Source of the DNA: Cryomorphaceae bacterium BACL11 MAG-121001-bin54 | GTDB lineage: Bacteria; Bacteroidota; Bacteroidia; Flavobacteriales; BACL11 | Direction: 5' to 3' | Length of the DNA: 64,000 bases | Assembly (NCBI GenBank): GCA_905182255.1 | Contig: CAJJAH010000001.1 | Span: 345,508 to 409,507, forward strand | Shown here: in pieces, positions 1-64,000 of the stretch | How the letters are laid out: every line of letters starts with the position of its first letter | How positions within the stretch are numbered: position 1 is the first letter of the stretch | Made by a program: the position numbers and the translations under genes | Notes under the pieces: generated by a model | Databases searched by the model: none | What the model saw: the letters and a program-made list of their open reading frames with translations, nothing else | Told to the model about the DNA's origin: nothing

Positions 1-823
1 GCAAAGGAAAAGGTTGGGTTATAACATTGTTTACACTAACGGATTGGACAACTCCACTCATAGTAGTAATATCATAGAGTAAATCAACATCTCCTATTAA
101 AATATTATCTGAGCAATTACCCGAGACAACCTCAATACTCTCTAAAAAATATGCAGAATTTGTTTGCACTGCTGAATATTGAACAATATATTCTCCTGGC
201 TGAGTGTAAATCTGGTCTGCTGGCTGGTCTAAATTACTAGTATTTCCATTGCCAAAATCCCAAACGTAAGATAGCATTCCCGTATTATTATTTACAAAAC
301 TTACTGTAAGGGGAGTACATCCTGAGGGGTTTGTCATTGCAAAACCAGCATTAGTAGAAGTGGATGTATCAGAAAATATTTCAATTGGGAGTATAAAAGA
401 AATATTTTCAGTTCCGGCAATTGACGAAAAACTATGAGTAGCCTCTAAATTAACCACAACATCATAAATACCCGGAACAAGAGCAAAACCTGAAATCTTC
501 ACGCATCCATATTGAGATATAACAGGGTCATAATGGCAACTATTAACTGAATTATTACATTCCCAAGTCAATCCAAGTGGCAATGAAATTGAAGTAATAT
601 GAAAATCTTCAAAAGTAACAGCAACACCACCATCAACAGTATCTAAAGGTAAAAAAAATGTCATATCCTCATCATAAAACTGGCCAATATAACCATCCGG
701 TAAAGAATCAGGATCTAATCCATAATTTGAACTAACAGGATAGTAGGTATAATCAATCGAACATTGTCCTGAAACAAAAAGAACACATATCAAAAATATA
801 AAACCAAATAATACTTTTTTCAT
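1..823 (-). CDS. Secreted PKD-domain protein, N-terminal part (3' end runs off the window start)
   Basis: Absent from the ORF track because no stop lies inside the window. Manual translation from ATG (823..821) stays open to base 2. It begins MKKVLFGFIFLICVLFVSGQCSIDYTYYP (signal peptide). Later comes NPSGCTPLTVSFVNNNTGMLSYVWDFGNGNTS...YTQPGEYIV, a PKD-type WDFGxG motif. Confidence 0.65.
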   Translation of the reverse strand, partial: MKKVLFGFIFLICVLFVSGQCSIDYTYYPVSSNYGLDPDSLPDGYIGQFYDEDMTFFLPLDTVDGGVAVTFEDFHITSISLPLGLTWECNNSVNSCHYDPVISQYGCVKISGFALVPGIYDVVVNLEATHSFSSIAGTENISFILPIEIFSDTSTSTNAGFAMTNPSGCTPLTVSFVNNNTGMLSYVWDFGNGNTSNLDQPADQIYTQPGEYIVQYSAVQTNSAYFLESIEVVSGNCSDNILIGDVDLLYDITTMSGVVQSVSVNNVITQPFPL

Positions 824-917
824 AATACAAGGTAATTTAAAAAGCAATATTACACTTTTTAAATAACATCATAAATCATTTTAAAAATTCAGAGAAAATT
901 AAGTGCATTATTTAAAT

Positions 918-947
918 AAAAAAACCCGATAAATCGGGCTTTTTTTT
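918..947 (-). terminator. Rho-independent terminator downstream of ahcY (symmetrical, could act in both directions)
   Basis: aaaaaaaCCCGAtaaaTCGGGcttttttt: 5-bp GC stem flanked by an A-run and a T-run, about 20 nt after the ahcY stop at 968. Confidence 0.7.
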
Positions 948-967
948 GTGATATTATTTGCTAAACA

Positions 968-2269
968 CTAATATCTATAGTATTCTGGCTTGTACGGCCC
1001 CTCAACTGTTACTCCAATATATTCAGCCTGATCATTACGAAGTGTTTCTAGCTCTACTCCAATTTTTGCTAAATGTAATCTAGCAACCTTTTCATCCAAA
1101 TGTTTAGGTAACATATAAACTTCATTTTTGTAGGCATCTGCATTTTTCCATAGCTCTAATTGGGCTAATACTTGATTTGTAAATGAATTAGACATTACAA
1201 AAGAAGGGTGTCCTGTACCACACCCTAAATTCACTAATCTGCCTTCTGCCAATAAGATTATATCTTTTCCATCAATAGTATACATGTCTACTTGTGGTTT
1301 TACAGTATCTTTCGTATGTCCCCAATTATCATTCAGCCATGAAACATCAATTTCATTATCGAAATGACCAATATTACAAACAATTGTTTTGTCTTTCATC
1401 CACTCAAAATGACGAGATTGAATAATATCCTTATTTCCTGTCGTTGTTACAATTATATCTGCATTTCTACACGCGTCATCCATTCTTTTTACTGCAAAAC
1501 CATCCATCGCAGCCTGTAAAGCGCAAATTGGATCAATTTCTGTAACGATAACTCTAGCTCCAGCACCTTTAAGTGATGCTGCAGAACCTTTACCTACATC
1601 TCCATAACCAGCTACAACTGCAACTTTACCTGCCATCATCACATCAGTTGCTCTTCTAATCGCATCTACTAATGACTCCTTGCAACCGTACTTATTATCA
1701 AATTTTGATTTAGTAACTGAATCGTTAATATTAATGGCTGGAACAAAAAGAGTACCCTTTTCCATCCTCTCGTACAATCTATGAACTCCAGTAGTAGTTT
1801 CTTCAGAAAGCCCTTTTATATCAGCTATCATTTCTGGAAACCTATCAAAAACCATATTGGTTAGATCACCACCATCATCTAAAATCATATTCAAAGATTT
1901 ACCATCTTTAAAAGAAGTAAGTGTTTGTAAGATACACCAATCAAATTCCTCTTCGTTTAAACCTTTCCATGCAAAAACTGGTACTCCCGAAGCAGCAATT
2001 GCAGCTGCCGCCTGATCCTGAGTTGAAAATATATTACAAGATGACCACGTTACTTCAGCTCCCAAATGAACTAAAGTTTCTATTAAAACAGCCGTTTGAA
2101 TTGTCATGTGTAAACAGCCAGCAATTCTTGCTCCTGATAATGGTTTACTATCACCAAACTCCTCTCTAATGGATATTAATCCTGGCATTTCAGCCTCTGC
2201 CAAATTGATTTCTTTTCTTCCCCATTCTGCTAATGAGATATCTTTTACTTTATAATTCATATTTTCCAT
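968..2269 (-). CDS. ahcY: Adenosylhomocysteinase (S-adenosyl-L-homocysteine hydrolase)
   Basis: 433 aa. Family-typical N-terminus [26 protein letters not shown]-binding GYGDVGKG, C-terminal PYKPEYYRY. Confidence 0.95.
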
Positions 2270-2279
2270 TTTTTTAGGA

Positions 2280-2309
2280 TTGCAAAGATAATCATAATTA
2301 TTATATTTG
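2280..2309 (+). promoter_or_regulatory. Putative Bacteroidota promoter (-33 TTG, -7 TAnnTTTG) for the PPTase gene
   Basis: TTG (2280..2282), 19 nt spacer, TATATTTG (2302..2309). The box ends 19 nt before the ATG at 2329. Confidence 0.55.
2283..2290 (-). promoter_or_regulatory. Putative Bacteroidota sigma-A -7 box (TAnnTTTG) for ahcY
   Basis: Minus-strand TATCTTTG, 13 nt upstream of the ahcY ATG. Confidence 0.45.
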
Positions 2310-2328
2310 CAGTCATCAAATAAGTCTT

Positions 2329-2856
2329 ATGCCAATAATTCATAAAATAGAGGAGAAGGAAATCACTATCTTGGTGTGGGAAATGACAGAAACACTAGAA
2401 GAATTACAGGTCTTATTAGGAAGATTAAATATTAGCAATCATACGTCTGAAAAAAGGAAAAAAGAACAATTGACAACTCGATTGTTATTGAAAGAAATTC
2501 TACCAAATAAAACAATAATTTACAATAAATTTGGGGCCCCTAAATTAGACAATGGTCAACATATCTCTATTTCTCATTCCGCAGATTTAGTTGCCATTAT
2601 TATTAGTGACGAAAAAACAGGATTAGACATTGAACAAATATCAGAAAAAACATTACATTTAGCTTCCAAATTTGTTTCAGAAAAAAACTTAATTAATCTA
2701 AACAAAGAAAAATCAACTTTAACATGGTGTTTAAAAGAAGCTATTTACAAATGGCATCAAAAAGGAGGAATTGATTTTATAAAAGACATCATAATTCCTG
2801 AATTCTTTGCAAAAAAAAATGGCAAAGTAACAGCATATTTCAGGGAAAAAAATTAA
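2329..2856 (+). CDS. 4'-phosphopantetheinyl transferase superfamily protein (Sfp/EntD-like)
   Basis: 175 aa. Contains ISISHS...GLDIE and the W..KEA.YK motifs characteristic of PPTases. Confidence 0.7.
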   Translation: MPIIHKIEEKEITILVWEMTETLEELQVLLGRLNISNHTSEKRKKEQLTTRLLLKEILPNKTIIYNKFGAPKLDNGQHISISHSADLVAIIISDEKTGLDIEQISEKTLHLASKFVSEKNLINLNKEKSTLTWCLKEAIYKWHQKGGIDFIKDIIIPEFFAKKNGKVTAYFREKN

Positions 2857-2894
2857 ATTTAAACTACCTAAAAATAAATAATCACTATTTAGTG

Positions 2895-2902
2895 TATGTT
2901 TG
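2895..2902 (+). promoter_or_regulatory. Putative -7 box (TAnnTTTG)
   Basis: TATGTTTG, 70 nt upstream of the ATG at 2973. Confidence 0.35.
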
Positions 2903-2972
2903 CAACTAAAATAGACCATAGATATTAGCTAGAATTCTTACTTCTAATATCTCAGTAATAAAATCCAAATTA

Positions 2973-3710
2973 ATGAATATCTACAATCAAATTCTAGCAA
3001 ATAAAAAAGAAGGAAAGAAATCATTTGCCCTACTTATTGATCCTGACAAACAAAATGAATCAGAATTAATTATAATTATTGAAAAAGCAAAACAAGCAAA
3101 AACAGATTACTTTTTTGTTGGAGGCTCTTTACTTACTAATGATAGTTTAGATTCCTGCATAACTACATTAAAAGAAAATTCTGACATTCCTATAGTACTT
3201 TTTCCTGGAAACGCAATGCAAGTAAACGACAAAGCTGATGGAATACTATTTCTTTCTTTAATCTCAGGAAGAAATGCTGAGATGCTTATAGGCAGACAAG
3301 TGATCACAGCACCAATTTTAAAAAAATCTTCTTTAGAAGTTCTACCTACGGGCTATATGCTCATTGATAGCGGAAAACCAACTACCGTTTCCTACATGAG
3401 TAATACTACTCCAATACCTGCTGAAAAGAATGCAGTAGCAGCTTGCACTGCCATGGCAGGTGAAATGTTAGGACTAAAACTTATTTTCATGGATGGTGGA
3501 AGTGGAGCGCAAAACCCAATTTCAGAAGAAATGATTACTTCAGTTAGCGAATCAGTTGACACCCCTTTAATTATTGGAGGGGGAATAAGCAGTGGTAAAA
3601 AAGCAGCAGCCAATTGTAAGGCTGGAGCCGATATTATTGTTGTTGGAAACGCTATTGAAAAAAATCAAAATCTGATTATTGAAATTGCTAATGCAGTACA
3701 TAATTGCTAA
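2973..3710 (+). CDS. pcrB: Geranylgeranylglyceryl / heptaprenylglyceryl phosphate synthase family protein (PcrB/GGGPS)
   Basis: 245 aa TIM-barrel pattern: FFVGGS, VLFPGN, LIFMDGGSGA, PLIIGGGI, IVVGNA. This matches the GGGPS/PcrB family. Confidence 0.8.
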   Translation: MNIYNQILANKKEGKKSFALLIDPDKQNESELIIIIEKAKQAKTDYFFVGGSLLTNDSLDSCITTLKENSDIPIVLFPGNAMQVNDKADGILFLSLISGRNAEMLIGRQVITAPILKKSSLEVLPTGYMLIDSGKPTTVSYMSNTTPIPAEKNAVAACTAMAGEMLGLKLIFMDGGSGAQNPISEEMITSVSESVDTPLIIGGGISSGKKAAANCKAGADIIVVGNAIEKNQNLIIEIANAVHNC

Positions 3711-3970
3711 TGCTTTGCTCAGTGGAAATATCAATGTACCCTTTAAAAGAAGACTTTAAACCTTCAATTATTGCTTTCATTAAGAATTTGAGAAAATATT
3801 CTTTCTTAAAAGTAGATGTAAACGGGATGAGTACCCAAGTATTTGGAGAATATAAAAGTTTAATGAATGCTATAAACACTGAAATGGAAAATACTTTTCT
3901 AAATGAAAATTCAGTAGTATTTAACTTAAAAGTAATCAATTCATACTTAGAAGAAAAACCAAATTTTTAA
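3704..3970 (+). CDS. Small MTH1187/YkoF-like (DUF77-type) putative thiamine/HMP-binding protein
   Basis: 88 aa. VEISMYPL...GMSTQVFGE...V.NLKV follows the ferredoxin-like pattern of the family. Overlaps the pcrB stop by 7 nt. Confidence 0.45.
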   Translation: MLMLCSVEISMYPLKEDFKPSIIAFIKNLRKYSFLKVDVNGMSTQVFGEYKSLMNAINTEMENTFLNENSVVFNLKVINSYLEEKPNF

Positions 3971-3975
3971 ATTAA

Positions 3976-4572
3976 GTGGGGGATATTTTACAAATCATTT
4001 CACAGCTTAATTTCAATTGGAGCATAATTGAAAGTACTGCAGTATTTTTCAGTGTCCTTTATGTAATACTTGCTATAAAAGAAAATGTTTGGTGCTGGGG
4101 GGCAGCTGCAATAAGCGTGATCCTTTACATCTACATTTGCTACTCGGCACAACTATACCCAGAAACAGGTTTGCAATTCTTCTATTTACTTATGGCATTT
4201 TACGGCTATTATCAGTGGAATAAGAATGACAATAGCTTAAAGATACAGCAATGGACAATAACTAAGCATTTGTTCATTTTGCTATTAGGAGCGTTACTTA
4301 CTTTTTTAATGGGTTTTTACTTCAGTATTTACACAAATGCAGCTATGCCTTTAGTAGATTCTTTTACTACTGTATTTTCGGTTTTTGCCACTTACATGGT
4401 TACAAAAAAAGTATTAGGGAATTGGCTTTACTGGATAGTGATTGATGCAGTATCTGTTTACCTCTATTTTAGTAGAGACTTACACCTTACCTCTTTGCTC
4501 TTTATTGTCTATACTCTTATTGCAATTTTTGGATATTTCTCTTGGTTAAAACGCAATAATGAACTTGCATAA
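3976..4572 (+). CDS. pnuC: PnuC-family nicotinamide riboside (or related vitamin) transporter
   Basis: 198 aa, about 7 TM segments, with ENVWCWG and YGYYQW motifs typical of PnuC. GTG start. Confidence 0.8.
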   Translation: MGDILQIISQLNFNWSIIESTAVFFSVLYVILAIKENVWCWGAAAISVILYIYICYSAQLYPETGLQFFYLLMAFYGYYQWNKNDNSLKIQQWTITKHLFILLLGALLTFLMGFYFSIYTNAAMPLVDSFTTVFSVFATYMVTKKVLGNWLYWIVIDAVSVYLYFSRDLHLTSLLFIVYTLIAIFGYFSWLKRNNELA

Positions 4573-5070
4573 AATTATTATAACAGGACCAGAAAGTAGC
4601 GGAAAAACTACTTTATGTGAGCAGCTATCTAAGCATTTCAATCATTCCATTTACTAAAGAATTTGCTCGATCATATCTTGACAATTTAGATAGAAGTTAT
4701 ATACTAGGATGACCTTACTATCCATTGCAAAAGGACAATTACAAATCTGAGTTAAATGGTCTACAACTATTAGATACTGACTTAATCACATTAAAAATTT
4801 GGAGCGAATACAAATACGGCAGTTGTGATAAGTGGATTTTAGACTCAAATTGAAAAACAAAAAATAGAAAAACGTTTTTATCTTTTATGTAAGCCTGATA
4901 TTACTTGGCAGGAAGATAAGCAAAGAGAAAACCCAAATGACAGAGATGCCCTTTTTGAAATTTACAAACAGGAGTTAGATGATTTAGAGCACAACTACTT
5001 TATTGTAGAAGGAGAGAATAGGATAGAAAACTCTATCTCAAAAATATCGCCTCTAATATCCATTATCTAA
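4559..5070 (+). pseudogene. Decayed NadR-type ATPase / ribosylnicotinamide kinase-like gene (multiple frameshifts and in-frame stops)
   Basis: ATG at 4559 gives MNLHKIIITGPESSGKTTLCEQLSKHFNHSIY* (P-loop). Homology then continues in other frames: PFTKEFARSYLDNLDRSYILG* (TGA at 4710), SIAKGQLQ, ELNGLQLLDTDLITLKIWSEYKYGSCDKWILDS. An intact tail follows: IEKQKIEKRFYLLCKPDITWQEDKQRENPNDRDALFEIYKQELDDLEHNYFIVEGENRIENSISKISPLISII* (stop at 5068..5070). No ORF of 60 aa or more is in the track here. Confidence 0.75.
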
Positions 5071-5092
5071 AATCTATTTATACTTTTACACC

Positions 5093-5172
5093 ATCTTAAA
5101 AGGGGTGCCGAAAGGCTGAGATCACACCCATTGAACCTGAGGTGGTAATTCATCATAGGAAAATGAGTTTTC
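5093..5172 (+). promoter_or_regulatory. TPP (THI-box) riboswitch
   Basis: AGGGGUGCCGAAAGGCUGAGAUCACACCCAUUGAACCUGAGGUGGUAAUUCAUCAUAGGAAAA contains the conserved GGGGUGC, GCUGAGA, ACCC, UGAACCUGA, GGUAAU and AGGAA blocks in canonical order. It lies 60 nt upstream of the TonB-dependent receptor ATG. Confidence 0.85.
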
Positions 5173-5230
5173 ATTAAATAAACATGCGTTAACCCTATTA
5201 TGCGTGTAATGTTAACTAAAAAAATAAAAA

Positions 5231-7435
5231 ATGTTTAACAAAAAAAATTGCATGACTGCACTGCTTGCTTTACCATTTATTGGTTTTGCGCAGCAAAAAA
5301 CGGATACTATTGCTATCCAAAAACTAGTGAAGGAAGTAAATGTAAATGCTTTAAGAGCTGGAGAAAAAACACCAGTAGCATTTACAAATATTTCAGAAGC
5401 TGAGATTGAAAAAGGAAACCTAGGACAGGATTTACCTTACTTGATTTCATTAACTCCCTCAGTAGTTACCACATCAGATGCAGGAGCAGGAGTTGGTTAC
5501 TCAGGATTCCGTATAAGAGGTTCTGACCCAACACGTATAAACGTAACAGTAAACGGAATTCCTTTAAACGATTCTGAAAGCCAGGGTGTATGGTGGGTAA
5601 ATATGCCTGATTTTTCATCTTCTATTGAAAATATTCAAATTCAAAGAGGTGTTGGAACTTCAACTAATGGCAGCTCTGCTTTTGGCGCATCGGTTAACTT
5701 AAAAACTGATGGATTAAATAAGGAAGCTTATGCTATTACCAATAATTCGGTTGGAAGTTTTTCAACTCTTAAAAATAATGTTGAATTTGGCACAGGATTA
5801 TTAAATGGGAAGTTTGCTTTTGATGGTCGTTTATCCAAAATATCATCTGATGGTTATATTGATAGAGCAACATCTGATTTAAAATCATTATACTTACAAG
5901 GAACTTATTTTGGAAAAAAATCTGTACTTAAAGGAATTGTATTTTCAGGTCACGAACTCACTTATCAGGCTTGGAATGGTGTACCCTTAAATTACTTAGA
6001 CACCAACAGAACATACAATAGCTATACTTATGAAAATGAGGTTGACAATTACAGACAAACACATTATCAATTGCATTATAGTCAGCAATTAAGTGATGTT
6101 ACTAACTTTAATATTGCAGGACATTACACTCATGGTGAAGGGTACTACGAACAAGAAAAACTTAACCAATCACTTAATGCTTACGGGTTACAGGATATTG
6201 TTATAGGAAACGACACAATTACTGCAACTAATCTTGTTAGAAGAAAATGGTTAAATAATGACTTTGGAGGATTTACTTATTCACTGAACCATAAAATGGG
6301 AGATCTAGATCTTACTTTTGGTGGAGCAAACTCTACTTACTCTGGTCAGCATTATGGGAATGTAATCTGGGCTCAATATGCAAGTGACGCATCTTTCAAC
6401 CATCAATACTACTGGAATAAAGCTGAAAAATTAGACAATAATTTCTTTGTTAAAGCAAACTACAAATACAGTGAGTCTACTCAAGTTTATATTGATTTAC
6501 AAAGAAGAATAATTGATTATGTTTTTGAAGGATTAGATGGTAATGGAAATCCAGCTGAACAAGAAGTAAATCTTCAATTCTTTAATCCTAAATTTGGCTT
6601 TCATCATACTTTAAATGAAAGTCAAGTCCTTTACGCTTCATTTGGTGTAGCTAACAAAGAACCTAACAGAAGTGACTATACTGAAAGCAGTGCTGAATCT
6701 CGCCCAACGCACGAAACACTTTACGATACTGAAATAGGATATAAGCAAGTGGGAGATAAAATGACTTTTGGAGCTAATTTTTATTTTATGAACTATGAAA
6801 ATCAATTGGTTATGACTGGTAAAATGAATGATGTTGGAGGAAGAACGCATGTAAATGTTACTGAATCATTCCGAAAAGGAATTGAAGTTGAAGGGACTTA
6901 CAAGCTAACAAACAAATTAACTTGGGCAGCTAACATGACCTTAAGTGAAAACAAAATTGTAACTCCATTTATTGAGGATGTTGACAACTGGGACACTGGA
7001 GGGGTGGAGCAGGTTACTCATGAAAATACAGACTTAGCATTTTCACCAAATATCATCTGGACTTCACAGTTTAACTACCAGATTGACAAAAACACAAGTA
7101 TTGATTTTATCAGCAAATATGTTGGCGAGCAGTTTATAGATAATACTTCATCAGAAGATAGAATGTTGAGCGACTACTTAGTGAATCATTTGCGATTGAC
7201 ATATGATTGGGAAAGCAAGATTTTCAAAACTACAAAAGTGAGTTTACAAGTAAATAACCTGTTTAACAATGAGTATGTAAATAAAGCCTGGGTATATCGC
7301 TTCATTTCTGACAGCTGGGACCCAAGAGAAAGCGACCATTATGTAAATAAGGATAGTGAAAAAGGATATAATATGGCAGGATATTTTCCCCAGGCAACAA
7401 GAAATTATCTTTTAGGACTTACATTAGGATTTTAA
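5231..7435 (+). CDS. TonB-dependent outer-membrane receptor (riboswitch context suggests thiamine or thiamine-precursor uptake)
   Basis: 734 aa. Signal peptide, plug-domain motifs (RIRGS, INGIPLND), a long beta-barrel, and a terminal ...LGLTLGF. The preceding TPP riboswitch supports the substrate guess. Confidence 0.9.
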   Translation: MFNKKNCMTALLALPFIGFAQQKTDTIAIQKLVKEVNVNALRAGEKTPVAFTNISEAEIEKGNLGQDLPYLISLTPSVVTTSDAGAGVGYSGFRIRGSDPTRINVTVNGIPLNDSESQGVWWVNMPDFSSSIENIQIQRGVGTSTNGSSAFGASVNLKTDGLNKEAYAITNNSVGSFSTLKNNVEFGTGLLNGKFAFDGRLSKISSDGYIDRATSDLKSLYLQGTYFGKKSVLKGIVFSGHELTYQAWNGVPLNYLDTNRTYNSYTYENEVDNYRQTHYQLHYSQQLSDVTNFNIAGHYTHGEGYYEQEKLNQSLNAYGLQDIVIGNDTITATNLVRRKWLNNDFGGFTYSLNHKMGDLDLTFGGANSTYSGQHYGNVIWAQYASDASFNHQYYWNKAEKLDNNFFVKANYKYSESTQVYIDLQRRIIDYVFEGLDGNGNPAEQEVNLQFFNPKFGFHHTLNESQVLYASFGVANKEPNRSDYTESSAESRPTHETLYDTEIGYKQVGDKMTFGANFYFMNYENQLVMTGKMNDVGGRTHVNVTESFRKGIEVEGTYKLTNKLTWAANMTLSENKIVTPFIEDVDNWDTGGVEQVTHENTDLAFSPNIIWTSQFNYQIDKNTSIDFISKYVGEQFIDNTSSEDRMLSDYLVNHLRLTYDWESKIFKTTKVSLQVNNLFNNEYVNKAWVYRFISDSWDPRESDHYVNKDSEKGYNMAGYFPQATRNYLLGLTLGF

Positions 7436-7466
7436 AAAGCTTCTTAATAAATCAATATTCAATTAA

Positions 7467-7496
7467 AAGCCCGCTAATTAGGTGGGCTTTTTTATT
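7467..7496 (+). terminator. Rho-independent terminator after the TonB-dependent receptor gene
   Basis: AAGCCCGC-taattag-GTGGGCTT stem (one G.U pair) followed by TTTTT. Confidence 0.65.
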
Positions 7497-7503
7497 ACTT
7501 TTG
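7496..7503 (+). promoter_or_regulatory. Putative -7 box (TAnnTTTG) for the DUF4290-murA-tlpA operon
   Basis: TACTTTTG, 17 nt upstream of the ATG at 7521. Confidence 0.45.
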
Positions 7504-7520
7504 TAAATAAATAAATTTTC

Positions 7521-8141
7521 ATGGAATACAATACAGAACGAGAACACCTTATCATACCAGAGTATGGAAGACATGTGCAAAGAATGATAAACCATGCAAC
7601 CTCATTATCAGATAAAGCTGAACAACAAAAATGTGTGGATGCTATTATTGCTTTTATGGGACAAATGAATCCTCACTTTCGTGATGTAAAGGAATTCACA
7701 CACAAGCTCTGGGACCACCTGCATATTATGTCTGATTTCAAATTAGAGATTGACTCTCCTTATCAAAAACCAGCAATGGAAAAACTAGCAGAGCGGCCTG
7801 AAAAAATGATCTACCCTGGTAATAAAATAAAATTTTCTTATTATGGCAACACAGTTCAAACCATGATTGAGTCAGCTTTAAAAATGGAAGGAGATGAAAA
7901 AGAGATATTGACAGGAATGATTGCTAACCAAATGAAGAAATCTTATATTCTTTTTAACGAAAGCTCAGTAGACAACAACATGATACGACTTCATCTTAAG
8001 CAAATGTCAAACAATAAACTTATTCTATCTAGCGATTTTGAGTTTATCCGTTCAGCATCTGTAAGACAAGGTGCTGGAAATAGTTCTAGTAAAAAGACCA
8101 ATAGTAAAAAGAAAAATTATAAAAAGAACTATAAACAATAA
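7521..8141 (+). CDS. DUF4290 domain-containing protein
   Basis: 206 aa. N-terminus MEYNTEREHLIIPEYGRHVQRMI and its position directly upstream of murA are as I recall for this Bacteroidota family. Lys-rich tail. Confidence 0.65.
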   Translation: MEYNTEREHLIIPEYGRHVQRMINHATSLSDKAEQQKCVDAIIAFMGQMNPHFRDVKEFTHKLWDHLHIMSDFKLEIDSPYQKPAMEKLAERPEKMIYPGNKIKFSYYGNTVQTMIESALKMEGDEKEILTGMIANQMKKSYILFNESSVDNNMIRLHLKQMSNNKLILSSDFEFIRSASVRQGAGNSSSKKTNSKKKNYKKNYKQ

Positions 8142-8146
8142 AATAG

Positions 8147-9454
8147 ATGGCTACATTTAAGGTAAAGGGAGGAATTAAACTTAAAGGTGATTTACACCCT
8201 CAAGGAGCAAAAAATGAAGCGCTACAAGTATTGTGTGCAGTATTATTAACTCCTAATGAAGTAATCATGGAAAATGTACCAGATATCCGTGATGTAAATA
8301 TTCTAATTGATCTTTTACGTGATTTAAATGTTAATGTTAAACGCATAAAAGAATCAACTTATAGCTTTAAAGCAGACAAGGTCAATATTGACTACCTCTC
8401 ATCGGAAGACTACAAAGTAAAAAGTAGTCGTATTAGAGGCTCAATCATGATAGTTGGTCCTTTATTAGCTCGATACGGAAAAGGATATATTCCAAGACCA
8501 GGAGGAGATAAAATAGGTAGGAGAAGATTAGATACACATTTTATAGGTTTTGAAAAATTAGGTGCAAATTTTGTATATGATAGCAAAGAAGAGTTTTACA
8601 GGGTTACTGCTGAACAATTAAAAGGAACAGATATGCTCCTTGATGAAGCATCAGTAACAGGAACAGCAAACATTGTAATGACAGCAGTTATGGCGAAGGG
8701 TAAAACAAGTATTTACAACGCTGCTTGCGAACCTTATTTACAGCAACTTTGCAAAATGCTAAACTCTATGGGAGCTCAAATCACTGGAATTGGATCTAAC
8801 TTATTACACATTGAAGGTGTTGAAAATTTAACAGGATGCACGCACAGAATCCTACCTGATATGATTGAAATTGGTTCCTTTATTGGCTTGGCGGCCATAA
8901 CAAAATCAGAGATTACCATCAAAAATGTTTGTTATGATGAATTAGGATTAATTCCATCTGTTTTTAAAAAACTAGGAATAAAAATTCAGAGAAAAGGAGA
9001 TGATATTTATATTCCTGAACAAGAAAGTTATGAAATACAATCATTTATTGATGGTTCAATTTTAACAATTTCTGACGCACCTTGGCCAGGATTTACTCCT
9101 GATTTATTAAGTATTATTCTGGTAGTTGCATCTCAAGCTAAAGGCACTGTTCTTGTACATCAAAAAATGTTTGAATCACGCCTTTTCTTTGTTGATAAGC
9201 TCATTGATATGGGAGCACAAATTATTTTATGCGACCCGCACAGAGCAACTGTAATTGGACTCAATCATCAATTCCAATTTAAGCCAACTACAATGACTTC
9301 TCCTGATATTCGCGCAGGAGTTTCTCTTTTATTAGCCGCCCTTGCTGCTGATGGAGAAAGCACTATCCATAATGTTGAGCAAATTGATAGAGGATACCAA
9401 AATATTGATACTAGATTAAATGCAATTGGTGCTCAAATAACAAGAATAAACTAA
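8147..9454 (+). CDS. murA: UDP-N-acetylglucosamine 1-carboxyvinyltransferase
   Basis: 435 aa. FKVKGG.KLKGDL.PQGAKNEALQVL start and EPSP-synthase fold motifs throughout. Confidence 0.95.
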   Translation: MATFKVKGGIKLKGDLHPQGAKNEALQVLCAVLLTPNEVIMENVPDIRDVNILIDLLRDLNVNVKRIKESTYSFKADKVNIDYLSSEDYKVKSSRIRGSIMIVGPLLARYGKGYIPRPGGDKIGRRRLDTHFIGFEKLGANFVYDSKEEFYRVTAEQLKGTDMLLDEASVTGTANIVMTAVMAKGKTSIYNAACEPYLQQLCKMLNSMGAQITGIGSNLLHIEGVENLTGCTHRILPDMIEIGSFIGLAAITKSEITIKNVCYDELGLIPSVFKKLGIKIQRKGDDIYIPEQESYEIQSFIDGSILTISDAPWPGFTPDLLSIILVVASQAKGTVLVHQKMFESRLFFVDKLIDMGAQIILCDPHRATVIGLNHQFQFKPTTMTSPDIRAGVSLLLAALAADGESTIHNVEQIDRGYQNIDTRLNAIGAQITRIN

Positions 9455-9456
9455 TT

Positions 9457-9966
9457 ATGAAAAACATACTTTCAATACTTCTGGTAGCCTTAACAATTAA
9501 CTTTACAACAGCACAAGAAATAGGATTAAAAATAGGAGATATTGCTCCTGAATTAGCTTATAATAACCCTACAGGAAATATACTTAAATTATCCCAACTA
9601 AAAGGTAAATTGGTGTTGATTGATTTTTGGGCTTCTTGGTGTGGCCCATGCCGAAGAGAAAATCCAAACTTAGTGGACGCTTACCAAAAATACACAAAAG
9701 TAAAATTCAAAAATGGAAATGGATTTGAGATTTTTAGTTTGTCTCTTGATAAAAACAATAACGCTTGGGTAAAAGCAATTAATGATGATCAACTTTTTTG
9801 GGAATACCATGTTTCTGATTTAGGAGGCTGGCAATCAGAGGGGTCAAATAAATATGGTATTCGTTCTATTCCAAGTAACGTACTTATTAACGGTAAAGGA
9901 GTCATTATTGCACTTGATTTAAAAGGCTCTGCACTTAATCGCTTTTTAGAAGGTCAAAAGGAATAA
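9457..9966 (+). CDS. TlpA-family thiol-disulfide oxidoreductase (thioredoxin fold), secreted
   Basis: 169 aa. Signal peptide and FWASWCGPCR active-site motif. Confidence 0.85.
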   Translation: MKNILSILLVALTINFTTAQEIGLKIGDIAPELAYNNPTGNILKLSQLKGKLVLIDFWASWCGPCRRENPNLVDAYQKYTKVKFKNGNGFEIFSLSLDKNNNAWVKAINDDQLFWEYHVSDLGGWQSEGSNKYGIRSIPSNVLINGKGVIIALDLKGSALNRFLEGQKE

Positions 9967-9994
9967 ACTGACAAATTGTCTTTTTCTATCCTCT

Positions 9995-10010
9995 TGGCAA
10001 AATATTTGCA
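9995..10010 (+). promoter_or_regulatory. Candidate sigma-54 (RpoN) -24/-12 promoter element upstream of grpE-dnaJ
   Basis: TGGCAaaatatTTGCA has the GG and GC dinucleotides at the canonical TGGCAC-N5-TTGCA spacing. GC lies 29 nt before the grpE ATG. No TAnnTTTG box is present in this intergenic region. Confidence 0.35.
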
Positions 10011-10037
10011 CTATATAATAGTGTAAAAAAAAATAAA

Positions 10038-10595
10038 ATGAGCAAAAAAAAACAAGCGAAGCAAGAAGTAGCTGAAGAAACAATACAATTAGAAACAGTA
10101 AAATCTGAAGAAAATATTAATCCTTCTGAGGGAGAAGTAAGGGAAGAAGTAATAAAAGAACTTACTTTGGATCAACAGTTAGCAGCTGAAAAAGATAAGA
10201 ATTTGCGTCTATTTGCCGAGTTCGAAAACTTTAGAAGAAGAAATGCCAAAGAAAGAATGGAGTTGTTCGGCACTGCCAACAAAGACATTATGGCCATTTT
10301 ACTGCCAATTCTGGACAATTTTGAGCGTTCTATAAAAGCCAATAACTATTCTGATGAAGACGGGCCAGTACTCATCTACAAACAATTAAAGGCTGAGTTA
10401 GATAAAAAAGGATTAAAAGAAATTGAAGACCCAAATGGCAAAGTATTAGACACCGATTTTCATGAAGCAATAACAAACATTCCTGCACCATCAGAAAAGA
10501 TGAAAGGAAAAATTATTGACACAATTGAAAAAGGATATTTACTAGGTGGAAAAGTACTCCGATATGCTAAAGTGGTAGTTGCAAATAAAGATTAA
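10038..10595 (+). CDS. grpE: Nucleotide exchange factor GrpE
   Basis: 185 aa. RL.AEFENFRRR motif and position immediately upstream of dnaJ. Confidence 0.93.
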   Translation: MSKKKQAKQEVAEETIQLETVKSEENINPSEGEVREEVIKELTLDQQLAAEKDKNLRLFAEFENFRRRNAKERMELFGTANKDIMAILLPILDNFERSIKANNYSDEDGPVLIYKQLKAELDKKGLKEIEDPNGKVLDTDFHEAITNIPAPSEKMKGKIIDTIEKGYLLGGKVLRYAKVVVANKD

Positions 10596-10598
10596 AAC

Positions 10599-11708
10599 AT
10601 GTCAAAAAGAGATTATTACGAAACATTAGGTGTTAGTCAAAATGCTGAAACCAAAGAAATTAAAAAAGCGTACAGAAAATTAGCGGTTAAGTATCATCCT
10701 GATAAAAACCCTGACAATAAAGAGGCTGAAAACAAATTTAAAGAAGCTGCTGAGGCTTACGATGTACTAAGTAGCCCAGAAAAGAAACAAAAATATGACC
10801 AATACGGCCATGCAGGAATGGGAGGATCTTCAGGTGGTTTTGGTGGAGGAGGAATGAACATGGACGACATCTTCAGTCAGTTTGGAGATGTATTTGGCGG
10901 AGGTGGTTTCGGTGGAGGTGGAAGAAGTAGGGGAAGAAGAGTAGCAAAAGGAACTAACCTTAGGATTCGTTTATCATTAAGCCTTAAAGAAATAGCTGAA
11001 GGAGTAGAGAAAAAAATAAAAGTAAGTCGATTAGTAAATGCTGATGGAGTTACTTACAATACATGTAATACATGTAATGGAAGTGGTCAAGTTACGCGAA
11101 TTAGCAATACCATTCTAGGGCAAATGCAAACAGCAAGCCCATGTCCTCATTGTAATGGAAATGGTAAAAGCATTGATAAACGTCCACAAGGAACTGATGC
11201 TAATGGTATGTTAAAAGAAAGTGAGACGGTAACAATCACTATTCCAGCAGGAGTTGAGGATGGCATGCAACTAAAAGTAAGCGGCAAAGGAAATGACGCT
11301 CCAATGGAAGGTGTAAATGGAGATTTAATTGTTTTAATTCATGTTGAAGAACATTCTCAACTTGTAAGAGATGGTCAAAACCTACATTTTGATCATTATA
11401 TTAGCTTTAATGATGCTGCTCTTGGGACAAATACTGAAATTCCTACTATTAGCGGAAAGGTTAAAATTAAATTAGAAGAAGGAATCCAGAGCGGAAAAAT
11501 ATTACGTTTAAAAGGTAAGGGATTACCTTCTGTTAATAGTTATGGAACTGGTGATTTACTTATCCACATTAATGTTTGGACGCCACAGAAATTAACTAAG
11601 GAAGAAAAAGAATTTTTTGAAAAATTCAAAAAATCAGAATCCTTCACTCCAAAGCCTACTGGAAAAGATAAATCTTTTTTTGATAGAGTAAAGGAAATGT
11701 TTGGTTAA
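10599..11708 (+). CDS. dnaJ: Molecular chaperone DnaJ
   Basis: 369 aa. J domain ([13 protein letters not shown]), G/F-rich linker, and a Cys-rich zinc-finger region ([16 protein letters not shown]). Confidence 0.95.
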
Positions 11709-12606
11709 AATGAATGAGCCAATATTCATAGCAAAAGATGTTGTTAAGGAATACGGAAACTATATTGCACTCAACAAGGTAAACATAACTGTACCTAAAG
11801 GAAGTATTTACGGTTTATTAGGTCCAAATGGTGCTGGTAAAACTACCCTAATGCGCATCATTAATCAAATTACAGCTCCAGATAGCGGTATATTAATCTT
11901 TGATGGCACTCCCTTAAGCAAATACCATATTTCAGATATTGGCTATCTACCAGAAGAAAGAGGTCTTTATAAAAAAATGAAAGTTGGTGAACAGGCTCTT
12001 TATCTAGCTCAATTAAAAGGAATGCCGTATGATGAAGCCTTAGAAAAATTAAAATTTTGGTTTGAAAAACTAGACATCCTAAGTTGGTGGAATAAAAAAG
12101 TAGAAGAACTTAGTAAAGGAATGGCACAAAAAATTCAGTTTGTGGTAACTGTAATTCATGAACCGAAACTGTTAATTTTTGATGAGCCCTTTAGCGGATT
12201 TGACCCTATAAATGCAGCTATCATACGTAGAGAAATTTTAGAACTGAGCAAAAATGGAACTACTATTATTTTCTCTACTCATAGAATGGAATCAGTTGAA
12301 GAAATTTGTGACCACATTGCTCTAATCAATAAAGCACAAACAATACTTGAGGGTCCAATTGAAGAAATAAAAAAACAATTCGCTAATAATTCTTACGAGG
12401 TAATTACGACAGGTGAGTCGTTAAATGAAAACGATTTTTTTTCAATCATTAATCATAATGAAACCAACTACAGCCTTCTTTTAAAAGAAGGAAAAACTCA
12501 GAAAGAGGCTTTGCAAAGCATTATTCAGCAGACTGAAATTATTTCTTTCAGAAAAAAAATACCAAGCATGGAGGAAATCTTTATAAAAGCGATAAAGAAT
12601 GCGTAA
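11701..12606 (+). CDS. ABC transporter ATP-binding protein (ABC-2 type)
   Basis: Walker [10 protein letters not shown], signature LSKGMAQK, Walker B LLIFDEP. Overlaps the dnaJ stop by 8 nt. Confidence 0.88.
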
Positions 12607-13864
12607 AATTTGGCTCATAATAAAAAGAGAATATCTAGTGCGTGTTCGCAAGAAATCATTTATAATAATGACAATTGTTGGACCACTGCTTATGGCGGCA
12701 TTAATGGTAGTCCCAACTTATTTAGCTAATGAAACACAAGAGCTAAGAAATATAGCGATTGAAGAGGATGGTTTTGAATTTACTAACAAGATTGAAGACA
12801 CTGATCTTTTACATTTTTCCAAGATACCAACTGAAGAGGCAATACTTTTAAAAAATAATTTTTCTGAAAGTAATTATTACGCACTTCTAAATATAGAAAG
12901 AGATAATTTCACTCTTTATTCCGATCAACAAATTAGTTTATCAGTTAGTAATTCTATAGAAAAGCAACTGGAAGAAATTATTGAACATCAAAAACTAAAA
13001 GCAGCAGGTATTGACCTTGATATACTCTCAAAGGCCGAAAGTTCAGTTCAGATTACAACCAAAATAATTTCTAAAGATGGAAATACAACTAATTCACAAG
13101 CTGAAGCAAGTATGGGAATTGGCTTTATTTGCGGTATTCTTATCTATATATTCATCTTTATGTACGGCACGATGGTCATGAGAGGGGTCATTGAAGAGAA
13201 AACAAGTCGTATTGTTGAGGTCATTATTTCTTCAGTAAAACCTTTTCAATTAATGATGGGAAAAATACTTGGAGTTGCACTAGTTGGGCTTACCCAATTT
13301 GCACTGTGGATTCTTCTTACCATTGCTATTGCTAGCGTTGCGGAACTTATGTTTATGGATACAAGTAGTATAGCGTCTGAAATAAATTCCACCGACCAAT
13401 CTATTCTTATAAGTAAAATAAGTAATCTTGCTAGCGGGATAAATCTTGTGCAAATATTTTTTTCTTTTATCTTTTATTTTTTAGCTGGCTACCTTATGTA
13501 TAGCTCATTGTTTGCTGCAGTGGGTTCGGCTGTTGATGCTGAAGCTGACAGCCAGCAATTTGTATTACCGATTACCATTCCTCTAATACTAGCATTTATA
13601 CTGATTCAACCTATAATGGAAAACCCAGATGGAATTCTAGCCTTTTGGATGAGTATCATTCCCTTTACTTCTCCAGTTATCATGATGGTGCGTTTACCTT
13701 TTGGAGTTGCTAATTGGGAACTAGCCCTCTCTATGGTTGTATTAGTTCTCTCTTTTATACTTACCACACAGCTAGCGGGGAAAATATACCGTACAGGAAT
13801 ACTTATGTATGGTAAAAAAACCAGCTACAAAGAGCTGTGGAAGTGGCTATTTTACAAAGAATAG
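12599..13864 (+). CDS. ABC-2 family transporter permease
   Basis: 421 aa. One N-terminal TM, a large extracytoplasmic loop, then about 5 C-terminal TM segments. Start overlaps the ATPase gene by 8 nt. Confidence 0.8.
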   Translation: MRKIWLIIKREYLVRVRKKSFIIMTIVGPLLMAALMVVPTYLANETQELRNIAIEEDGFEFTNKIEDTDLLHFSKIPTEEAILLKNNFSESNYYALLNIERDNFTLYSDQQISLSVSNSIEKQLEEIIEHQKLKAAGIDLDILSKAESSVQITTKIISKDGNTTNSQAEASMGIGFICGILIYIFIFMYGTMVMRGVIEEKTSRIVEVIISSVKPFQLMMGKILGVALVGLTQFALWILLTIAIASVAELMFMDTSSIASEINSTDQSILISKISNLASGINLVQIFFSFIFYFLAGYLMYSSLFAAVGSAVDAEADSQQFVLPITIPLILAFILIQPIMENPDGILAFWMSIIPFTSPVIMMVRLPFGVANWELALSMVVLVLSFILTTQLAGKIYRTGILMYGKKTSYKELWKWLFYKE

Positions 13865-14036
13865 CAAGATTTTATTGTTATTTTCACTCATTTTGGTCTT
13901 AAAAAATAAAATATCACCTATTATTCAATAAATATTTAACAACTTAAAGTGTTTATTTTCAATGAATTAAGTACAATGCAAACATTTAAATGTTAAAAAG
14001 ATGCGTTTTTTTTAGGTGTTAATTGTTAAAGAGGTT

Positions 14037-14044
14037 TATCTTTG
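14037..14044 (+). promoter_or_regulatory. Putative -7 box (TAnnTTTG) for the acidic outer-membrane protein gene
   Basis: TATCTTTG, 28 nt upstream of the ATG at 14073. Followed after 6 nt by TATTAATCAT, a motif shared with the next gene's leader. Confidence 0.5.
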
Positions 14045-14072
14045 CCACCGTATTAATCATAAAAAAAGAAAA

Positions 14073-15152
14073 ATGAAAAAAAATTTACGTAACATATTAG
14101 TCTTAGCAATGGGATTAATGACAACAGTATCTTTTGCTCAAGACTGGAATGCAGATTCTAGAACGAGAATTGATATGAGTGAAGCAAACAGTAAAGCTGT
14201 TGAGGGAGACATGATGTCAACTTCACAAAGAGCAACTGTAGGTGCTACATGGGGAGGTTCTGACTGGTCAATCCATGCTTCTTCTGATGTAAACTATACG
14301 TTTACAGATGGGACATCTGGAGTATTATCTGCTAAAGTTTATGAAGCTTACGCTTCTACTGACTTAATGGGTTATGCTAGTGTAACTGCAGGTCGTCAAG
14401 CATTAGACTATGGATCAGGAGCTATTATGTCTTCTAACCAATGGGGTGCAGACAGAAAGACTTGGGATGGGTTCACTTTTGGACTTAATCTTGATATGGC
14501 TGATGTAACTTTAGGTTACGCTTCTTCAACAGATTCTATTTCTGGTGAAAATGGTAGTAACTCAAAAATGTGGTTAAATGCTGCTAAAGCTGAAGGTGAC
14601 TGGAACGCTAACTTACTTTACATGTCTACTACTACAGGTGCTGCTGATGCTGTAAATGCAATGGGTCTTGATTTGTCTTACGCTTTGATGGGTGGTGACT
14701 TAAACTTAAACGTTTCTTACAATACAGCTGATGCTCTTGATGGTGGTGATAAAGATATGGACATGACTATGATAGGTGCAACTTACAATGTTAATGAATC
14801 AATGTCAATTTCTGGAAGTCAAACAACTTACGGAGAAAACGGATTTGATGTAGGAAGTGCTAGTATGCAAGGTTATAACGCAAGTGGTAGCTTAGGTTAC
14901 TTAGGTCCTGATGACGTAAACATGGCAATAGGAGGTTCTTATGCAATGGGTGATTTCACTTTAGGAGCAACTATGAATATGATTACTAATGAAGGAGTTG
15001 ATGGATCTGTAGTAGAAGATAGAGATGTTATGGATATTTCTGTAGGATATACTATGAGTGCGAACGCTAACTTATCATTAAGTATGGCAACTGATACTCA
15101 AGGTGAATCAGAAACTAATTACATGTGGATTACTTTAAACGTAATGCCGTAA
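14073..15152 (+). CDS. Putative outer-membrane beta-barrel / porin-like protein, very acidic and Met/Gly/Asp/Ser-rich
   Basis: I prefer the ATG at 14073 (MKKNLRNILVLAMGLMTTVSFAQ signal peptide) over the track's GTG at 14016, which lies upstream of the predicted -7 box. Alternating amphipathic strands. No family recognised. Confidence 0.6.
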   Translation: MKKNLRNILVLAMGLMTTVSFAQDWNADSRTRIDMSEANSKAVEGDMMSTSQRATVGATWGGSDWSIHASSDVNYTFTDGTSGVLSAKVYEAYASTDLMGYASVTAGRQALDYGSGAIMSSNQWGADRKTWDGFTFGLNLDMADVTLGYASSTDSISGENGSNSKMWLNAAKAEGDWNANLLYMSTTTGAADAVNAMGLDLSYALMGGDLNLNVSYNTADALDGGDKDMDMTMIGATYNVNESMSISGSQTTYGENGFDVGSASMQGYNASGSLGYLGPDDVNMAIGGSYAMGDFTLGATMNMITNEGVDGSVVEDRDVMDISVGYTMSANANLSLSMATDTQGESETNYMWITLNVMP

Positions 15153-15175
15153 TTACCATCTGGTAAAAAATATTT

Positions 15176-15204
15176 AAAGGGCTGCTTTTTGCAGCCCTTT
15201 TTTT
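15176..15204 (+). terminator. Rho-independent terminator
   Basis: aaaGGGCTGC-ttttt-GCAGCCC followed by TTTTTTT, 24 nt after the stop at 15152. Confidence 0.8.
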
Positions 15205-15282
15205 ATGTTAAAAAAAAATACAACTAACAAAGTACTGTTAAGAAGTGGAGTATTATTTTGCGTAAATTATCTAGAGCTTCAC

Positions 15283-15290
15283 TATCTTGC
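15283..15290 (+). promoter_or_regulatory. Putative imperfect -7 box (TATCTTGC)
   Basis: One mismatch to TAnnTTTG. Same layout as at 14037: box, 6 nt, TATTAATCAT, A-rich leader, ATG. Confidence 0.35.
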
Positions 15291-15319
15291 GCCCATTATT
15301 AATCATTAAAACTTAAAAA

Positions 15320-15748
15320 ATGAAAAAGGTATTATTAACAGCAGTTGTTGCTATGTCAACGCTTGTAGCTTCTGCACAATTTATGGTTGTTACCACTTAT
15401 GATGGCGACCAAGAAGAAAATGCAGATAAGATTACTGCTAACTTAGGGCTTGGTTACATGGTGAATGATGCATTTACTGTAGGTTTAGTTAAAGGGGCAG
15501 TTAACGCAAAAGGAGATGAGACTTTTGACTTATGGGCACGTTACAATATTGCTCAAGTAGAAGGTTCTTATGCATCATTACAAATGCCAACTGAAGATGG
15601 ATCAGATAACATGAGAATTGGTGTTGGGTTTGCTTTTAATGTATGGAATGGTCTTTACATTGAGCCAAACTATACTATGCCAACAAGTGAAGACGAAGCT
15701 GGTGAAAGAGAAGGAACATTTAACTTCGGACTTTCTTACAGATTCTAA
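15320..15748 (+). CDS. Small outer-membrane beta-barrel protein
   Basis: 142 aa. Signal peptide MKKVLLTAVVAMSTLVASAQ, alternating beta-strand pattern, C-terminal GLSYRF aromatic terminus. Confidence 0.6.
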   Translation: MKKVLLTAVVAMSTLVASAQFMVVTTYDGDQEENADKITANLGLGYMVNDAFTVGLVKGAVNAKGDETFDLWARYNIAQVEGSYASLQMPTEDGSDNMRIGVGFAFNVWNGLYIEPNYTMPTSEDEAGEREGTFNFGLSYRF

Positions 15749-15770
15749 GAAATTAAATTCTTAAATAATA

Positions 15771-15798
15771 AAAAGCCAGCTAATTAGCTGGCTTTTTT
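15771..15798. terminator. Bidirectional rho-independent terminator between convergent genes
   Basis: aaaAGCCAGC-taatta-GCTGGCTttttt: perfect 7-bp stem with an A-run on one side and a T-run on the other. It lies between the stop at 15748 (+) and the alaS stop at 15800 (-). Confidence 0.8.
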
Positions 15799-15799
15799 A

Positions 15800-18394
15800 T
15801 TATCCTAACATTTCTTTTGCTTTTTCCAAAGCATCAACAATACCGCTTGGCTTAATACCCCCAGCAGTAGCGAAGAAAGCTTGTCCACCTCCACCTCCAT
15901 CTATCTCTTTGGCAATCAATCTTATCATAGCTCCTGCATTATAACCTTTAGCTACCACATCATCTGTGAGCATAACAGTAAGTAGGGCCTTTTCACCCAC
16001 CTTAGCAGCTAATACCATTACCAAGTTTTTCTCTTTCCTTAAAGCAAAAGATACATTCTTCATGTCCTCCGCATCCATAAGCACCTGCTTAGAAATAAAA
16101 CGAATATTGTTCACATCAATTACATCTTTTAATAAATCCGCCTTCACATTTCCTTCATTAGATTTTTTAAAAGTTGAAATTTGTTTCTCTAGAATCTTGT
16201 TAGTTGTAATTAATTGCTCCACTCCCTTTTTCAAATCCTTATTTCTAACAACATTAGCAATTTCATTTAGTAACTCCTCTTTTTTATTTAGGTGGGCTAA
16301 GGCACTGATTCCAGTTATAGCTTCAATCCTTCTAATACCTGACGAAGTAGATCCTTCAGATAAAATTTTAAACAAACCTATCTCTCCAGTTGCTTTTACA
16401 TGTGTTCCCCCACACAACTCCTTAGAGGAATCAAACTGAATCATACGCACAACATCATCATATTTTTCGCCAAACAACATAATAGCGCCCATATCTTCAG
16501 CCTTGGATAAAGGCAAATCAACATGTTCATTCAAATTGATATTTGCTAATATCTTAGAATTTACATCTGATTCAATTTTATATAAATCAGATTTTTCTAT
16601 TTTAGAAAAGTGTGTAAAATCAAAACGCATATAGTTAGGATTAACTAATGAACCCTTCTGTACTACATGCTCTCCTAAAACCATTCTTAAACTCTCATGC
16701 AGAAGATGAGTTGCAGTATGATTTCTTTCACTAGCTTTTCTATCGGAAGCATTTACTTTTGCTACAAAACTAGCATTTACATCTTTTGGTAACTCATCAA
16801 TAAAATGAACTATTAAATTATTTTCTTTTTTTGTGTCAACTACAGCAATAGTTTCTTTTTGGGATTCAATTACACCTGTATCCCCTACTTGCCCACCCCC
16901 TTCAGGATAAAATGGGGTTAAATTAAATACCAGCTGATATTGCTGTCCATCATTTGTTTTTATTCTACGATAACGAGTAATTTTTACTTCAGTTTCTAGA
17001 AAAGTATAGCCTATAAACTCTTCCACTTCATCATTTAATAAAACTTTCCAGTCACCTTTCTCTATTTTTCCTGACTTTTTGGATCTATCTTTTTGTTCTT
17101 GCATTGCTATATCAAAATCAGTTTGATTAAAACTTAAATTTTGTTCACTTAGTATTAGTGAAGTTAAATCAGAAGGAAAACCATAAGTGTCATACAACTC
17201 AAAAATTTGTTTTCCTGCAATTTCTCCTTTAGCATTTTTACTGATTTGCTCAATTCTTTTTAAACCATCTTCTAATGTTCTTAAAAATGATTCCTCTTCC
17301 TCTTTTACAACTTTCTTAATCAAATCTTTTTGTGCCTTAAGCTCGATAAATTGTGAACCCATTTGATTAACTAATACCTCAACAAGTTCATACATAAAAG
17401 CATTTTTAAGCTTAAGAAAAGTATATCCGTACCTAACTGCTCTTCTTAAAATCCTGCGAATGACATAGCCTGCCTTTGCGTTAGAGGGTAACTGACCATC
17501 AGCAATAGAAAAAGCAATAGCACGAACATGATCAGCAATAACACGCATAGCAATGTCTTGTTTTTCATTTACTCCATACTTTACATTAGCACTTTTAGCA
17601 ATAGCTTGAATAATTGGCTGAAAAATATCAGTATCATAATTAGATTTCACTCCTTGAATTATCATAGCTAGTCTCTCAAACCCCATACCAGTATCTACAT
17701 GAGAATTAGGTAAAGACTTTAAACTCCCATCTGCAAAACGACTATATTGCATAAATACTAGATTCCAAATCTCAATTACTTGTGGATGATCTTCATTTAC
17801 TAAATCTGCACCATTCACTTTTTCCCTTTCGGAATCAGTTCTATTGTCAAAATGAATTTCAGAACAAGGACCACAAGGGCCTGTCTCTCCCATTTCCCAA
17901 AAATTATCCTCTTTATTTCCATTAAGAATTCTATCCTCCGGCAAATACTTAGCCCACACATTTAAAGCATCAATATCTTTTTCAAGATTATCTTCTGCTG
18001 AGCCTTCAAAAACAGAAACATACAGCCTATTCTTATCCAACTTACATACATCAGTCAAAAACTCCCAAGCCCAGCTAATTGCCTCTTCTTTAAAGTAATC
18101 ACCAAAACTCCATGAACCGAGCATTTCAAACATAGTATGGTGATAAGTATCATGACCAACCTCTTCCAAATCATTATGTTTTCCAGAAACACGCAAGCAT
18201 TTTTGGGAATTAACAACTCGTAAGCTAGTGGGCACAGAGTCCCCTAAAAAAACATCTTTAAATTGATTCATTCCTGCATTGGTAAACATCAAAGTAGGGT
18301 CATTTTTAACTACTATTGGTGCTGATGAAACAATTTTATGTTCTTTCGATTGGAAAAAATCTAAGTATAACTTTCTGAGTGTGTTGGCTTTCAT
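15800..18394 (-). CDS. alaS: Alanine--tRNA ligase
   Basis: 864 aa. FF..KEH..V.S..IV..NDPTL.FTNAGMNQFK start, editing-domain HTATHLLH motif, C-terminal DHHA1-like GGGGG. Confidence 0.96.
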   Translation of the reverse strand: MKANTLRKLYLDFFQSKEHKIVSSAPIVVKNDPTLMFTNAGMNQFKDVFLGDSVPTSLRVVNSQKCLRVSGKHNDLEEVGHDTYHHTMFEMLGSWSFGDYFKEEAISWAWEFLTDVCKLDKNRLYVSVFEGSAEDNLEKDIDALNVWAKYLPEDRILNGNKEDNFWEMGETGPCGPCSEIHFDNRTDSEREKVNGADLVNEDHPQVIEIWNLVFMQYSRFADGSLKSLPNSHVDTGMGFERLAMIIQGVKSNYDTDIFQPIIQAIAKSANVKYGVNEKQDIAMRVIADHVRAIAFSIADGQLPSNAKAGYVIRRILRRAVRYGYTFLKLKNAFMYELVEVLVNQMGSQFIELKAQKDLIKKVVKEEEESFLRTLEDGLKRIEQISKNAKGEIAGKQIFELYDTYGFPSDLTSLILSEQNLSFNQTDFDIAMQEQKDRSKKSGKIEKGDWKVLLNDEVEEFIGYTFLETEVKITRYRRIKTNDGQQYQLVFNLTPFYPEGGGQVGDTGVIESQKETIAVVDTKKENNLIVHFIDELPKDVNASFVAKVNASDRKASERNHTATHLLHESLRMVLGEHVVQKGSLVNPNYMRFDFTHFSKIEKSDLYKIESDVNSKILANINLNEHVDLPLSKAEDMGAIMLFGEKYDDVVRMIQFDSSKELCGGTHVKATGEIGLFKILSEGSTSSGIRRIEAITGISALAHLNKKEELLNEIANVVRNKDLKKGVEQLITTNKILEKQISTFKKSNEGNVKADLLKDVIDVNNIRFISKQVLMDAEDMKNVSFALRKEKNLVMVLAAKVGEKALLTVMLTDDVVAKGYNAGAMIRLIAKEIDGGGGGQAFFATAGGIKPSGIVDALEKAKEMLG

Positions 18395-18473
18395 TTTTAA
18401 TCTTTATTCTTACAATTCACAATAAGTTGTTAGGAATCAGCAGCATTTCATATATTATCTAATGTTAAATCCT

Positions 18474-18481
18474 TAAGTTTG
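18474..18481 (+). promoter_or_regulatory. Putative -7 box (TAnnTTTG)
   Basis: TAAGTTTG, 16 nt upstream of the ATG at 18498. Confidence 0.45.
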
Positions 18482-18497
18482 CCACAATAATTTTAAC

Positions 18498-19469
18498 ATG
18501 GCTAAAGTAAAATATTATTACGATACTAAAACACTAAGTTACAAACGAATTGAACTTAGTGGATTAAATAAATTAAAACGTTTCTTTTATTTCTTAATAG
18601 GAAGCGCTTTTACTGGACTTATAATGGTTATCATTTTTTTTCAGTTTTTTGATAGCCCAAAGGAAAAAAGACTAAATAGAGAAATTGATGCACTCACCTC
18701 TCAATATGAAATAGTAGAAGATAAACTAAGCCAAGTAGAATTAGTGCTAGATGATGTTCAAAATCGTGATGACAATATTTATAGAGTCATATTTGAAGCT
18801 GACCCAATTCCTAAATCAATCAGAAAAGCAGGTTATGGAGGTATTAATCGTTATGAAAATTTAAAAGGATTTAATAATTCTGAGCTTATAATTAATACAA
18901 GCGAAAAAGTAGATCAGATTTCAAAACAACTATATATTCAATCAAAATCTTTTGATGATATTATTGAATTAGCAAAAAATAAGGCAGATATGCTAGCTGC
19001 ATTACCAGCAATCCAACCTGTATCCAACAAAAACCTAAGTCGAATGGCCAGTGGATATGGATATCGCATACATCCAATTTATAAAACTAGAAAGCTACAT
19101 ACTGGTATGGATTTTTCAGCAAAAACAGGCACGCCAATTTATGCTACTGGTGATGGGAAAATTTCAAAAGTAAGGCGAAGCAGAAGAGGCTATGGAAATC
19201 ACGTTATAATTGACCATGGCTATGGATACAAAACTTTGTATGCACACATGAAAAAATATTCGGTGAAAAAAGGACAAAAAGTAAAAAGAGGAGAAGTCAT
19301 TGGATATGTTGGTAGTACTGGAACTTCAGTCGCACCACACTTACACTATGAGGTACACAAGGATGGAAAAAAGATAAACCCTGTTAATTTTTACTTTAAT
19401 GATCTCAATCCTGAGGAATACGAAAAGATGTTAGAAATTTCTTCTCAGAATAATCAATCATTCGACTAA
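18498..19469 (+). CDS. M23 family metallopeptidase (membrane anchored)
   Basis: 323 aa. N-terminal TM segment. HTGMDF...GNHVIIDHG...YAHM...GSTGTSVAPHLHYEV are the LytM/M23 catalytic motifs. Confidence 0.88.
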   Translation: MAKVKYYYDTKTLSYKRIELSGLNKLKRFFYFLIGSAFTGLIMVIIFFQFFDSPKEKRLNREIDALTSQYEIVEDKLSQVELVLDDVQNRDDNIYRVIFEADPIPKSIRKAGYGGINRYENLKGFNNSELIINTSEKVDQISKQLYIQSKSFDDIIELAKNKADMLAALPAIQPVSNKNLSRMASGYGYRIHPIYKTRKLHTGMDFSAKTGTPIYATGDGKISKVRRSRRGYGNHVIIDHGYGYKTLYAHMKKYSVKKGQKVKRGEVIGYVGSTGTSVAPHLHYEVHKDGKKINPVNFYFNDLNPEEYEKMLEISSQNNQSFD

Positions 19470-19804
19470 TGCCCTACAAAGAAAAACCAACAGAAAAGTT
19501 ATTTTATAAAATTGGTGAAGTAGCAGATATGTTTAACGTAAATGTCTCGTTAATTCGTTTTTGGGAAAAAGAGTTTGATATTTTAAAACCAAAAAAGAAT
19601 AAGAAAGGAAACCGTTTATTCACAAAAAAAGATGTGGACAATATGAATATAATCTTTCATTTAGTAAAAGAAAGAGGATTCACCCTAGAAGGAGCAAGGC
19701 AAAAATTGAAAGAAAATAAAGAAGACACAATCAATAATATTGAACTTGTTAATCACCTAAAAGACATTAGAGGTTTTCTAGTAAGACTAAGAGAAGAGCT
19801 TTAG
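19469..19804 (+). CDS. MerR family transcriptional regulator
   Basis: 111 aa. MerR-type HTH: YKIGEVADMFNVNVSLIRFWEKEF. Confidence 0.8.
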   Translation: MPYKEKPTEKLFYKIGEVADMFNVNVSLIRFWEKEFDILKPKKNKKGNRLFTKKDVDNMNIIFHLVKERGFTLEGARQKLKENKEDTINNIELVNHLKDIRGFLVRLREEL

Positions 19805-20766
19805 TAATAGCTTTTATTCAATAAATAACTCTGAACATAATCTTTTACCCCTGAATCCAGATCAGTAAACGATTTGCTATATCCAGATAATATTAACTTT
19901 TTCATATTTGCCTCAGTAAAGTATTGGTACTTTTCCCTAATATCATCAGGGGTATCAATATAAGAAATTACACTCTCTTTACCTAAAGCCTTAAAAGTAG
20001 CATTCACTAAAGCATTAAACGAACTTGCTTTGCCACTACCTAAATTGTAAAGGCCGTTTGCCTTTTTCTCTCGCATCATAAAAGTAAGTACTTCCACAAC
20101 ATCTTTCACATATACAAAATCGCGCAACTGCTCTCCGTCCTTGTATTGAGGGTTATGTGATCGGAATAACCTCATTACACCAGTTTCATTAATTTGTTTT
20201 ACCGCATGAAAAATAACTGAAGCCATTCTGTTCTTATGAAACTCATTAGGTCCATAAACATTGAAGAATTTAAATCCAGCCCAAAATGGGGGGAATGATT
20301 CTTGTTTTAAAGCCCATTTATCAAAATTATTTTTTGAATCTCCATATGGATTTAAAGGGATGAGCTTTTCAACTACTTCATGACTATCAACAAAACCGAA
20401 CTCTCCCATACCGTAAGTAGCTGCTGATGATGCATAAACAAAAGGAATTTTATATTGCACACAAATTTTCCATAGATCTTTGGAATAATTAAGATTCAAC
20501 TCATCAAATATGGCAACATCAAATTCTGTAGTATCTGTACGGGCACCAATATGATAAACTTCTGAAATAATACTTGCATTTTCTTTTAACCAATCAACAA
20601 AAATATTTCTTTCCACTTGAGCTAAGAATTGCTTTCCTGTTAAATTTTTATTTTTCTCTGAATTGGAAAAATCATCTACTAATACCAAATTAGTTTTTCC
20701 TAAATCATTTAGTTTACTCACTAAACATGAACCAATAAATCCTGCTGCGCCTGTAACAATTATCAT
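19801..20766 (-). CDS. hldD: ADP-L-glycero-D-manno-heptose 6-epimerase (SDR family)
   Basis: MIIVTGAAGFIGS Rossmann start, YASSAATYG, YGDSK. I prefer the ATG at 20766 because the track's 5-codon extension (to 20781) contains the predicted -7 box. Confidence 0.8.
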   Translation of the reverse strand: MIIVTGAAGFIGSCLVSKLNDLGKTNLVLVDDFSNSEKNKNLTGKQFLAQVERNIFVDWLKENASIISEVYHIGARTDTTEFDVAIFDELNLNYSKDLWKICVQYKIPFVYASSAATYGMGEFGFVDSHEVVEKLIPLNPYGDSKNNFDKWALKQESFPPFWAGFKFFNVYGPNEFHKNRMASVIFHAVKQINETGVMRLFRSHNPQYKDGEQLRDFVYVKDVVEVLTFMMREKKANGLYNLGSGKASSFNALVNATFKALGKESVISYIDTPDDIREKYQYFTEANMKKLILSGYSKSFTDLDSGVKDYVQSYLLNKSYY

Positions 20767-20770
20767 ATGA

Positions 20771-20778
20771 CAAAAGTA
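20771..20778 (-). promoter_or_regulatory. Putative -7 box (TAnnTTTG) 4 nt upstream of the hldD ATG
   Basis: Minus-strand TACTTTTG, then tcat, then ATG (20766). It forms an inverted repeat with the box at 20791. Confidence 0.45.
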
Positions 20779-20790
20779 CATAAAAAACCA

Positions 20791-20798
20791 TACTTTTG
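20791..20798 (+). promoter_or_regulatory. Putative -7 box (TAnnTTTG) 5 nt upstream of the ATG at 20804
   Basis: TACTTTTG, then tactg, then ATG. Confidence 0.45.
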
Positions 20799-20803
20799 TA
20801 CTG

Positions 20804-21136
20804 ATGGATAAAGGACAGCTAAAAGCGGTACAACAAAAATTATTGAATGAAATAGAAGTTACTCAGCACAAAATAACTGAGTATACTGAACTTTGCAAAC
20901 CCATTGCCCCTGAAAACGCAATTGGAAGGATTTCAAGAATGGATGCGATCAATAACAAAAGTGTTGTTGAAGCAGCTCTAAGGCAAGCAAAAAATAAAAT
21001 GCAGCAACTAAAAATCATGCAAACCAAAATTACTGATACTGATTTTGGCTCTTGTATCAAATGCAAAAAACACATTCCTTTGGGAAGACTAATGATTCGT
21101 CCTCACAGTAAATTTTGTGTGAATTGTGCGCAATAA
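20804..21136 (+). CDS. TraR/DksA family C4-type zinc-finger protein
   Basis: 110 aa. Coiled-coil N-terminal half and CIKC-x18-CVNC zinc finger. Confidence 0.8.
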   Translation: MDKGQLKAVQQKLLNEIEVTQHKITEYTELCKPIAPENAIGRISRMDAINNKSVVEAALRQAKNKMQQLKIMQTKITDTDFGSCIKCKKHIPLGRLMIRPHSKFCVNCAQ

Positions 21137-21153
21137 AATGTACTTTTGAACCC

Positions 21154-21939
21154 ATGAAATCATTGCAATTAATTTTTAGATACATCACTTATCTTTTCAA
21201 AGCTAAAAACAAACATATAGCACAAGCGCCTTTCCTTTACGAGCTAATTACACAAGTAATTGACAAAACAACGGATGATAACTCTTGCAAAAATATTGAA
21301 ACCCTAAGAAAAGAGTTATGTACACAAGAAAGAACAATTAAAATTAATGATTTTGGAGCAGGAAGCAACATTAATAATTCCAAAACAAGAAAAGTAAAAG
21401 ATGTCGCTAAAAATTCAGCTAAAAATGCAAAATTTGGAAAACTACTCTACCGAATTATTCAATTTTACAAACCCAAAAACATCCTTGAACTAGGTACTTC
21501 ATTAGGAATAAGCACTTCTTACTTAGCAAAAGCAGATGCTAATGCACACGTATTCACATTTGAGGGCTGTCCAGAAACAGCAAAAATTGCAGAAGAAAAT
21601 TTTAAAAAGCAAAATATAAAAAACACCTCAATTACTTTAGGTGATTTCAATTTAACACTTACTGAAAAGTTAAAAGAAATAAAAACTATTGATTTAGCTT
21701 TTATTGATGGCAATCATCAAGAAAAACCAACTGTAGATTATTTTGAAAAATGCTTAAAATATGCAAACAACAATACTATTTTTATTTTTGATGACATCCA
21801 TTGGTCTGATGGCATGGAAAATGCATGGAAATATATTAAGGCAAACACTAGTACTACTTTAACAATTGATTTGTTTTTTGTGGGAATTGTGTTTGTTAAA
21901 TCAGAATTAAGTAAAGAAGATTTTACAATTCGCTTTTAA
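21154..21939 (+). CDS. Class I SAM-dependent (O-)methyltransferase
   Basis: ILELGTSLGISTSYLA SAM-binding motif and FIDGNH. The ATG at 21154 is preferred because it avoids overlap with the upstream zinc-finger gene. Confidence 0.75.
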   Translation: MKSLQLIFRYITYLFKAKNKHIAQAPFLYELITQVIDKTTDDNSCKNIETLRKELCTQERTIKINDFGAGSNINNSKTRKVKDVAKNSAKNAKFGKLLYRIIQFYKPKNILELGTSLGISTSYLAKADANAHVFTFEGCPETAKIAEENFKKQNIKNTSITLGDFNLTLTEKLKEIKTIDLAFIDGNHQEKPTVDYFEKCLKYANNNTIFIFDDIHWSDGMENAWKYIKANTSTTLTIDLFFVGIVFVKSELSKEDFTIRF

Positions 21940-21945
21940 ATTATT

Positions 21946-22491
21946 ATGAAAATTTATACTAAAAAAGGAGATAAAGGAAAAACTCAATTACTGGGAGGGA
22001 GCATGGTTAATAAAAACCATATTAAGCTAGAATGTTATGGGACAATTGACGAGTTAAATGCATTTATTGGAAATATTTACGACCAAGACATCAAAACTTT
22101 CCATAAGGATATATTATTTAACATTCAAAATCAGCTTTTTAATTTGGGCTCGATTATTTCTTTTGATGGAAAAAAAGATAGTATAAAATTACCTAATGTA
22201 AAACTTCAAGATGTTGAAATAATGGAAAAAGCAATTGATGAAATGGAAGAAACGCTTCCTATGTTGAAAAACTTTATTCTTCCATCAGGGCATGATTCAG
22301 CTTCAAAATGTCATATTGCACGAACAATATGTAGACGTGCTGAAAGAAATTTAGTTGCTCTTGGACAGCATCAAGAAATAGATCCTTTACACATACAGTA
22401 TCTCAACAGATTATCTGATTATTTATTTGTATTAGCACGCGCTGTTCTGAAAGAAAATAATGCAACAGAAATTGAATGGCAAAAAGATTAA
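21946..22491 (+). CDS. ATP:cob(I)alamin adenosyltransferase, PduO/MMAB type
   Basis: 181 aa. MKIYTKKGDKGKT.L start and the conserved helical bundle (ARTICRRAER). Confidence 0.85.
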   Translation: MKIYTKKGDKGKTQLLGGSMVNKNHIKLECYGTIDELNAFIGNIYDQDIKTFHKDILFNIQNQLFNLGSIISFDGKKDSIKLPNVKLQDVEIMEKAIDEMEETLPMLKNFILPSGHDSASKCHIARTICRRAERNLVALGQHQEIDPLHIQYLNRLSDYLFVLARAVLKENNATEIEWQKD

Positions 22492-22520
22492 TAAATTCAC
22501 CTTCAATTCAATAAAAAATA

Positions 22521-22528
22521 TATTTTTG
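22521..22528 (+). promoter_or_regulatory. Putative -7 box (TAnnTTTG)
   Basis: TATTTTTG, 22 nt upstream of the ATG at 22551. Confidence 0.45.
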
Positions 22529-22550
22529 CAAAAGATTAAAACAAATTAAA

Positions 22551-22778
22551 ATGTATTGGACTTTAGAATTAGCATCAAAACTAGAAGATGCACCTTGGCC
22601 AGCAACAAAGGATGAGTTGATTGATTTTGCAATCCGTTCAGGAGCCCCAATGGAAGTAGTTGAAAATTTGCAAGAACTGGTGGAGGAAGAATCAGGAATG
22701 CAATGGGATACTATTGAAGACATTTGGCCGGATTATCCTACAAAAGACGACTTCTTTTTCAATGAAGATGAGTATTAA
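22551..22778 (+). CDS. DUF2795 domain-containing protein
   Basis: 75 aa. The pattern PWPATKDELIDFAIRSGAP.EVVENLQEL matches my memory of DUF2795. Confidence 0.65.
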   Translation: MYWTLELASKLEDAPWPATKDELIDFAIRSGAPMEVVENLQELVEEESGMQWDTIEDIWPDYPTKDDFFFNEDEY

Positions 22779-22780
22779 AT

Positions 22781-22808
22781 AAAAGGGCTGAATTTCAGCC
22801 TTTTTTTA
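22781..22808 (+). terminator. Rho-independent terminator
   Basis: aaaaGGGCTG-aattt-CAGCCT followed by TTTTTTT, directly after the stop at 22778. Confidence 0.7.
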
Positions 22809-22809
22809 T

Positions 22810-22840
22810 TTTGTATACTCTTGTAATAAAAGTACATTTG
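22810..22840 (+). promoter_or_regulatory. Putative Bacteroidota promoter for secA (-33 TTTG, -7 TAnnTTTG)
   Basis: TTTG (22810..22813), 19 nt spacer, TACATTTG (22833..22840). ATG at 22864. Confidence 0.55.
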
Positions 22841-22863
22841 TTTATCTTATATAATTAGAATAC

Positions 22864-25800
22864 ATGGCAGGATTATTAAATATTATCAGCAAATTATTTG
22901 GCAACAAATACGATAAGGACGTAAAAGAAATTACGCCTATTATCGAAAAAATTAATTTCGAGTTTAGTAAATTAAGCACTTTAACTAATGATGATTTAAG
23001 AGAGAAAACCAGCGATTTTAAAAACCAAATTACTGATTTTACTATTAATGAAAAACAAGAAATAGAAGATTTAAAGAAAGAAGCAAATCTAGCAACAACA
23101 CCAACTGATGAGAAAGAAGGTTTGTACAAAAAGATTGACTCCCTTGAGGAGTTAATCATCAGTAAAACAGAAGAAGTATTAAACCTTATTTTGCCACAAG
23201 CCTTTGCTGTAGTGAAAGAAACTGCAAAACGATTTGCTGAAAATGATGAAGTAATCGTTACCGCAACACAAAACGACAAAGAACTAGCTGCCACAAAAGA
23301 TTTTGTAAGCATAACAGCTGAGAATGCATCCTATAAAACATCATGGGATGCTGCTGGGACAGAAATTGTTTGGGATATGATTCACTATGATGTTCAGTTA
23401 ATCGGTGGTGTTGTATTACACGAAGGGAAAATTGCTGAGATGCAAACTGGAGAGGGTAAAACGCTATCCGCCACCCTACCTATTTACCTAAATGCCTTAA
23501 CGGGACTAGGTGTTCACTTAGTTACTGTGAATAATTACTTAGCTAAAAGGGATGCTCAGTGGATGGGGCCTTTATTCCAATTTCATGGATTAAGTATTGA
23601 TTGTATTGATAATCATCAACCAAATTCGGATGAAAGAAGAAAAGCATATTTAGCTGACATTACTTATGGAACTAATAATGAGTTTGGATTTGATTATCTA
23701 AGGGATAATATGGCAAAAAGGTCAGGAGATTTAGTACAAAGAAAACTCCATTATTCGATTGTTGATGAGGTGGATTCGGTATTAATTGATGATGCACGTA
23801 CACCATTAATTATTTCAGGACCAACACCACAGGGAGATAAACACGAATATAATGAGTTTAAACATAAAGTTGACAAATTAGTTGCTGCACAAAGAAAATA
23901 TGTAACCACCATATTAGCTGATGCTAAAAAACTAATAACTGAGGGAAATAACAAAGATGGAGGATTTAACTTATTGAGAGTTTTTAGAGGATTACCTAGA
24001 AACAAAGCACTAATTAAATACTTAAGTGAGGATGGAGTAAAAATCCAATTACAAAAGACGGAAAACTACTACATGCAAGACCAAAATAAGGAAATGCATC
24101 TAGTAGATGAAGAACTTTATTTTGTGATAGATGAGAAATCAAATTCTATAGAATTGACTGAAAAAGGCTTGGAATTAATGACAAGTTCCACTGAAGACAA
24201 GGACTTTTTTATACTCCCTGATGTTGGTGCTGAAATTGCTGTTATTGAGAAATCAGAGAAAAAAGATACCGATAAAGCAAGCGAAAAAGATATATTATTG
24301 CGTGACTTTGGGATAAAAAGTGAACGTATACATACTATTAACCAACTTCTAAAAGCCTATACTCTTTTTGAAAAAGATATTGAATATGTAGTGATGGATA
24401 ATAAGGTGAAAATTGTTGATGAACAAACGGGTCGTATCATGGATGGCAGAAGATATTCTGATGGATTACACCAAGCTATTGAGGCAAAAGAGAACGTAAA
24501 GATTGAGGCAGCTACTCAAACATACGCTACTGTCACATTACAGAATTATTTCAGAATGTACAACAAGATTGCTGGAATGACAGGTACAGCAGAAACTGAA
24601 GCTGGTGAATTTTGGGAAATATATAAACTAGATGTAGTTGCAATTCCAACAAATCGTCCTTTACAAAGGGATGATAAAGATGATTTGGTATTTAAAACAA
24701 ACAGAGAGAAATACAATGCTGTAATTGAAGATATTATTAAACTTACTGAGCTAGGCAGACCCATATTAGTTGGAACAACATCAGTTGAGATTTCAGAACT
24801 ACTTAGTACTATCCTTAGAAAAAGAGGAGTAAAGCATAATGTCCTAAATGCAAAGATGCACCAAAGAGAAGCGGATATTGTTGCGGAAGCAGGTAAAGCT
24901 GGAGGAGTAACTATTGCAACCAACATGGCGGGAAGGGGAACCGATATTAAGCTTGCAGCAGAAGTAAAAACAGCTGGAGGATTAGCAATAATTGGAACTG
25001 AAAGACATGATTCAAGAAGGGTAGATAGGCAGTTAAGAGGACGTGCAGGAAGACAAGGTGATCCTGGTTCATCTCAATTTTATGTTTCGCTTGAAGATAA
25101 ATTAATGCGACTGTTTGGTTCAGAAAGAATTGCCAAACTAATGGACAGAATGGGACTTGAAGAAGGAGAAGTTATTCAACATTCTATGGTAAGTAAGTCC
25201 ATAGAGCGTGCCCAAAAGAAAGTAGAGGAAAACAATTTTGGAGTTAGAAAAAGATTACTAGAATATGATGATGTAATGAACCAACAAAGGGAGGTGATTT
25301 ACAAAAAGAGAAAACATGCCCTGCATGGTGACCGTTTGTCATTAGATGTTGCAAATATGATATATGACACTTGCGAAAACATAGTGGAGGAATTACAAGC
25401 AAATAAAGAATATGAAAACTTTAAACTTGAATTGATTCGTTTGTTAGCTACAGAATCTCCTGTAAGCGAAGAAGAGTTTAAGGATAACTCAATAGAAGTT
25501 TTAACAGAGAAAGTATATGAAAACTGCTATAAAAGCTACCAAGCAAAATCATCAGCTATAGCAAGCCAGGCTTACCCAGTTATTAAAGATGTTTTCGAAA
25601 ATCAATCAGCAACCTACGAAAACATTGTTATTCCGTTTACTGATGGTTTAAAAACTTTACAAGTAGTAACTAACCTGAAAGAAGCACACGATTCGGAAGG
25701 GGGAAACATTGCAGAAGCTATTGAAAAAAGTGTAACTCTTGCAATTATTGACGATATTTGGAAAGAGCATTTACGCGAAATGGATGATTTGAAACAAGCG

Positions 25801-26133
25801 GTACAAACTGCAAGTTATGAGCAGAAAGATCCACTTTTAATTTACAAATTTGAATCTTTCAATTTGTTTAAAGCATTAATTAACAAAGTAAATAAAGATA
25901 TTGTTTCTTTCTTAATTAAGGCAGGCTTACCTACACAATCAGCAGTGCAAGAGGATAGGCACAGGGCTGAAAATCATCAAACAAGCCGACCGGAAAATTC
26001 AGGAAACACGCCTCAGCAAGCAGGAAAACCAAAGCCAAAAGCACAACCGATAAGAGCTGAAGAAAAAGTAGAGCGGAATGCTCCCTGTCCATGTGGGAGC
26101 GGGAAGAAATTCAAGAAATGTCATGGGAAATAA
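22864..26133 (+). CDS. secA: Preprotein translocase subunit SecA
   Basis: 1089 aa. Walker A MQTGEGKT, DEAD-like DEVDS, TNMAGRGTDI, and a C-terminal zinc-binding CPCGSGKKFKKCHG. Confidence 0.97.
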   Translation: MAGLLNIISKLFGNKYDKDVKEITPIIEKINFEFSKLSTLTNDDLREKTSDFKNQITDFTINEKQEIEDLKKEANLATTPTDEKEGLYKKIDSLEELIISKTEEVLNLILPQAFAVVKETAKRFAENDEVIVTATQNDKELAATKDFVSITAENASYKTSWDAAGTEIVWDMIHYDVQLIGGVVLHEGKIAEMQTGEGKTLSATLPIYLNALTGLGVHLVTVNNYLAKRDAQWMGPLFQFHGLSIDCIDNHQPNSDERRKAYLADITYGTNNEFGFDYLRDNMAKRSGDLVQRKLHYSIVDEVDSVLIDDARTPLIISGPTPQGDKHEYNEFKHKVDKLVAAQRKYVTTILADAKKLITEGNNKDGGFNLLRVFRGLPRNKALIKYLSEDGVKIQLQKTENYYMQDQNKEMHLVDEELYFVIDEKSNSIELTEKGLELMTSSTEDKDFFILPDVGAEIAVIEKSEKKDTDKASEKDILLRDFGIKSERIHTINQLLKAYTLFEKDIEYVVMDNKVKIVDEQTGRIMDGRRYSDGLHQAIEAKENVKIEAATQTYATVTLQNYFRMYNKIAGMTGTAETEAGEFWEIYKLDVVAIPTNRPLQRDDKDDLVFKTNREKYNAVIEDIIKLTELGRPILVGTTSVEISELLSTILRKRGVKHNVLNAKMHQREADIVAEAGKAGGVTIATNMAGRGTDIKLAAEVKTAGGLAIIGTERHDSRRVDRQLRGRAGRQGDPGSSQFYVSLEDKLMRLFGSERIAKLMDRMGLEEGEVIQHSMVSKSIERAQKKVEENNFGVRKRLLEYDDVMNQQREVIYKKRKHALHGDRLSLDVANMIYDTCENIVEELQANKEYENFKLELIRLLATESPVSEEEFKDNSIEVLTEKVYENCYKSYQAKSSAIASQAYPVIKDVFENQSATYENIVIPFTDGLKTLQVVTNLKEAHDSEGGNIAEAIEKSVTLAIIDDIWKEHLREMDDLKQAVQTASYEQKDPLLIYKFESFNLFKALINKVNKDIVSFLIKAGLPTQSAVQEDRHRAENHQTSRPENSGNTPQQAGKPKPKAQPIRAEEKVERNAPCPCGSGKKFKKCHGK

Positions 26134-26145
26134 AAAGTAAGAAAG

Positions 26146-27183
26146 ATGAGATACCTAATTAGAAATCTACTTTTTATCTTCTTACTAATGAATGTTACTG
26201 CTTGTAAAACTTACAGACTTATTGCTGAAAAGCAGGATACCCCAGAGCATAATTTTGATATAAATTTATCAGGAGATACACCAAACTATGCTAATCTGAA
26301 ATATTGGGTAGAGCATCCTGAAAAAGAAAATCATTACGCAAGTCTTCCAAAAAATTATATAGATTCTTCATACAAATCTGAACCTATAATAGATGTGTTT
26401 TTTGTGCATCCTACTCTTTATTTTAAAGGTAGTACATGGAATGCAGACATAAACGACAAGAAGCTAAATAAGGAAATTGGGGATGCAGCTATAAAAAATC
26501 AAGCAAGTGTTTACTTAGGCATCGCAAATATTTATGCTCCACATTATAGGCAGATGCATATTCAATCTTATTACGATTTAGAAAATGGATTACAAGCCTT
26601 TGAGGTTGCCTATTTAGATGTGAAAAATGCATTTATGTATTATTGGGAAAATTTTAATAAGGGAAATAAATTTATAATTGCTGGACATAGTCAAGGCACT
26701 AATCATACAGAAAGATTATTAAAAGAAATAATTCTTGAAAATGACAGTATGAGAAATAGACTACTTATTAGTTACTTACCAGGAATGCCAATCAAACAGT
26801 TCCATAAAGACCTACCCTCTTGCAGCTCGCCTAATCAATTGAATTGCTTTCTTTCTTGGCGAACATTAGCAGAAGGGTATTTCCCAAAAGACTGGGAAGT
26901 TTCTGACAGTATTTCATGTGTAAATCCTATTAGTTGGCAAACTGATAATTTACTTTCAAAAAAGGAAGAACATCTAGGTATTCTTTTTAAGAGTCATAAA
27001 ATACATTATCCAAATTCAATAGAAGCATATACGAAAAATGGAGTGATTTGGATTAAACCCATAAGGATTCCCTTTGCTCGTTTTTACAAAATGAAAAATT
27101 ACCATATAGCAGATTATAATTTATATTGGATAAATATTAGAAACAACCTAAGATATCGATTAAAAGAAAATGGATACAACTAA
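26146..27183 (+). CDS. DUF3089-like alpha/beta-hydrolase lipoprotein
   Basis: 345 aa. Lipoprotein-type signal (LLMNVTAC), nucleophile elbow GHSQG. Begins 12 nt after the secA stop. Confidence 0.6.
   Translation: MRYLIRNLLFIFLLMNVTACKTYRLIAEKQDTPEHNFDINLSGDTPNYANLKYWVEHPEKENHYASLPKNYIDSSYKSEPIIDVFFVHPTLYFKGSTWNADINDKKLNKEIGDAAIKNQASVYLGIANIYAPHYRQMHIQSYYDLENGLQAFEVAYLDVKNAFMYYWENFNKGNKFIIAGHSQGTNHTERLLKEIILENDSMRNRLLISYLPGMPIKQFHKDLPSCSSPNQLNCFLSWRTLAEGYFPKDWEVSDSISCVNPISWQTDNLLSKKEEHLGILFKSHKIHYPNSIEAYTKNGVIWIKPIRIPFARFYKMKNYHIADYNLYWINIRNNLRYRLKENGYN
27050..27183 (+). repeat. Direct repeat copy 1 (134 bp; 3' end of the DUF3089-like gene)
   Basis: Aligns without gaps to 29350..29483, exactly 2300 nt away. 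I count 18 mismatches in 134 positions (about 87 percent identity). Confidence 0.9.
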
Positions 27184-27351
27184 TGGATATTAATAATAAA
27201 TTAATTTTCAGAATCACAACTAGTATTTTAGTGTTAATGATAACGAGCTAATAAGCTTAAAAATACGCAATATTTTTCTTTGTTCAGCCATATACCTAGA
27301 AGCAAAATATAGTTTGTAGATTTACTTCCAAATTAATTAAAATCTATTCAA

Positions 27352-29277
27352 ATGAAAAGTTTTGTTTCAATACTTCTATTTTTATCTATTTCCATAAGTG
27401 GATACTGTCAATCTTATTGGCAACAAGAAGCTCATTACCAAATGGATATAAATTTTGATTCTGAGAATCATCGTTTTGATGGAAATCAAGAATTGACTTT
27501 CATAAACCACTCACCAGACACTTTAAAGAAGGTGTTTTATCATTTATACTTCAATGCTTTTCAACCGGGTAGCATGATGGATATACGCTCCAGAACAATA
27601 CTAGATGCTGATAAACGTGTAGGTGATAGAATTTCTAAGCTAAAAGATAATGAGGTGGGAAGACAGCAAATCATTTCTTTAAAACACAATGATGTGTCTC
27701 TAAAATTTGTACACGATAGAACTATTTTAGAGGTGTTTTTAGAAAATCAAATTCTTCCTGGAGACACTGCTATTTTTAGCATGGAATTTAAAGCTCAAGT
27801 ACCTGTACAAATCCGTCGTTCTGGAAGAATGAATAAAGAAGGTATTGACTATTCTATGTCGCAATGGTATCCTAAAATGTGTGAATACGATAAAGATGGA
27901 TGGCATACTAATCCATATGTTGGTCGTGAATTTTATGGCGTTTGGGGGTCTTTTGAAGTGAACATCAATATGGATGCAAGCTATACCATAGCAGCAACTG
28001 GAGTTTTACAAAATGCAGAAGAAATAGGACATGGGTATTCAAATACTGCTGTAGATACTACTTTAAATAGACTTACATGGAAATTTAAAGCAGATAAAGT
28101 ACATGATTTCGTTTGGGCTGCAGACCCAGAATACACACACGATATTGTAGTAAACGATAATGGACCTGACTTTCATCTCTTCTATTTAAAAGGAGAAAAA
28201 ACAAAGGAATGGGAGAATTTAGGTCCTTATATGATTGAAACGTTTGCATATGCAGATAAAAACTTCGGTAAGTATCCTTATCCTCATTACTCTATCATAC
28301 AAGGTGGAGATGGAGGAATGGAGTACCCTATGGCAACATTAATTACAGGACACAGAAATCTAAAAAGTTTGGTTGGCGTTTGTGTTCATGAAGCTATGCA
28401 CAGTTGGTATCAAGGGATGTTAGCTACAAACGAAAGTCTTTTTGCTTGGATGGATGAAGGGTTTACCTCCTATGCTTCAAACAGGATAGAGCAAAAATTA
28501 TTTCCTGAAGATTGGCCTGATACTCATGAAAGCTCTTACAAGGGCTATAAAAGAATAGCCAAAAGTAAGTACGAAGAACCATTGTGTACTCATGCCGATC
28601 ACTTTAACACAAATTGGGCTTACGGTACAGCTTCTTATTCTAAAGGGGTCGTAATACTTGACCAATTAAGCCACATTGTAGGCCAAGACATATTAGACAG
28701 ATCTCTATTGCGATACTTTAAAGAATGGAGCTTCAAACACCCTACTGCAAGCAATTTTAAAAGAATTGTTGAGAGAGAAAGTGGAATTGAACTCGATTGG
28801 TATTTTGATTATTTTGTAAATACAACCAAAACCATCGATTATGCTATTTCTGAATTTTCTTCAACTAAAAATGGAAGTATAATACTTCTTAATAAAGGTG
28901 AAATGCCAATGCCTATTGAAATAGAAGTCGTTTTAACTAATGGGGACCATCTAATGTATTACATACCTACAGTTTTAATGCGTGGCGAAAAGGAAATTGA
29001 AGCTACAACAACCCAACTTGACGACTGGGCATGGACAAACCCAACTTACAGTATCTTTTTAAAACATAAAGCATCAGAAATATTTTCAATAAATCTACAC
29101 CCAAAAGGTTCGATTGCTGACGTTGAATTACTAAACGATTATCTAATAATTCCAACAAAATGGAACTGGGATAAATACGACTTAAGACTTGAAATCGTAG
29201 AAAAAAAATATATAACTGGTTTTTTTGCTAGTGTTAGAAAAGAAAAGGTTCTGAGTCTTATAAAAATTAAAAAGTAA
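27352..29277 (+). CDS. M1 family metallopeptidase (aminopeptidase N-like), secreted
   Basis: 641 aa. Signal peptide, HEAMHSWYQG-x14-WMDEGF (HExxH plus distal E), and GGMEYPM (GAMEN-like) motif. Confidence 0.88.
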   Translation: MKSFVSILLFLSISISGYCQSYWQQEAHYQMDINFDSENHRFDGNQELTFINHSPDTLKKVFYHLYFNAFQPGSMMDIRSRTILDADKRVGDRISKLKDNEVGRQQIISLKHNDVSLKFVHDRTILEVFLENQILPGDTAIFSMEFKAQVPVQIRRSGRMNKEGIDYSMSQWYPKMCEYDKDGWHTNPYVGREFYGVWGSFEVNINMDASYTIAATGVLQNAEEIGHGYSNTAVDTTLNRLTWKFKADKVHDFVWAADPEYTHDIVVNDNGPDFHLFYLKGEKTKEWENLGPYMIETFAYADKNFGKYPYPHYSIIQGGDGGMEYPMATLITGHRNLKSLVGVCVHEAMHSWYQGMLATNESLFAWMDEGFTSYASNRIEQKLFPEDWPDTHESSYKGYKRIAKSKYEEPLCTHADHFNTNWAYGTASYSKGVVILDQLSHIVGQDILDRSLLRYFKEWSFKHPTASNFKRIVERESGIELDWYFDYFVNTTKTIDYAISEFSSTKNGSIILLNKGEMPMPIEIEVVLTNGDHLMYYIPTVLMRGEKEIEATTTQLDDWAWTNPTYSIFLKHKASEIFSINLHPKGSIADVELLNDYLIIPTKWNWDKYDLRLEIVEKKYITGFFASVRKEKVLSLIKIKK

Positions 29278-29288
29278 GTAACCTACAT

Positions 29289-29483
29289 ATGAGAGAAAAT
29301 CCTCTTATTTCTTCTTTTGCATTGCATAAACTTCCAATACACCTTTATCGGATAAAACCCATAAAAATTCCTTTTGCCCGTTTCTACCGTATGAAAGACT
29401 ATCATATTGCTGACTATAATTTATATTGGATAAACATTAGAAACAACCTGAGATACCGATTAAAAGAAAATGGATACAACTAA
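29289..29483 (+). pseudogene. Remnant of a DUF3089-like gene 3' end (64-aa ORF), overlapping the tag start
   Basis: The last 43 aa (IKPIKIPFARFYRMKDYHIADYNLYWINIRNNLRYRLKENGYN) differ at 3 positions from the C-terminus of the 26146..27183 product. No N-terminal 280 aa is present. Confidence 0.75.
29350..29483 (+). repeat. Direct repeat copy 2 (134 bp)
   Basis: See 27050..27183. It is immediately preceded by a 24-mer (29334..29357) that is identical to 29891..29914 inside tag. Confidence 0.9.
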
Positions 29484-30042
29484 AAAAAGATGCAATTGGC
29501 CTAAGGATGATACGCTCTATCTGGAGTACCATGACAAAGAATGGGGCGTTCCTGTTTATGAGGATGCCAAGATATTTGAATTTTTATTATTAGAAACTTT
29601 TCAAGCAGGACTAAGTTGGATTACGATACTTAGAAGAAGAGAAAAATTTCGATTGGCTTTTGATTATTTTGATTTTCAAAAAATTGCTAATTACACGGAT
29701 GAAAAACTAGCTGAATTAAAGCTAGATGCTGGAATTATTAGAAATACCTTAAAAATAAAAGCAGCCAAAACAAATGCTATTGCTTTTATAGCAGTGCAAA
29801 AAGAGTTTGGGACTTTTAGTAAATACCTTTGGGACTTTGTAGATGGAAAGGCTGTACAAAACAACTTTACCAATATGAGTGAAATGCCTGCCAATACACC
29901 TTTATCGGATAAAATAAGTAAAGATTTAAAGAGTAGAGGATTTAAGTTTGTAGGCTCAACTATTGTTTACGCACACATGCAAGCCATGGGCATTGTAAAC
30001 GACCATACCACAGCTTGTTTTAGACATAAAGAAGTTAGTTAA
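29470..30042 (+). CDS. tag: DNA-3-methyladenine glycosylase I
   Basis: 190 aa. C.W.......YHD.EWG.P motif, ETFQAGLSW, and a C-terminal zinc ligand pattern (H..C). Confidence 0.92.
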   Translation: MDTTKKRCNWPKDDTLYLEYHDKEWGVPVYEDAKIFEFLLLETFQAGLSWITILRRREKFRLAFDYFDFQKIANYTDEKLAELKLDAGIIRNTLKIKAAKTNAIAFIAVQKEFGTFSKYLWDFVDGKAVQNNFTNMSEMPANTPLSDKISKDLKSRGFKFVGSTIVYAHMQAMGIVNDHTTACFRHKEVS

Positions 30043-30173
30043 AATTGGGGGATTTCCCCATTTTACTCAACAAAAACCTTCTTTACCACAGTACCATCAC
30101 TATAGATATAAAATTGAAACCAGTCCAACATTGAGTTACATTATTCAACACAAAACTCCCATTAAGTACTAAG

Positions 30174-30208
30174 TTCTGTTGTGCTTTAATGGTAAAAGCA
30201 CAACAGAA
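30174..30208. other. Perfect 14-bp inverted repeat hairpin between convergent genes (possible U-tract-less terminator)
   Basis: TTCTGTTGTGCTTT-aatggta-AAAGCACAACAGAA. It lies 132 nt after the tag stop and 40 nt after the SPFH gene stop. No flanking T-run on either strand. Confidence 0.5.
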
Positions 30209-30247
30209 TAGTAATGTTATAAGGCTTAATTAATCAATAATTAGTTT

Positions 30248-31171
30248 CTATTTCTTAGGCTTTTTCATTGCATCCACTGCCAATAAACTACTTTGAATTT
30301 GCATTTGTAAGTCGCCAACATTATCAGGCGAGTAAGGCATAAATATAGTACTCGTATTATTTTCAGAAAGCTTAGCAACCGTTTCATAATGTTGAGTCAT
30401 AAATAGCATATTCATAACATCTTGACTAGTAACATGGTCCTCCATAGCTAGCTTTACCTCAGCAACTGATTCTTTCAATCCGTTAGCAATAGCAATTCGC
30501 TGTAAGGCTATACCTTCCCCAGCCAAACGCTTACTTTCAGCATCCGCCTCTGCAGCTGCAATTACTCTAATTTTTGCTGCAGCAGCCTCCTCTTTAGCAG
30601 CTTCTTTCATTCGCTTAGCTGCATTAATTTCATTCATTGCATGTTTAACCTTTGCATCAGGGTCAATATCAGTAACCAAAGCTTTTATAAAGTCGAAACC
30701 AAATTGTTGCATAGTTTCCGAAAGCTCATTTTTAACTGCTATTGCAATTTTATCCTTTTCGGCAAATACTGCATCCAATTCCATTTTTGGCACTTCAGAA
30801 CGAATAGAATCAAATACATAAGATTGAATTTGACGTTCAGGATTATTTAACTTATAAAAAGAATTTTCTATACCATCAATAGAATCAACAACAAAAAATT
30901 GAACAGAGACAATAATCTTAACGAATACATCATCCTTAGTTTTGGTTTCCACCTCAACAGGCAATTCTCTAACTCTCAAATTAATATCGCCTGCAATACT
31001 GTCAATTAAGGGAATTTTAAACTGCAGTCCTGCCCCAGATACTTTATGAAACTTACCTAAACGCTCAATAACAACTGCTGTTTGCTGCTTTACCATATAT
31101 AAAGTTCCTTTTAGCAAGAAAAGGCCAATTATGATGTAAATTATGTTTCCGAAAATAATATTTGTATCCAT
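30248..31171 (-). CDS. SPFH/band-7 (stomatin/prohibitin-like) domain protein
   Basis: 307 aa. N-terminal TM, SPFH core (VVIERLGKFHKV..GL.FKIP.ID), Ala/Glu-rich coiled coil. Confidence 0.85.
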   Translation of the reverse strand: MDTNIIFGNIIYIIIGLFLLKGTLYMVKQQTAVVIERLGKFHKVSGAGLQFKIPLIDSIAGDINLRVRELPVEVETKTKDDVFVKIIVSVQFFVVDSIDGIENSFYKLNNPERQIQSYVFDSIRSEVPKMELDAVFAEKDKIAIAVKNELSETMQQFGFDFIKALVTDIDPDAKVKHAMNEINAAKRMKEAAKEEAAAAKIRVIAAAEADAESKRLAGEGIALQRIAIANGLKESVAEVKLAMEDHVTSQDVMNMLFMTQHYETVAKLSENNTSTIFMPYSPDNVGDLQMQIQSSLLAVDAMKKPKK

Positions 31172-31205
31172 TTTTTATTGTTTTAAATTGTTTTAAATTT
31201 TAACT

Positions 31206-31213
31206 CAAATATA
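31206..31213 (-). promoter_or_regulatory. Putative -7 box (TAnnTTTG) for the SPFH gene
   Basis: Minus-strand TATATTTG, 34 nt upstream of the ATG at 31171. The leader contains a 10-nt tandem duplication, plus-strand attgttttaa x2 (31177..31196). Confidence 0.45.
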
Positions 31214-31216
31214 CGT

Positions 31217-31245
31217 AAAAAAAAGGAGCCAATTGGCTCCTTAAT
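31217..31245 (-). terminator. Rho-independent terminator ending the pabB-tilS-dsbD-M42 gene string
   Basis: Minus strand: GGAGCC-aatt-GGCTCC followed by TTTTTTTT, starting 8 nt after the stop at 31248. Confidence 0.8.
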
Positions 31246-31247
31246 TT

Positions 31248-32336
31248 TTATTTCAAATATCTAAAATCATGATTATTTTTAATTTTTTGTAACGATTCAT
31301 AAATCAATCGGATTACATCTTCAACATCATCCTTATGTACAGTTTCAACTGTGGTATGCATATACCTTAACGCAAGCGATATTAAAGAAGAAGCAACCCC
31401 ACCAGTTGAGTAGGCAAAAGCATCCGTATCCGTACCTGTAGCACGAGAAGCAGCCATTCTCTGGTAAGGAATTTTATTCTTTTCAGCAGTATTAATAATT
31501 AACTCCAATAAATTATTTTGGACTGCAGGGCCATAAGTCAATACCGGACCTGCTCCACATTTTGTATCTCCTTGTTTTATTTTATCAATCATTGGTGTAC
31601 CTGTATCATGACAAACATCCGTTACAATAGCAACATCAGGTCTTATCGTATCCACAATCATTTGTGCTCCTCTTAAGCCTACTTCCTCCTGTACCGAGTT
31701 AGTAATGTATAATCCAAAAGGTAATTTTACTTTATTTTCCTTTAACAAACGAGCCACCTCAGCAATCATAAAACCTCCTATACGATTATCCAATGCTCTA
31801 CCTACATAAAAGTTTTTATTCAAAATCATGAATTCATCCTCATAAGTAACCACACAACCTACATGAATTCCTAGTCCCTCAACCTCATCCTTATCCTTAG
31901 CTCCACAGTCCAAAAAGATATTATCTAACTTAGGGGATTTTTCAGTTGCTCCACTTCTAGTATGAATTGCTGGCCAACCAAATACAGCCTTAACCATTCC
32001 TTTTTTGGTATGTATATTTACTCTTTTGGAGGGAGCAATCTGATGATCAGAACCACCATTTCTTCTTAGGTAAATAAATCCATCTTTAGTAATATAATGC
32101 ACAAACCAAGAAATTTCATCAGCATGAGCTTCAATAACAACCTTATATTTTGCCTCAGGGTTTATCACCCCAACTACAGTTCCGTAAGTATCTACAAAAT
32201 GCTCATCGATGTATGGGTTAATGTACTCCAACCACAATTTTTGCCCCCCACTCTCAAAGCCTGTTGGAGATGGGTTATTTAAATATTTTTTTAAAAAAGC
32301 TTCTGACTTTTTAGTGATAATTTTCTTCTTTGCCAT
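31248..32336 (-). CDS. M42 family metallopeptidase (glutamyl aminopeptidase / FrvX-like)
   Basis: 362 aa. Metal-ligand motifs HADEI, ALDNR, QEEVGLRGA and a C-terminal H in RYMHT. Confidence 0.85.
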   Translation of the reverse strand: MAKKKIITKKSEAFLKKYLNNPSPTGFESGGQKLWLEYINPYIDEHFVDTYGTVVGVINPEAKYKVVIEAHADEISWFVHYITKDGFIYLRRNGGSDHQIAPSKRVNIHTKKGMVKAVFGWPAIHTRSGATEKSPKLDNIFLDCGAKDKDEVEGLGIHVGCVVTYEDEFMILNKNFYVGRALDNRIGGFMIAEVARLLKENKVKLPFGLYITNSVQEEVGLRGAQMIVDTIRPDVAIVTDVCHDTGTPMIDKIKQGDTKCGAGPVLTYGPAVQNNLLELIINTAEKNKIPYQRMAASRATGTDTDAFAYSTGGVASSLISLALRYMHTTVETVHKDDVEDVIRLIYESLQKIKNNHDFRYLK

Positions 32337-32353
32337 TATTTAAATTTTATTTT

Positions 32354-34288
32354 CTATTTATTAAATTGTTGGAGACCTCTGCTTAACCAATCAGCAAACA
32401 AATCTACTGTCCCATAATCTTGGTAGTTGGCATTTTCGACTAATGGTTCTTCATCATGATTTAAAAACACGTAATACGGTTGTGAATTAGTCCCGTAATT
32501 ATTGGCTTGCAATACCATCCATTTATCTCCAGTGGTTTTTACTTTTTTAATTTTTCCTGCCATTGTCGTTTCGTACTGCTGCTCCTTTGGAAGGTCAATT
32601 CTTTCATCAACATATAATGAAATTAAGACCACATCATTAGCAAGGGTATTTTTCACATGAGCAGCTGACCAAACTTGTTCTTCCATCTTACGACAATTCA
32701 CACATGCGTGCCCTGTAAAATCCAATACCACGGGCTTATTTATTTTTTTAGCATGAGCCATTCCAATATCATAATCATGAAAAACAAGAATTCCTTGAGG
32801 CCCTAAATGCTGACCATCTTCTTCATGAGCTGAAATAGCATTACCTCCTTGAGAGTTTCCTACACCATAAGGAGATTCACTGTATTGCATAGGTGGTGGA
32901 AAAGCATTAATTATCTTCAGTGGTGCACCCCACATACCAGGAATCATGTACAAAGTTAAAGTACCCGTTAAAATAGCAGCACTCAAACGACCAACAGAAA
33001 CATATTTTAAATCCGAATCATGGGCAAACTTTAAGAATCCTAGCAAGTACACAGTCAGCAGTCCAAAAATCATAATCCATATTGCAATAAATAACTCGCG
33101 TTCCAACCAATGAGTCTGCATTACTAAATCCGCATTCGACAAGAATTTGAAAGCTAATGCAATTTCTAAAAATCCTAAAGTTACTTTTACTGAATTTAGC
33201 CATCCTCCTGATTGAGGTAAAGAGTTTAACCATCCTGGGAAGGCTGCAAATAAAGCAAATGGTAAAGCAATGGCTAATGAAAAACCGAGCATACCAATAA
33301 TTGGGCCCATATACCCTCCTGATGCCGCTTCAACTAGTAAAGTTCCTACAATTGGTCCTGTGCAAGAAAAAGAAACTAAAGCTAAAGTGAAAGCCATAAA
33401 GAAGATGCCAATTAAACCTCCTTTCCCTTCCGCCTCAACACTTTTGTTTGTCCAAGAGGATGGTAATTGAATTTCGAAAGCCCCTAAAAAAGAAGCTGCA
33501 AAAACAATCAACAATATAAAAAATCCAATATTAAAATAAACATTAGTCGCCATATTATTTAAAGCATCAGCCCCAAATATTGAAGAAACACCAACTCCTA
33601 AAGCAACATAAATTGCAATAATAGAAAGTCCGTAAATAATAGCATTTGCAATTCCTTGCGCTTTTGTTTTGGACTGCTTAGTGAAAAAAGAAACCGTCAT
33701 AGGTATCATAGGGAAAACACAAGGAGTTAGCAAAGCTGCAAAACCACTTATAAAGGCAATAAAAAAGAGTGCCCACATGCTTTTTCCTTCTTTTTCATCA
33801 GAAGTATTTTTTGTATCTTCAACAATAACACCTCCATCAACACCTTTTATTTCAAAAGAAAACTCTACCTCTTCAGGTGGCAAACATTGAGCTTCATCAC
33901 ATACCATAAAGTAAACATTTCCATCTAAATTAAAATCTTCAGCGGAAGAAACTTGTACTATTTGCGTGAAAATAGCTTCATTTTTAAAGTACTTTAGAAT
34001 CATGTCAAAATTAGGGTCAAACTCTTCAATTGGCATGCCTTCATTAGGAATTCCAACTAATGAATAAGCACCTTGAGTTGTAAAAGAAAACTCTGTAGGT
34101 ACAGGCCCATCATCATCAATAAATTGAGAATATAAATACCAACCATCATCAATAGTTGCTTTGAACTGCAATTCTATTTCATTATCCGACACTTGTTTTT
34201 GAGAAAAATCCCAAGAAACAGGAGTAAAAATTTGTGCTGATGTAATCACACTCAGAAGTGTAAAAAATAGGATGAAAATTTTCTTCAT
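32354..34288 (-). CDS. dsbD: Thiol:disulfide interchange protein DsbD-like (N-terminal DsbD-alpha-like domain, CcdA-type membrane core, C-terminal thioredoxin domain)
   Basis: 644 aa. Signal peptide, VCDEAQC, a TM core with LTPCVFPMIP and SFSCTGP cysteines, and a C-terminal thioredoxin motif HACVNC. Confidence 0.85.
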   Translation of the reverse strand: MKKIFILFFTLLSVITSAQIFTPVSWDFSQKQVSDNEIELQFKATIDDGWYLYSQFIDDDGPVPTEFSFTTQGAYSLVGIPNEGMPIEEFDPNFDMILKYFKNEAIFTQIVQVSSAEDFNLDGNVYFMVCDEAQCLPPEEVEFSFEIKGVDGGVIVEDTKNTSDEKEGKSMWALFFIAFISGFAALLTPCVFPMIPMTVSFFTKQSKTKAQGIANAIIYGLSIIAIYVALGVGVSSIFGADALNNMATNVYFNIGFFILLIVFAASFLGAFEIQLPSSWTNKSVEAEGKGGLIGIFFMAFTLALVSFSCTGPIVGTLLVEAASGGYMGPIIGMLGFSLAIALPFALFAAFPGWLNSLPQSGGWLNSVKVTLGFLEIALAFKFLSNADLVMQTHWLERELFIAIWIMIFGLLTVYLLGFLKFAHDSDLKYVSVGRLSAAILTGTLTLYMIPGMWGAPLKIINAFPPPMQYSESPYGVGNSQGGNAISAHEEDGQHLGPQGILVFHDYDIGMAHAKKINKPVVLDFTGHACVNCRKMEEQVWSAAHVKNTLANDVVLISLYVDERIDLPKEQQYETTMAGKIKKVKTTGDKWMVLQANNYGTNSQPYYVFLNHDEEPLVENANYQDYGTVDLFADWLSRGLQQFNK

Positions 34289-34290
34289 AT

Positions 34291-34767
34291 TTATTTTAAT
34301 TTATCTTTTATAACTCGTGTTAATTCTTCAGATTTTTGACTTCCAATAAGATAAATCAAACCATCTTTATCAGTTAGTTCAACAGCATCAATTCCTCTTG
34401 TATAAAATCGAATTGTTCCCTTTAGGTGCAAGTTGTAAACGGAGCGATTCAAAAAATATTTGCTATATTTTACTTTTTTAACAGATACAATGCTTGCGGT
34501 GTCTATTTTTATTTTTCTAGAAGTCCAAAGCCCATCTAGGATGATGCTTCCGTTTTTCACTTTAGTTTCAAAATGCAGTATAAATAATAGCAATGTTGAA
34601 ATGACCATTATTCCTATCCCAATAAAGAAGTAAAGCTCTCCCGCCTTATCGTGATTCTCTCTCCAATAATAAGCAACTAAACAAAAAATTGCCAATGACA
34701 TTCTTCTACTAAGAGACATTTTATTAAGCCCCAAATATTGTTTTTCTATAAAATCAAACTCTGACAT
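34291..34767 (-). CDS. Hypothetical membrane protein (two TM segments plus a small cytoplasmic beta domain)
   Basis: 158 aa. Two hydrophobic spans. Tightly packed between tilS and dsbD (gaps of 12 and 2 nt). No family recognised. Confidence 0.45.
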   Translation of the reverse strand: MSEFDFIEKQYLGLNKMSLSRRMSLAIFCLVAYYWRENHDKAGELYFFIGIGIMVISTLLLFILHFETKVKNGSIILDGLWTSRKIKIDTASIVSVKKVKYSKYFLNRSVYNLHLKGTIRFYTRGIDAVELTDKDGLIYLIGSQKSEELTRVIKDKLK

Positions 34768-34779
34768 TCCTCTATAAAT

Positions 34780-36084
34780 TTAAAGTTGTGCAATGTACAC
34801 TTTTTTTGTATTGCTTTCTAGCTTATACCTTTCGTCAATTCTCCAGCCCAGCACCCAAACAACATCAACACCAGAACATAACAGCCACTGCTCTTGTTTA
34901 TCTATTATTGAAAATTTATTATCAATGAAAAAATCACTTAATTTCTTAAATTTATTCATTCCTAATGGCATGAACTTATCTCCTTCTTTCCACTTGCGTA
35001 AAGTTAAAGGGAATTTTAATTTTTCAACATCCAATTGGGCGATATTATTATCATAAATAATAGTTTTATCAGCCATAACTTTAAAATTTATTTCTAGCGG
35101 ATGAACTAAACTTGTAGTTTTTTCAGTAATCTCAAAAACCTCATTTTCTTTATTTAAAAGAGAGATAAAAATATTTTCTCTGTCTACTACTAACTGATGA
35201 GTAGATGAAAAAAACTGTTTTCCACTTTGTCCCTGCAATGCTTTTGAAATTGCCTCCACAGCACAGAAACCATAAGCAGATAATAATTCATATAAATAGC
35301 TATGGAGGGGTTTTAGCGCTAATAAAGCTGAAATTTCAAGCTGCACAATTCCATTTTTTTCTTGAGTTAAATCTTTTCTTACTTCTTCAACTTTAGAAGT
35401 ATAAATGTTAGCAACACCTTCCAAAATTCTCATCTCATCCTTTACAGTTTGCTGAATACTTGGGTTCATTTGGGCTAACAAAGGTATTAACTCATGCCTT
35501 ATTTTATTGCGCAAATACTTAACAGAAGCATTACTACTATCCTCTCTAAAAACTAAGCCTCTATCTTTCAGATACTTCTCAATTTCTAATCGTGAAACTG
35601 AAAGTAAAGGCCTAACAATTGCATTATTTTTTTCTTTAATCCCTAAAAAACCTTTTAACCCTGATCCTCTTACTAAATTAATAAAAAAGGTTTCTACATC
35701 ATCATTAGAATGATGAGCAATGGCTAAGTATTTAGCGCTTGACTTAATTCGTAATTTCTCAAACCATCCATATCTTAAATCACGAGCTGCCATTTGTGTA
35801 GAAATCTTATTTTCAGCAGCATAAACTAAAGTATCAAACTGTTTTACATGCAGTTTTAGCTGGTGTTCTTTTGCTAATTCTTGAACAAAATATTCATCAG
35901 CATCCGATTCTTCTCCTCTCAAATTAAAATTACAATGTGCTAATTCAAATGAATACCCTAATTCAAGTAAAACATGCATTAAACAAATGCTATCAGCACC
36001 CCCACTTATGCCTAGAATAAGCTTATCTTCTCTTATAAAAAGAGATTTTTCATTAATAAATTGCTGGACTTTATCTTTCATCAA
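34780..36084 (-). CDS. tilS: tRNA(Ile)-lysidine synthetase
   Basis: 434 aa. PP-loop LILGISGGADS and the TilS substrate-binding C-terminal domain pattern. Confidence 0.92.
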   Translation of the reverse strand: MMKDKVQQFINEKSLFIREDKLILGISGGADSICLMHVLLELGYSFELAHCNFNLRGEESDADEYFVQELAKEHQLKLHVKQFDTLVYAAENKISTQMAARDLRYGWFEKLRIKSSAKYLAIAHHSNDDVETFFINLVRGSGLKGFLGIKEKNNAIVRPLLSVSRLEIEKYLKDRGLVFREDSSNASVKYLRNKIRHELIPLLAQMNPSIQQTVKDEMRILEGVANIYTSKVEEVRKDLTQEKNGIVQLEISALLALKPLHSYLYELLSAYGFCAVEAISKALQGQSGKQFFSSTHQLVVDRENIFISLLNKENEVFEITEKTTSLVHPLEINFKVMADKTIIYDNNIAQLDVEKLKFPLTLRKWKEGDKFMPLGMNKFKKLSDFFIDNKFSIIDKQEQWLLCSGVDVVWVLGWRIDERYKLESNTKKVYIAQL

Positions 36085-37378
36085 ATTGAAAATTTAACAC
36101 CTCAAAAATAGGCCTTATCTTTACCAAACACTCCTCATATTCATCATTCGCATCGGATTTAATCGTAATTGCACCACCAACAGCCACTGACAAGTATTTT
36201 GTACTTGCATTATACAAAATTGTTCTGATAACAACATTAAAATCAAAATCTCCTTTTGGAGTAATATAACCAATTGCTCCAGAAAAAATACCCCTTTTAA
36301 ACTCCTCTAATTGCTCAATAAGTTCCATTGCTCTAAGTTTAGGGACGCCTGTCATGGAACCCATAGGGAAAACTGACTTTAATATTTGACTTAAATTAAT
36401 GTCATCATCTACCTTTGACGATATAGTGCTAATCATCTGATGTACTTTTTTAAAAGTATAAACACCACATAATTCCTCCACCTTTACACTTGCTTTACTA
36501 GCTGTAATTGACAAATCATTTCTTACCAAATCAACAATCATTACATTTTCTGAAATTTCTTTTTCACTTTCAATAAGTTCCTTTATTAAGGCACTATCTT
36601 CAGCTAAATCACTCCCTCTCTTCCTTGTTCCTTTTATAGGCTGTGAAATAATTTTATTACCTGATTTTTTAATAAATCGTTCTGGGCTAGCACACATTAT
36701 ATTCAAATCATTTAGCTTTAAAAAAGAGGCAAAGGGTGTTTTTGCATTTAAATTTAACCCCCTAAATACTTGCTGAGGATTAAGCAATACTTGATCAGAA
36801 AAAAACTCCTGACAATAATTTACTTCATAAATATCCCCTCTTTGAATATGCTTTTTAATCACTCCAATTTTTTCTAAATATTTTGCTTTAGTATCTCTTT
36901 GCTTTAACTCTACAGCATTGCTTTTATCCTCCCAATTTAATTGTTCATAGACTATAAATTGCTGGCAATCTTCCTTACTCTCATAGCTCTGAACTTCCAG
37001 TGTATTGCCTTTTAATAATAATACATACTTAGGAATAAAAAAAAATAAGCTGGCTGCATTTATCCCATCATCATTATTAGAAGCCAACTGCTCTACTTCA
37101 TTCTTCAAATCATAAGAGAGGTAGCCAAATAACCAATCCCTATGCTTATCATGAAAATTTTGCAATGCATTAAAAGAATCAATATCAACGTTAAGTATTT
37201 CAAGAGCATCTACACCTGCAATCAAATCGTAATTAATATAATCAGCAGGCAAGCTAGTATGATTCTTCATTCTATTAGAATCCAAAATGCTAACATAATT
37301 AAGCACTTGGCTTTTATAAAGCAATAACTTAATTAACTCACTTGGCTTATCAATCTTAAATGTATACGAGAATCTCAC
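36071..37378 (-). CDS. pabB: Aminodeoxychorismate synthase component I (chorismate-binding enzyme family)
   Basis: 435 aa. PERF, PIKGT..R, and VFPMGSMTG.PK...ME.I...E motifs of the TrpE/PabB family. GTG start. Overlaps tilS by 14 nt. Confidence 0.78.
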   Translation of the reverse strand: MRFSYTFKIDKPSELIKLLLYKSQVLNYVSILDSNRMKNHTSLPADYINYDLIAGVDALEILNVDIDSFNALQNFHDKHRDWLFGYLSYDLKNEVEQLASNNDDGINAASLFFFIPKYVLLLKGNTLEVQSYESKEDCQQFIVYEQLNWEDKSNAVELKQRDTKAKYLEKIGVIKKHIQRGDIYEVNYCQEFFSDQVLLNPQQVFRGLNLNAKTPFASFLKLNDLNIMCASPERFIKKSGNKIISQPIKGTRKRGSDLAEDSALIKELIESEKEISENVMIVDLVRNDLSITASKASVKVEELCGVYTFKKVHQMISTISSKVDDDINLSQILKSVFPMGSMTGVPKLRAMELIEQLEEFKRGIFSGAIGYITPKGDFDFNVVIRTILYNASTKYLSVAVGGAITIKSDANDEYEECLVKIRPIFEVLNFQFDER

Positions 37379-37382
37379 TTTG

Positions 37383-37390
37383 CAAAAATA
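37383..37390 (-). promoter_or_regulatory. Putative -7 box (TAnnTTTG) 4 nt upstream of the annotated pabB GTG
   Basis: Minus-strand TATTTTTG, then caaa, then GTG (37378). Confidence 0.45.
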
Positions 37391-37415
37391 GGAAAAGCAA
37401 ACTCATTTTATTTTA

Positions 37416-37423
37416 TATTTTTG
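37416..37423 (+). promoter_or_regulatory. Putative -7 box (TAnnTTTG) 4 nt upstream of the SPOR gene ATG
   Basis: TATTTTTG, then aggg, then ATG (37428). Confidence 0.45.
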
Positions 37424-37427
37424 AGGG

Positions 37428-37838
37428 ATGAAAAAAATACTCTTCATATTTATTGCTTTACCTTTTATTTTAGTAGCACAAACTGATACTACTTTCAATG
37501 AAAACAAAGAGATTACTAGTGTAAATGAACAAGGAATAGATGCCCTATTTCATAAATACAAAAACATTTTAAAAGCCAAAAATGGAGTAGAAGGTTGGCG
37601 TGTTCAACTACTTTTTAAAGCCAAACAAAAAGAAATAATGCAATTAAAAATTAATTTTATTAGGCTGTACCCAGAAATTCCAGCTTATTTGGAATATGAC
37701 GCCCCTTATTATAGAGTTAGGGTAGGTAACTTTAGAACAAAACTAGAGGCTATAAAAGTAAAGCACCAGATAAGTAGAAAATTTCCTGGCGCTTATCCTG
37801 TTAGGGATATTATTAATTTTTCTCAATTAAAAAAATAA
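37428..37838 (+). CDS. SPOR domain-containing protein (secreted, peptidoglycan binding)
   Basis: 136 aa. Signal peptide and a C-terminal GWRVQL...YRVRVGNFRTKLEA SPOR-like pattern. Confidence 0.65.
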   Translation: MKKILFIFIALPFILVAQTDTTFNENKEITSVNEQGIDALFHKYKNILKAKNGVEGWRVQLLFKAKQKEIMQLKINFIRLYPEIPAYLEYDAPYYRVRVGNFRTKLEAIKVKHQISRKFPGAYPVRDIINFSQLKK

Positions 37839-37842
37839 GAAT

Positions 37843-40452
37843 TTATTTTAACACCCTTTTTACTTCAACCTCTTCGTATCCTTCAATTATATCACCTACT
37901 TTAAGATCATTGAAGTTTTCTATTGACATTCCACATTCAAATCCTTTTTTCACTTCAGTAACATCATCCTTGAAACGTTTTAATGATGATAATTTACCAG
38001 TGTAAACTACAACACCATCACGAATAAGCCTTACACCTGTTTGTCTAGTTAAAGAACCGTCTAGCACCATACATCCTGCTATAGTACCAATCTTAGATAT
38101 CTTAAAGGTTTCTCTAATTTCAATATTACAAATAATTTTTTCTTCAACATCAGGTCTAAGCATACCCTCCATTGCTAATTTCAATTCTTCAATTGCTTTA
38201 TAAATTATAGAATACAATCTAATATCAATTTGTTCAGCTTCTGCTAATTTACGTGCTTTTAATGACGGCCTAACTTGGAAACCAATAATAATTGCATCTG
38301 AAGCTGCTGCTAGCATAACATCTGATTCTGAAATTTGACCTACTGCTTTTTGAATAATATTTACTTTTATTTCCTCTGTAGAAAGTTGCTGCAAAGTATC
38401 AGATAATGCTTCAATAGAACCATCAACATCTCCTTTAATAATAACATTAATTTCTTGAAAACCACCTAAAGCAATTCTTCTTCCAATTTCATCAAGAGTT
38501 AAGTGTTTCTGCGTTCTTACACTTTGCTCTCTTTGTAATTGAGCCCTTCTTGAGGCAATTTTTTTTGCTTCTTGCTCACTTTCTATAACATGAAATTCAT
38601 CTCCTGCTGTTGGCGCACCATCTAAACCTAATAATACTACTGGAGTTGAAGGTCCTGCATTATTTCGTGTTTCACCCCTTTCATCTAGTAAGGCTTTAAC
38701 TTTACCTGAGTAAGAACCTGCTAAAACATAATCCCCAACATTTAATGTTCCCTTCTGAACTAGCAATGTAGATAAGTATCCCTTACCTTTATCTAGTGAT
38801 GCTTCAATAACTGTTCCCTGGGCATTTCTATTTGGATTTGCTTTTAGGTCAAGCATCTCAGCTTCTAAAATAATTTTTTCTAAAATTTCTGGAACGCCAG
38901 TCCCAACCTTAGCTGATATATCCTGAGATTGATATTTACCCCCCCAATCTTCCACAAGAAGGTTCATTTCCGCTAATTCGCCTTTGATTTTTTCAGTATC
39001 TGCAGTTGGTCGGTCAATTTTGTTAATTGCAAAGATAATAGGAACACCTGCCGCTTGAGCATGACTAATTGCTTCCTTTGTCTGAGGCATCACTCTGTCA
39101 TCAGCTGCTACTACAACCACTACAATATCAGTAACTTTTGCTCCCCTAGCCCGCATTGCGGTAAAGGCCTCATGTCCTGGTGTGTCTAAGAACGAAATTT
39201 GCTTTCCATTTTTTAATGACACTTCATAAGCCCCAATATGTTGTGTAATCCCACCTGACTCTCCAGCAATTACATTTGTTTCTCTGATGTAGTCCATCAA
39301 TGAAGTTTTTCCATGATCAACATGCCCCATAATTGTTATAATTGGAGCACGTGTTTCAAGTTGATCCTCAGCATCTACAATCTCTTCGATAGATTCTTGT
39401 ACATCAGCCCCAACAAATTCAACCTTAAAACCAAAATCCTCTACTAACATTTGGATTGTTTCGGCATCTAACCTTTGATTCATACTCACCATCATCCCAA
39501 GACCCATACAAGTGGTTACAATTTCAGTAACCGCAACATCCATTAAAACTGCTAACTCGCTTGCCGTAGCAAACTCAGCAATCTTTATTACTTGATCGCC
39601 AGCAGCTCTTTCTTGATTTTCAACATCCGCAACATCTTTATGTGCTTGTCTTTTATCTTTTCTATTTCTTACAGATGATTTTTTACCCCCTCTTCCTTGT
39701 AATTTTGCTAATGTTTCTCGTACCCTTTTTTGAGCCTCTTCTGGGGATATTTCTATTGTTTTTTTAGTAGGTTTTACTACTTTTTTAAACTTCTTAGGGT
39801 CAACTTTAGTTTTTACAATTCTCAGCCTTTTCTTTTTCTCAGCCTTTTCTGGTTTCTTAAATTGAGTTAAATCTATTGTTTTACCAGTTACCTTAACGCC
39901 TCTTAGCTTGCCAGCACTAGCCTTAATAATTCCTTCAGCTATCTTAGGCTCTTCTATTTTTTCTAACTGTTCTTCAGTGTCTTTGACAACTTTAATGGAT
40001 TCGATTTTTGTTTTAAGTGGTTTCTTTGGACTAATATCAACTTTACCAACAACTTTCAATTCCTTTTTTGTTGTTTTTGCTGTGATTATCTCATCTTTAG
40101 AATGAGCTTTTTCTTGTTCTGCAATATCAGCTTCTTTCTTTAATTTGATTTCAAGCTGAACTTTTATCTTTTCTTCAGCTGCTTTTTGAGCTTTTTCCTC
40201 AGCTTCTTGCTGTTTAATAATTTCTTCAGCTTTAGCTAATTCTTTTTCTTTGGACAATAACTCAGCTGATAATTTTGCTTTCTTTTCAGAATCAAATTCT
40301 CCTAACAAATCCATGTAGATCTCATGAGACACTTTTGTATTGGGCTTTAAATCCTCAATACCTTTTGCTTCAAGAAATGAATATATTCTGTCAATACTGA
40401 CATTGAATTCCTTAACTAACTTGTTTAACCTTACGCTTTTTTTATCTGACAT
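37843..40452 (-). CDS. infB: Translation initiation factor IF-2
   Basis: 869 aa. Lys/Glu-rich N-terminus, GTPase motifs [17 protein letters not shown], and the conserved C-terminal domains. Confidence 0.97.
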
Positions 40453-40471
40453 ACTTAGGTCTTAATTTTTA

Positions 40472-41713
40472 TTAATCTTCAAACTCTGAACTTAAGACGC
40501 TCAGAATACTTTCTACAGTTTCAATTTCTAGATCTGTTCTTAATACTAGGTCTTTTGCTGAAATATCTAGTACACTTTTTGCTGTATCGCAACCAATCGC
40601 TTTCAAAGCGTCAATTACCCATGATTCTAGTTCGTCTGTAAACTCATCAATAGCGACATCGTCCTCAAAACTACCTGCATCTCTATATACATCAATATCA
40701 TATCCTGATAATTTCCCAGCTAAATTAATATTATGTCCTCCTCTACCAATAGCTAATGAAACTTGGTCGGCAGCCATAAACACACTTGCTCTCATTTTTT
40801 CATCATCCAACTTTACAGAAGTAATTTTTGCTGGGTTCAACGCTCTTGTAATTAACAATTGAGAATTCTCAGTAAAATTTACTACATCAATATTTTCATT
40901 CTTTAACTCACGAACAATACTATGAATTCTTGAACCCTTCATTCCTACACATGCACCTACAGGATCAATTCTATCATCATACGATTCTACAGCTACCTTG
41001 GCTCTTTCTCCAGGAATTCTAACTACATTTTTAATAGTTATTATACCATCAAATACTTCAGGAACCTCTTGCTCAAATAAACGCTCAATAAATTCTGGTG
41101 CAATACGAGAAAGAACAATATTTGCTTTATTATTTTTAAGACTTACTTCCTTGATTACTGCTCTTACAGACTCGCCTTTTTTAAAGTAATCTCTAGGTAT
41201 CTGCTCTAATTTTGGTAAAGACAAATCGTTACCTTCATCATCTTGCAATAAGATTTCATTTCTCCATATTTGGTAAACTTCACCATGAATAATTTCACCA
41301 ATTCTCTCTTCATAACGCTTCATTAACTCATCTCTATGCTGGTCAGCTATACGAGCCATTAAATGCTGACGGATAGAAAGCACTTGCCTTCTTCCAAATT
41401 CAGATTCAAAGCTTACTTGCTCGGAAACTTCTTCTCCTACCTCATAATCATCTTCAATTTTCAAAGCATCAGTCAAAGAAATTTGTGCAATAGGAATTTC
41501 AACTTCCCCATCTTCAACAACTTCCCTGTTTCTCCAAATTTCTAAATCTCCTTTATCAACATTAATAATAACATTAAAATTACCTTGTTCATCATACTTT
41601 TTACTCAGCACCGTTTTAAAAACATCTTCTAAGATGTTCATCATAGTTTCACGATCAATATTCTTAACCTCTTTAAACTCTGAAAACGATTCAATTAAAT
41701 TTTCTACTTCCAT
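40472..41713 (-). CDS. nusA: Transcription termination/antitermination factor NusA
   Basis: 413 aa. S1 and tandem KH domains (GACVGMKGSRI, AIGRGGHNINLA). Confidence 0.96.
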   Translation of the reverse strand: MEVENLIESFSEFKEVKNIDRETMMNILEDVFKTVLSKKYDEQGNFNVIINVDKGDLEIWRNREVVEDGEVEIPIAQISLTDALKIEDDYEVGEEVSEQVSFESEFGRRQVLSIRQHLMARIADQHRDELMKRYEERIGEIIHGEVYQIWRNEILLQDDEGNDLSLPKLEQIPRDYFKKGESVRAVIKEVSLKNNKANIVLSRIAPEFIERLFEQEVPEVFDGIITIKNVVRIPGERAKVAVESYDDRIDPVGACVGMKGSRIHSIVRELKNENIDVVNFTENSQLLITRALNPAKITSVKLDDEKMRASVFMAADQVSLAIGRGGHNINLAGKLSGYDIDVYRDAGSFEDDVAIDEFTDELESWVIDALKAIGCDTAKSVLDISAKDLVLRTDLEIETVESILSVLSSEFED

Positions 41714-41718
41714 TCTGT

Positions 41719-42174
41719 TTATTTAAAATTTATTTTAAGTTTAGTCTCTTTTATTTCTTCTTTTGGAATACTTATTTCTTCCAGTATATAATCTTTCCTA
41801 TTTCCTTTTTTCTTTTTTAATACCTCTAGCAACAGTGATTCATTGTAGGAAATAATAACACCTGTTTTTCTCTTACCATTAGTTAATAAAACACCAACCT
41901 CTTTTCCGATATATTTCTGATATTGTTCATCAACCATGAACGGATTATCTAGCCCTGCAGAACAAACAGTAAGCTCATAATCTTCTGACTCTCTATCAAA
42001 ATGTTCCTCAATATATTTACTTATTAGCAAACAATGTTCTACCTGAACTCCTTCCATTCTATCAAAAAATAAAGTAATAACATTTGCTGTATTCACTTTT
42101 ACATCTACTAAGAAGCCACCTTGTTCTTTAATCTTTGGCTCGGCTACTTTTATTATTTCTTCTTTTGATATCAT
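41719..42174 (-). CDS. rimP: Ribosome maturation factor RimP
   Basis: 151 aa. Position immediately upstream of nusA and RimP-like N-terminal pattern. Confidence 0.85.
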   Translation of the reverse strand: MISKEEIIKVAEPKIKEQGGFLVDVKVNTANVITLFFDRMEGVQVEHCLLISKYIEEHFDRESEDYELTVCSAGLDNPFMVDEQYQKYIGKEVGVLLTNGKRKTGVIISYNESLLLEVLKKKKGNRKDYILEEISIPKEEIKETKLKINFK

Positions 42175-42184
42175 AATGCTATGT

Positions 42185-42212
42185 AAAAAAAGAAGAGGCT
42201 AACAGCCTCTTC
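42185..42212 (-). terminator. Strong rho-independent terminator between the giant gene and rimP (may also act as a leader attenuator of rimP-nusA-infB)
   Basis: Minus strand: GAAGAGGC-uguua-GCCUCUUC followed by UUUUUUU. It sits 62 nt after the giant gene stop and 10 nt before the rimP ATG. Confidence 0.8.
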
Positions 42213-42237
42213 CTCTTTACCTATCTAATTTCGTTTG

Positions 42238-42245
42238 CAAATGTA
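42238..42245 (-). promoter_or_regulatory. Putative -7 box (TAnnTTTG) upstream of the terminator hairpin and rimP
   Basis: Minus-strand TACATTTG, 63 nt upstream of the rimP ATG and on the 5' side of the 42185..42212 hairpin. Confidence 0.4.
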
Positions 42246-42273
42246 AGGAGATTTTTTTAATCTCGCAAACCTT

Positions 42274-45200
42274 TTACTGCAAGACAATTCTTTTACTAAC
42301 AAATGAGTTCCTAGTCCTAATTTGAATCATAAAAATACCTCTAGGGGAATTAGAAAAATCAATTCGCTTAGTATACTCACCTATGAAGTCTTGTTTATCT
42401 TCCTGAAACACTAATTTACCAAATGCATCAACTATGGTAATTTCAAAATTATCTAATTTTTCAGCCATAAAGCTAATATTAAATAGTCCTCTTGTTGGAT
42501 TCGGGTAGATATTTAAATATTCACCTAGATCAATATCCCCTGCAGTAATCCTGTTTCCTGCTAATGTTGTAACAGTATCCCATCCAGTCCAAGCAGAATT
42601 ATAATTAACTGAAGGATCGCAGATTGTTCTAATTCTAAAGCGATAATTCTCATTCGAGATTAATCCTGTTAATGTGAGATTATTTAACCCAGGTGTGATA
42701 GTAGTATCAATTCTGGTATTCCATGGTGCACCGACTACTAAATACATAAGCCTGTAAGTAAATGCAGCTGGATTTGAATCCCAACTCAATACAGCTGAAG
42801 ATGTTGTAATAGAATCAATAATTATATTAGTTGGTGGAATACATCCATTAACTGTATTAAAGACCTCAAAACTTGAAAATGCAGAATTATTATTGCCACT
42901 ACCATCACAAACACTCTTCACTTGCCAATGATAAGCTGTCCCAGACAATAAAGAAGATAAATCAAGTGAATTAGTAGTCACTGTAGTGTAAGTAAATGTT
43001 CCCCAACCTTGATTTACTTGCTTGTATCTAACTATATATTCCAAAGCTCCAGGAGATACATCCCAACCTAAAGTAGCATCAGTTAAACCAATTGCTGTAG
43101 TATTCGTATTTGTTGGAGTAGTACATACCGTTAAAGTAGCAAAAGACTGAGTAGAACTCCATGCTGATACTGAACTATTATCAGAAGAACAAACTGATTG
43201 TATCTCCCACTCATAAGTAGTAGATGAAGTTAAGTTTAATTTCTCTTTTGAAGTACCATATAAATAATTCAATGCAATACTCCAAGAAGAAGTTCCCTGA
43301 ACTCTCATACGTATATTGTAATGATGAGCATCCGTAACTGCTGACCAGTTCATAGTCGCTCTATCTAACTGAATGTTAGAGACAGATAAACCTGTTGGAG
43401 GCGATAATGAAATAACATTAATAGTTGTTGCAGATGAAGTTGCTATACAACCAGCTGGATTAGTAACTGTTAAACTATAAGTACCCGCTACAGAAGTTGT
43501 ATAAGTAGAAGAAGTCGCACCAGAAATAGCACCACTTAAATCATTCCACTGGTAAATACTACCCGATGGTGACCAACTAGTCATACTCAAAGTTACACTC
43601 TCACCCAAACATATAGGAGAACCTCCTGTTGGATTCTGAACTGTAACACTAAAGGCTGAAGCTGGCGTAGTAATAACATAAGTAGCAGTATATTGACATG
43701 TATTGTTGTCAGTAACTGTTACACTATAAGTACCTGCAGCTAAAGAAGTAAGATCTTCACTGGTAGAACCATCACTCCATAAATAAGAGAATGAACCACT
43801 ACCACCAATTACTGATAAATCAAGAGATCCATCACTACCACCAAAACAGCCAACATTAGTCTGAATAATATTTAATGAAGCATTACAAGAACCTGTATTA
43901 AAGACCTCAAAACTTGAAAATGCAGAATTATTATTGCCACTACCATCACAAACACTCTTCACTTGCCAATGATAAGCTGTCCCAGACAATAAAGAAGATA
44001 AATCAAGTGAATTAGTAGTCACTGTAGTGTAAGTAAATGTTCCCCAACCTTGATTTACTTGCTTGTATCTAACTATATATTCCAAAGCTCCAGGGGATAC
44101 ATCCCAACCTAAAGTAGCATCAGTTAAACCAATTGCTGTAGTAGTCGTGTTTAATGGAGTAGTACAAGGAATTGTTGTTGTAAAGCTCTCTGTAGAAGAC
44201 CATGCTGATACTGAACTATTATCAGAAGAACAAACTGATTGTATCTCCCACTCATAAGTAGTAGATGAAGTTAAGTTTAATTTCTCTTTTGAAGTACCAT
44301 ATAAATAATTCAATGCAATACTCCAAGAAGAAGTTCCCTGAACTCTCATACGTATATTGTAATGATGAGCATCCGTAACTGCTGACCAGTTCATAGTCGC
44401 TCTATCTAACTGAATGTTAGAGACAGATAAACCTGTTGGAGGCGATAATGAAATAACATTAATAGTTGTTGCAGATGAAGTTGCTATACAACCAGCTGGA
44501 TTAGTAACTGTTAAACTATAAGTACCCGCTACAGAAGTTGTATAAGTAGAAGAAGTCGCACCAGAAATAGCACCACTTAAATCATTCCACTGGTAAATAC
44601 TACCCGATGGTGACCAACTAGTCATACTCAAAGTTACACTCTCACCCAAACATATAGGAGAACCTCCTGTTGGATTTTGAGTTGTAACACTAAAGGCTGA
44701 AGCTGGCGTAGTAATAACATAAGTAGCAGTATATTGACATGTATTGTTGTCAGTAACTGTTACACTATAAGTACCTGCAGCTAAAGAAGTAAGATCTTCA
44801 CTGGTAGAACCATCACTCCATAAATAAGAGAATGAACCACTACCACCAATTACTGATAAATCAAGAGATCCATCACTACCACCAAAACAGCCAACATTAG
44901 TCTGAATAATATTTAATGAAGCATTACAAGAACCTGTATTAAAGACCTCAAAACTTGAAAATGCAGAATTATTATTGCCACTACCATCACAAACACTCTT
45001 CACTTGCCAATGATAAGCTGTCCCAGACAATAAAGAAGATAAATCAAGTGAATTAGTAGTCACTATAGTAGAAGTAAATGTTCCCCAACCTTGATTTACT
45101 TGCTTGTATCTAACTATATATTCCAAAGCTCCAGGGGATACATCCCAACCTAAAGTAGCATCAGTTAAACCAATTGCTGTAGTAGTCGTGTTTAATGGAG

Positions 45201-48200
45201 TAGTACAAGGAATTGTTGTTGTAAAGCTCTCTGTAGAAGACCATGCTGATACTGAACTATTATCAGAAGAACAAACTGATTGTATCTCCCACTCATAAGT
45301 AGTAGATGAAGTTAAATTAAATTTCTCTTTTGAAGTACCATATAAATAATTCAATGCAATACTCCAAGAAGAAGTTCCCTGAACTCTCATACGTATATTG
45401 TAATGATGAGCATCCGTAACTGCTGACCAGTTCATAGTCGCTCTATCTAACTGAATGTTAGAGACAGATAAACCTGTTGGAGGCGATAATGAAATAACAT
45501 TAATAGTTGTTGCAGATGAAGTTGCTATACAACCAGCTGGATTAGTAACTGTTAAACTATAAGTACCCGCTACAGAAGTTGTATAAGTAGAAGAAGTCGC
45601 ACCAGAAATAGCACCACTTAAATCATTCCACTGGTAAATACTACCCGATGGTGACCAACTAGTCATACTCAAAGTTACACTCTCACCCAAACATATAGGA
45701 GAACCTCCTGTTGGATTTTGAGTTGTAACACTAAAGGCTGAAGCTGGCGTAGTAATAACATAAGTAGCAGTATATTGACATGTATTGTTGTCAGTAACTG
45801 TTACACTATAAGTACCTGCAGCTAAAGAAGTAAGATCTTCACTGGTAGAACCATCACTCCATAAATAAGAGAATGAACCACTACCACCAATTACTGATAA
45901 ATCAAGAGATCCATCACTACCACCAAAACAGCCAACATTAGTCTGAATAATATTTAATGAAGCATTACAAGAACCTGTATTAAAGACCTCAAAACTTGAA
46001 AATGCAGAATTATTATTGCCACTACCATCACAAACACTCTTCACTTGCCAATGATAAGCTGTCCCAGACAATAAAGAAGATAAATCAAGTGAATTAGTAG
46101 TCACTGTAGTGTAAGTAAATGTTCCCCAACCTTGATTTACTTGCTTGTATCTAACTATATATTCCAAAGCTCCAGGGGATACATCCCAACCTAAAGTAGC
46201 ATCAGTTAAACCAATTGCTGTAGTAGTCGTGTTTAATGGAGTAGTACAAGGAATTGTTGTTGTAAAGCTCTCTGTAGAAGACCATGCTGATACTGAACTA
46301 TTATCAGAAGAACAAACTGATTGTATCTCCCACTCATAAGTAGTAGATGAAGTTAAGTTTAATTTCTCTTTTGAAGTACCATATAAATAATTCAATGCAA
46401 TACTCCAAGAAGAAGTTCCCTGAACTCTCATACGTATATTATAATGATCTGCATCTGTAACTGCTGACCAGTTCATAGTCGCTCTATCTAACTGAATGTT
46501 AGAGACAGATAAACCTGTTGGAGGCGATAATGAAATAACATTAATAGTTGTTGCAGATGAAGTTGCTATACAACCAGCTGGATTAGTAACTGTTAAACTA
46601 TAAGTACCCGCTACAGAAGTTGTATAAGTAGAAGAAGTCGCACCAGAAATAGCACCACTTAAATCATTCCACTGGTAAATACTACCCGATGGTGACCAAC
46701 TAGTCATACTCAAAGTTACACTCTCACCCAAACATATAGGAGAACCTCCTGTTGGATTCTGAACTGTAACACTAAAGGCTGAAGCTGGCGTAGTAATAAC
46801 ATAAGTAGCAGTATATTGACATGTATTGTTGTCAGTAACTGTTACACTATAAGTACCTGCAGCTAAAGAAGTAAGATCTTCACTGGTAGAACCATCACTC
46901 CATAAATAAGAGAATGAACCACTACCACCAATTACTGATAAATCAAGAGATCCATCACTACCACCAAAACAGCCAACATTAGTCTGAATAATATTTAATG
47001 AAGCATTACAAGAACCTGTATTAAAGACCTCAAAACTTGAAAATGCAGAATTATTATTGCCACTACCATCACAAACACTCTTCACTTGCCAATGATAAGC
47101 TGTCCCTGATAATAAAGAAGATAAAACAAGTGAATTAGTATTTATAGTATCATAAGTAAATGTTCCCCAACCTTGATTTACTTGCTTGTATCTAACTATA
47201 TATTCCAAAGCTCCAGGGGATACATCCCAACCTAAAGTAGCATCAGTTAAACCAATTGCTGTAGTAGTCGTGTTTAATGGAGTAGTACAAGGAATTGTTG
47301 TTGTAAAGCTCTCTGTAGAAGACCATGCTGATACTGAACTATTATCAGAAGAACAAACTGATTGTATCTCCCACTCATAAGTAGTAGATGAAGTTAAGTT
47401 TAATTTCTCTTTTGAAGTACCATATAAATAATTCAATGCAATACTCCAAGAAGAAGTTCCCTGAACTCTCATACGTATATTGTAATGATGAGCATCCGTA
47501 ACTGCTGACCAGTTCATAGTCGCTCTATCTAACTGAATGTTAGAGACAGATAAACCTGTTGGAGGCGATAATGAAATAACATTAATAGTTGTTGCAGATG
47601 AAGTTGCTATACAACCAGCTGGATTAGTAACTGTTAAACTATAAGTACCCGCTACAGAAGTTGTATAAGTAGAAGAAGTCGCACCAGAAATAGCACCACT
47701 TAAATCATTCCACTGGTAAATACTACCCGATGGTGACCAACTAGTCATACTCAAAGTTACACTCTCACCCAAACATATAGGAGAACCTCCTGTTGGATTC
47801 TGAACTGTAACACTAAAATCAGGTAATATTGTTAGAATAGTTGTCACTGTTGAGTCACAACCTAAATTAGTAGTATAGATATCAAAATATGTACCACTTG
47901 AAGAATAAGTATTTCCATTTATAGAATATGAATACCCAAAACAAATAGTTTGATTATTGACAGAAAAAGCAGATGGATTAATAATAAGATTTAATGTCGC
48001 TGTACTATCACAACCATTTGAATTAGTAGTTGTAAAAGTGTAAACTCCACTAGCTGTATAAGTCTGTCCATTCCAATTGTAATCATCACACTCTGTAACA
48101 TCTGTGGATGATAAAGTAGATGGATTTATAGTAAGATTTAATGTCGCTACAGAATCACAACCATTTGAATTAGTAGTTGTAAAAGTGTAAACTCCACTAG

Positions 48201-51200
48201 CTATATAAGTCTGTCCATTCCAAGTATAATCATCACACTCTGTAACATCTGTGGATGATAAAGTAGATGGATTTATAGTAAGATTTAATGTCGCTACAGA
48301 ATCACAACCATTTGAATTAGTAGTTGTAAAAGTGTAAACTCCACTAGCTGTATAAGTCTGTCCATTCCAATTGTAATCATCACAAGAAGTTGCAGCTGAT
48401 GTACTAGTTGTTGATGGATTTACAGTAAGATTTAATGTTGCTACAGAATCACAACCATTTGAATTAGTAGTTGTAAAAGTGTAAACTCCACTAGCTATAT
48501 AAGTCTGTCCATTCCAAGTATAATCATCACACTCTGTAACATCTGTGGATGATAAAGTAGATGGATTTATAGTAAGATTTAATGTCGCTACAGAATCACA
48601 ACCATTTGAATTGGTAGTTGTAAAAGTGTAAACTCCACTAGCTGTATAAGTCTGTCCATTCCAAGTATAATCATCACACTCTGTAACATCTGTGGATGAA
48701 ACGGTTGGGTAAAAACAACTACTATCATTTACAGTAGCTGTAGAATCATAGTTACATGCATTAGAATCCGTACAACCCAAGACAATAATATAAGAACATG
48801 AACCATCATCAATTGTAGCCATAGGATCATAATTAACAGCAGCAGAATCTGTACAACCAAGATAAATACAAGAACCATCACTAGTATTTACATTAGGATT
48901 ATAATTACTTGCTGCAGGGTCATTACATCCATATGTAAATGGAACACATGATCCGTCATCAGTATTTACTGATGAGTTATAATTAAATGCAGAAATATCA
49001 GTACAACCATAAATAAATGGTATACACGATCCGTCGTCACAAACTGCGTTAGCATCATAGTTAAATTGAGTAGGGTCAGTACATCCATCAGGTAAATTAA
49101 TTGTAAGATTTAATGTTGCTACAGAATCACAACCATTTGAATTAGTAGTTGTAAAAGTGTAAACTCCACTAGCTGTATAAGTCTGTCCATTCCAATTGTA
49201 ATCATCACAAGAAGTTGCAGCTGATGTACTAGTTGTTGATGGATTTACAGTAAGATTTAATGTTGCTACAGAATCACAACCATTTGAATTAGTAGTTGTA
49301 AAAGTGTAAACTCCACTAGCTATATAAGTCTGTCCATTCCAAGTATAATCATCACACTCTGTAACATCTGTGGATGATAAAGTAGATGGATTTATAGTAA
49401 GATTTAATGTCGCTACAGAATCACAACCATTTGAATTAGTAGTTGTAAAAGTGTAAACTCCACTAGCTATATAAGTCTGTCCATTCCAATTGTAATCATC
49501 ACACTCTGTAACATCTGTGGATGATAAAGTAGATGGATTTATAGTAAGATTTAATGTCGCTACAGAATCACAACCATTTGAATTAGTAGTTGTAAAAGTG
49601 TAAACTCCACTAGCTGTATAAGTCTGTCCATTCCAAGTATAATCATCACACTCTGTAACATCTGTGGATGATAAAGTAGATGGATTTATAGTAAGATTTA
49701 ATGTCGCTACAGAATCACAACCATTTGAATTAGTAGTTGTAAAAGTGTAAACTCCACTAGCCGTATAAGTCTGTCCATTCCAAGTATAATCATCACACTC
49801 TGTAACATCTGTGGATGATAAAGTAGATGGATTAATTGTAAGATTTAATGTTGCTACAGAATCACAACCATTTGAATTAGTAGTTGTAAAAGTGTAAACT
49901 CCACTAGCTGTATAAGTCTGTCCATTCCAATTGTAATCATCACAAGAAGTTGCAGCTGATGTACTAGTTGTTGATGGATTTACAGTAAGATTTAATGTTG
50001 CTACAGAATCACAACCATTTGAATTAGTAGTTGTAAAAGTGTAAACTCCACTAGCCGTATAAGTCTGTCCATTCCAAGTATAATCATCACACTCTGTAAC
50101 ATCTGTGGATGATAAAGTAGATGGATTTATAGTAAGATTTAATGTTGCTACAGAATCACAACCATTTGAATTAGTAGTTGTAAAAGTGTAAACTCCACTA
50201 GCTGTATAAGTCTGTCCATTCCAATTGTAATCATCACAAGAAGTTGCAGCTGATGTACTAGTTGTTGATGGATTTACAGTAAGATTTAATGTTGCTACAG
50301 AATCACAACCATTTGAATTAGTAGTTGTAAAAGTGTAAACTCCACTAGCTGTATAAGTCTGTCCATTCCAAGTATAATCATCACACTCTGTAACATCTGT
50401 GGATGATAAAGTAGATGGATTTATAGTAAGATTTAATGTCGCTACAGAATCACAACCATTTGAATTAGTAGTTGTAAAAGTGTAAACTCCACTAGCTGTA
50501 TAAGTCTGTCCATTCCAAGTATAATCATCACACTCTGTAACATCTGTGGATGATAAAGTAGATGGATTTATAGTAAGATTTAATGTCGCTACAGAATCAC
50601 AACCATTTGAATTAGTAGTTGTAAAAGTGTAAACTCCACTAGCTGTATAAGTCTGTCCATTCCAAGTATAATCATCACACTCTGTAACATCTGTGGATGA
50701 TAAAGTAGATGGATTTATAGTAAGATTTAATGTCGCTACAGAATCACAACCATTTGAATTAGTAGTTGTAAAAGTGTAAACTCCACTAGCTGTATAAGTC
50801 TGTCCATTCCAAGTATAATCATCACACTCTGTAACATCTGTGGATGATAAAGTAGATGGATTTATAGTAAGATTTAATGTCGCTACAGAATCACAACCAT
50901 TTGAATTAGTAGTTGTAAAAGTGTAAACTCCACTAGCTGTATAAGTCTGTCCATTCCAAGTATAATCATCACACTCTGTAACATCTGTGGATGATAAAGT
51001 AGATGGATTTATAGTAAGATTTAATGTCGCTACAGAATCACAACCATTTGAATTAGTAGTTGTAAAAGTGTAAACTCCACTAGCTGTATAAGTCTGTCCA
51101 TTCCAAGTATAATCATCACACTCTGTAACATCTGTGGATGATAAAGTAGATGGATTTATTGTAAGATTTAATGTCGCTACAGAATCACAACCATTTGAAT

Positions 51201-54138
51201 TAGTAGTTGTAAAAGTGTAAACTCCACTAGCTGTATAAGTCTGTCCATTCCAAGTATAATCATCACACTCTGTAACATCTGTGGATGATAAAGTAGATGG
51301 ATTTATAGTAAGATTTAATGTCGCTACAGAATCACAACCATTTGAATTAGTAGTTGTAAAAGTGTAAACTCCACTAGCTGTATAAGTCTGTCCATTCCAA
51401 GTATAATCATCACACTCTGTAGCTGCAGTTGATGATGTAGTTGGAATACATAAACAAACAATAGAAAACGGAAATGCTTGAACATCAATATTTCCTAACT
51501 CAGAATCAACCGTTGAAGTAACTGTTAAAGATCCGGCAGTAGGATTAATAAATACATTAAGAAAGTTAATAGTACTTGAGTTGCCACTAGTAAAATTATT
51601 CCCATCAGCAATAGAAGTAGCTGATATACTAACTCCTGGATTTAAATTGGTAATAGTAAAAGTACCTAAAGCTAATCCAGTAGCTATATCCACAGATTCA
51701 ATAACTGCCTGAGTAGAACCAACTGTTGAAACAACTACCAAAGTAGTATTAACTGTATTAAAGCCTGCACCAGCCATACTACTAGCTGAACCAATAACAT
51801 CTCCAGAAGACATATTTGAAATATCAAAAGAACCTGCATCTGATGTAAATAATGAAGTCAATATATCTACCTCACCAGCATCCTGACTTAAGATAACAGT
51901 TAAATCTGTTAAACTATCACAATCAGTGTTGGAAAGTGAAATTGAAACAGTTGGAGAAAAATCTAAGACTACACAGACAATAGAAAACGGAAATGCTTGA
52001 ACATCAATATTTCCTAACTCAGAATCAACCGTTGAAGTAACTGTTAAAGATCCGGCAGTAGGATTAATAAATACATTAAGAAAGTTAATAGTACTTGAGT
52101 TGCCACTAGTAAAATTATTCCCATCAGCAATAGAAGTAGCTGATATACTAACTCCTGGATTTAAATTGGTAATAGTAAAAGTACCTAAAGCTAATCCAGT
52201 AGCTATATCCACAGATTCAATAACTGCCTGAGTAGAACCAACTGTTGAAACAACTACCAAAGTAGTATTAACTGTATTAAAGCCTGCACCAGCCATACTA
52301 CTAGCTGAACCAATAACATCTCCAGAAGACATACTTGAAATATCAAAAGAACCTGCATCTGATGTAAATAATGAAGTCAATATATCTACCTCACCAGCAT
52401 CCTGACTTAAGATAACAGTTAAATCTGTTAAACTATCACAATCAGTGTTGGAAAGTGAAATTGAAACAGTTGGAGAAAAATCTAAGACTACACAGACAAT
52501 AGAAAACGGAAATGCTTGAACATCAATATTTCCTAACTCAGAATCAACCGTTGAAGTAACTGTTAAAGATCCGGCAGTAGGATTAATAAATACATTAAGA
52601 AAGTTAATAGTACTTGAGTTGCCACTAGTAAAATTATTCCCATCAGCAATAGAAGTAGCTGATATACTAACTCCTGGATTTAAATTGGTAATAGTAAAAG
52701 TACCTGAAGCTAATCCAGTAGCTATATCCACAGATTCAATAACTGCCTGAGTAGAACCAACTGTTGAAACAACTACCAAAGTAGTATTAACTGTATTAAA
52801 GCCTGCACCAGCCATACTAATAGCTGAACCAATAACATCTCCAGAAGACATACTTGAAATATCAAAAGAACCTGCATCTGATGTAAATAATGAAGTCAAT
52901 ATATCTACCTCACCAGCATCCTGACTTAAGATAACAGTTAAATCTGTTAAACTATCACAATCAGTGTTGGAAAGTGAAATTGAAACAGTTGGAGAAAAAT
53001 CTAAGACTACACAGACAATAGAAAACGGAAATGCTTGAACATCAATATTTCCTAACTCAGAATCAACCGTTGAAGTAACTGTTAAAGATCCGGCAGTAGG
53101 ATTAATAAATACATTAAGAAAGTTAATAGTACTTGAGTTGCCACTAGTAAAATTATTCCCATCAGCAATAGAAGTAGCTGATATACTAACTCCTGGATTT
53201 AAATTGGTAATAGTAAAAGTACCTAAAGCTAATCCAGTAGCTATATCCACAGATTCAATAACTGCCTGAGTAGAACCAACTGTTGAAACAACTACCAAAG
53301 TAGTATTAACTGTATTAAAGCCTGCACCAGCCATACTAATAGCTGAACCAATAACATCTCCAGAAGACATACTTGAAATATCAAAAGAACCTGCATCTGA
53401 TGTAAATAATGAAGTCAATATATCTACCTCACCAGCATCCTGACTTAAGATAACAGTTAAATCTGTTAAACTATCACAATCAGTGTTGGAAAGTGAAATT
53501 GAAACAGTTGGAGAAAAATCTAAGACTACACAGACAATAGAAAACGGAAATGCTTGAACATCAATATTTCCTAACTCAGAATCAACCGTTGAAGTAACTG
53601 TTAAAGATCCGGCAGTAGGATTAATAAATACATTAAGAAAGTTAATAGTACTTGAGTTGCCACTAGTAAAATTATTCCCATCAGCAATAGAAGTAGCTGA
53701 TATACTAACTCCTGGATTTAAATTGGTAATAGTAAAAGTACCTAAAGCTAATCCAGTAGCTATATCCACAGATTCAATAACTGCCTGAGTAGAACCAACT
53801 GTTGAAACAACTACCAAAGTAGTATTAACTGTATTAAAGCCTGCACCAGCCATACTACTAGCTGAACCAATAACATCTCCAGAAGACATACTTGAAATAT
53901 CAAAAGAACCTGCATCTGATGTAAATAATGAAGTCAATATATCTACCTCACCAGCATCCTGACTTAAGATAACAGTTAAATCTGTTAAACTATCACAATC
54001 AGTGTTGGAAAGTGAAATTGAAACAGTTGGAGAAAAATCATTAAGATTTTGAGCAATAATTTGATTAGGATTTAATAAAAAACCTAAACAAAAAATTAAC
54101 ATTAAATTTGATAAAATTTGGGTAAAATTTCTTTTCAT
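42274..54138 (-). CDS. Giant repeat-rich T9SS-secreted cell-surface protein (SprB-like adhesin), 3954 aa
   Basis: Single uninterrupted ORF. Signal peptide MKRNFTQILSNLMLIFCLGFLLNPNQIIAQ. In order: 5 x 173-aa repeats; about 22 x 49-aa two-Cys repeats, interrupted by 5 GCTD..NY..DDGSC mini-repeats; 4.8 x 347-aa units of Ig-like, FN3, FN3 and SprB-type repeat (CFGGSDGSLDLSVIGGSGSFSYLWSDGS); one extra FN3. The C-terminus ...LNIYPNPTRGLFNISF...IFMIQIRT...RIVLQ matches the type-A T9SS sorting domain (TIGR04183-like). Confidence 0.9.
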   Translation of the reverse strand: MKRNFTQILSNLMLIFCLGFLLNPNQIIAQNLNDFSPTVSISLSNTDCDSLTDLTVILSQDAGEVDILTSLFTSDAGSFDISSMSSGDVIGSASSMAGAGFNTVNTTLVVVSTVGSTQAVIESVDIATGLALGTFTITNLNPGVSISATSIADGNNFTSGNSSTINFLNVFINPTAGSLTVTSTVDSELGNIDVQAFPFSIVCVVLDFSPTVSISLSNTDCDSLTDLTVILSQDAGEVDILTSLFTSDAGSFDISSMSSGDVIGSAISMAGAGFNTVNTTLVVVSTVGSTQAVIESVDIATGLALGTFTITNLNPGVSISATSIADGNNFTSGNSSTINFLNVFINPTAGSLTVTSTVDSELGNIDVQAFPFSIVCVVLDFSPTVSISLSNTDCDSLTDLTVILSQDAGEVDILTSLFTSDAGSFDISSMSSGDVIGSAISMAGAGFNTVNTTLVVVSTVGSTQAVIESVDIATGLASGTFTITNLNPGVSISATSIADGNNFTSGNSSTINFLNVFINPTAGSLTVTSTVDSELGNIDVQAFPFSIVCVVLDFSPTVSISLSNTDCDSLTDLTVILSQDAGEVDILTSLFTSDAGSFDISSMSSGDVIGSASSMAGAGFNTVNTTLVVVSTVGSTQAVIESVDIATGLALGTFTITNLNPGVSISATSIADGNNFTSGNSSTINFLNVFINPTAGSLTVTSTVDSELGNIDVQAFPFSIVCVVLDFSPTVSISLSNTDCDSLTDLTVILSQDAGEVDILTSLFTSDAGSFDISNMSSGDVIGSASSMAGAGFNTVNTTLVVVSTVGSTQAVIESVDIATGLALGTFTITNLNPGVSISATSIADGNNFTSGNSSTINFLNVFINPTAGSLTVTSTVDSELGNIDVQAFPFSIVCLCIPTTSSTAATECDDYTWNGQTYTASGVYTFTTTNSNGCDSVATLNLTINPSTLSSTDVTECDDYTWNGQTYTASGVYTFTTTNSNGCDSVATLNLTINPSTLSSTDVTECDDYTWNGQTYTASGVYTFTTTNSNGCDSVATLNLTINPSTLSSTDVTECDDYTWNGQTYTASGVYTFTTTNSNGCDSVATLNLTINPSTLSSTDVTECDDYTWNGQTYTASGVYTFTTTNSNGCDSVATLNLTINPSTLSSTDVTECDDYTWNGQTYTASGVYTFTTTNSNGCDSVATLNLTINPSTLSSTDVTECDDYTWNGQTYTASGVYTFTTTNSNGCDSVATLNLTINPSTLSSTDVTECDDYTWNGQTYTASGVYTFTTTNSNGCDSVATLNLTVNPSTTSTSAATSCDDYNWNGQTYTASGVYTFTTTNSNGCDSVATLNLTINPSTLSSTDVTECDDYTWNGQTYTASGVYTFTTTNSNGCDSVATLNLTVNPSTTSTSAATSCDDYNWNGQTYTASGVYTFTTTNSNGCDSVATLNLTINPSTLSSTDVTECDDYTWNGQTYTASGVYTFTTTNSNGCDSVATLNLTINPSTLSSTDVTECDDYTWNGQTYTASGVYTFTTTNSNGCDSVATLNLTINPSTLSSTDVTECDDYNWNGQTYIASGVYTFTTTNSNGCDSVATLNLTINPSTLSSTDVTECDDYTWNGQTYIASGVYTFTTTNSNGCDSVATLNLTVNPSTTSTSAATSCDDYNWNGQTYTASGVYTFTTTNSNGCDSVATLNLTINLPDGCTDPTQFNYDANAVCDDGSCIPFIYGCTDISAFNYNSSVNTDDGSCVPFTYGCNDPAASNYNPNVNTSDGSCIYLGCTDSAAVNYDPMATIDDGSCSYIIVLGCTDSNACNYDSTATVNDSSCFYPTVSSTDVTECDDYTWNGQTYTASGVYTFTTTNSNGCDSVATLNLTINPSTLSSTDVTECDDYTWNGQTYIASGVYTFTTTNSNGCDSVATLNLTVNPSTTSTSAATSCDDYNWNGQTYTASGVYTFTTTNSNGCDSVATLNLTINPSTLSSTDVTECDDYTWNGQTYIASGVYTFTTTNSNGCDSVATLNLTINPSTLSSTDVTECDDYNWNGQTYTASGVYTFTTTNSNGCDSTATLNLIINPSAFSVNNQTICFGYSYSINGNTYSSSGTYFDIYTTNLGCDSTVTTILTILPDFSVTVQNPTGGSPICLGESVTLSMTSWSPSGSIYQWNDLSGAISGATSSTYTTSVAGTYSLTVTNPAGCIATSSATTINVISLSPPTGLSVSNIQLDRATMNWSAVTDAHHYNIRMRVQGTSSWSIALNYLYGTSKEKLNLTSSTTYEWEIQSVCSSDNSSVSAWSSTESFTTTIPCTTPLNTTTTAIGLTDATLGWDVSPGALEYIVRYKQVNQGWGTFTYDTINTNSLVLSSLLSGTAYHWQVKSVCDGSGNNNSAFSSFEVFNTGSCNASLNIIQTNVGCFGGSDGSLDLSVIGGSGSFSYLWSDGSTSEDLTSLAAGTYSVTVTDNNTCQYTATYVITTPASAFSVTVQNPTGGSPICLGESVTLSMTSWSPSGSIYQWNDLSGAISGATSSTYTTSVAGTYSLTVTNPAGCIATSSATTINVISLSPPTGLSVSNIQLDRATMNWSAVTDADHYNIRMRVQGTSSWSIALNYLYGTSKEKLNLTSSTTYEWEIQSVCSSDNSSVSAWSSTESFTTTIPCTTPLNTTTTAIGLTDATLGWDVSPGALEYIVRYKQVNQGWGTFTYTTVTTNSLDLSSLLSGTAYHWQVKSVCDGSGNNNSAFSSFEVFNTGSCNASLNIIQTNVGCFGGSDGSLDLSVIGGSGSFSYLWSDGSTSEDLTSLAAGTYSVTVTDNNTCQYTATYVITTPASAFSVTTQNPTGGSPICLGESVTLSMTSWSPSGSIYQWNDLSGAISGATSSTYTTSVAGTYSLTVTNPAGCIATSSATTINVISLSPPTGLSVSNIQLDRATMNWSAVTDAHHYNIRMRVQGTSSWSIALNYLYGTSKEKFNLTSSTTYEWEIQSVCSSDNSSVSAWSSTESFTTTIPCTTPLNTTTTAIGLTDATLGWDVSPGALEYIVRYKQVNQGWGTFTSTIVTTNSLDLSSLLSGTAYHWQVKSVCDGSGNNNSAFSSFEVFNTGSCNASLNIIQTNVGCFGGSDGSLDLSVIGGSGSFSYLWSDGSTSEDLTSLAAGTYSVTVTDNNTCQYTATYVITTPASAFSVTTQNPTGGSPICLGESVTLSMTSWSPSGSIYQWNDLSGAISGATSSTYTTSVAGTYSLTVTNPAGCIATSSATTINVISLSPPTGLSVSNIQLDRATMNWSAVTDAHHYNIRMRVQGTSSWSIALNYLYGTSKEKLNLTSSTTYEWEIQSVCSSDNSSVSAWSSTESFTTTIPCTTPLNTTTTAIGLTDATLGWDVSPGALEYIVRYKQVNQGWGTFTYTTVTTNSLDLSSLLSGTAYHWQVKSVCDGSGNNNSAFSSFEVFNTGSCNASLNIIQTNVGCFGGSDGSLDLSVIGGSGSFSYLWSDGSTSEDLTSLAAGTYSVTVTDNNTCQYTATYVITTPASAFSVTVQNPTGGSPICLGESVTLSMTSWSPSGSIYQWNDLSGAISGATSSTYTTSVAGTYSLTVTNPAGCIATSSATTINVISLSPPTGLSVSNIQLDRATMNWSAVTDAHHYNIRMRVQGTSSWSIALNYLYGTSKEKLNLTSSTTYEWEIQSVCSSDNSSVSAWSSTQSFATLTVCTTPTNTNTTAIGLTDATLGWDVSPGALEYIVRYKQVNQGWGTFTYTTVTTNSLDLSSLLSGTAYHWQVKSVCDGSGNNNSAFSSFEVFNTVNGCIPPTNIIIDSITTSSAVLSWDSNPAAFTYRLMYLVVGAPWNTRIDTTITPGLNNLTLTGLISNENYRFRIRTICDPSVNYNSAWTGWDTVTTLAGNRITAGDIDLGEYLNIYPNPTRGLFNISFMAEKLDNFEITIVDAFGKLVFQEDKQDFIGEYTKRIDFSNSPRGIFMIQIRTRNSFVSKRIVLQ
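42853..47823 (-). repeat. Tandem array, period 1041 nt (347 aa), about 4.8 copies
   Basis: Identical antisense ORFs in the track at 44063, 45104, 46145 and 47186 are spaced exactly 1041 nt apart. Protein units begin FSVT(V/T)QNPTGGSPICLGESV. The copies are identical at nearly all positions, with the few differences confined to short patches. Confidence 0.95.
47824..48708 (-). repeat. Tandem array, period 147 nt (49 aa), about 6 copies (the last is diverged)
   Basis: Units PSTLSSTDVTECDDYTWNGQTYTASGVYTFTTTNSNGCDSVATLNLTIN. The final unit is diverged: PSAFSVNNQTICFGYSYSINGNTYSSSGTYFDIYTTNLGCDSTVTTILTIL. Confidence 0.9.
48709..49095 (-). repeat. Five degenerate Cys/Asp-rich mini-repeats of about 25 aa (GCTDxxAxNYDxxAxxDDGSC)
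   Basis: LPDGCTDPTQFNYDANAVCDDGSC / IPFIYGCTDISAFNYNSSVNTDDGSC / VPFTYGCNDPAASNYNPNVNTSDGSC / IYLGCTDSAAVNYDPMATIDDGSC / SYIIVLGCTDSNACNYDSTATVNDSSC. Conserved at protein level, not at nucleotide level. Confidence 0.85.
49096..51447 (-). repeat. Tandem array, period 147 nt (49 aa), 16 copies
   Basis: The marker ggatttatagtaagatttaatgtcgct recurs at 50417 and 50564 (spacing 147). 2352 nt divided by 147 gives 16. Two sequence types alternate irregularly: TLSSTDVTECDDYT and TTSTSAATSCDDYN. Confidence 0.95.
51452..54039 (-). repeat. Tandem array, period 519 nt (173 aa), 5 copies
   Basis: The marker atagaaaacggaaatgcttgaac occurs at 51461 and 51980 (spacing 519). Protein units DFSPTVSISLSNTDCDSLTDLTVILSQDAGEVD...FPFSIVCVVL differ by only 1 to 2 residues per copy. 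Confidence 0.95.
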
Positions 54139-54228
54139 AATATTTTTTTTAATACTTGTTTTGATACTTTTTTTGATACTTTTTTTATAGCATTATTTGT
54201 CGTAATAACAATATAATTTGCGAATATA

Positions 54229-54236
54229 CAAAATTA
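54229..54236 (-). promoter_or_regulatory. Putative -7 box (TAnnTTTG) for the giant gene
   Basis: Minus-strand TAATTTTG, 90 nt upstream of the ATG at 54138. Confidence 0.4.
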
Positions 54237-54615
54237 TTTAATTATCGAGGGTGTATTACTCAGCATTCTAATAATATTTTAAAAAAATTCTCGTCATTTT
54301 TAAGCTGCAAACTCTTAAAATAAATCAATATCGAAATAATGTTCTGAAAAAACCTATAGCTAAAATTTTTATCATACGCTAAACAAAGCAGATGCAAATA
54401 AAACTACACTTTAAAACTAATAGATAGACATTTATAAAACCTAAAAACAATAGTATTAAAGAGTTGAAGAATTGTAATTATAACTTAATACAAGAAAATA
54501 AATTCTGATAATTAGAACTCCTAAAGATGAAATAATGAAAAAAATAGGTGATTTACAATGAATATTTACTGAAGTATTTACGCATACATTAGTTGTTGGT
54601 CCAATTTGTAAAAAG

Positions 54616-54688
54616 TTGACCGACTAGGGCTCGAACCTAGACTCTTCTGCACCAAAAGCAGACGTGTTGCCAGTTACACCATCGGTCA
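54616..54688 (-). tRNA. tRNA-Gln (anticodon UUG)
   Basis: Manual fold of the reverse complement: TGACCGA TG GTGT AACTGGCA ACAC G TCTGC TTTTGGT GCAGA AGAGT CTAGG TTCGAGC CCTAG TCGGTCA A. It has a 7-bp acceptor stem with the U1-A72 pair typical of bacterial tRNA-Gln, a TTCGAGC T-loop and anticodon TTG. CCA is not encoded. Confidence 0.9.
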
Positions 54689-54831
54689 ATATACAAATTG
54701 GTCGGCAAAAATAACAATTAAGTAAGAAGTACAAAATAATTTCTCATTTTTTCGTTATTAATAAAATCAAGACAGAAATCAATAATTAATTTTATACATT
54801 CGCCATTCTAACAAAAAAGTACTATTTAAAG

Positions 54832-57800
54832 ATGAATCAATTCAAAAAACTAAATAATATTATTGGATGGAGCGTATTTTTAATCGCCTCATTTGTTTAT
54901 CTATCCACTATTGAACAAACCGTAAGTTTTTGGGATTGTGGCGAGTATATTGCAACGGCATATAAATTACAAGTTGGACATCCTCCTGGAGCTCCATTAT
55001 TTCAGTTATTTGGCAGAATTTTTACGCTTTTTGCAGCTCAAGGAACTTCTGAAGTAGCAGTTGCTATCAATATTCTATCCGCATTGTGTTCCTCATTTAC
55101 TATTCTATTTCTCTTTTGGACGATTACAGCCTTTGGAAGAAAGATGTTTTTTAAAGACAATAATTATGAAACGGGTAAAATATATGCTGTTTTAGGAAGT
55201 GGGCTTGTAGGAGCTTTAGCTTACACTTTTTCTGATTCTTTTTGGTTCTCGGCTGTTGAGGGAGAAGTTTATGCCATGTCATCCTTTTTTACAGCAATAA
55301 CCTTTTGGTGCATTATGAAATGGGAGCAGGAAGCTGACCAACCTTTAGCGAGCAGATGGCTTGTTTTGATTGCTTACTTAATAGGGCTTTCAGTTGGGGT
55401 GCATTTATTATCCTTACTTACAATCCCTGCAATGGGAATGATTTACTATTACAAAAAATACCAATATACTAAGTCAGGAGCAATAAAAGCATTCGTCATT
55501 TCAATGATGATATTAGGCTTAGTTCAGGCTGTTATTATTCCAGGTGCCGTAAGTTTAATTTCTACTTTTGAGTTGTTTTTTGTAAATACAATAGGTTTGC
55601 CATTTAATTCCGGAACTATTATTTATTTCCTTTCAGTGATAGTTGCTATTGCATTCGGATTATCTTACACTAAGAAACACAATAAAGCAGTTTGGAATAC
55701 AGTAATATTAGGAGTTATGATGTTACTAATAGGGTATTCATCATTCGCAATTTTAGTTGTCCGATCCAATGCAAATCCTCCTATTGACGAGAATAATCCT
55801 GAAGATGCAGTCGGACTTTTATCCTATTTAAAAAGAGAACAATATGGAAGCTGGCCGATCGTTTACGGGCAACATTTTAATGCAAAATTAGATAGTAAAA
55901 AACCATATTTAGATGGGAATCCTGTATATGCAAAAGATGAAAAGAAAGGGAAATATGTTGTAATAGACAAGAGGAAAAATACACTTCCAAATTACAGCAA
56001 AAAAGATAAAATGTTTTTTCCAAGAATTTGGAGTAATACCCAAGCTAGACATGCGGGAGGCTATGTAAGTTGGGCGGGTCTTAAAAACAAAGATGCAAAA
56101 CCTACTTTTGGTCAAAACCTAACCTATTTTTTCAAATACCAAATTGGGTGGTCCTATATTCGTTATTTTATGTGGAATTTCACTGGAAGGCAGAATGATT
56201 TTATGAATATGGATGGAAATTCCTTAAAAGGAAACTGGGAAAGTGGAATAGGATTTATTGATAATGCTAGATTAGGAACACCTTCAGCAGAAGTAGATGT
56301 GCCGGATTATTTAGGGAAAAATAAAGGTAAAAATCATTATTATTTTCTCCCTCTAATTTTAGGATTAATTGGAATGTTCTTCCACTTTAAACAGAACAAT
56401 CAAGATGCCTTGACTGTTTTATTATTTTTCTTATTTACTGGAGTCTTAATTATCATTTATTTAAACGTGGTACCATTTCAACCTAGAGAGAGGGATTATG
56501 CCTATGTAGGTTCTTTTTATGCCTTTGCAATCTGGATAGGAATGGGTGTTTTAGGAATCTATGATTTTTTAAGTAAAAGAATGAGTTCGTCTGCAAGTGC
56601 AGCTTCAGCCACTATTATAGCACTTATTATCCCAACAATAATGGCAGCTGAAAATTGGGATGATCATGACAGAAGTGGAAGGTTTACAGCTTTAGAGGTT
56701 GCAAAAAACTACCTCAACTCTTGTGATAAAAATGCTATATTATTTACAAATGGTGATAATGATACTTTCCCACTTTGGTATGCACAGGAAGTAGAGGGAA
56801 TACGAACAGATATTAAAGTGGTTAATTTATCTTTGTTCAATACTCCTTGGTATATTGATCAAATGAAAAGAGCATCTTATGATGCAGCTCCTATACCATC
56901 ATCATTAGAACATGATGATTACAGGGCCGGAACAAGAGATTATACTCCAATAAATGAACGATTTAAAGATTATGTTGAAGTAAAAGATGTCGTAAATTTT
57001 ATTAACAGTAAAAGTTCAAAAGCTAAGATCAATACTTCAGCAGGACTAAGAAGCTACTGCCCTACTAAAAAACTAAAGCTTTCGGTTAACAAAAAAAATG
57101 TAAAATCATTTATTCCTAAAGAATATCATGAGAAAATTGTAGATGAAATAAAATTCAAATTAAAAGGAAATGGGCTTTATAAAAATAAATTAATGGTGCT
57201 GGATATTTTGGCTAACTTCAATTGGGAGCGCCCTATATATTTTGCTATTACTGTAGGAAGAGACAACTTTATGGGCTTAGAAAAATACTTTCAGTTAGAA
57301 GGTCTGGCATATAGACTTGTCCCGTATGTAGCTCAATCTCCTGATGGACAAACAGGAGTTGTACATGCTGAAAAAATGTATGAAAGATTAGTTGAAAATT
57401 TTAAATGGGGAGGATTCAATAATCCTGATTTATATTTTGATGAAACCAATACTAGAATGGTAATGAATTTCAGAAATAATTATTCCCGTTTAGCAGAAGC
57501 TTTATTGACTAAAGGTGACACTGCTAGGGCAATTGAAACATTAGATAAATGTATGGCAGAATTTCCAAGAGATGTAGTTAACTTAAGTTATTTTTCATTA
57601 CCAATTATTGACATCTATTACAAGTTAGGAGAAGATAAAAAAGCAAAAAAAGTACTAGCATTAATGATTGATGATTACTTAACTGAAATTAAATACTTAA
57701 AAGAGTTTGAAAGCGGAAGTGGGCTAAAGCAGAACATAGGAATAGCAGGGCAAGTACTTAGCAGTTTAGGTAGGGTGATTCAGATTCATAAATTAGAGGA

Positions 57801-57927
57801 TTTATCATTTACCTATACTAATCAAGAAGGAATCTATTACAAAAGTAACGGAGATAATAAAGTAGAAATTGATTATGAAACTTATCGCATCAATACTTTT
57901 ATGGACGACTATTTAAGCATTCAATAA
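54832..57927 (+). CDS. DUF2723 domain-containing membrane protein (GT-C fold glycosyltransferase-like, TMEM260-related) with a C-terminal TPR-like region
   Basis: 1031 aa. N-terminus ...VSFWDCGEYIATAYKLQVGHPPGAPLF and about 11 or more TM segments match my memory of Bacteroidota DUF2723 proteins. Large soluble C-terminal domain with helical repeats. Confidence 0.7.
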   Translation: MNQFKKLNNIIGWSVFLIASFVYLSTIEQTVSFWDCGEYIATAYKLQVGHPPGAPLFQLFGRIFTLFAAQGTSEVAVAINILSALCSSFTILFLFWTITAFGRKMFFKDNNYETGKIYAVLGSGLVGALAYTFSDSFWFSAVEGEVYAMSSFFTAITFWCIMKWEQEADQPLASRWLVLIAYLIGLSVGVHLLSLLTIPAMGMIYYYKKYQYTKSGAIKAFVISMMILGLVQAVIIPGAVSLISTFELFFVNTIGLPFNSGTIIYFLSVIVAIAFGLSYTKKHNKAVWNTVILGVMMLLIGYSSFAILVVRSNANPPIDENNPEDAVGLLSYLKREQYGSWPIVYGQHFNAKLDSKKPYLDGNPVYAKDEKKGKYVVIDKRKNTLPNYSKKDKMFFPRIWSNTQARHAGGYVSWAGLKNKDAKPTFGQNLTYFFKYQIGWSYIRYFMWNFTGRQNDFMNMDGNSLKGNWESGIGFIDNARLGTPSAEVDVPDYLGKNKGKNHYYFLPLILGLIGMFFHFKQNNQDALTVLLFFLFTGVLIIIYLNVVPFQPRERDYAYVGSFYAFAIWIGMGVLGIYDFLSKRMSSSASAASATIIALIIPTIMAAENWDDHDRSGRFTALEVAKNYLNSCDKNAILFTNGDNDTFPLWYAQEVEGIRTDIKVVNLSLFNTPWYIDQMKRASYDAAPIPSSLEHDDYRAGTRDYTPINERFKDYVEVKDVVNFINSKSSKAKINTSAGLRSYCPTKKLKLSVNKKNVKSFIPKEYHEKIVDEIKFKLKGNGLYKNKLMVLDILANFNWERPIYFAITVGRDNFMGLEKYFQLEGLAYRLVPYVAQSPDGQTGVVHAEKMYERLVENFKWGGFNNPDLYFDETNTRMVMNFRNNYSRLAEALLTKGDTARAIETLDKCMAEFPRDVVNLSYFSLPIIDIYYKLGEDKKAKKVLALMIDDYLTEIKYLKEFESGSGLKQNIGIAGQVLSSLGRVIQIHKLEDLSFTYTNQEGIYYKSNGDNKVEIDYETYRINTFMDDYLSIQ

Positions 57928-57932
57928 TAAAC

Positions 57933-58544
57933 TTGTTTATTACAACACCAAAATTTATACAAGCACTCTTTCCTTCATTAATTTGGAGGATGGAGACACA
58001 AGATAAAAGAATATGGCTTACATTTGATGATGGACCAAGCCCTCAAGTTACCCCATGGATTTTATCTGTTTTAAAAAAAGAAAATGTTAAAGCTACTTTC
58101 TTTTTACTTGGACAACAAATAGAAGAATTTCCTAAATTAACAGATGCTATTGTTAAAGACGGTCATACTATAGCTAATCATTCATATTCTCATAAAAACG
58201 GATGGCTTACCAATAAAGGAAAGTATTTAGAAGACATAGAAAGTTGTCAAGAATTAATGCCTAACAATAAATTATTCCGACCACCTTACGGTAAAATTAC
58301 CAAATCACAAATTGCAGTACTCAAAAAAAAATATAAAATCATTCTATGGGACGTTCTTAGTTATGATTTTCAGCAAAATACAAGTGCTGAAAGAGTGCAA
58401 GAAAATATTATAAAAAATACTAAAGCAGGATCAATAATAGTATTACACAACAACACGATGAGTTTTAAAAATATTTACCCAATACTTGCAAAGACTATTC
58501 AGCAATTAAAAAAAGAGGGCTATAGTTTTAGTGCTACTTGGTAG
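57933..58544 (+). CDS. Polysaccharide deacetylase family protein (NodB homology domain)
   Basis: 203 aa. TFDDGP, H.YSH and RPPYG motifs. TTG start 5 nt after the DUF2723 stop, so probably co-transcribed. Confidence 0.85.
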   Translation: MFITTPKFIQALFPSLIWRMETQDKRIWLTFDDGPSPQVTPWILSVLKKENVKATFFLLGQQIEEFPKLTDAIVKDGHTIANHSYSHKNGWLTNKGKYLEDIESCQELMPNNKLFRPPYGKITKSQIAVLKKKYKIILWDVLSYDFQQNTSAERVQENIIKNTKAGSIIVLHNNTMSFKNIYPILAKTIQQLKKEGYSFSATW

Positions 58545-59310
58545 CAATGCAAAAGTGATCTAAGCACTCAGTTTTAGAAGAACATATTGAATAGTCGGAA
58601 TAGACAAGAGAGTTTACAATTCCTTTATTAGCATCCTGCAAACTGTTTCGGTTAAATCTATTTAAGATATCATAAGGTATCTGCAACAACCATCTAGGCA
58701 ACCAGTATTGAAAATTTAGAATATCAAAACGAGTAATTTTACGAACAGATTCTTTATTTTTATTATAATAATCCATTACCTTATCATTCCCAAAAACACC
58801 TTTCAACTCATATTTATCAAATGAAGTTTTAAGTATTCCCCTCATTTGTTCAGGATTATATTCACGTATATGCCAAGGGTTTCTAGTTAAGGACATCATA
58901 CTATTTGGAGTTGTCAAAATCACCTTGCCTTTTGGCTTTAATACCCTATAGATTTCTTTCAAAAACATTTTATCGTCCTTAATATGCTCAATCACTTGAA
59001 AGGTAACTACAAAATCAATACTATTATCTTTAATCTCTTTTAAAGGAGGTACTTGCGTTTTAATAAATGTAATATTATTTGCTTTCTTTAACTCATCACT
59101 AATTTCAGTATTATACTTATCAACTGCAATATAATTATCTGCTTTAGGAGCTAACTCCATAATCCCATACCCCTCCCCGCTGCCTATTTCAAGTACAGTT
59201 CCACTAATTAATTTAGCAGCTTCTTTATAAGCTATTAAGTGTCTTTGATAAATAACATTTTCAGAAGGGTCTAGATGTGAACTTCTTTCAGCTGTCTGTA
59301 ATATTCCCAT
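58534..59310 (-). CDS. Class I SAM-dependent methyltransferase
   Basis: 258 aa. VLEIGSGEGYG SAM-binding motif. Its 3' end overlaps the convergent deacetylase gene by 11 nt. Confidence 0.8.
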   Translation of the reverse strand: MGILQTAERSSHLDPSENVIYQRHLIAYKEAAKLISGTVLEIGSGEGYGIMELAPKADNYIAVDKYNTEISDELKKANNITFIKTQVPPLKEIKDNSIDFVVTFQVIEHIKDDKMFLKEIYRVLKPKGKVILTTPNSMMSLTRNPWHIREYNPEQMRGILKTSFDKYELKGVFGNDKVMDYYNKNKESVRKITRFDILNFQYWLPRWLLQIPYDILNRFNRNSLQDANKGIVNSLVYSDYSICSSKTECLDHFCIATK

Positions 59311-59330
59311 TTAATTAATTTTGAAAGCTG

Positions 59331-59338
59331 CAAATATA
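59331..59338 (-). promoter_or_regulatory. Putative -7 box (TAnnTTTG) for the methyltransferase gene
   Basis: Minus-strand TATATTTG, 20 nt upstream of the ATG at 59310. Confidence 0.45.
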
Positions 59339-59344
59339 AGAAAT

Positions 59345-60109
59345 CTAATCTGCTAACTCTACAAGGACAGGGCAATGGTCAGAATGCTTAGCTAAAGGCA
59401 AAATATTTGACTTCTTTAATTTAGGCAAAAGAGTGTTAGAAATCATGTTATAGTCAATACGCCATCCCAAATTTTTGGCTCTTGAATTTGCCCTGTAACT
59501 CCACCAACTATAATTATGTGGATCAGTATTTAAATATCTAAAAGAGTCTACAAAACCACTAGCAAGAAATTGACTTACCCAATCTCTTTCTTCAGGCAAA
59601 AATCCTGATGAATTTTTGTTAACTTTAGGATTATGAATATCAATTTCAGCATGACAAATATTATAATCTCCCGAAATAATTAGGTTTGGAATTATCTTTT
59701 TTAATTCCATAATATAATTGTTAAATAAAGACAAAAACTCAATTTTAAAAGCTTGCCTTAAAGGATTACTTCCTGAAGGAAAATAAACACTAAGAACAGA
59801 AAAGCCTTCAAAATCTGCTCGTATCACTCTGCCTTCAAAATCAATTTTTTCAATACCACAACCATACTCAACATGCTTAGGTTTCATTTTTGACAAGATA
59901 GCAACGCCGCTATACCCAGGTTTTTCAGCAGATTTGATAAAACAATTGTATCCCAAATCATTAAAGATAGCTTCATCAAATTGTTCGGGCTTTGCTTTAA
60001 TTTCTTGCAAACATAAAATATCTGCATTTACAACTTTTAACCATAAAGGCAATCCCTTTTTAATAGCAGCCCTAATTCCGTTAACATTATATGTAATTAT
60101 AGTTGGCAT
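59345..60109 (-). CDS. xth: Exodeoxyribonuclease III
   Basis: 254 aa. YNVNGIRA, LCLQE.K, GDYN and SDHCPV motifs of the EEP/ExoIII family. Confidence 0.92.
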   Translation of the reverse strand: MPTIITYNVNGIRAAIKKGLPLWLKVVNADILCLQEIKAKPEQFDEAIFNDLGYNCFIKSAEKPGYSGVAILSKMKPKHVEYGCGIEKIDFEGRVIRADFEGFSVLSVYFPSGSNPLRQAFKIEFLSLFNNYIMELKKIIPNLIISGDYNICHAEIDIHNPKVNKNSSGFLPEERDWVSQFLASGFVDSFRYLNTDPHNYSWWSYRANSRAKNLGWRIDYNMISNTLLPKLKKSNILPLAKHSDHCPVLVELAD

Positions 60110-61015
60110 TTATCTTAGCTTGAAGTCTAAATGAGCGGCAATACTCCCCTCAATTATTAAATTAACATGATATGCACCTGCTGATAACACCTGCACTCTT
60201 TCCCACTCAAAACAATGTGTCATTTCAATATTTTTATACTCAAATTCAGCAGAACTTGTACAGCTATATGTTGAGTCAGCAACATTAGTTGTAAGAATAT
60301 TAGTTCCCAAAACTAATTCTCCGCTTCCATCAATAACTTGCAAATAAATAGTCTTTATTTCTGAGTCAGAAATCTGGTTGGCAGAAACTGAAAAACAAGT
60401 TCTAATTTTCTGTACTTTTTTAGCATATCTAGTTGCAAATTCTCTTCCTGTACTCCTGTAGCGAATAGTTTCAATTTTAGCATCAAACACCTCTAAAATA
60501 GCACCTTTACTTACTTTTTCTTCTAACTTCTTATTTTTCTTATTTAGCTTATAATTCTTCCAGTTTATATCCTTATTTACTTTTACAACACTATCTTTTT
60601 CTAAAACCAGTACACCATTCAAAACTAATAAAGAATCAATATTTGCTAAATATCGTTTTGATATATCCTTAAGAGCTGCAATTTTTTTCCTTGCCTCGTC
60701 TAAATCACTTTTTGTTCTTATAAGGTTTCTAATTTCAGCAATTTGATCCTGAATAACAGAATCTTTTTCATACAATTGTTCATTCAAATCTCCATATTCA
60801 TCTAACAAATCATCATGATCATCAATCAAATCATCCAGCTCGTCCCGCAACATGTTTTTTTGCTCAATAAATTGAACTTTTAATTGCATTTGCTGTTCCA
60901 TTCTATTCTGTTGAAAAAAAAGAGAAATAATAAGTAAAATAACAATTCCTATAAATAGAATAATTATTTTTCTAGCAGTTGAGTTTGACCATAATTCTTT
61001 AATTTTATCCATCAT
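60110..61015 (-). CDS. Hypothetical membrane-anchored coiled-coil protein with a C-terminal beta-rich domain
   Basis: 301 aa. One TM segment (IIILFIGIVILLIISLFF) and an acidic coiled coil. Its stop codon directly abuts the xth ATG. Confidence 0.45.
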   Translation of the reverse strand: MMDKIKELWSNSTARKIIILFIGIVILLIISLFFQQNRMEQQMQLKVQFIEQKNMLRDELDDLIDDHDDLLDEYGDLNEQLYEKDSVIQDQIAEIRNLIRTKSDLDEARKKIAALKDISKRYLANIDSLLVLNGVLVLEKDSVVKVNKDINWKNYKLNKKNKKLEEKVSKGAILEVFDAKIETIRYRSTGREFATRYAKKVQKIRTCFSVSANQISDSEIKTIYLQVIDGSGELVLGTNILTTNVADSTYSCTSSAEFEYKNIEMTHCFEWERVQVLSAGAYHVNLIIEGSIAAHLDFKLR

Positions 61016-61016
61016 G

Positions 61017-61301
61017 TTATTTTATAGTTTCATTACCAACTATATCTACAGACTTAGCTTTTTCATTCAAATAATTTATGTTTAACTCTGAAAGCATTTC
61101 ATCTAAAACTTTCACAATTTCATCTGTAATGTTTCCCTTTGTTTTAACTTTAAGCATTTCCATCAAATCAATAGTTTGACTTACATATTCTAAATTACGA
61201 CTTACCTTTCCTGTTGGGTCAGCAATTTTTCCTAGACCCTGCATAGCAGAAGTGTGGAACATATAAATTAATTGCATTAAAAGCTGATCATTTTTTTCCA
61301 T
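61017..61301 (-). CDS. DUF1844 domain-containing protein
   Basis: 94 aa. LIYMFHTSAMQGLGKI.DP.TGK pattern as I recall for DUF1844. Confidence 0.6.
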   Translation of the reverse strand: MEKNDQLLMQLIYMFHTSAMQGLGKIADPTGKVSRNLEYVSQTIDLMEMLKVKTKGNITDEIVKVLDEMLSELNINYLNEKAKSVDIVGNETIK

Positions 61302-61305
61302 ATTT

Positions 61306-62016
61306 TTATTTAAATACTTTTAGTAAAAGTTCTGAAGTTCTAGCCTTGGGATTACTTCTAATTTCCTTCTCTTGATTAGAGATAAGCACAAAAATACCAT
61401 CAATTGTTTTATTAGTCACATAATCCTCCAAATCAGGATTTACTGATTTAGTGAAAGGAATTGTATTATAAGAATTTACCAATGGATTCCAATATTTTGT
61501 AACCTCAACTTGCTGAATAGCTTTTTTGGCTATTGGCTTTATTTTATTGTACAGCTTTACACTTATTTGTTTTTTTAAATAAGAAGTTGCAGCTGTATTT
61601 CCACCTTTTAAAATCTGTAATGCATCTTTAATATTCATAGCATTAATGGCTTCAACAAAAATAACTAATACCTCCTTAGAGGCCAATTCAGCTGCTGAGT
61701 TTATGCTCTTTTCAAATTCCTTAATTTGTGATTGCATACCTGCCTTTTTCAAGGTTTTTTTCATTTTTTCGGCCTCATCAGGAAAAGGAATACGAATAAG
61801 TATATTATTATAAAACCCTCCCTTTACTGACGAATTCTTAACAGCTTTATTAGCCCCAATAACTAAAGCTTCCTTTAACCCTTTGGACACTTCATCTTTA
61901 TTAGCAGAAGTTGAAAGTAACGCACTAGATTTGGTACTAGCAATTTTCAATAAATCTATTTGTGCTAAACAAGGATGAGACACAATCAATAGTAGAGCTA
62001 AAAATATGAATTTCAT
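61306..62016 (-). CDS. DUF4197 domain-containing secreted protein
   Basis: 236 aa. Signal peptide, then GLKEAL.IGA..AV...S..GGF..N..IRIPFP pattern. Confidence 0.6.
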   Translation of the reverse strand: MKFIFLALLLIVSHPCLAQIDLLKIASTKSSALLSTSANKDEVSKGLKEALVIGANKAVKNSSVKGGFYNNILIRIPFPDEAEKMKKTLKKAGMQSQIKEFEKSINSAAELASKEVLVIFVEAINAMNIKDALQILKGGNTAATSYLKKQISVKLYNKIKPIAKKAIQQVEVTKYWNPLVNSYNTIPFTKSVNPDLEDYVTNKTIDGIFVLISNQEKEIRSNPKARTSELLLKVFK

Positions 62017-62264
62017 AAATAATTAATTTAATCGCTAAAATAAGTATAACCTCAAAATTTAATCTACATTTTTGTTTATTTTTTGAAATTTTTCGTATTA
62101 CAAATATTATCAGATAATAGATTATCAAAATGCTATTGGGCAGTATATTTATATAACAAAGATATTATTCAAATACATAAGATTGCTAAAAATAAAGCAA
62201 TTTAGATGCAAAAAATCATATAATTCCATAACTAGAAATGTAGTTAAATAATATTTTAGCCAAT

Positions 62265-62289
62265 AAAAAACCCCACCAAATAGGTGAGG
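62265..62289 (-). terminator. Rho-independent terminator after tRNA(CAU)
   Basis: Minus strand: CCUCACC-uauuu-GGUGGGG (one G.U pair) followed by UUUUUU, beginning 7 nt after the tRNA 3' end. Confidence 0.7.
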
Positions 62290-62295
62290 TTTCTG

Positions 62296-62369
62296 TGGGC
62301 CCAGCTGGGCTTGAACCAGCGACCCCTTGATTATGAGTCAAGTGCTCTAACCAGCTGAGCTATGGGCCC
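62296..62369 (-). tRNA. Elongator tRNA with CAU anticodon (tRNA-Met, or tRNA-Ile2 if C34 is lysidinylated)
   Basis: Reverse complement: GGGCCCA TA GCTC AGCTGGTTA GAGC A CTTGA CTCATAA TCAAG GGGTC GCTGG TTCAAGC CCAGC TGGGCCC A. It is not an initiator, since it has a G1-C72 pair and no GGG/CCC in the anticodon stem. The GGTCGCTGGTTCAAG.CCAGC arm resembles E. coli ileX from memory. Confidence 0.85.
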
Positions 62370-62427
62370 TATTTAAAAACTATTTGCAAAACTATCAAAA
62401 TTGTTCAATAATTTGCAATTTTACCGA

Positions 62428-63048
62428 ATGAAAAAATACAAAACCATTATTTTTGATTTAGGAGCTGTTATCCTAAACATTAACTATGAAAATACAATAA
62501 ATGAATTCACCAAATTAGGCATAAAAAATGCAGATACTTTTTACTCTAAAAAAGTACAAATAGAATTATTTAATAAAATTGAAACAGGTAAAATTAGTAA
62601 TAATGAATTTCTGAAAGAATTACAGAAAGAAACTAAAAATGCAAATATCAAACAAGTAAAAATAGCATGGAATGCTATGCTGCTAGATTTACCAACAGAA
62701 CGATTACATTTGATAAAAAAATTAAAATCTAATCATACAATTTTCCTACTTAGTAATACAAATTCTATACACATTAATGCGTTTAAAGAACAGTTAGGAA
62801 ATAAAAAATGGTTGGAATTTAGCGAATTATTTGACAAAATGTATTTATCTCACGAACTAGGTTTAAGGAAACCAGATGCTAAAATATTCGAGTATATTCT
62901 TAATGAACAGAAACTAAAAGCTGAAGATGTATTTTTCATTGATGATTCTCCACAACACATAGCCAGCGCAAAAAAATTAGGAATATCTTGTCATCATTTA
63001 TTAGATAGTGAGGATGTTATATCTCTATTTCCTGACATAACTCTATAA
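62428..63048 (+). CDS. HAD family hydrolase (subfamily IA, YihX-like)
   Basis: IIFDLGAVIL motif I, LLSNTN motif II, FIDDS motif IV. The ATG at 62428 is preferred to the TTG at 62401. Confidence 0.78.
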   Translation: MKKYKTIIFDLGAVILNINYENTINEFTKLGIKNADTFYSKKVQIELFNKIETGKISNNEFLKELQKETKNANIKQVKIAWNAMLLDLPTERLHLIKKLKSNHTIFLLSNTNSIHINAFKEQLGNKKWLEFSELFDKMYLSHELGLRKPDAKIFEYILNEQKLKAEDVFFIDDSPQHIASAKKLGISCHHLLDSEDVISLFPDITL

Positions 63049-63421
63049 GCACACCATTGGTGTCTTTAGGATGTAAGAAGCAGATCAACTTATTGTCAGC
63101 TCCTTTTTTTGGCTGGTCATTTAAAGTTCTAATACCTTCAGATTTTAGGCGTCTCATTTCAACTTTTATATCTGCAACATCAAAAGCAATATGATGCATT
63201 CCCTCTCTATTATTATCTAGATATTTTGCAATAGAACTACTCAGATCGGTTGCTGCTACTAATTCAATTTTGCTCTCCCCTACTTGAAAAAAAGAAGTAA
63301 TTACGGATTCTGATTCTACGGGCTCAGATTTGTAACTTTCTTTACCAAATATTTTAACAAATACTTTATTTGAAGCCTTAATATCCTTGACAGCAATACC
63401 GATATGTTCTATTTTTTTCAC
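63017..63421 (-). CDS. mce: Methylmalonyl-CoA epimerase (VOC/glyoxalase family)
   Basis: (V)KKIEHIGIAVKDI ... MHHIAFDVADI ... GVLIELCQ. I prefer the GTG at 63421, which gives about 134 aa and starts directly after the upstream stop at 63423. The 3' end overlaps the convergent HAD gene by 32 nt. Confidence 0.8.
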   Translation of the reverse strand: MKKIEHIGIAVKDIKASNKVFVKIFGKESYKSEPVESESVITSFFQVGESKIELVAATDLSSSIAKYLDNNREGMHHIAFDVADIKVEMRRLKSEGIRTLNDQPKKGADNKLICFLHPKDTNGVLIELCQEIEI

Positions 63422-63422
63422 T

Positions 63423-64000
63423 CTAATAGCCCCAAAAACCTGTGTGCCTTTGAGAGGAAAGAGCTCCAATTCTAAAAGAGATACCTAACTCATGAGTACC
63501 ATAGCTATATTGTGTAATTTCATCAGAAAATGAATGATCATAAGAGTATGATATATGCATATTGTTTGCAGCAAATCCAAAAGAAAAAATAGCTGTACCA
63601 TTATTTCTGAATGCTAATCCTGCCCAATTATTTTCTAAAAATATAATTCTTGTTGTAATATCAATTAGGCCTTTTTGATATTGTATTTTTCTAATTAGAA
63701 AAGAGGGTTCCAGTTCCCAATCATTATTTATCACATTAAATTTATAAGCCCCCATTCCATAATAATTTCTATATTCTGAGTTAGAATATGGAGATCCTGT
63801 AATTTCATTGTTAAAAGATGATTGAAACATGTTTGATATAGAAAATCCAACATAAAATTCTTTACCATAAACATATGTTCCAGATGAAGCGTCTGCTAAA
63901 GTTTTATCATAGGATTTTGTGGAGAAAGCAGGGTCAAATCCTGGGGGAATATCATCTCTATTAAACTCTATATTATGATACATTAGTTTAGCTCCTAAGC
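63423..64000 (-). CDS. PorP/SprF family type IX secretion system membrane protein, C-terminal part (5' end beyond the window)
   Basis: The reading frame remains open upstream of the track's Met at 63983 up to base 64000. The beta-barrel-like sequence ending ...YSYDHSF..I...SYGTHELGISFRIG matches my memory of the PorP/SprF family. Confidence 0.65.
   Translation of the reverse strand, partial: LGAKLMYHNIEFNRDDIPPGFDPAFSTKSYDKTLADASSGTYVYGKEFYVGFSISNMFQSSFNNEITGSPYSNSEYRNYYGMGAYKFNVINNDWELEPSFLIRKIQYQKGLIDITTRIIFLENNWAGLAFRNNGTAIFSFGFAANNMHISYSYDHSFSDEITQYSYGTHELGISFRIGALSSQRHTGFWGY

Follow-up and report, generated by a model that had tools for sequence, protein, structure and literature searches.

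A TMEM260-like GT-C glycosyltransferase gene beside a giant T9SS adhesin gene: a probable core-genome operon of Bacteroidota

Our analysis suggests that the genes at positions 54832..58544 probably form a core-genome operon of Bacteroidota, encoding a general GT-C glycosyltransferase and a cytoplasmic CE4 deacetylase, and that their adjacency to a giant T9SS adhesin gene is incidental. Positions refer to the window (i.e., the whole 64,000-nt stretch of DNA that was analyzed), whose features were identified from a list of open reading frames (ORFs), an ARAGORN tRNA scan, and Pfam and NCBIfam profiles (Table 1). The GT-C and deacetylase ORFs are separated by a 5-nt gap, and the methyltransferase gene converges on the deacetylase gene with an 11-nt overlap. 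The spacer between the adhesin and GT-C genes (54139..54831, 693 nt) contains tRNA-Gln(ttg) and no ORF longer than 45 aa. The original prediction was correct on the ORF coordinates, gaps, family assignments, and tRNA-containing spacer. The rest of the window is made up of housekeeping genes (alaS, secA, dnaJ, and infB).

Table 1 Features of the locus, with positions in the window
Feature	Position	Strand	Description
infB-nusA-rimP housekeeping operon	37843..42174	-	NCBIfam matches to IF-2, NusA, RimP
Giant T9SS adhesin	42274..54138	-	3954 aa; signal peptide, fn3 x6, Por_Secre_tail CTD (Pfam)
tRNA-Gln(ttg)	54615..54688	-	ARAGORN
5' region of GT-C gene, tRNA to ATG	54689..54831		143 nt
GT117/TMEM260-like (DUF2723) GT-C glycosyltransferase	54832..57927	+	1031 aa; PF11028 TMEM260-like, E=1.3e-76
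CE4/NodB-type deacetylase	57933..58544	+	203 aa, TTG start; PF01522 Polysacc_deac_1, E=4.4e-31
Class I SAM methyltransferase	58534..59310	-	258 aa; Methyltransf_11, E=1.3e-16; Methyltransf_23

The GT-C enzyme and its relatives

The analysis supports the view of the 1031-aa product as a GT-C enzyme of the TMEM260 family that faces the periplasm. Human TMEM260 (CAZy GT117; PDB 9RQL/9RQM/9RQN) is an ER protein O-mannosyltransferase for IPT domains, as the original prediction rightly stated (PMC10214176; bioRxiv 10.64898/2026.03.17.711096), and 9RQL is the sole solved relative by sequence (E=2.9e-13 with the single protein as query, 2.7e-22 with the profile). The two proteins share PF11028, and residues D35, H50, and G641-D642, which are invariant across 70 diverse homologs, match D52, H67, and G440-D441 of TMEM260; D35 and H50 thus correspond to its donor-site residues, and D642 to its palm Asp. 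In both, the GT-C membrane core precedes a Rossmann-like domain and TPR-like helices, which lie on the non-cytoplasmic side, and conservation is highest in the core, lower in the palm, and lowest in the TPR. In the bacterial protein, the multi-pass membrane core is accompanied by an insert of ~190 aa (315-505) and an alpha/beta, Rossmann-like domain (613-860), both periplasmic, with TPR-like helices spanning 861-990. Since the TPR region is its least conserved part (27% identity), lineage-specific acceptors would be possible. The DLL residues of TMEM260 (R264/Y267 and R355) were not placeable by sequence alignment because identity is too low outside two aligned stretches.

The bacterial protein also differs from TMEM260, which has only 707 aa, in that it carries the extra insert (newer Pfam DUF8416) plus a C-terminal beta-meander and helix, and its gene has a conserved CE4 deacetylase partner. 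In addition, the carrier is dolichyl-P for TMEM260, whereas it would be undecaprenyl-P for the bacterial protein.

An AF2 model (pLDDT 84.9, pTM 0.84) gave STT3, Pmt1/2, PglB, AglB, ArnT, and Pmt4 as its best Foldseek matches. Among these top structural matches, the PMT/POMT (GT39), STT3, PglB, and AglB enzymes are protein-glycosylating members of the GT-C class that draw on polyprenyl-linked donors and work on the non-cytoplasmic face. However, the similarity is at the fold level only (TM-score 0.25-0.5, 8-12% identity), with no sequence or profile match, and their soluble domains are MIR or OST-specific rather than Rossmann-like and TPR.

The family is large, with at least 8000 homologs, and two exact heptapeptides of the protein were matched in at least 600 species-level genomes. 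Some homologs are named 'protein O-mannosyl-transferase family' by NCBI; the literature surveyed yielded no biochemical or genetic work on any bacterial TMEM260-family member.

The deacetylase and the conserved neighborhood

With the neighbors within 10 kb of 78 independent species-level DUF2723 loci surveyed, the NodB-type deacetylase is supported as a real conserved partner of the GT-C gene, in line with the original prediction. It was found in 33 of the 78 loci, and a same-strand copy lies directly downstream of DUF2723 in 32 of the 68 that have enough downstream sequence, counts in which the tblastn threshold may underestimate the deacetylase. Every other neighbor family recurs in at most 10 of the 78. 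In 22 of the 33 loci, the two genes are at most 13 nt apart (ranging from a 52-nt overlap to +13 nt), and the pairing, in which stop and start codons often overlap, spans Flavobacteriales, Bacteroidales/Marinilabiliales, and one Chlorobiota-labelled MAG. Since the deacetylase is absent from about half of the loci, the pairing is frequent and not obligatory.

The deacetylase contains the motifs TFDDGP, HSYSH, and RPPYG, and its sequence revealed neither a signal peptide nor a TM helix; its conserved N-terminal P..FP..WR extension is without hydrophobic signal character. Lacking a signal peptide, it could not carry out periplasmic sugar tailoring on an exported adhesin. Of the solved structures, peptidoglycan GlcNAc deacetylases of the PgdA/PdaB type are nearest (5o6y, E=1.5e-32). 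Among the NCBIfam equivalogs, it fell below the cut-off of all, and the ArnD model was not matched.

Upstream, tRNA-Gln directly precedes DUF2723 in L001, L002, L004, and L028, as well as in distant Bacteroidales (L035, L045, L055, L074, and L083) and Flavobacteriaceae (L082 and L085). All close relatives, and 7 of the 78 independent loci, have the infB-nusA-rimP operon divergently upstream; an eighth locus (L009) has it in the opposite orientation. The junction infB-nusA-rimP-tRNA-Gln/DUF2723-deacetylase, divergent about its midpoint, is thus apparently ancestral; being common to different orders, it is older than the adhesin.

The adhesin and the methyltransferase

The slot between rimP and tRNA-Gln that holds the adhesin is usually occupied by a T9SS adhesin in relatives at 77-97% identity (a genus-level clade) as well. 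The length of the adhesin varies: it has 2134 aa in L086, ~1634 aa in L088 (with further fragments), and between 604 and 1521 aa in L002-L005, where there are assembly gaps. In L001, a complete 2.1-Mb genome whose DUF2723 protein is 83% identical, rimP, tRNA-Gln, DUF2723, and all other flanking genes are kept and the adhesin is absent from the slot. The window, L002, and adhesin-less L001 show high conservation of the 143 nt directly 5' of the GT-C gene, and therefore the upstream region is the same with or without the adhesin. T9SS-cargo genes are no commoner next to DUF2723 (6 of 140 slots) than elsewhere within 10 kb (37 of 841). The CTD-cargo frequency is 4.4% overall, against 4.4% at -1 and 4.3% at +/-1, and a Fisher test gave an odds ratio of 0.97 (p=1.0). 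The adhesin is a hypervariable insert specific to this lineage and outside the conserved module. Because it was inserted in this lineage only and the core pair is phylum-wide, the pair is no adhesin-dedicated glycosylation kit; within the genus-level clade, a lineage-specific functional link between the two may exist.

The adhesin is built of tandem 173-aa and 49-aa units and is rich in Thr (16%) and Ser (15%), with 6% Asp. As described originally, it carries Bacteroidota-type sequons, including 27 of the C-D-S form (5 CDSLTD with period 173, 20 CDSVATL with period 49, and 2 CDST), which stem from two or three repeat units present in multiple copies. The N-terminal half of the protein holds 26 of its 33 D[ST][AILMTV] sites and the C-terminal half the other 7. 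A composition shuffle revealed no enrichment (31.9 +/- 5.2 sites expected). A search for TMEM260-type sequons, [GA]GGxx[ST] included, found none in the adhesin, and Pfam detected no IPT/TIG domain in it, a further difference from the TMEM260 system. The element C-D-S-x-[AS]-T-L-N-L is retained in the diverged 49-aa units of the L086 ortholog.

The methyltransferase was considered as a module member and rejected, since it is an xth-operon gene and not a conserved neighbor outside close relatives. It closes the convergent minus-strand operon DUF4197-DUF1844-DUF8429/8428-xth-MT (62016..58534; gene spacings of 4, 1, 0, and 34 nt). It adjoins the pair only in relatives with at least 79% identity and is not among the recurrent neighbor families of the 78 loci; in two distant loci (L021 and L037), a similar gene lies elsewhere. 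No export signal was found in its product.

Alternative explanations and proposed mechanism

The original prediction was that GT-C enzyme, deacetylase, and methyltransferase are dedicated to periplasmic O-glycosylation and tailoring of the adhesin before export. We consider this very improbable: the module persists where the slot is empty, cargo is not enriched beside DUF2723 across the 78 loci (so that the synteny on which the prediction had staked itself is not conserved), the junction predates the adhesin, sequons occur at chance level with neither TMEM260 sequon nor IPT/TIG domain, and the supposed tailoring partners lack export signals, one of them belonging to another operon. These points outweigh the adjacency and divergent transcription of the two genes, the usual filling of the slot in the clade, and the retained C-D-S element, as well as precedents in which TMEM260 glycosylates beta-sandwich domains (PMC10214176) and some species O-glycosylate T9SS cargo (PMC10897501, PMC8729774). 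The caveat that DUF2723 may have a general role, attached to the same prediction, is the better reading given a phylum-wide core pair.

Two other explanations concern the deacetylase. An Arn/Flm/Lgm-like pathway, in which the CE4 enzyme de-N-acetylates, at the cytoplasmic face, an Und-P-HexNAc made elsewhere and, after flipping, the GT-C enzyme transfers the resulting amino sugar to a non-protein envelope acceptor (lipid A, LPS core, or another glycan), is unlikely. In its favor, the sole conserved GT-C partner is a tightly coupled CE4 deacetylase without signal peptide, and ArnT is among the structural matches. ArnD/ArnT, LgmC/LgmB, and FlmK/NaxD are pairings of the same kind, a GT-C enzyme with a CE4 de-N-acylase that lacks an export signal and acts on the lipid-linked donor before flipping. 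NaxD, a CE4 enzyme, deacetylates undecaprenyl-phosphate-linked GalNAc, and GalN is then added to lipid A (PMC10927774). However, those transferases are GT83/PMT_2 and ours is GT117, matching TMEM260 only, with no sequence or profile match to ArnT/PMT_2. Furthermore, it has the Rossmann-like palm Asp and TPR-like domain whose TMEM260 counterparts bind the peptide acceptor (bioRxiv 10.64898/2026.03.17.711096), no ArnC-like GT2 synthase gene recurs near the 78 loci, and the deacetylase is not ArnD-like by NCBIfam, being nearest to PgdA/PdaB-type enzymes. Less probable still is a deacetylase that is functionally unrelated and only co-transcribed (for example, VimE-like or acting on a peptidoglycan precursor) beside a GT-C protein O-mannosyltransferase using Und-P-Man. 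Its breadth across orders, its overlapping codons, and its standing as by far the strongest neighbor signal (33 loci vs ≤10) argue that the pairing is not fortuitous, even though about half of the loci lack it, the neighborhoods are otherwise housekeeping (e.g., purD, radC, and thioredoxin), mannose transfer needs no deacetylase, and VimE exemplifies cytoplasmic CE4 enzymes serving other sugar pathways in Bacteroidota (PMC7468200).

The GT-C protein is therefore best read as a putative periplasmic glycosyltransferase of general function, with a polyprenyl-phosphate sugar as its donor. Homology to TMEM260, whose structures were solved by cryo-EM, would place its N-terminus in the cytoplasm and the FWDCGEY...GHPPG loop at the periplasmic face. 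On the same basis, the enzyme would take a monosaccharide from a polyprenyl-phosphate carrier (undecaprenyl-P-hexose), and its periplasmic Rossmann-like and TPR domains would hold the acceptors, extended polypeptides exported by Sec, for transfer of the sugar to their Ser/Thr residues. Given that its gene is paired with the GT-C gene, the deacetylase has as its most likely substrate an N-acetyl-sugar precursor from this pathway, linked to a nucleotide or a lipid, and would work on it from the cytoplasmic side. Since a mannose donor needs no deacetylase, a sugar other than mannose may be transferred.

At present, YfhO is the in-silico candidate for the general O-oligosaccharyltransferase of Bacteroidota; it is likewise polytopic, GT-C-like, phylum-wide, and in a core-genome context, with remote similarity to protein O-mannosyltransferases. 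It belongs to a separate protein family and is reported absent from P. gingivalis (bioRxiv 10.64898/2026.07.27.740950), a species that O-glycosylates (PMC8729774). An argument like that for YfhO could be made for the GT117 gene, both being in-silico candidates. The adhesin may be just one of numerous substrates. Some core enzymes of general O-glycosylation in Bacteroidota are still missing, and the GT-C enzyme may be among these.

The GT-C gene and its relation to human TMEM260

The open reading frames, gaps, and family assignments of the original prediction match our ORF map and Pfam exactly, and no ORF longer than 45 aa was found in the spacer between the adhesin gene and the GT-C gene (see the table). 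The GT-C protein matched PF11028, "Protein O-mannosyl-transferase TMEM260-like," over residues 35-212 with 256.9 bits (cut-off, 24.2; E=1.3e-76), and the precomputed domains of its homologs are PF11028, PF28497, and PF28495 (TMEM260_2). A phmmer search against all PDB sequences returned human TMEM260 only (E=2.9e-13), while a profile of 70 diverse homologs retrieved TMEM260 at 2.7e-22 and no other glycosyltransferase. The activity originally ascribed to TMEM260 is correct: this ER protein O-mannosyltransferase is selective for IPT domains; it belongs to CAZy family GT117 and was traced through the DUF2723 model (PMC10214176).

Cryo-EM structures of TMEM260 exist; its D52 and H67, a sugar-recognition motif in the first non-cytoplasmic loop, are required for activity, and D441, in a luminal Rossmann-like "palm," adjoins the acceptor threonine (bioRxiv 10.64898/2026.03.17.711096). 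In our alignments, D35 (FWDCGEY) and H50 (GHPPG) of the GT-C protein fall on D52 and H67, respectively, and both are invariant in sets of 70 and 80 diverse homologs. A second aligned stretch pairs residues 563-680 with TMEM260 chain positions 362-479 and places N640-G641-D642 on R439-G440-D441. G641, D642, N643, and D644 are invariant in the 70 homologs, and further residues invariant throughout the phylum are R311, R398, R444, R552-E-R-D-Y556, H612, and R614.

An AlphaFold model built from the 80 diverse database homologs reached a pLDDT of 84.9 and a pTM of 0.84 (a model from a shallow alignment of 10 close relatives, with a pLDDT of 39, was discarded). The top Foldseek matches of the 80-homolog model, at a probability of 1.00, are GT-C enzymes without exception (STT3, Pmt1-Pmt2, PglB, AglB, ArnT, Pmt4, and ALG9/12). 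In the model, the membrane core comes with an insert (residues 315-505, about 190 in all), three more TM helices, an alpha/beta domain at 613-860, paired helices of TPR-like type at 871-985, and a small beta-meander. TMEM260 recruits its acceptor peptide through a C-terminal TPR domain; here, Pfam matches to TPR_6/14/19/8 at 884-948 all lie under the cut-off, and the paired helices at 871-985 are seen in the model. Conservation is highest in the core (56%), lower in the alpha/beta domain (47%), and lowest in the TPR region (27%), the same core > palm > TPR gradient as described for TMEM260 (bioRxiv 10.64898/2026.03.17.711096). Homology to the topology seen for TMEM260 by cryo-EM would put both the D35 loop and the C-terminal domains on the periplasmic side; the N-terminus carries Lys5 and Lys6.

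Collectively, the profile match, the conserved residues, and the GT-C fold bear out the assignment to the DUF2723/TMEM260 family. The GT-C gene is a bacterial member of a family already described, and the name "protein O-mannosyl-transferase family" is in use at NCBI for some homologs. Literature searches on bacterial DUF2723, PF11028, TMEM260-like, and GT117 proteins returned nothing relevant and no experimental data for a bacterial member.

Features in the window and in loci of other genomes that encode DUF2723 relatives (L numbers)
Feature	Position or locus	Strand	Basis or remark
GT-C glycosyltransferase, 1031 aa	54832..57927	+	ORF map; Pfam PF11028
CE4/NodB deacetylase, 203 aa	57933..58544	+	PF01522; TTG start, 5-nt gap after GT-C ORF
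SAM methyltransferase, 258 aa	58534..59310	-	Generic class I SAM methyltransferase domains (Pfam); convergent, 11-nt overlap with deacetylase gene
T9SS adhesin, 3954 aa	42274..54138	-	Pfam: six fn3 domains and Por_Secre_tail T9SS sorting domain
tRNA-Gln(ttg)	54615..54688	-	Inside 693-nt spacer between adhesin and GT-C genes
DUF4197, DUF1844, DUF8429/DUF8428 protein, exonuclease III, then SAM methyltransferase	59345..62016	-
tRNA-Gln/rimP arrangement	window 41719..54688; L001:9180-9857; L035, L045, L055, L074, L083; L082, L085		Bacteroidales (L035, L045, L055, L074, L083); Flavobacteriaceae (L082, L085)
Adhesin in same slot	L086		2134 aa, plus extra MBOAT gene pair
Adhesin in same slot	L088		About 1634 aa, plus fragments
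Adhesin in same slot	L002-L005		604-1521 aa, scaffold gaps
MBOAT gene and 299-aa gene	L086:900-3225
PorP/SprF-cargo pair	L002:19279-21413; L086:19339-21398; window about 63.4-64.0 kb
Giant or CTD genes near DUF2723	L007; L019; L039, L006; L012		Ig-like, >2886 aa; reprolysin-CTD; SprB/CHU_C; SprA
sprA near DUF2723	L012:1-6137		Bacteroidales MAG
DUF2723-purD-DUF6427	L007:13051-17693; L030, L043, L016, L020, L050, L080, L014

The deacetylase as a conserved neighbor

A one-genome-per-species scan yielded at least 600 loci with DUF2723 relatives, and 78 independent loci were analyzed by clustering all adjoining ORFs into families. This analysis uncovered the deacetylase as the sole strongly recurrent neighbor of DUF2723 (33 of the 78 loci), followed by purD (10), DUF6427 (9), and rimP, nusA, and infB (8 each). 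In 32 of the 68 loci for which 1 kb or more of downstream sequence is available, the deacetylase gene comes directly after DUF2723 in the same orientation; gaps of ≤13 nt occur in 22 of the 33 loci, and overlapping stop and start codons are frequent. This conserved neighborhood upholds the proposed partnership of the two genes.

The deacetylase matched PF01522 with 107.8 bits (cut-off, 23.1; E=4.4e-31), and its translation contains the NodB catalytic motifs LTFDDGP, NHSYSH, and FRPPYG. An N-terminal alignment of the 33 orthologs shows that TFDDGP is kept and that the orthologs have in common an N-terminal extension of about 20 residues (P..FP..WR). No signal peptide or TM helix was found in the deacetylase. 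It is closest to peptidoglycan GlcNAc deacetylases, yet it falls under every NCBIfam equivalog cut-off, and it has no match to the NCBIfam ArnD model. A VimE-like role, in which the deacetylase would serve the T9SS anchor sugar, is a minor rival only, as no vimA or wbp neighbors were found.

The SAM methyltransferase, in contrast to its original placement in the GT-C/deacetylase unit, is the terminal gene of a convergent DUF4197-DUF1844-DUF8429-xth operon (spacings of 4, 1, 0, and 34 nt) and adjoins the pair only in close relatives; operon structure and absence of conservation therefore rule it out as a partner. This odd mix of genes is present in all close relatives, and its DUF8429/DUF8428 protein has a single N-terminal TM helix and a coiled-coil-like acidic region. 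A search for further glycosylation genes across the window found none, the remainder being housekeeping (alaS, secA, dnaJ, an EPSP-synthase-family gene, and ABC transporters).

In Marinilabiliales/Bacteroidales loci, DUF2723, with or without the deacetylase, is followed by purD and by the gene of the membrane protein DUF6427, for which about 9 TM helices are predicted; a NodU/CmcH-type carbamoyltransferase additionally follows in three of these loci. A GT-C gene accompanied by NodB-like and NodU-like genes might mark a larger sugar-tailoring cluster. In addition, MAG JARGGF01 (isolate C14-25) carries two different DUF2723 homologs on separate contigs (L022 and L051), showing that some Bacteroidales have paralogs, which matters for knockout design.

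A hypervariable adhesin site upstream of the pair

The original prediction suggested that the GT-C, deacetylase, and methyltransferase genes form a module dedicated to glycosylating the adjacent adhesin. In the complete 2.1-Mb genome containing L001, whose DUF2723 protein is 83% identical, the gene order is infB-nusA-rimP, tRNA-Gln, DUF2723-deacetylase, and convergent MT-xth-DUF8429-DUF1844-DUF4197; every flanking gene is conserved, and the adhesin is absent. The 143-nt region from the tRNA to the DUF2723 start codon is highly conserved between this genome and the window. Other relatives (77-92% identity) carry T9SS adhesins in this slot, and their size differs widely, which identifies the rimP/tRNA-Gln slot as a hypervariable adhesin site in this genus-level clade.

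The adhesin ranges in length from 0 to 3954 codons (window, L002-L005, L028, L086, and L088) despite flanking genes that are 80-97% identical. Near-identical repeat units of 147 and 519 nt probably drive this rapid expansion and contraction. Metagenome assemblies break or collapse at the adhesin gene, leaving runs of N or frameshifted fragments. In L086 (DUF2723 86% identical), rimP is separated from the adhesin gene by two genes, one for an MBOAT-family membrane O-acyltransferase (478 aa) and one of 299 aa; they represent a second variable type of cargo in the slot, possibly a surface O-acylation pair.

A tRNA-Gln gene directly upstream of DUF2723, with rimP-nusA-infB on its far side, also occurs in Bacteroidales and Flavobacteriaceae loci. 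Since this tRNA-Gln/rimP junction is common to several orders, it is most likely older than the adhesin. In several Bacteroidota orders, tRNA-Gln(ttg) lies immediately upstream of rimP-nusA-infB in the same orientation, and the E. coli metY-rimP-nusA-infB operon likewise begins with a tRNA gene. In the window, the tRNA and rimP of this apparently ancestral tRNA-led operon are separated by the 12-kb adhesin gene.

We also assessed whether genes whose proteins carry a T9SS C-terminal sorting domain (CTD) are enriched beside DUF2723, using HMMs seeded from Pfam-confirmed examples. Of the 841 gene slots within ±10 kb, such cargo genes took up 37 (4.4%); the figures were 3 of 68 (4.4%) for position -1 and 6 of 140 (4.3%) for ±1. 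Gene calling was crude, and the CTD counts are approximate because the HMM drifted in later rounds, with types A and B merged and one flagged NusA removed. Across the 78 loci there is no enrichment (Fisher odds ratio of 0.97, p=1.0). Single giant or CTD genes near DUF2723, including the large cargo genes that adjoin it in L019 and L039, match the background rate. In L012, DUF2723 has the T9SS translocon gene sprA four genes upstream of it, a single case compatible with chance. Separately, relatives have a PorP/SprF gene paired with a small T9SS cargo gene of the SprB/CHU_C type, about 6-8 kb downstream of the GT-C/deacetylase genes; together with the adhesin, this pair makes two independent T9SS cargo loci in a short region, which illustrates the density of such genes.

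The adhesin sequence was also considered. It does contain the 27 C-D-S sequons that had been proposed (5 CDSLTD with a period of 173 aa, 20 CDSVATL with a period of 49 aa, and 2 CDST), and D[ST][AILMTV] sites are indeed concentrated N-terminally (26 of 33 in that half). The protein is composed of 16% Thr, 15% Ser, and 6% Asp, and its 33 sites compare with 31.9 ± 5.2 after residue shuffling, i.e., not above chance. The sequon count thus matches the expectation from composition and is uninformative on a special relationship between enzyme and adhesin; the L086 ortholog has 19 sequons vs 14.7 ± 3.6 expected. The 27 C-D-S sites come from two or three repeat units present in multiple copies. Diverged units of the L086 protein retain G-C-D-S-x-[AS]-T-L-N-L, which is therefore conserved within the repeat, as would suit a structural role no less than a role in glycosylation.

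TMEM260 acceptors are characterized by an IPT domain with the signature P-x5-P-x3-G-P-x2-[GA]-G-G-x2-[TS]. Neither this signature nor its [GA]GGxx[ST] core was found in the adhesin, and Pfam detected no IPT/TIG domain in it. With L001 lacking the adhesin and cargo genes not enriched, the dedicated module fails on synteny, the test chosen for it in the original prediction, and is not supported. The adjacency of the adhesin gene and the GT-C/deacetylase pair is thus attributable to a lineage-specific insertion rather than to function. The adhesin does have the features of a general O-glycosylation substrate, namely D-(S/T)-(A/I/L/V/M/T) sequons (33 sites) and a signal peptide. The D-(S/T)-x motif has low specificity, and exported proteins that carry it are expected to be substrates of the general system (PMC12871550, PMC8729774).

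Possible pathways and general O-glycosylation

Alongside the observed features of the GT-C/CE4 pair (families, residues, fold, gene coupling, and phyletic breadth), we consider the GT-C enzyme most likely to be a general periplasmic glycosyltransferase. It would take a monosaccharide from an undecaprenyl-phosphate carrier and transfer it to extended Sec-exported polypeptides, and the cytoplasmic CE4 enzyme would serve an earlier step of this pathway, with an N-acetylated sugar precursor as its substrate.

A serious rival is an Arn-like pathway with an amino sugar and a non-protein acceptor. ArnD and ArnT are a comparable pairing of a CE4 enzyme and a GT-C transferase, and the adjacency of GT-C and CE4 genes seen in three-component Arn/Flm/Lgm systems is present here, whereas a GT2 gene is not recurrent. 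A search of the window and the 78 loci for a GT2 Und-P-sugar synthase or other glycosylation genes found none, and the lack of a linked GT2 synthase argues against this rival. A GT-C transferase paired with a CE4 enzyme that has no export signal also recalls NaxD, which deacetylates Und-P-GalNAc before GalN goes onto lipid A (PMC10927774). However, the sequence kinship of the GT-C enzyme is exclusively with TMEM260, it retains the palm Asp and, in the model, TPR-like helices, and the deacetylase matches no ArnD model, nor does the GT-C enzyme match PMT_2/ArnT by sequence.

For a general periplasmic glycosyltransferase, one function deserves mention. The core machinery, OTase, and ligase of Bacteroidota general O-glycosylation are undiscovered (PMC12871550; bioRxiv 10.64898/2026.07.27.740950); the pathway resembles eukaryotic O-mannosylation (2025 review), and the glycan has a conserved reducing-end mannose. 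YfhO, the only published OTase candidate, was proposed in silico in a July 2026 preprint and is reported absent from P. gingivalis (bioRxiv 10.64898/2026.07.27.740950), which does O-glycosylate (PMC8729774). A TMEM260 homolog present throughout the phylum is an obvious candidate as well, either instead of YfhO or in addition to it. It is conceivable, if rather unlikely, that the GT117 enzyme, possibly with its CE4 partner, is one of the missing core enzymes, most attractively the reducing-end mannose transferase. In the most attractive variant, it would transfer mannose from undecaprenyl-P-mannose onto D-(S/T)-x sites, replacing or acting beside the postulated en-bloc OTase. Mannose transfer leaves the deacetylase partner unexplained.

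These results speak clearly against "guilt by adjacency" where an adhesin slot is hypervariable, and the reading of a private glycosylation kit for a single giant adhesin is to be dropped. They also define a conserved bacterial gene pair of GT117, the family that includes a human congenital-heart-disease enzyme, and CE4. The general O-glycosylation system was described more than 15 years ago, its core transferase, OTase, and ligase are still missing, and its linking sugar is mannose; testing the GT-C gene as a candidate for one of these enzymes would be cheap and informative.
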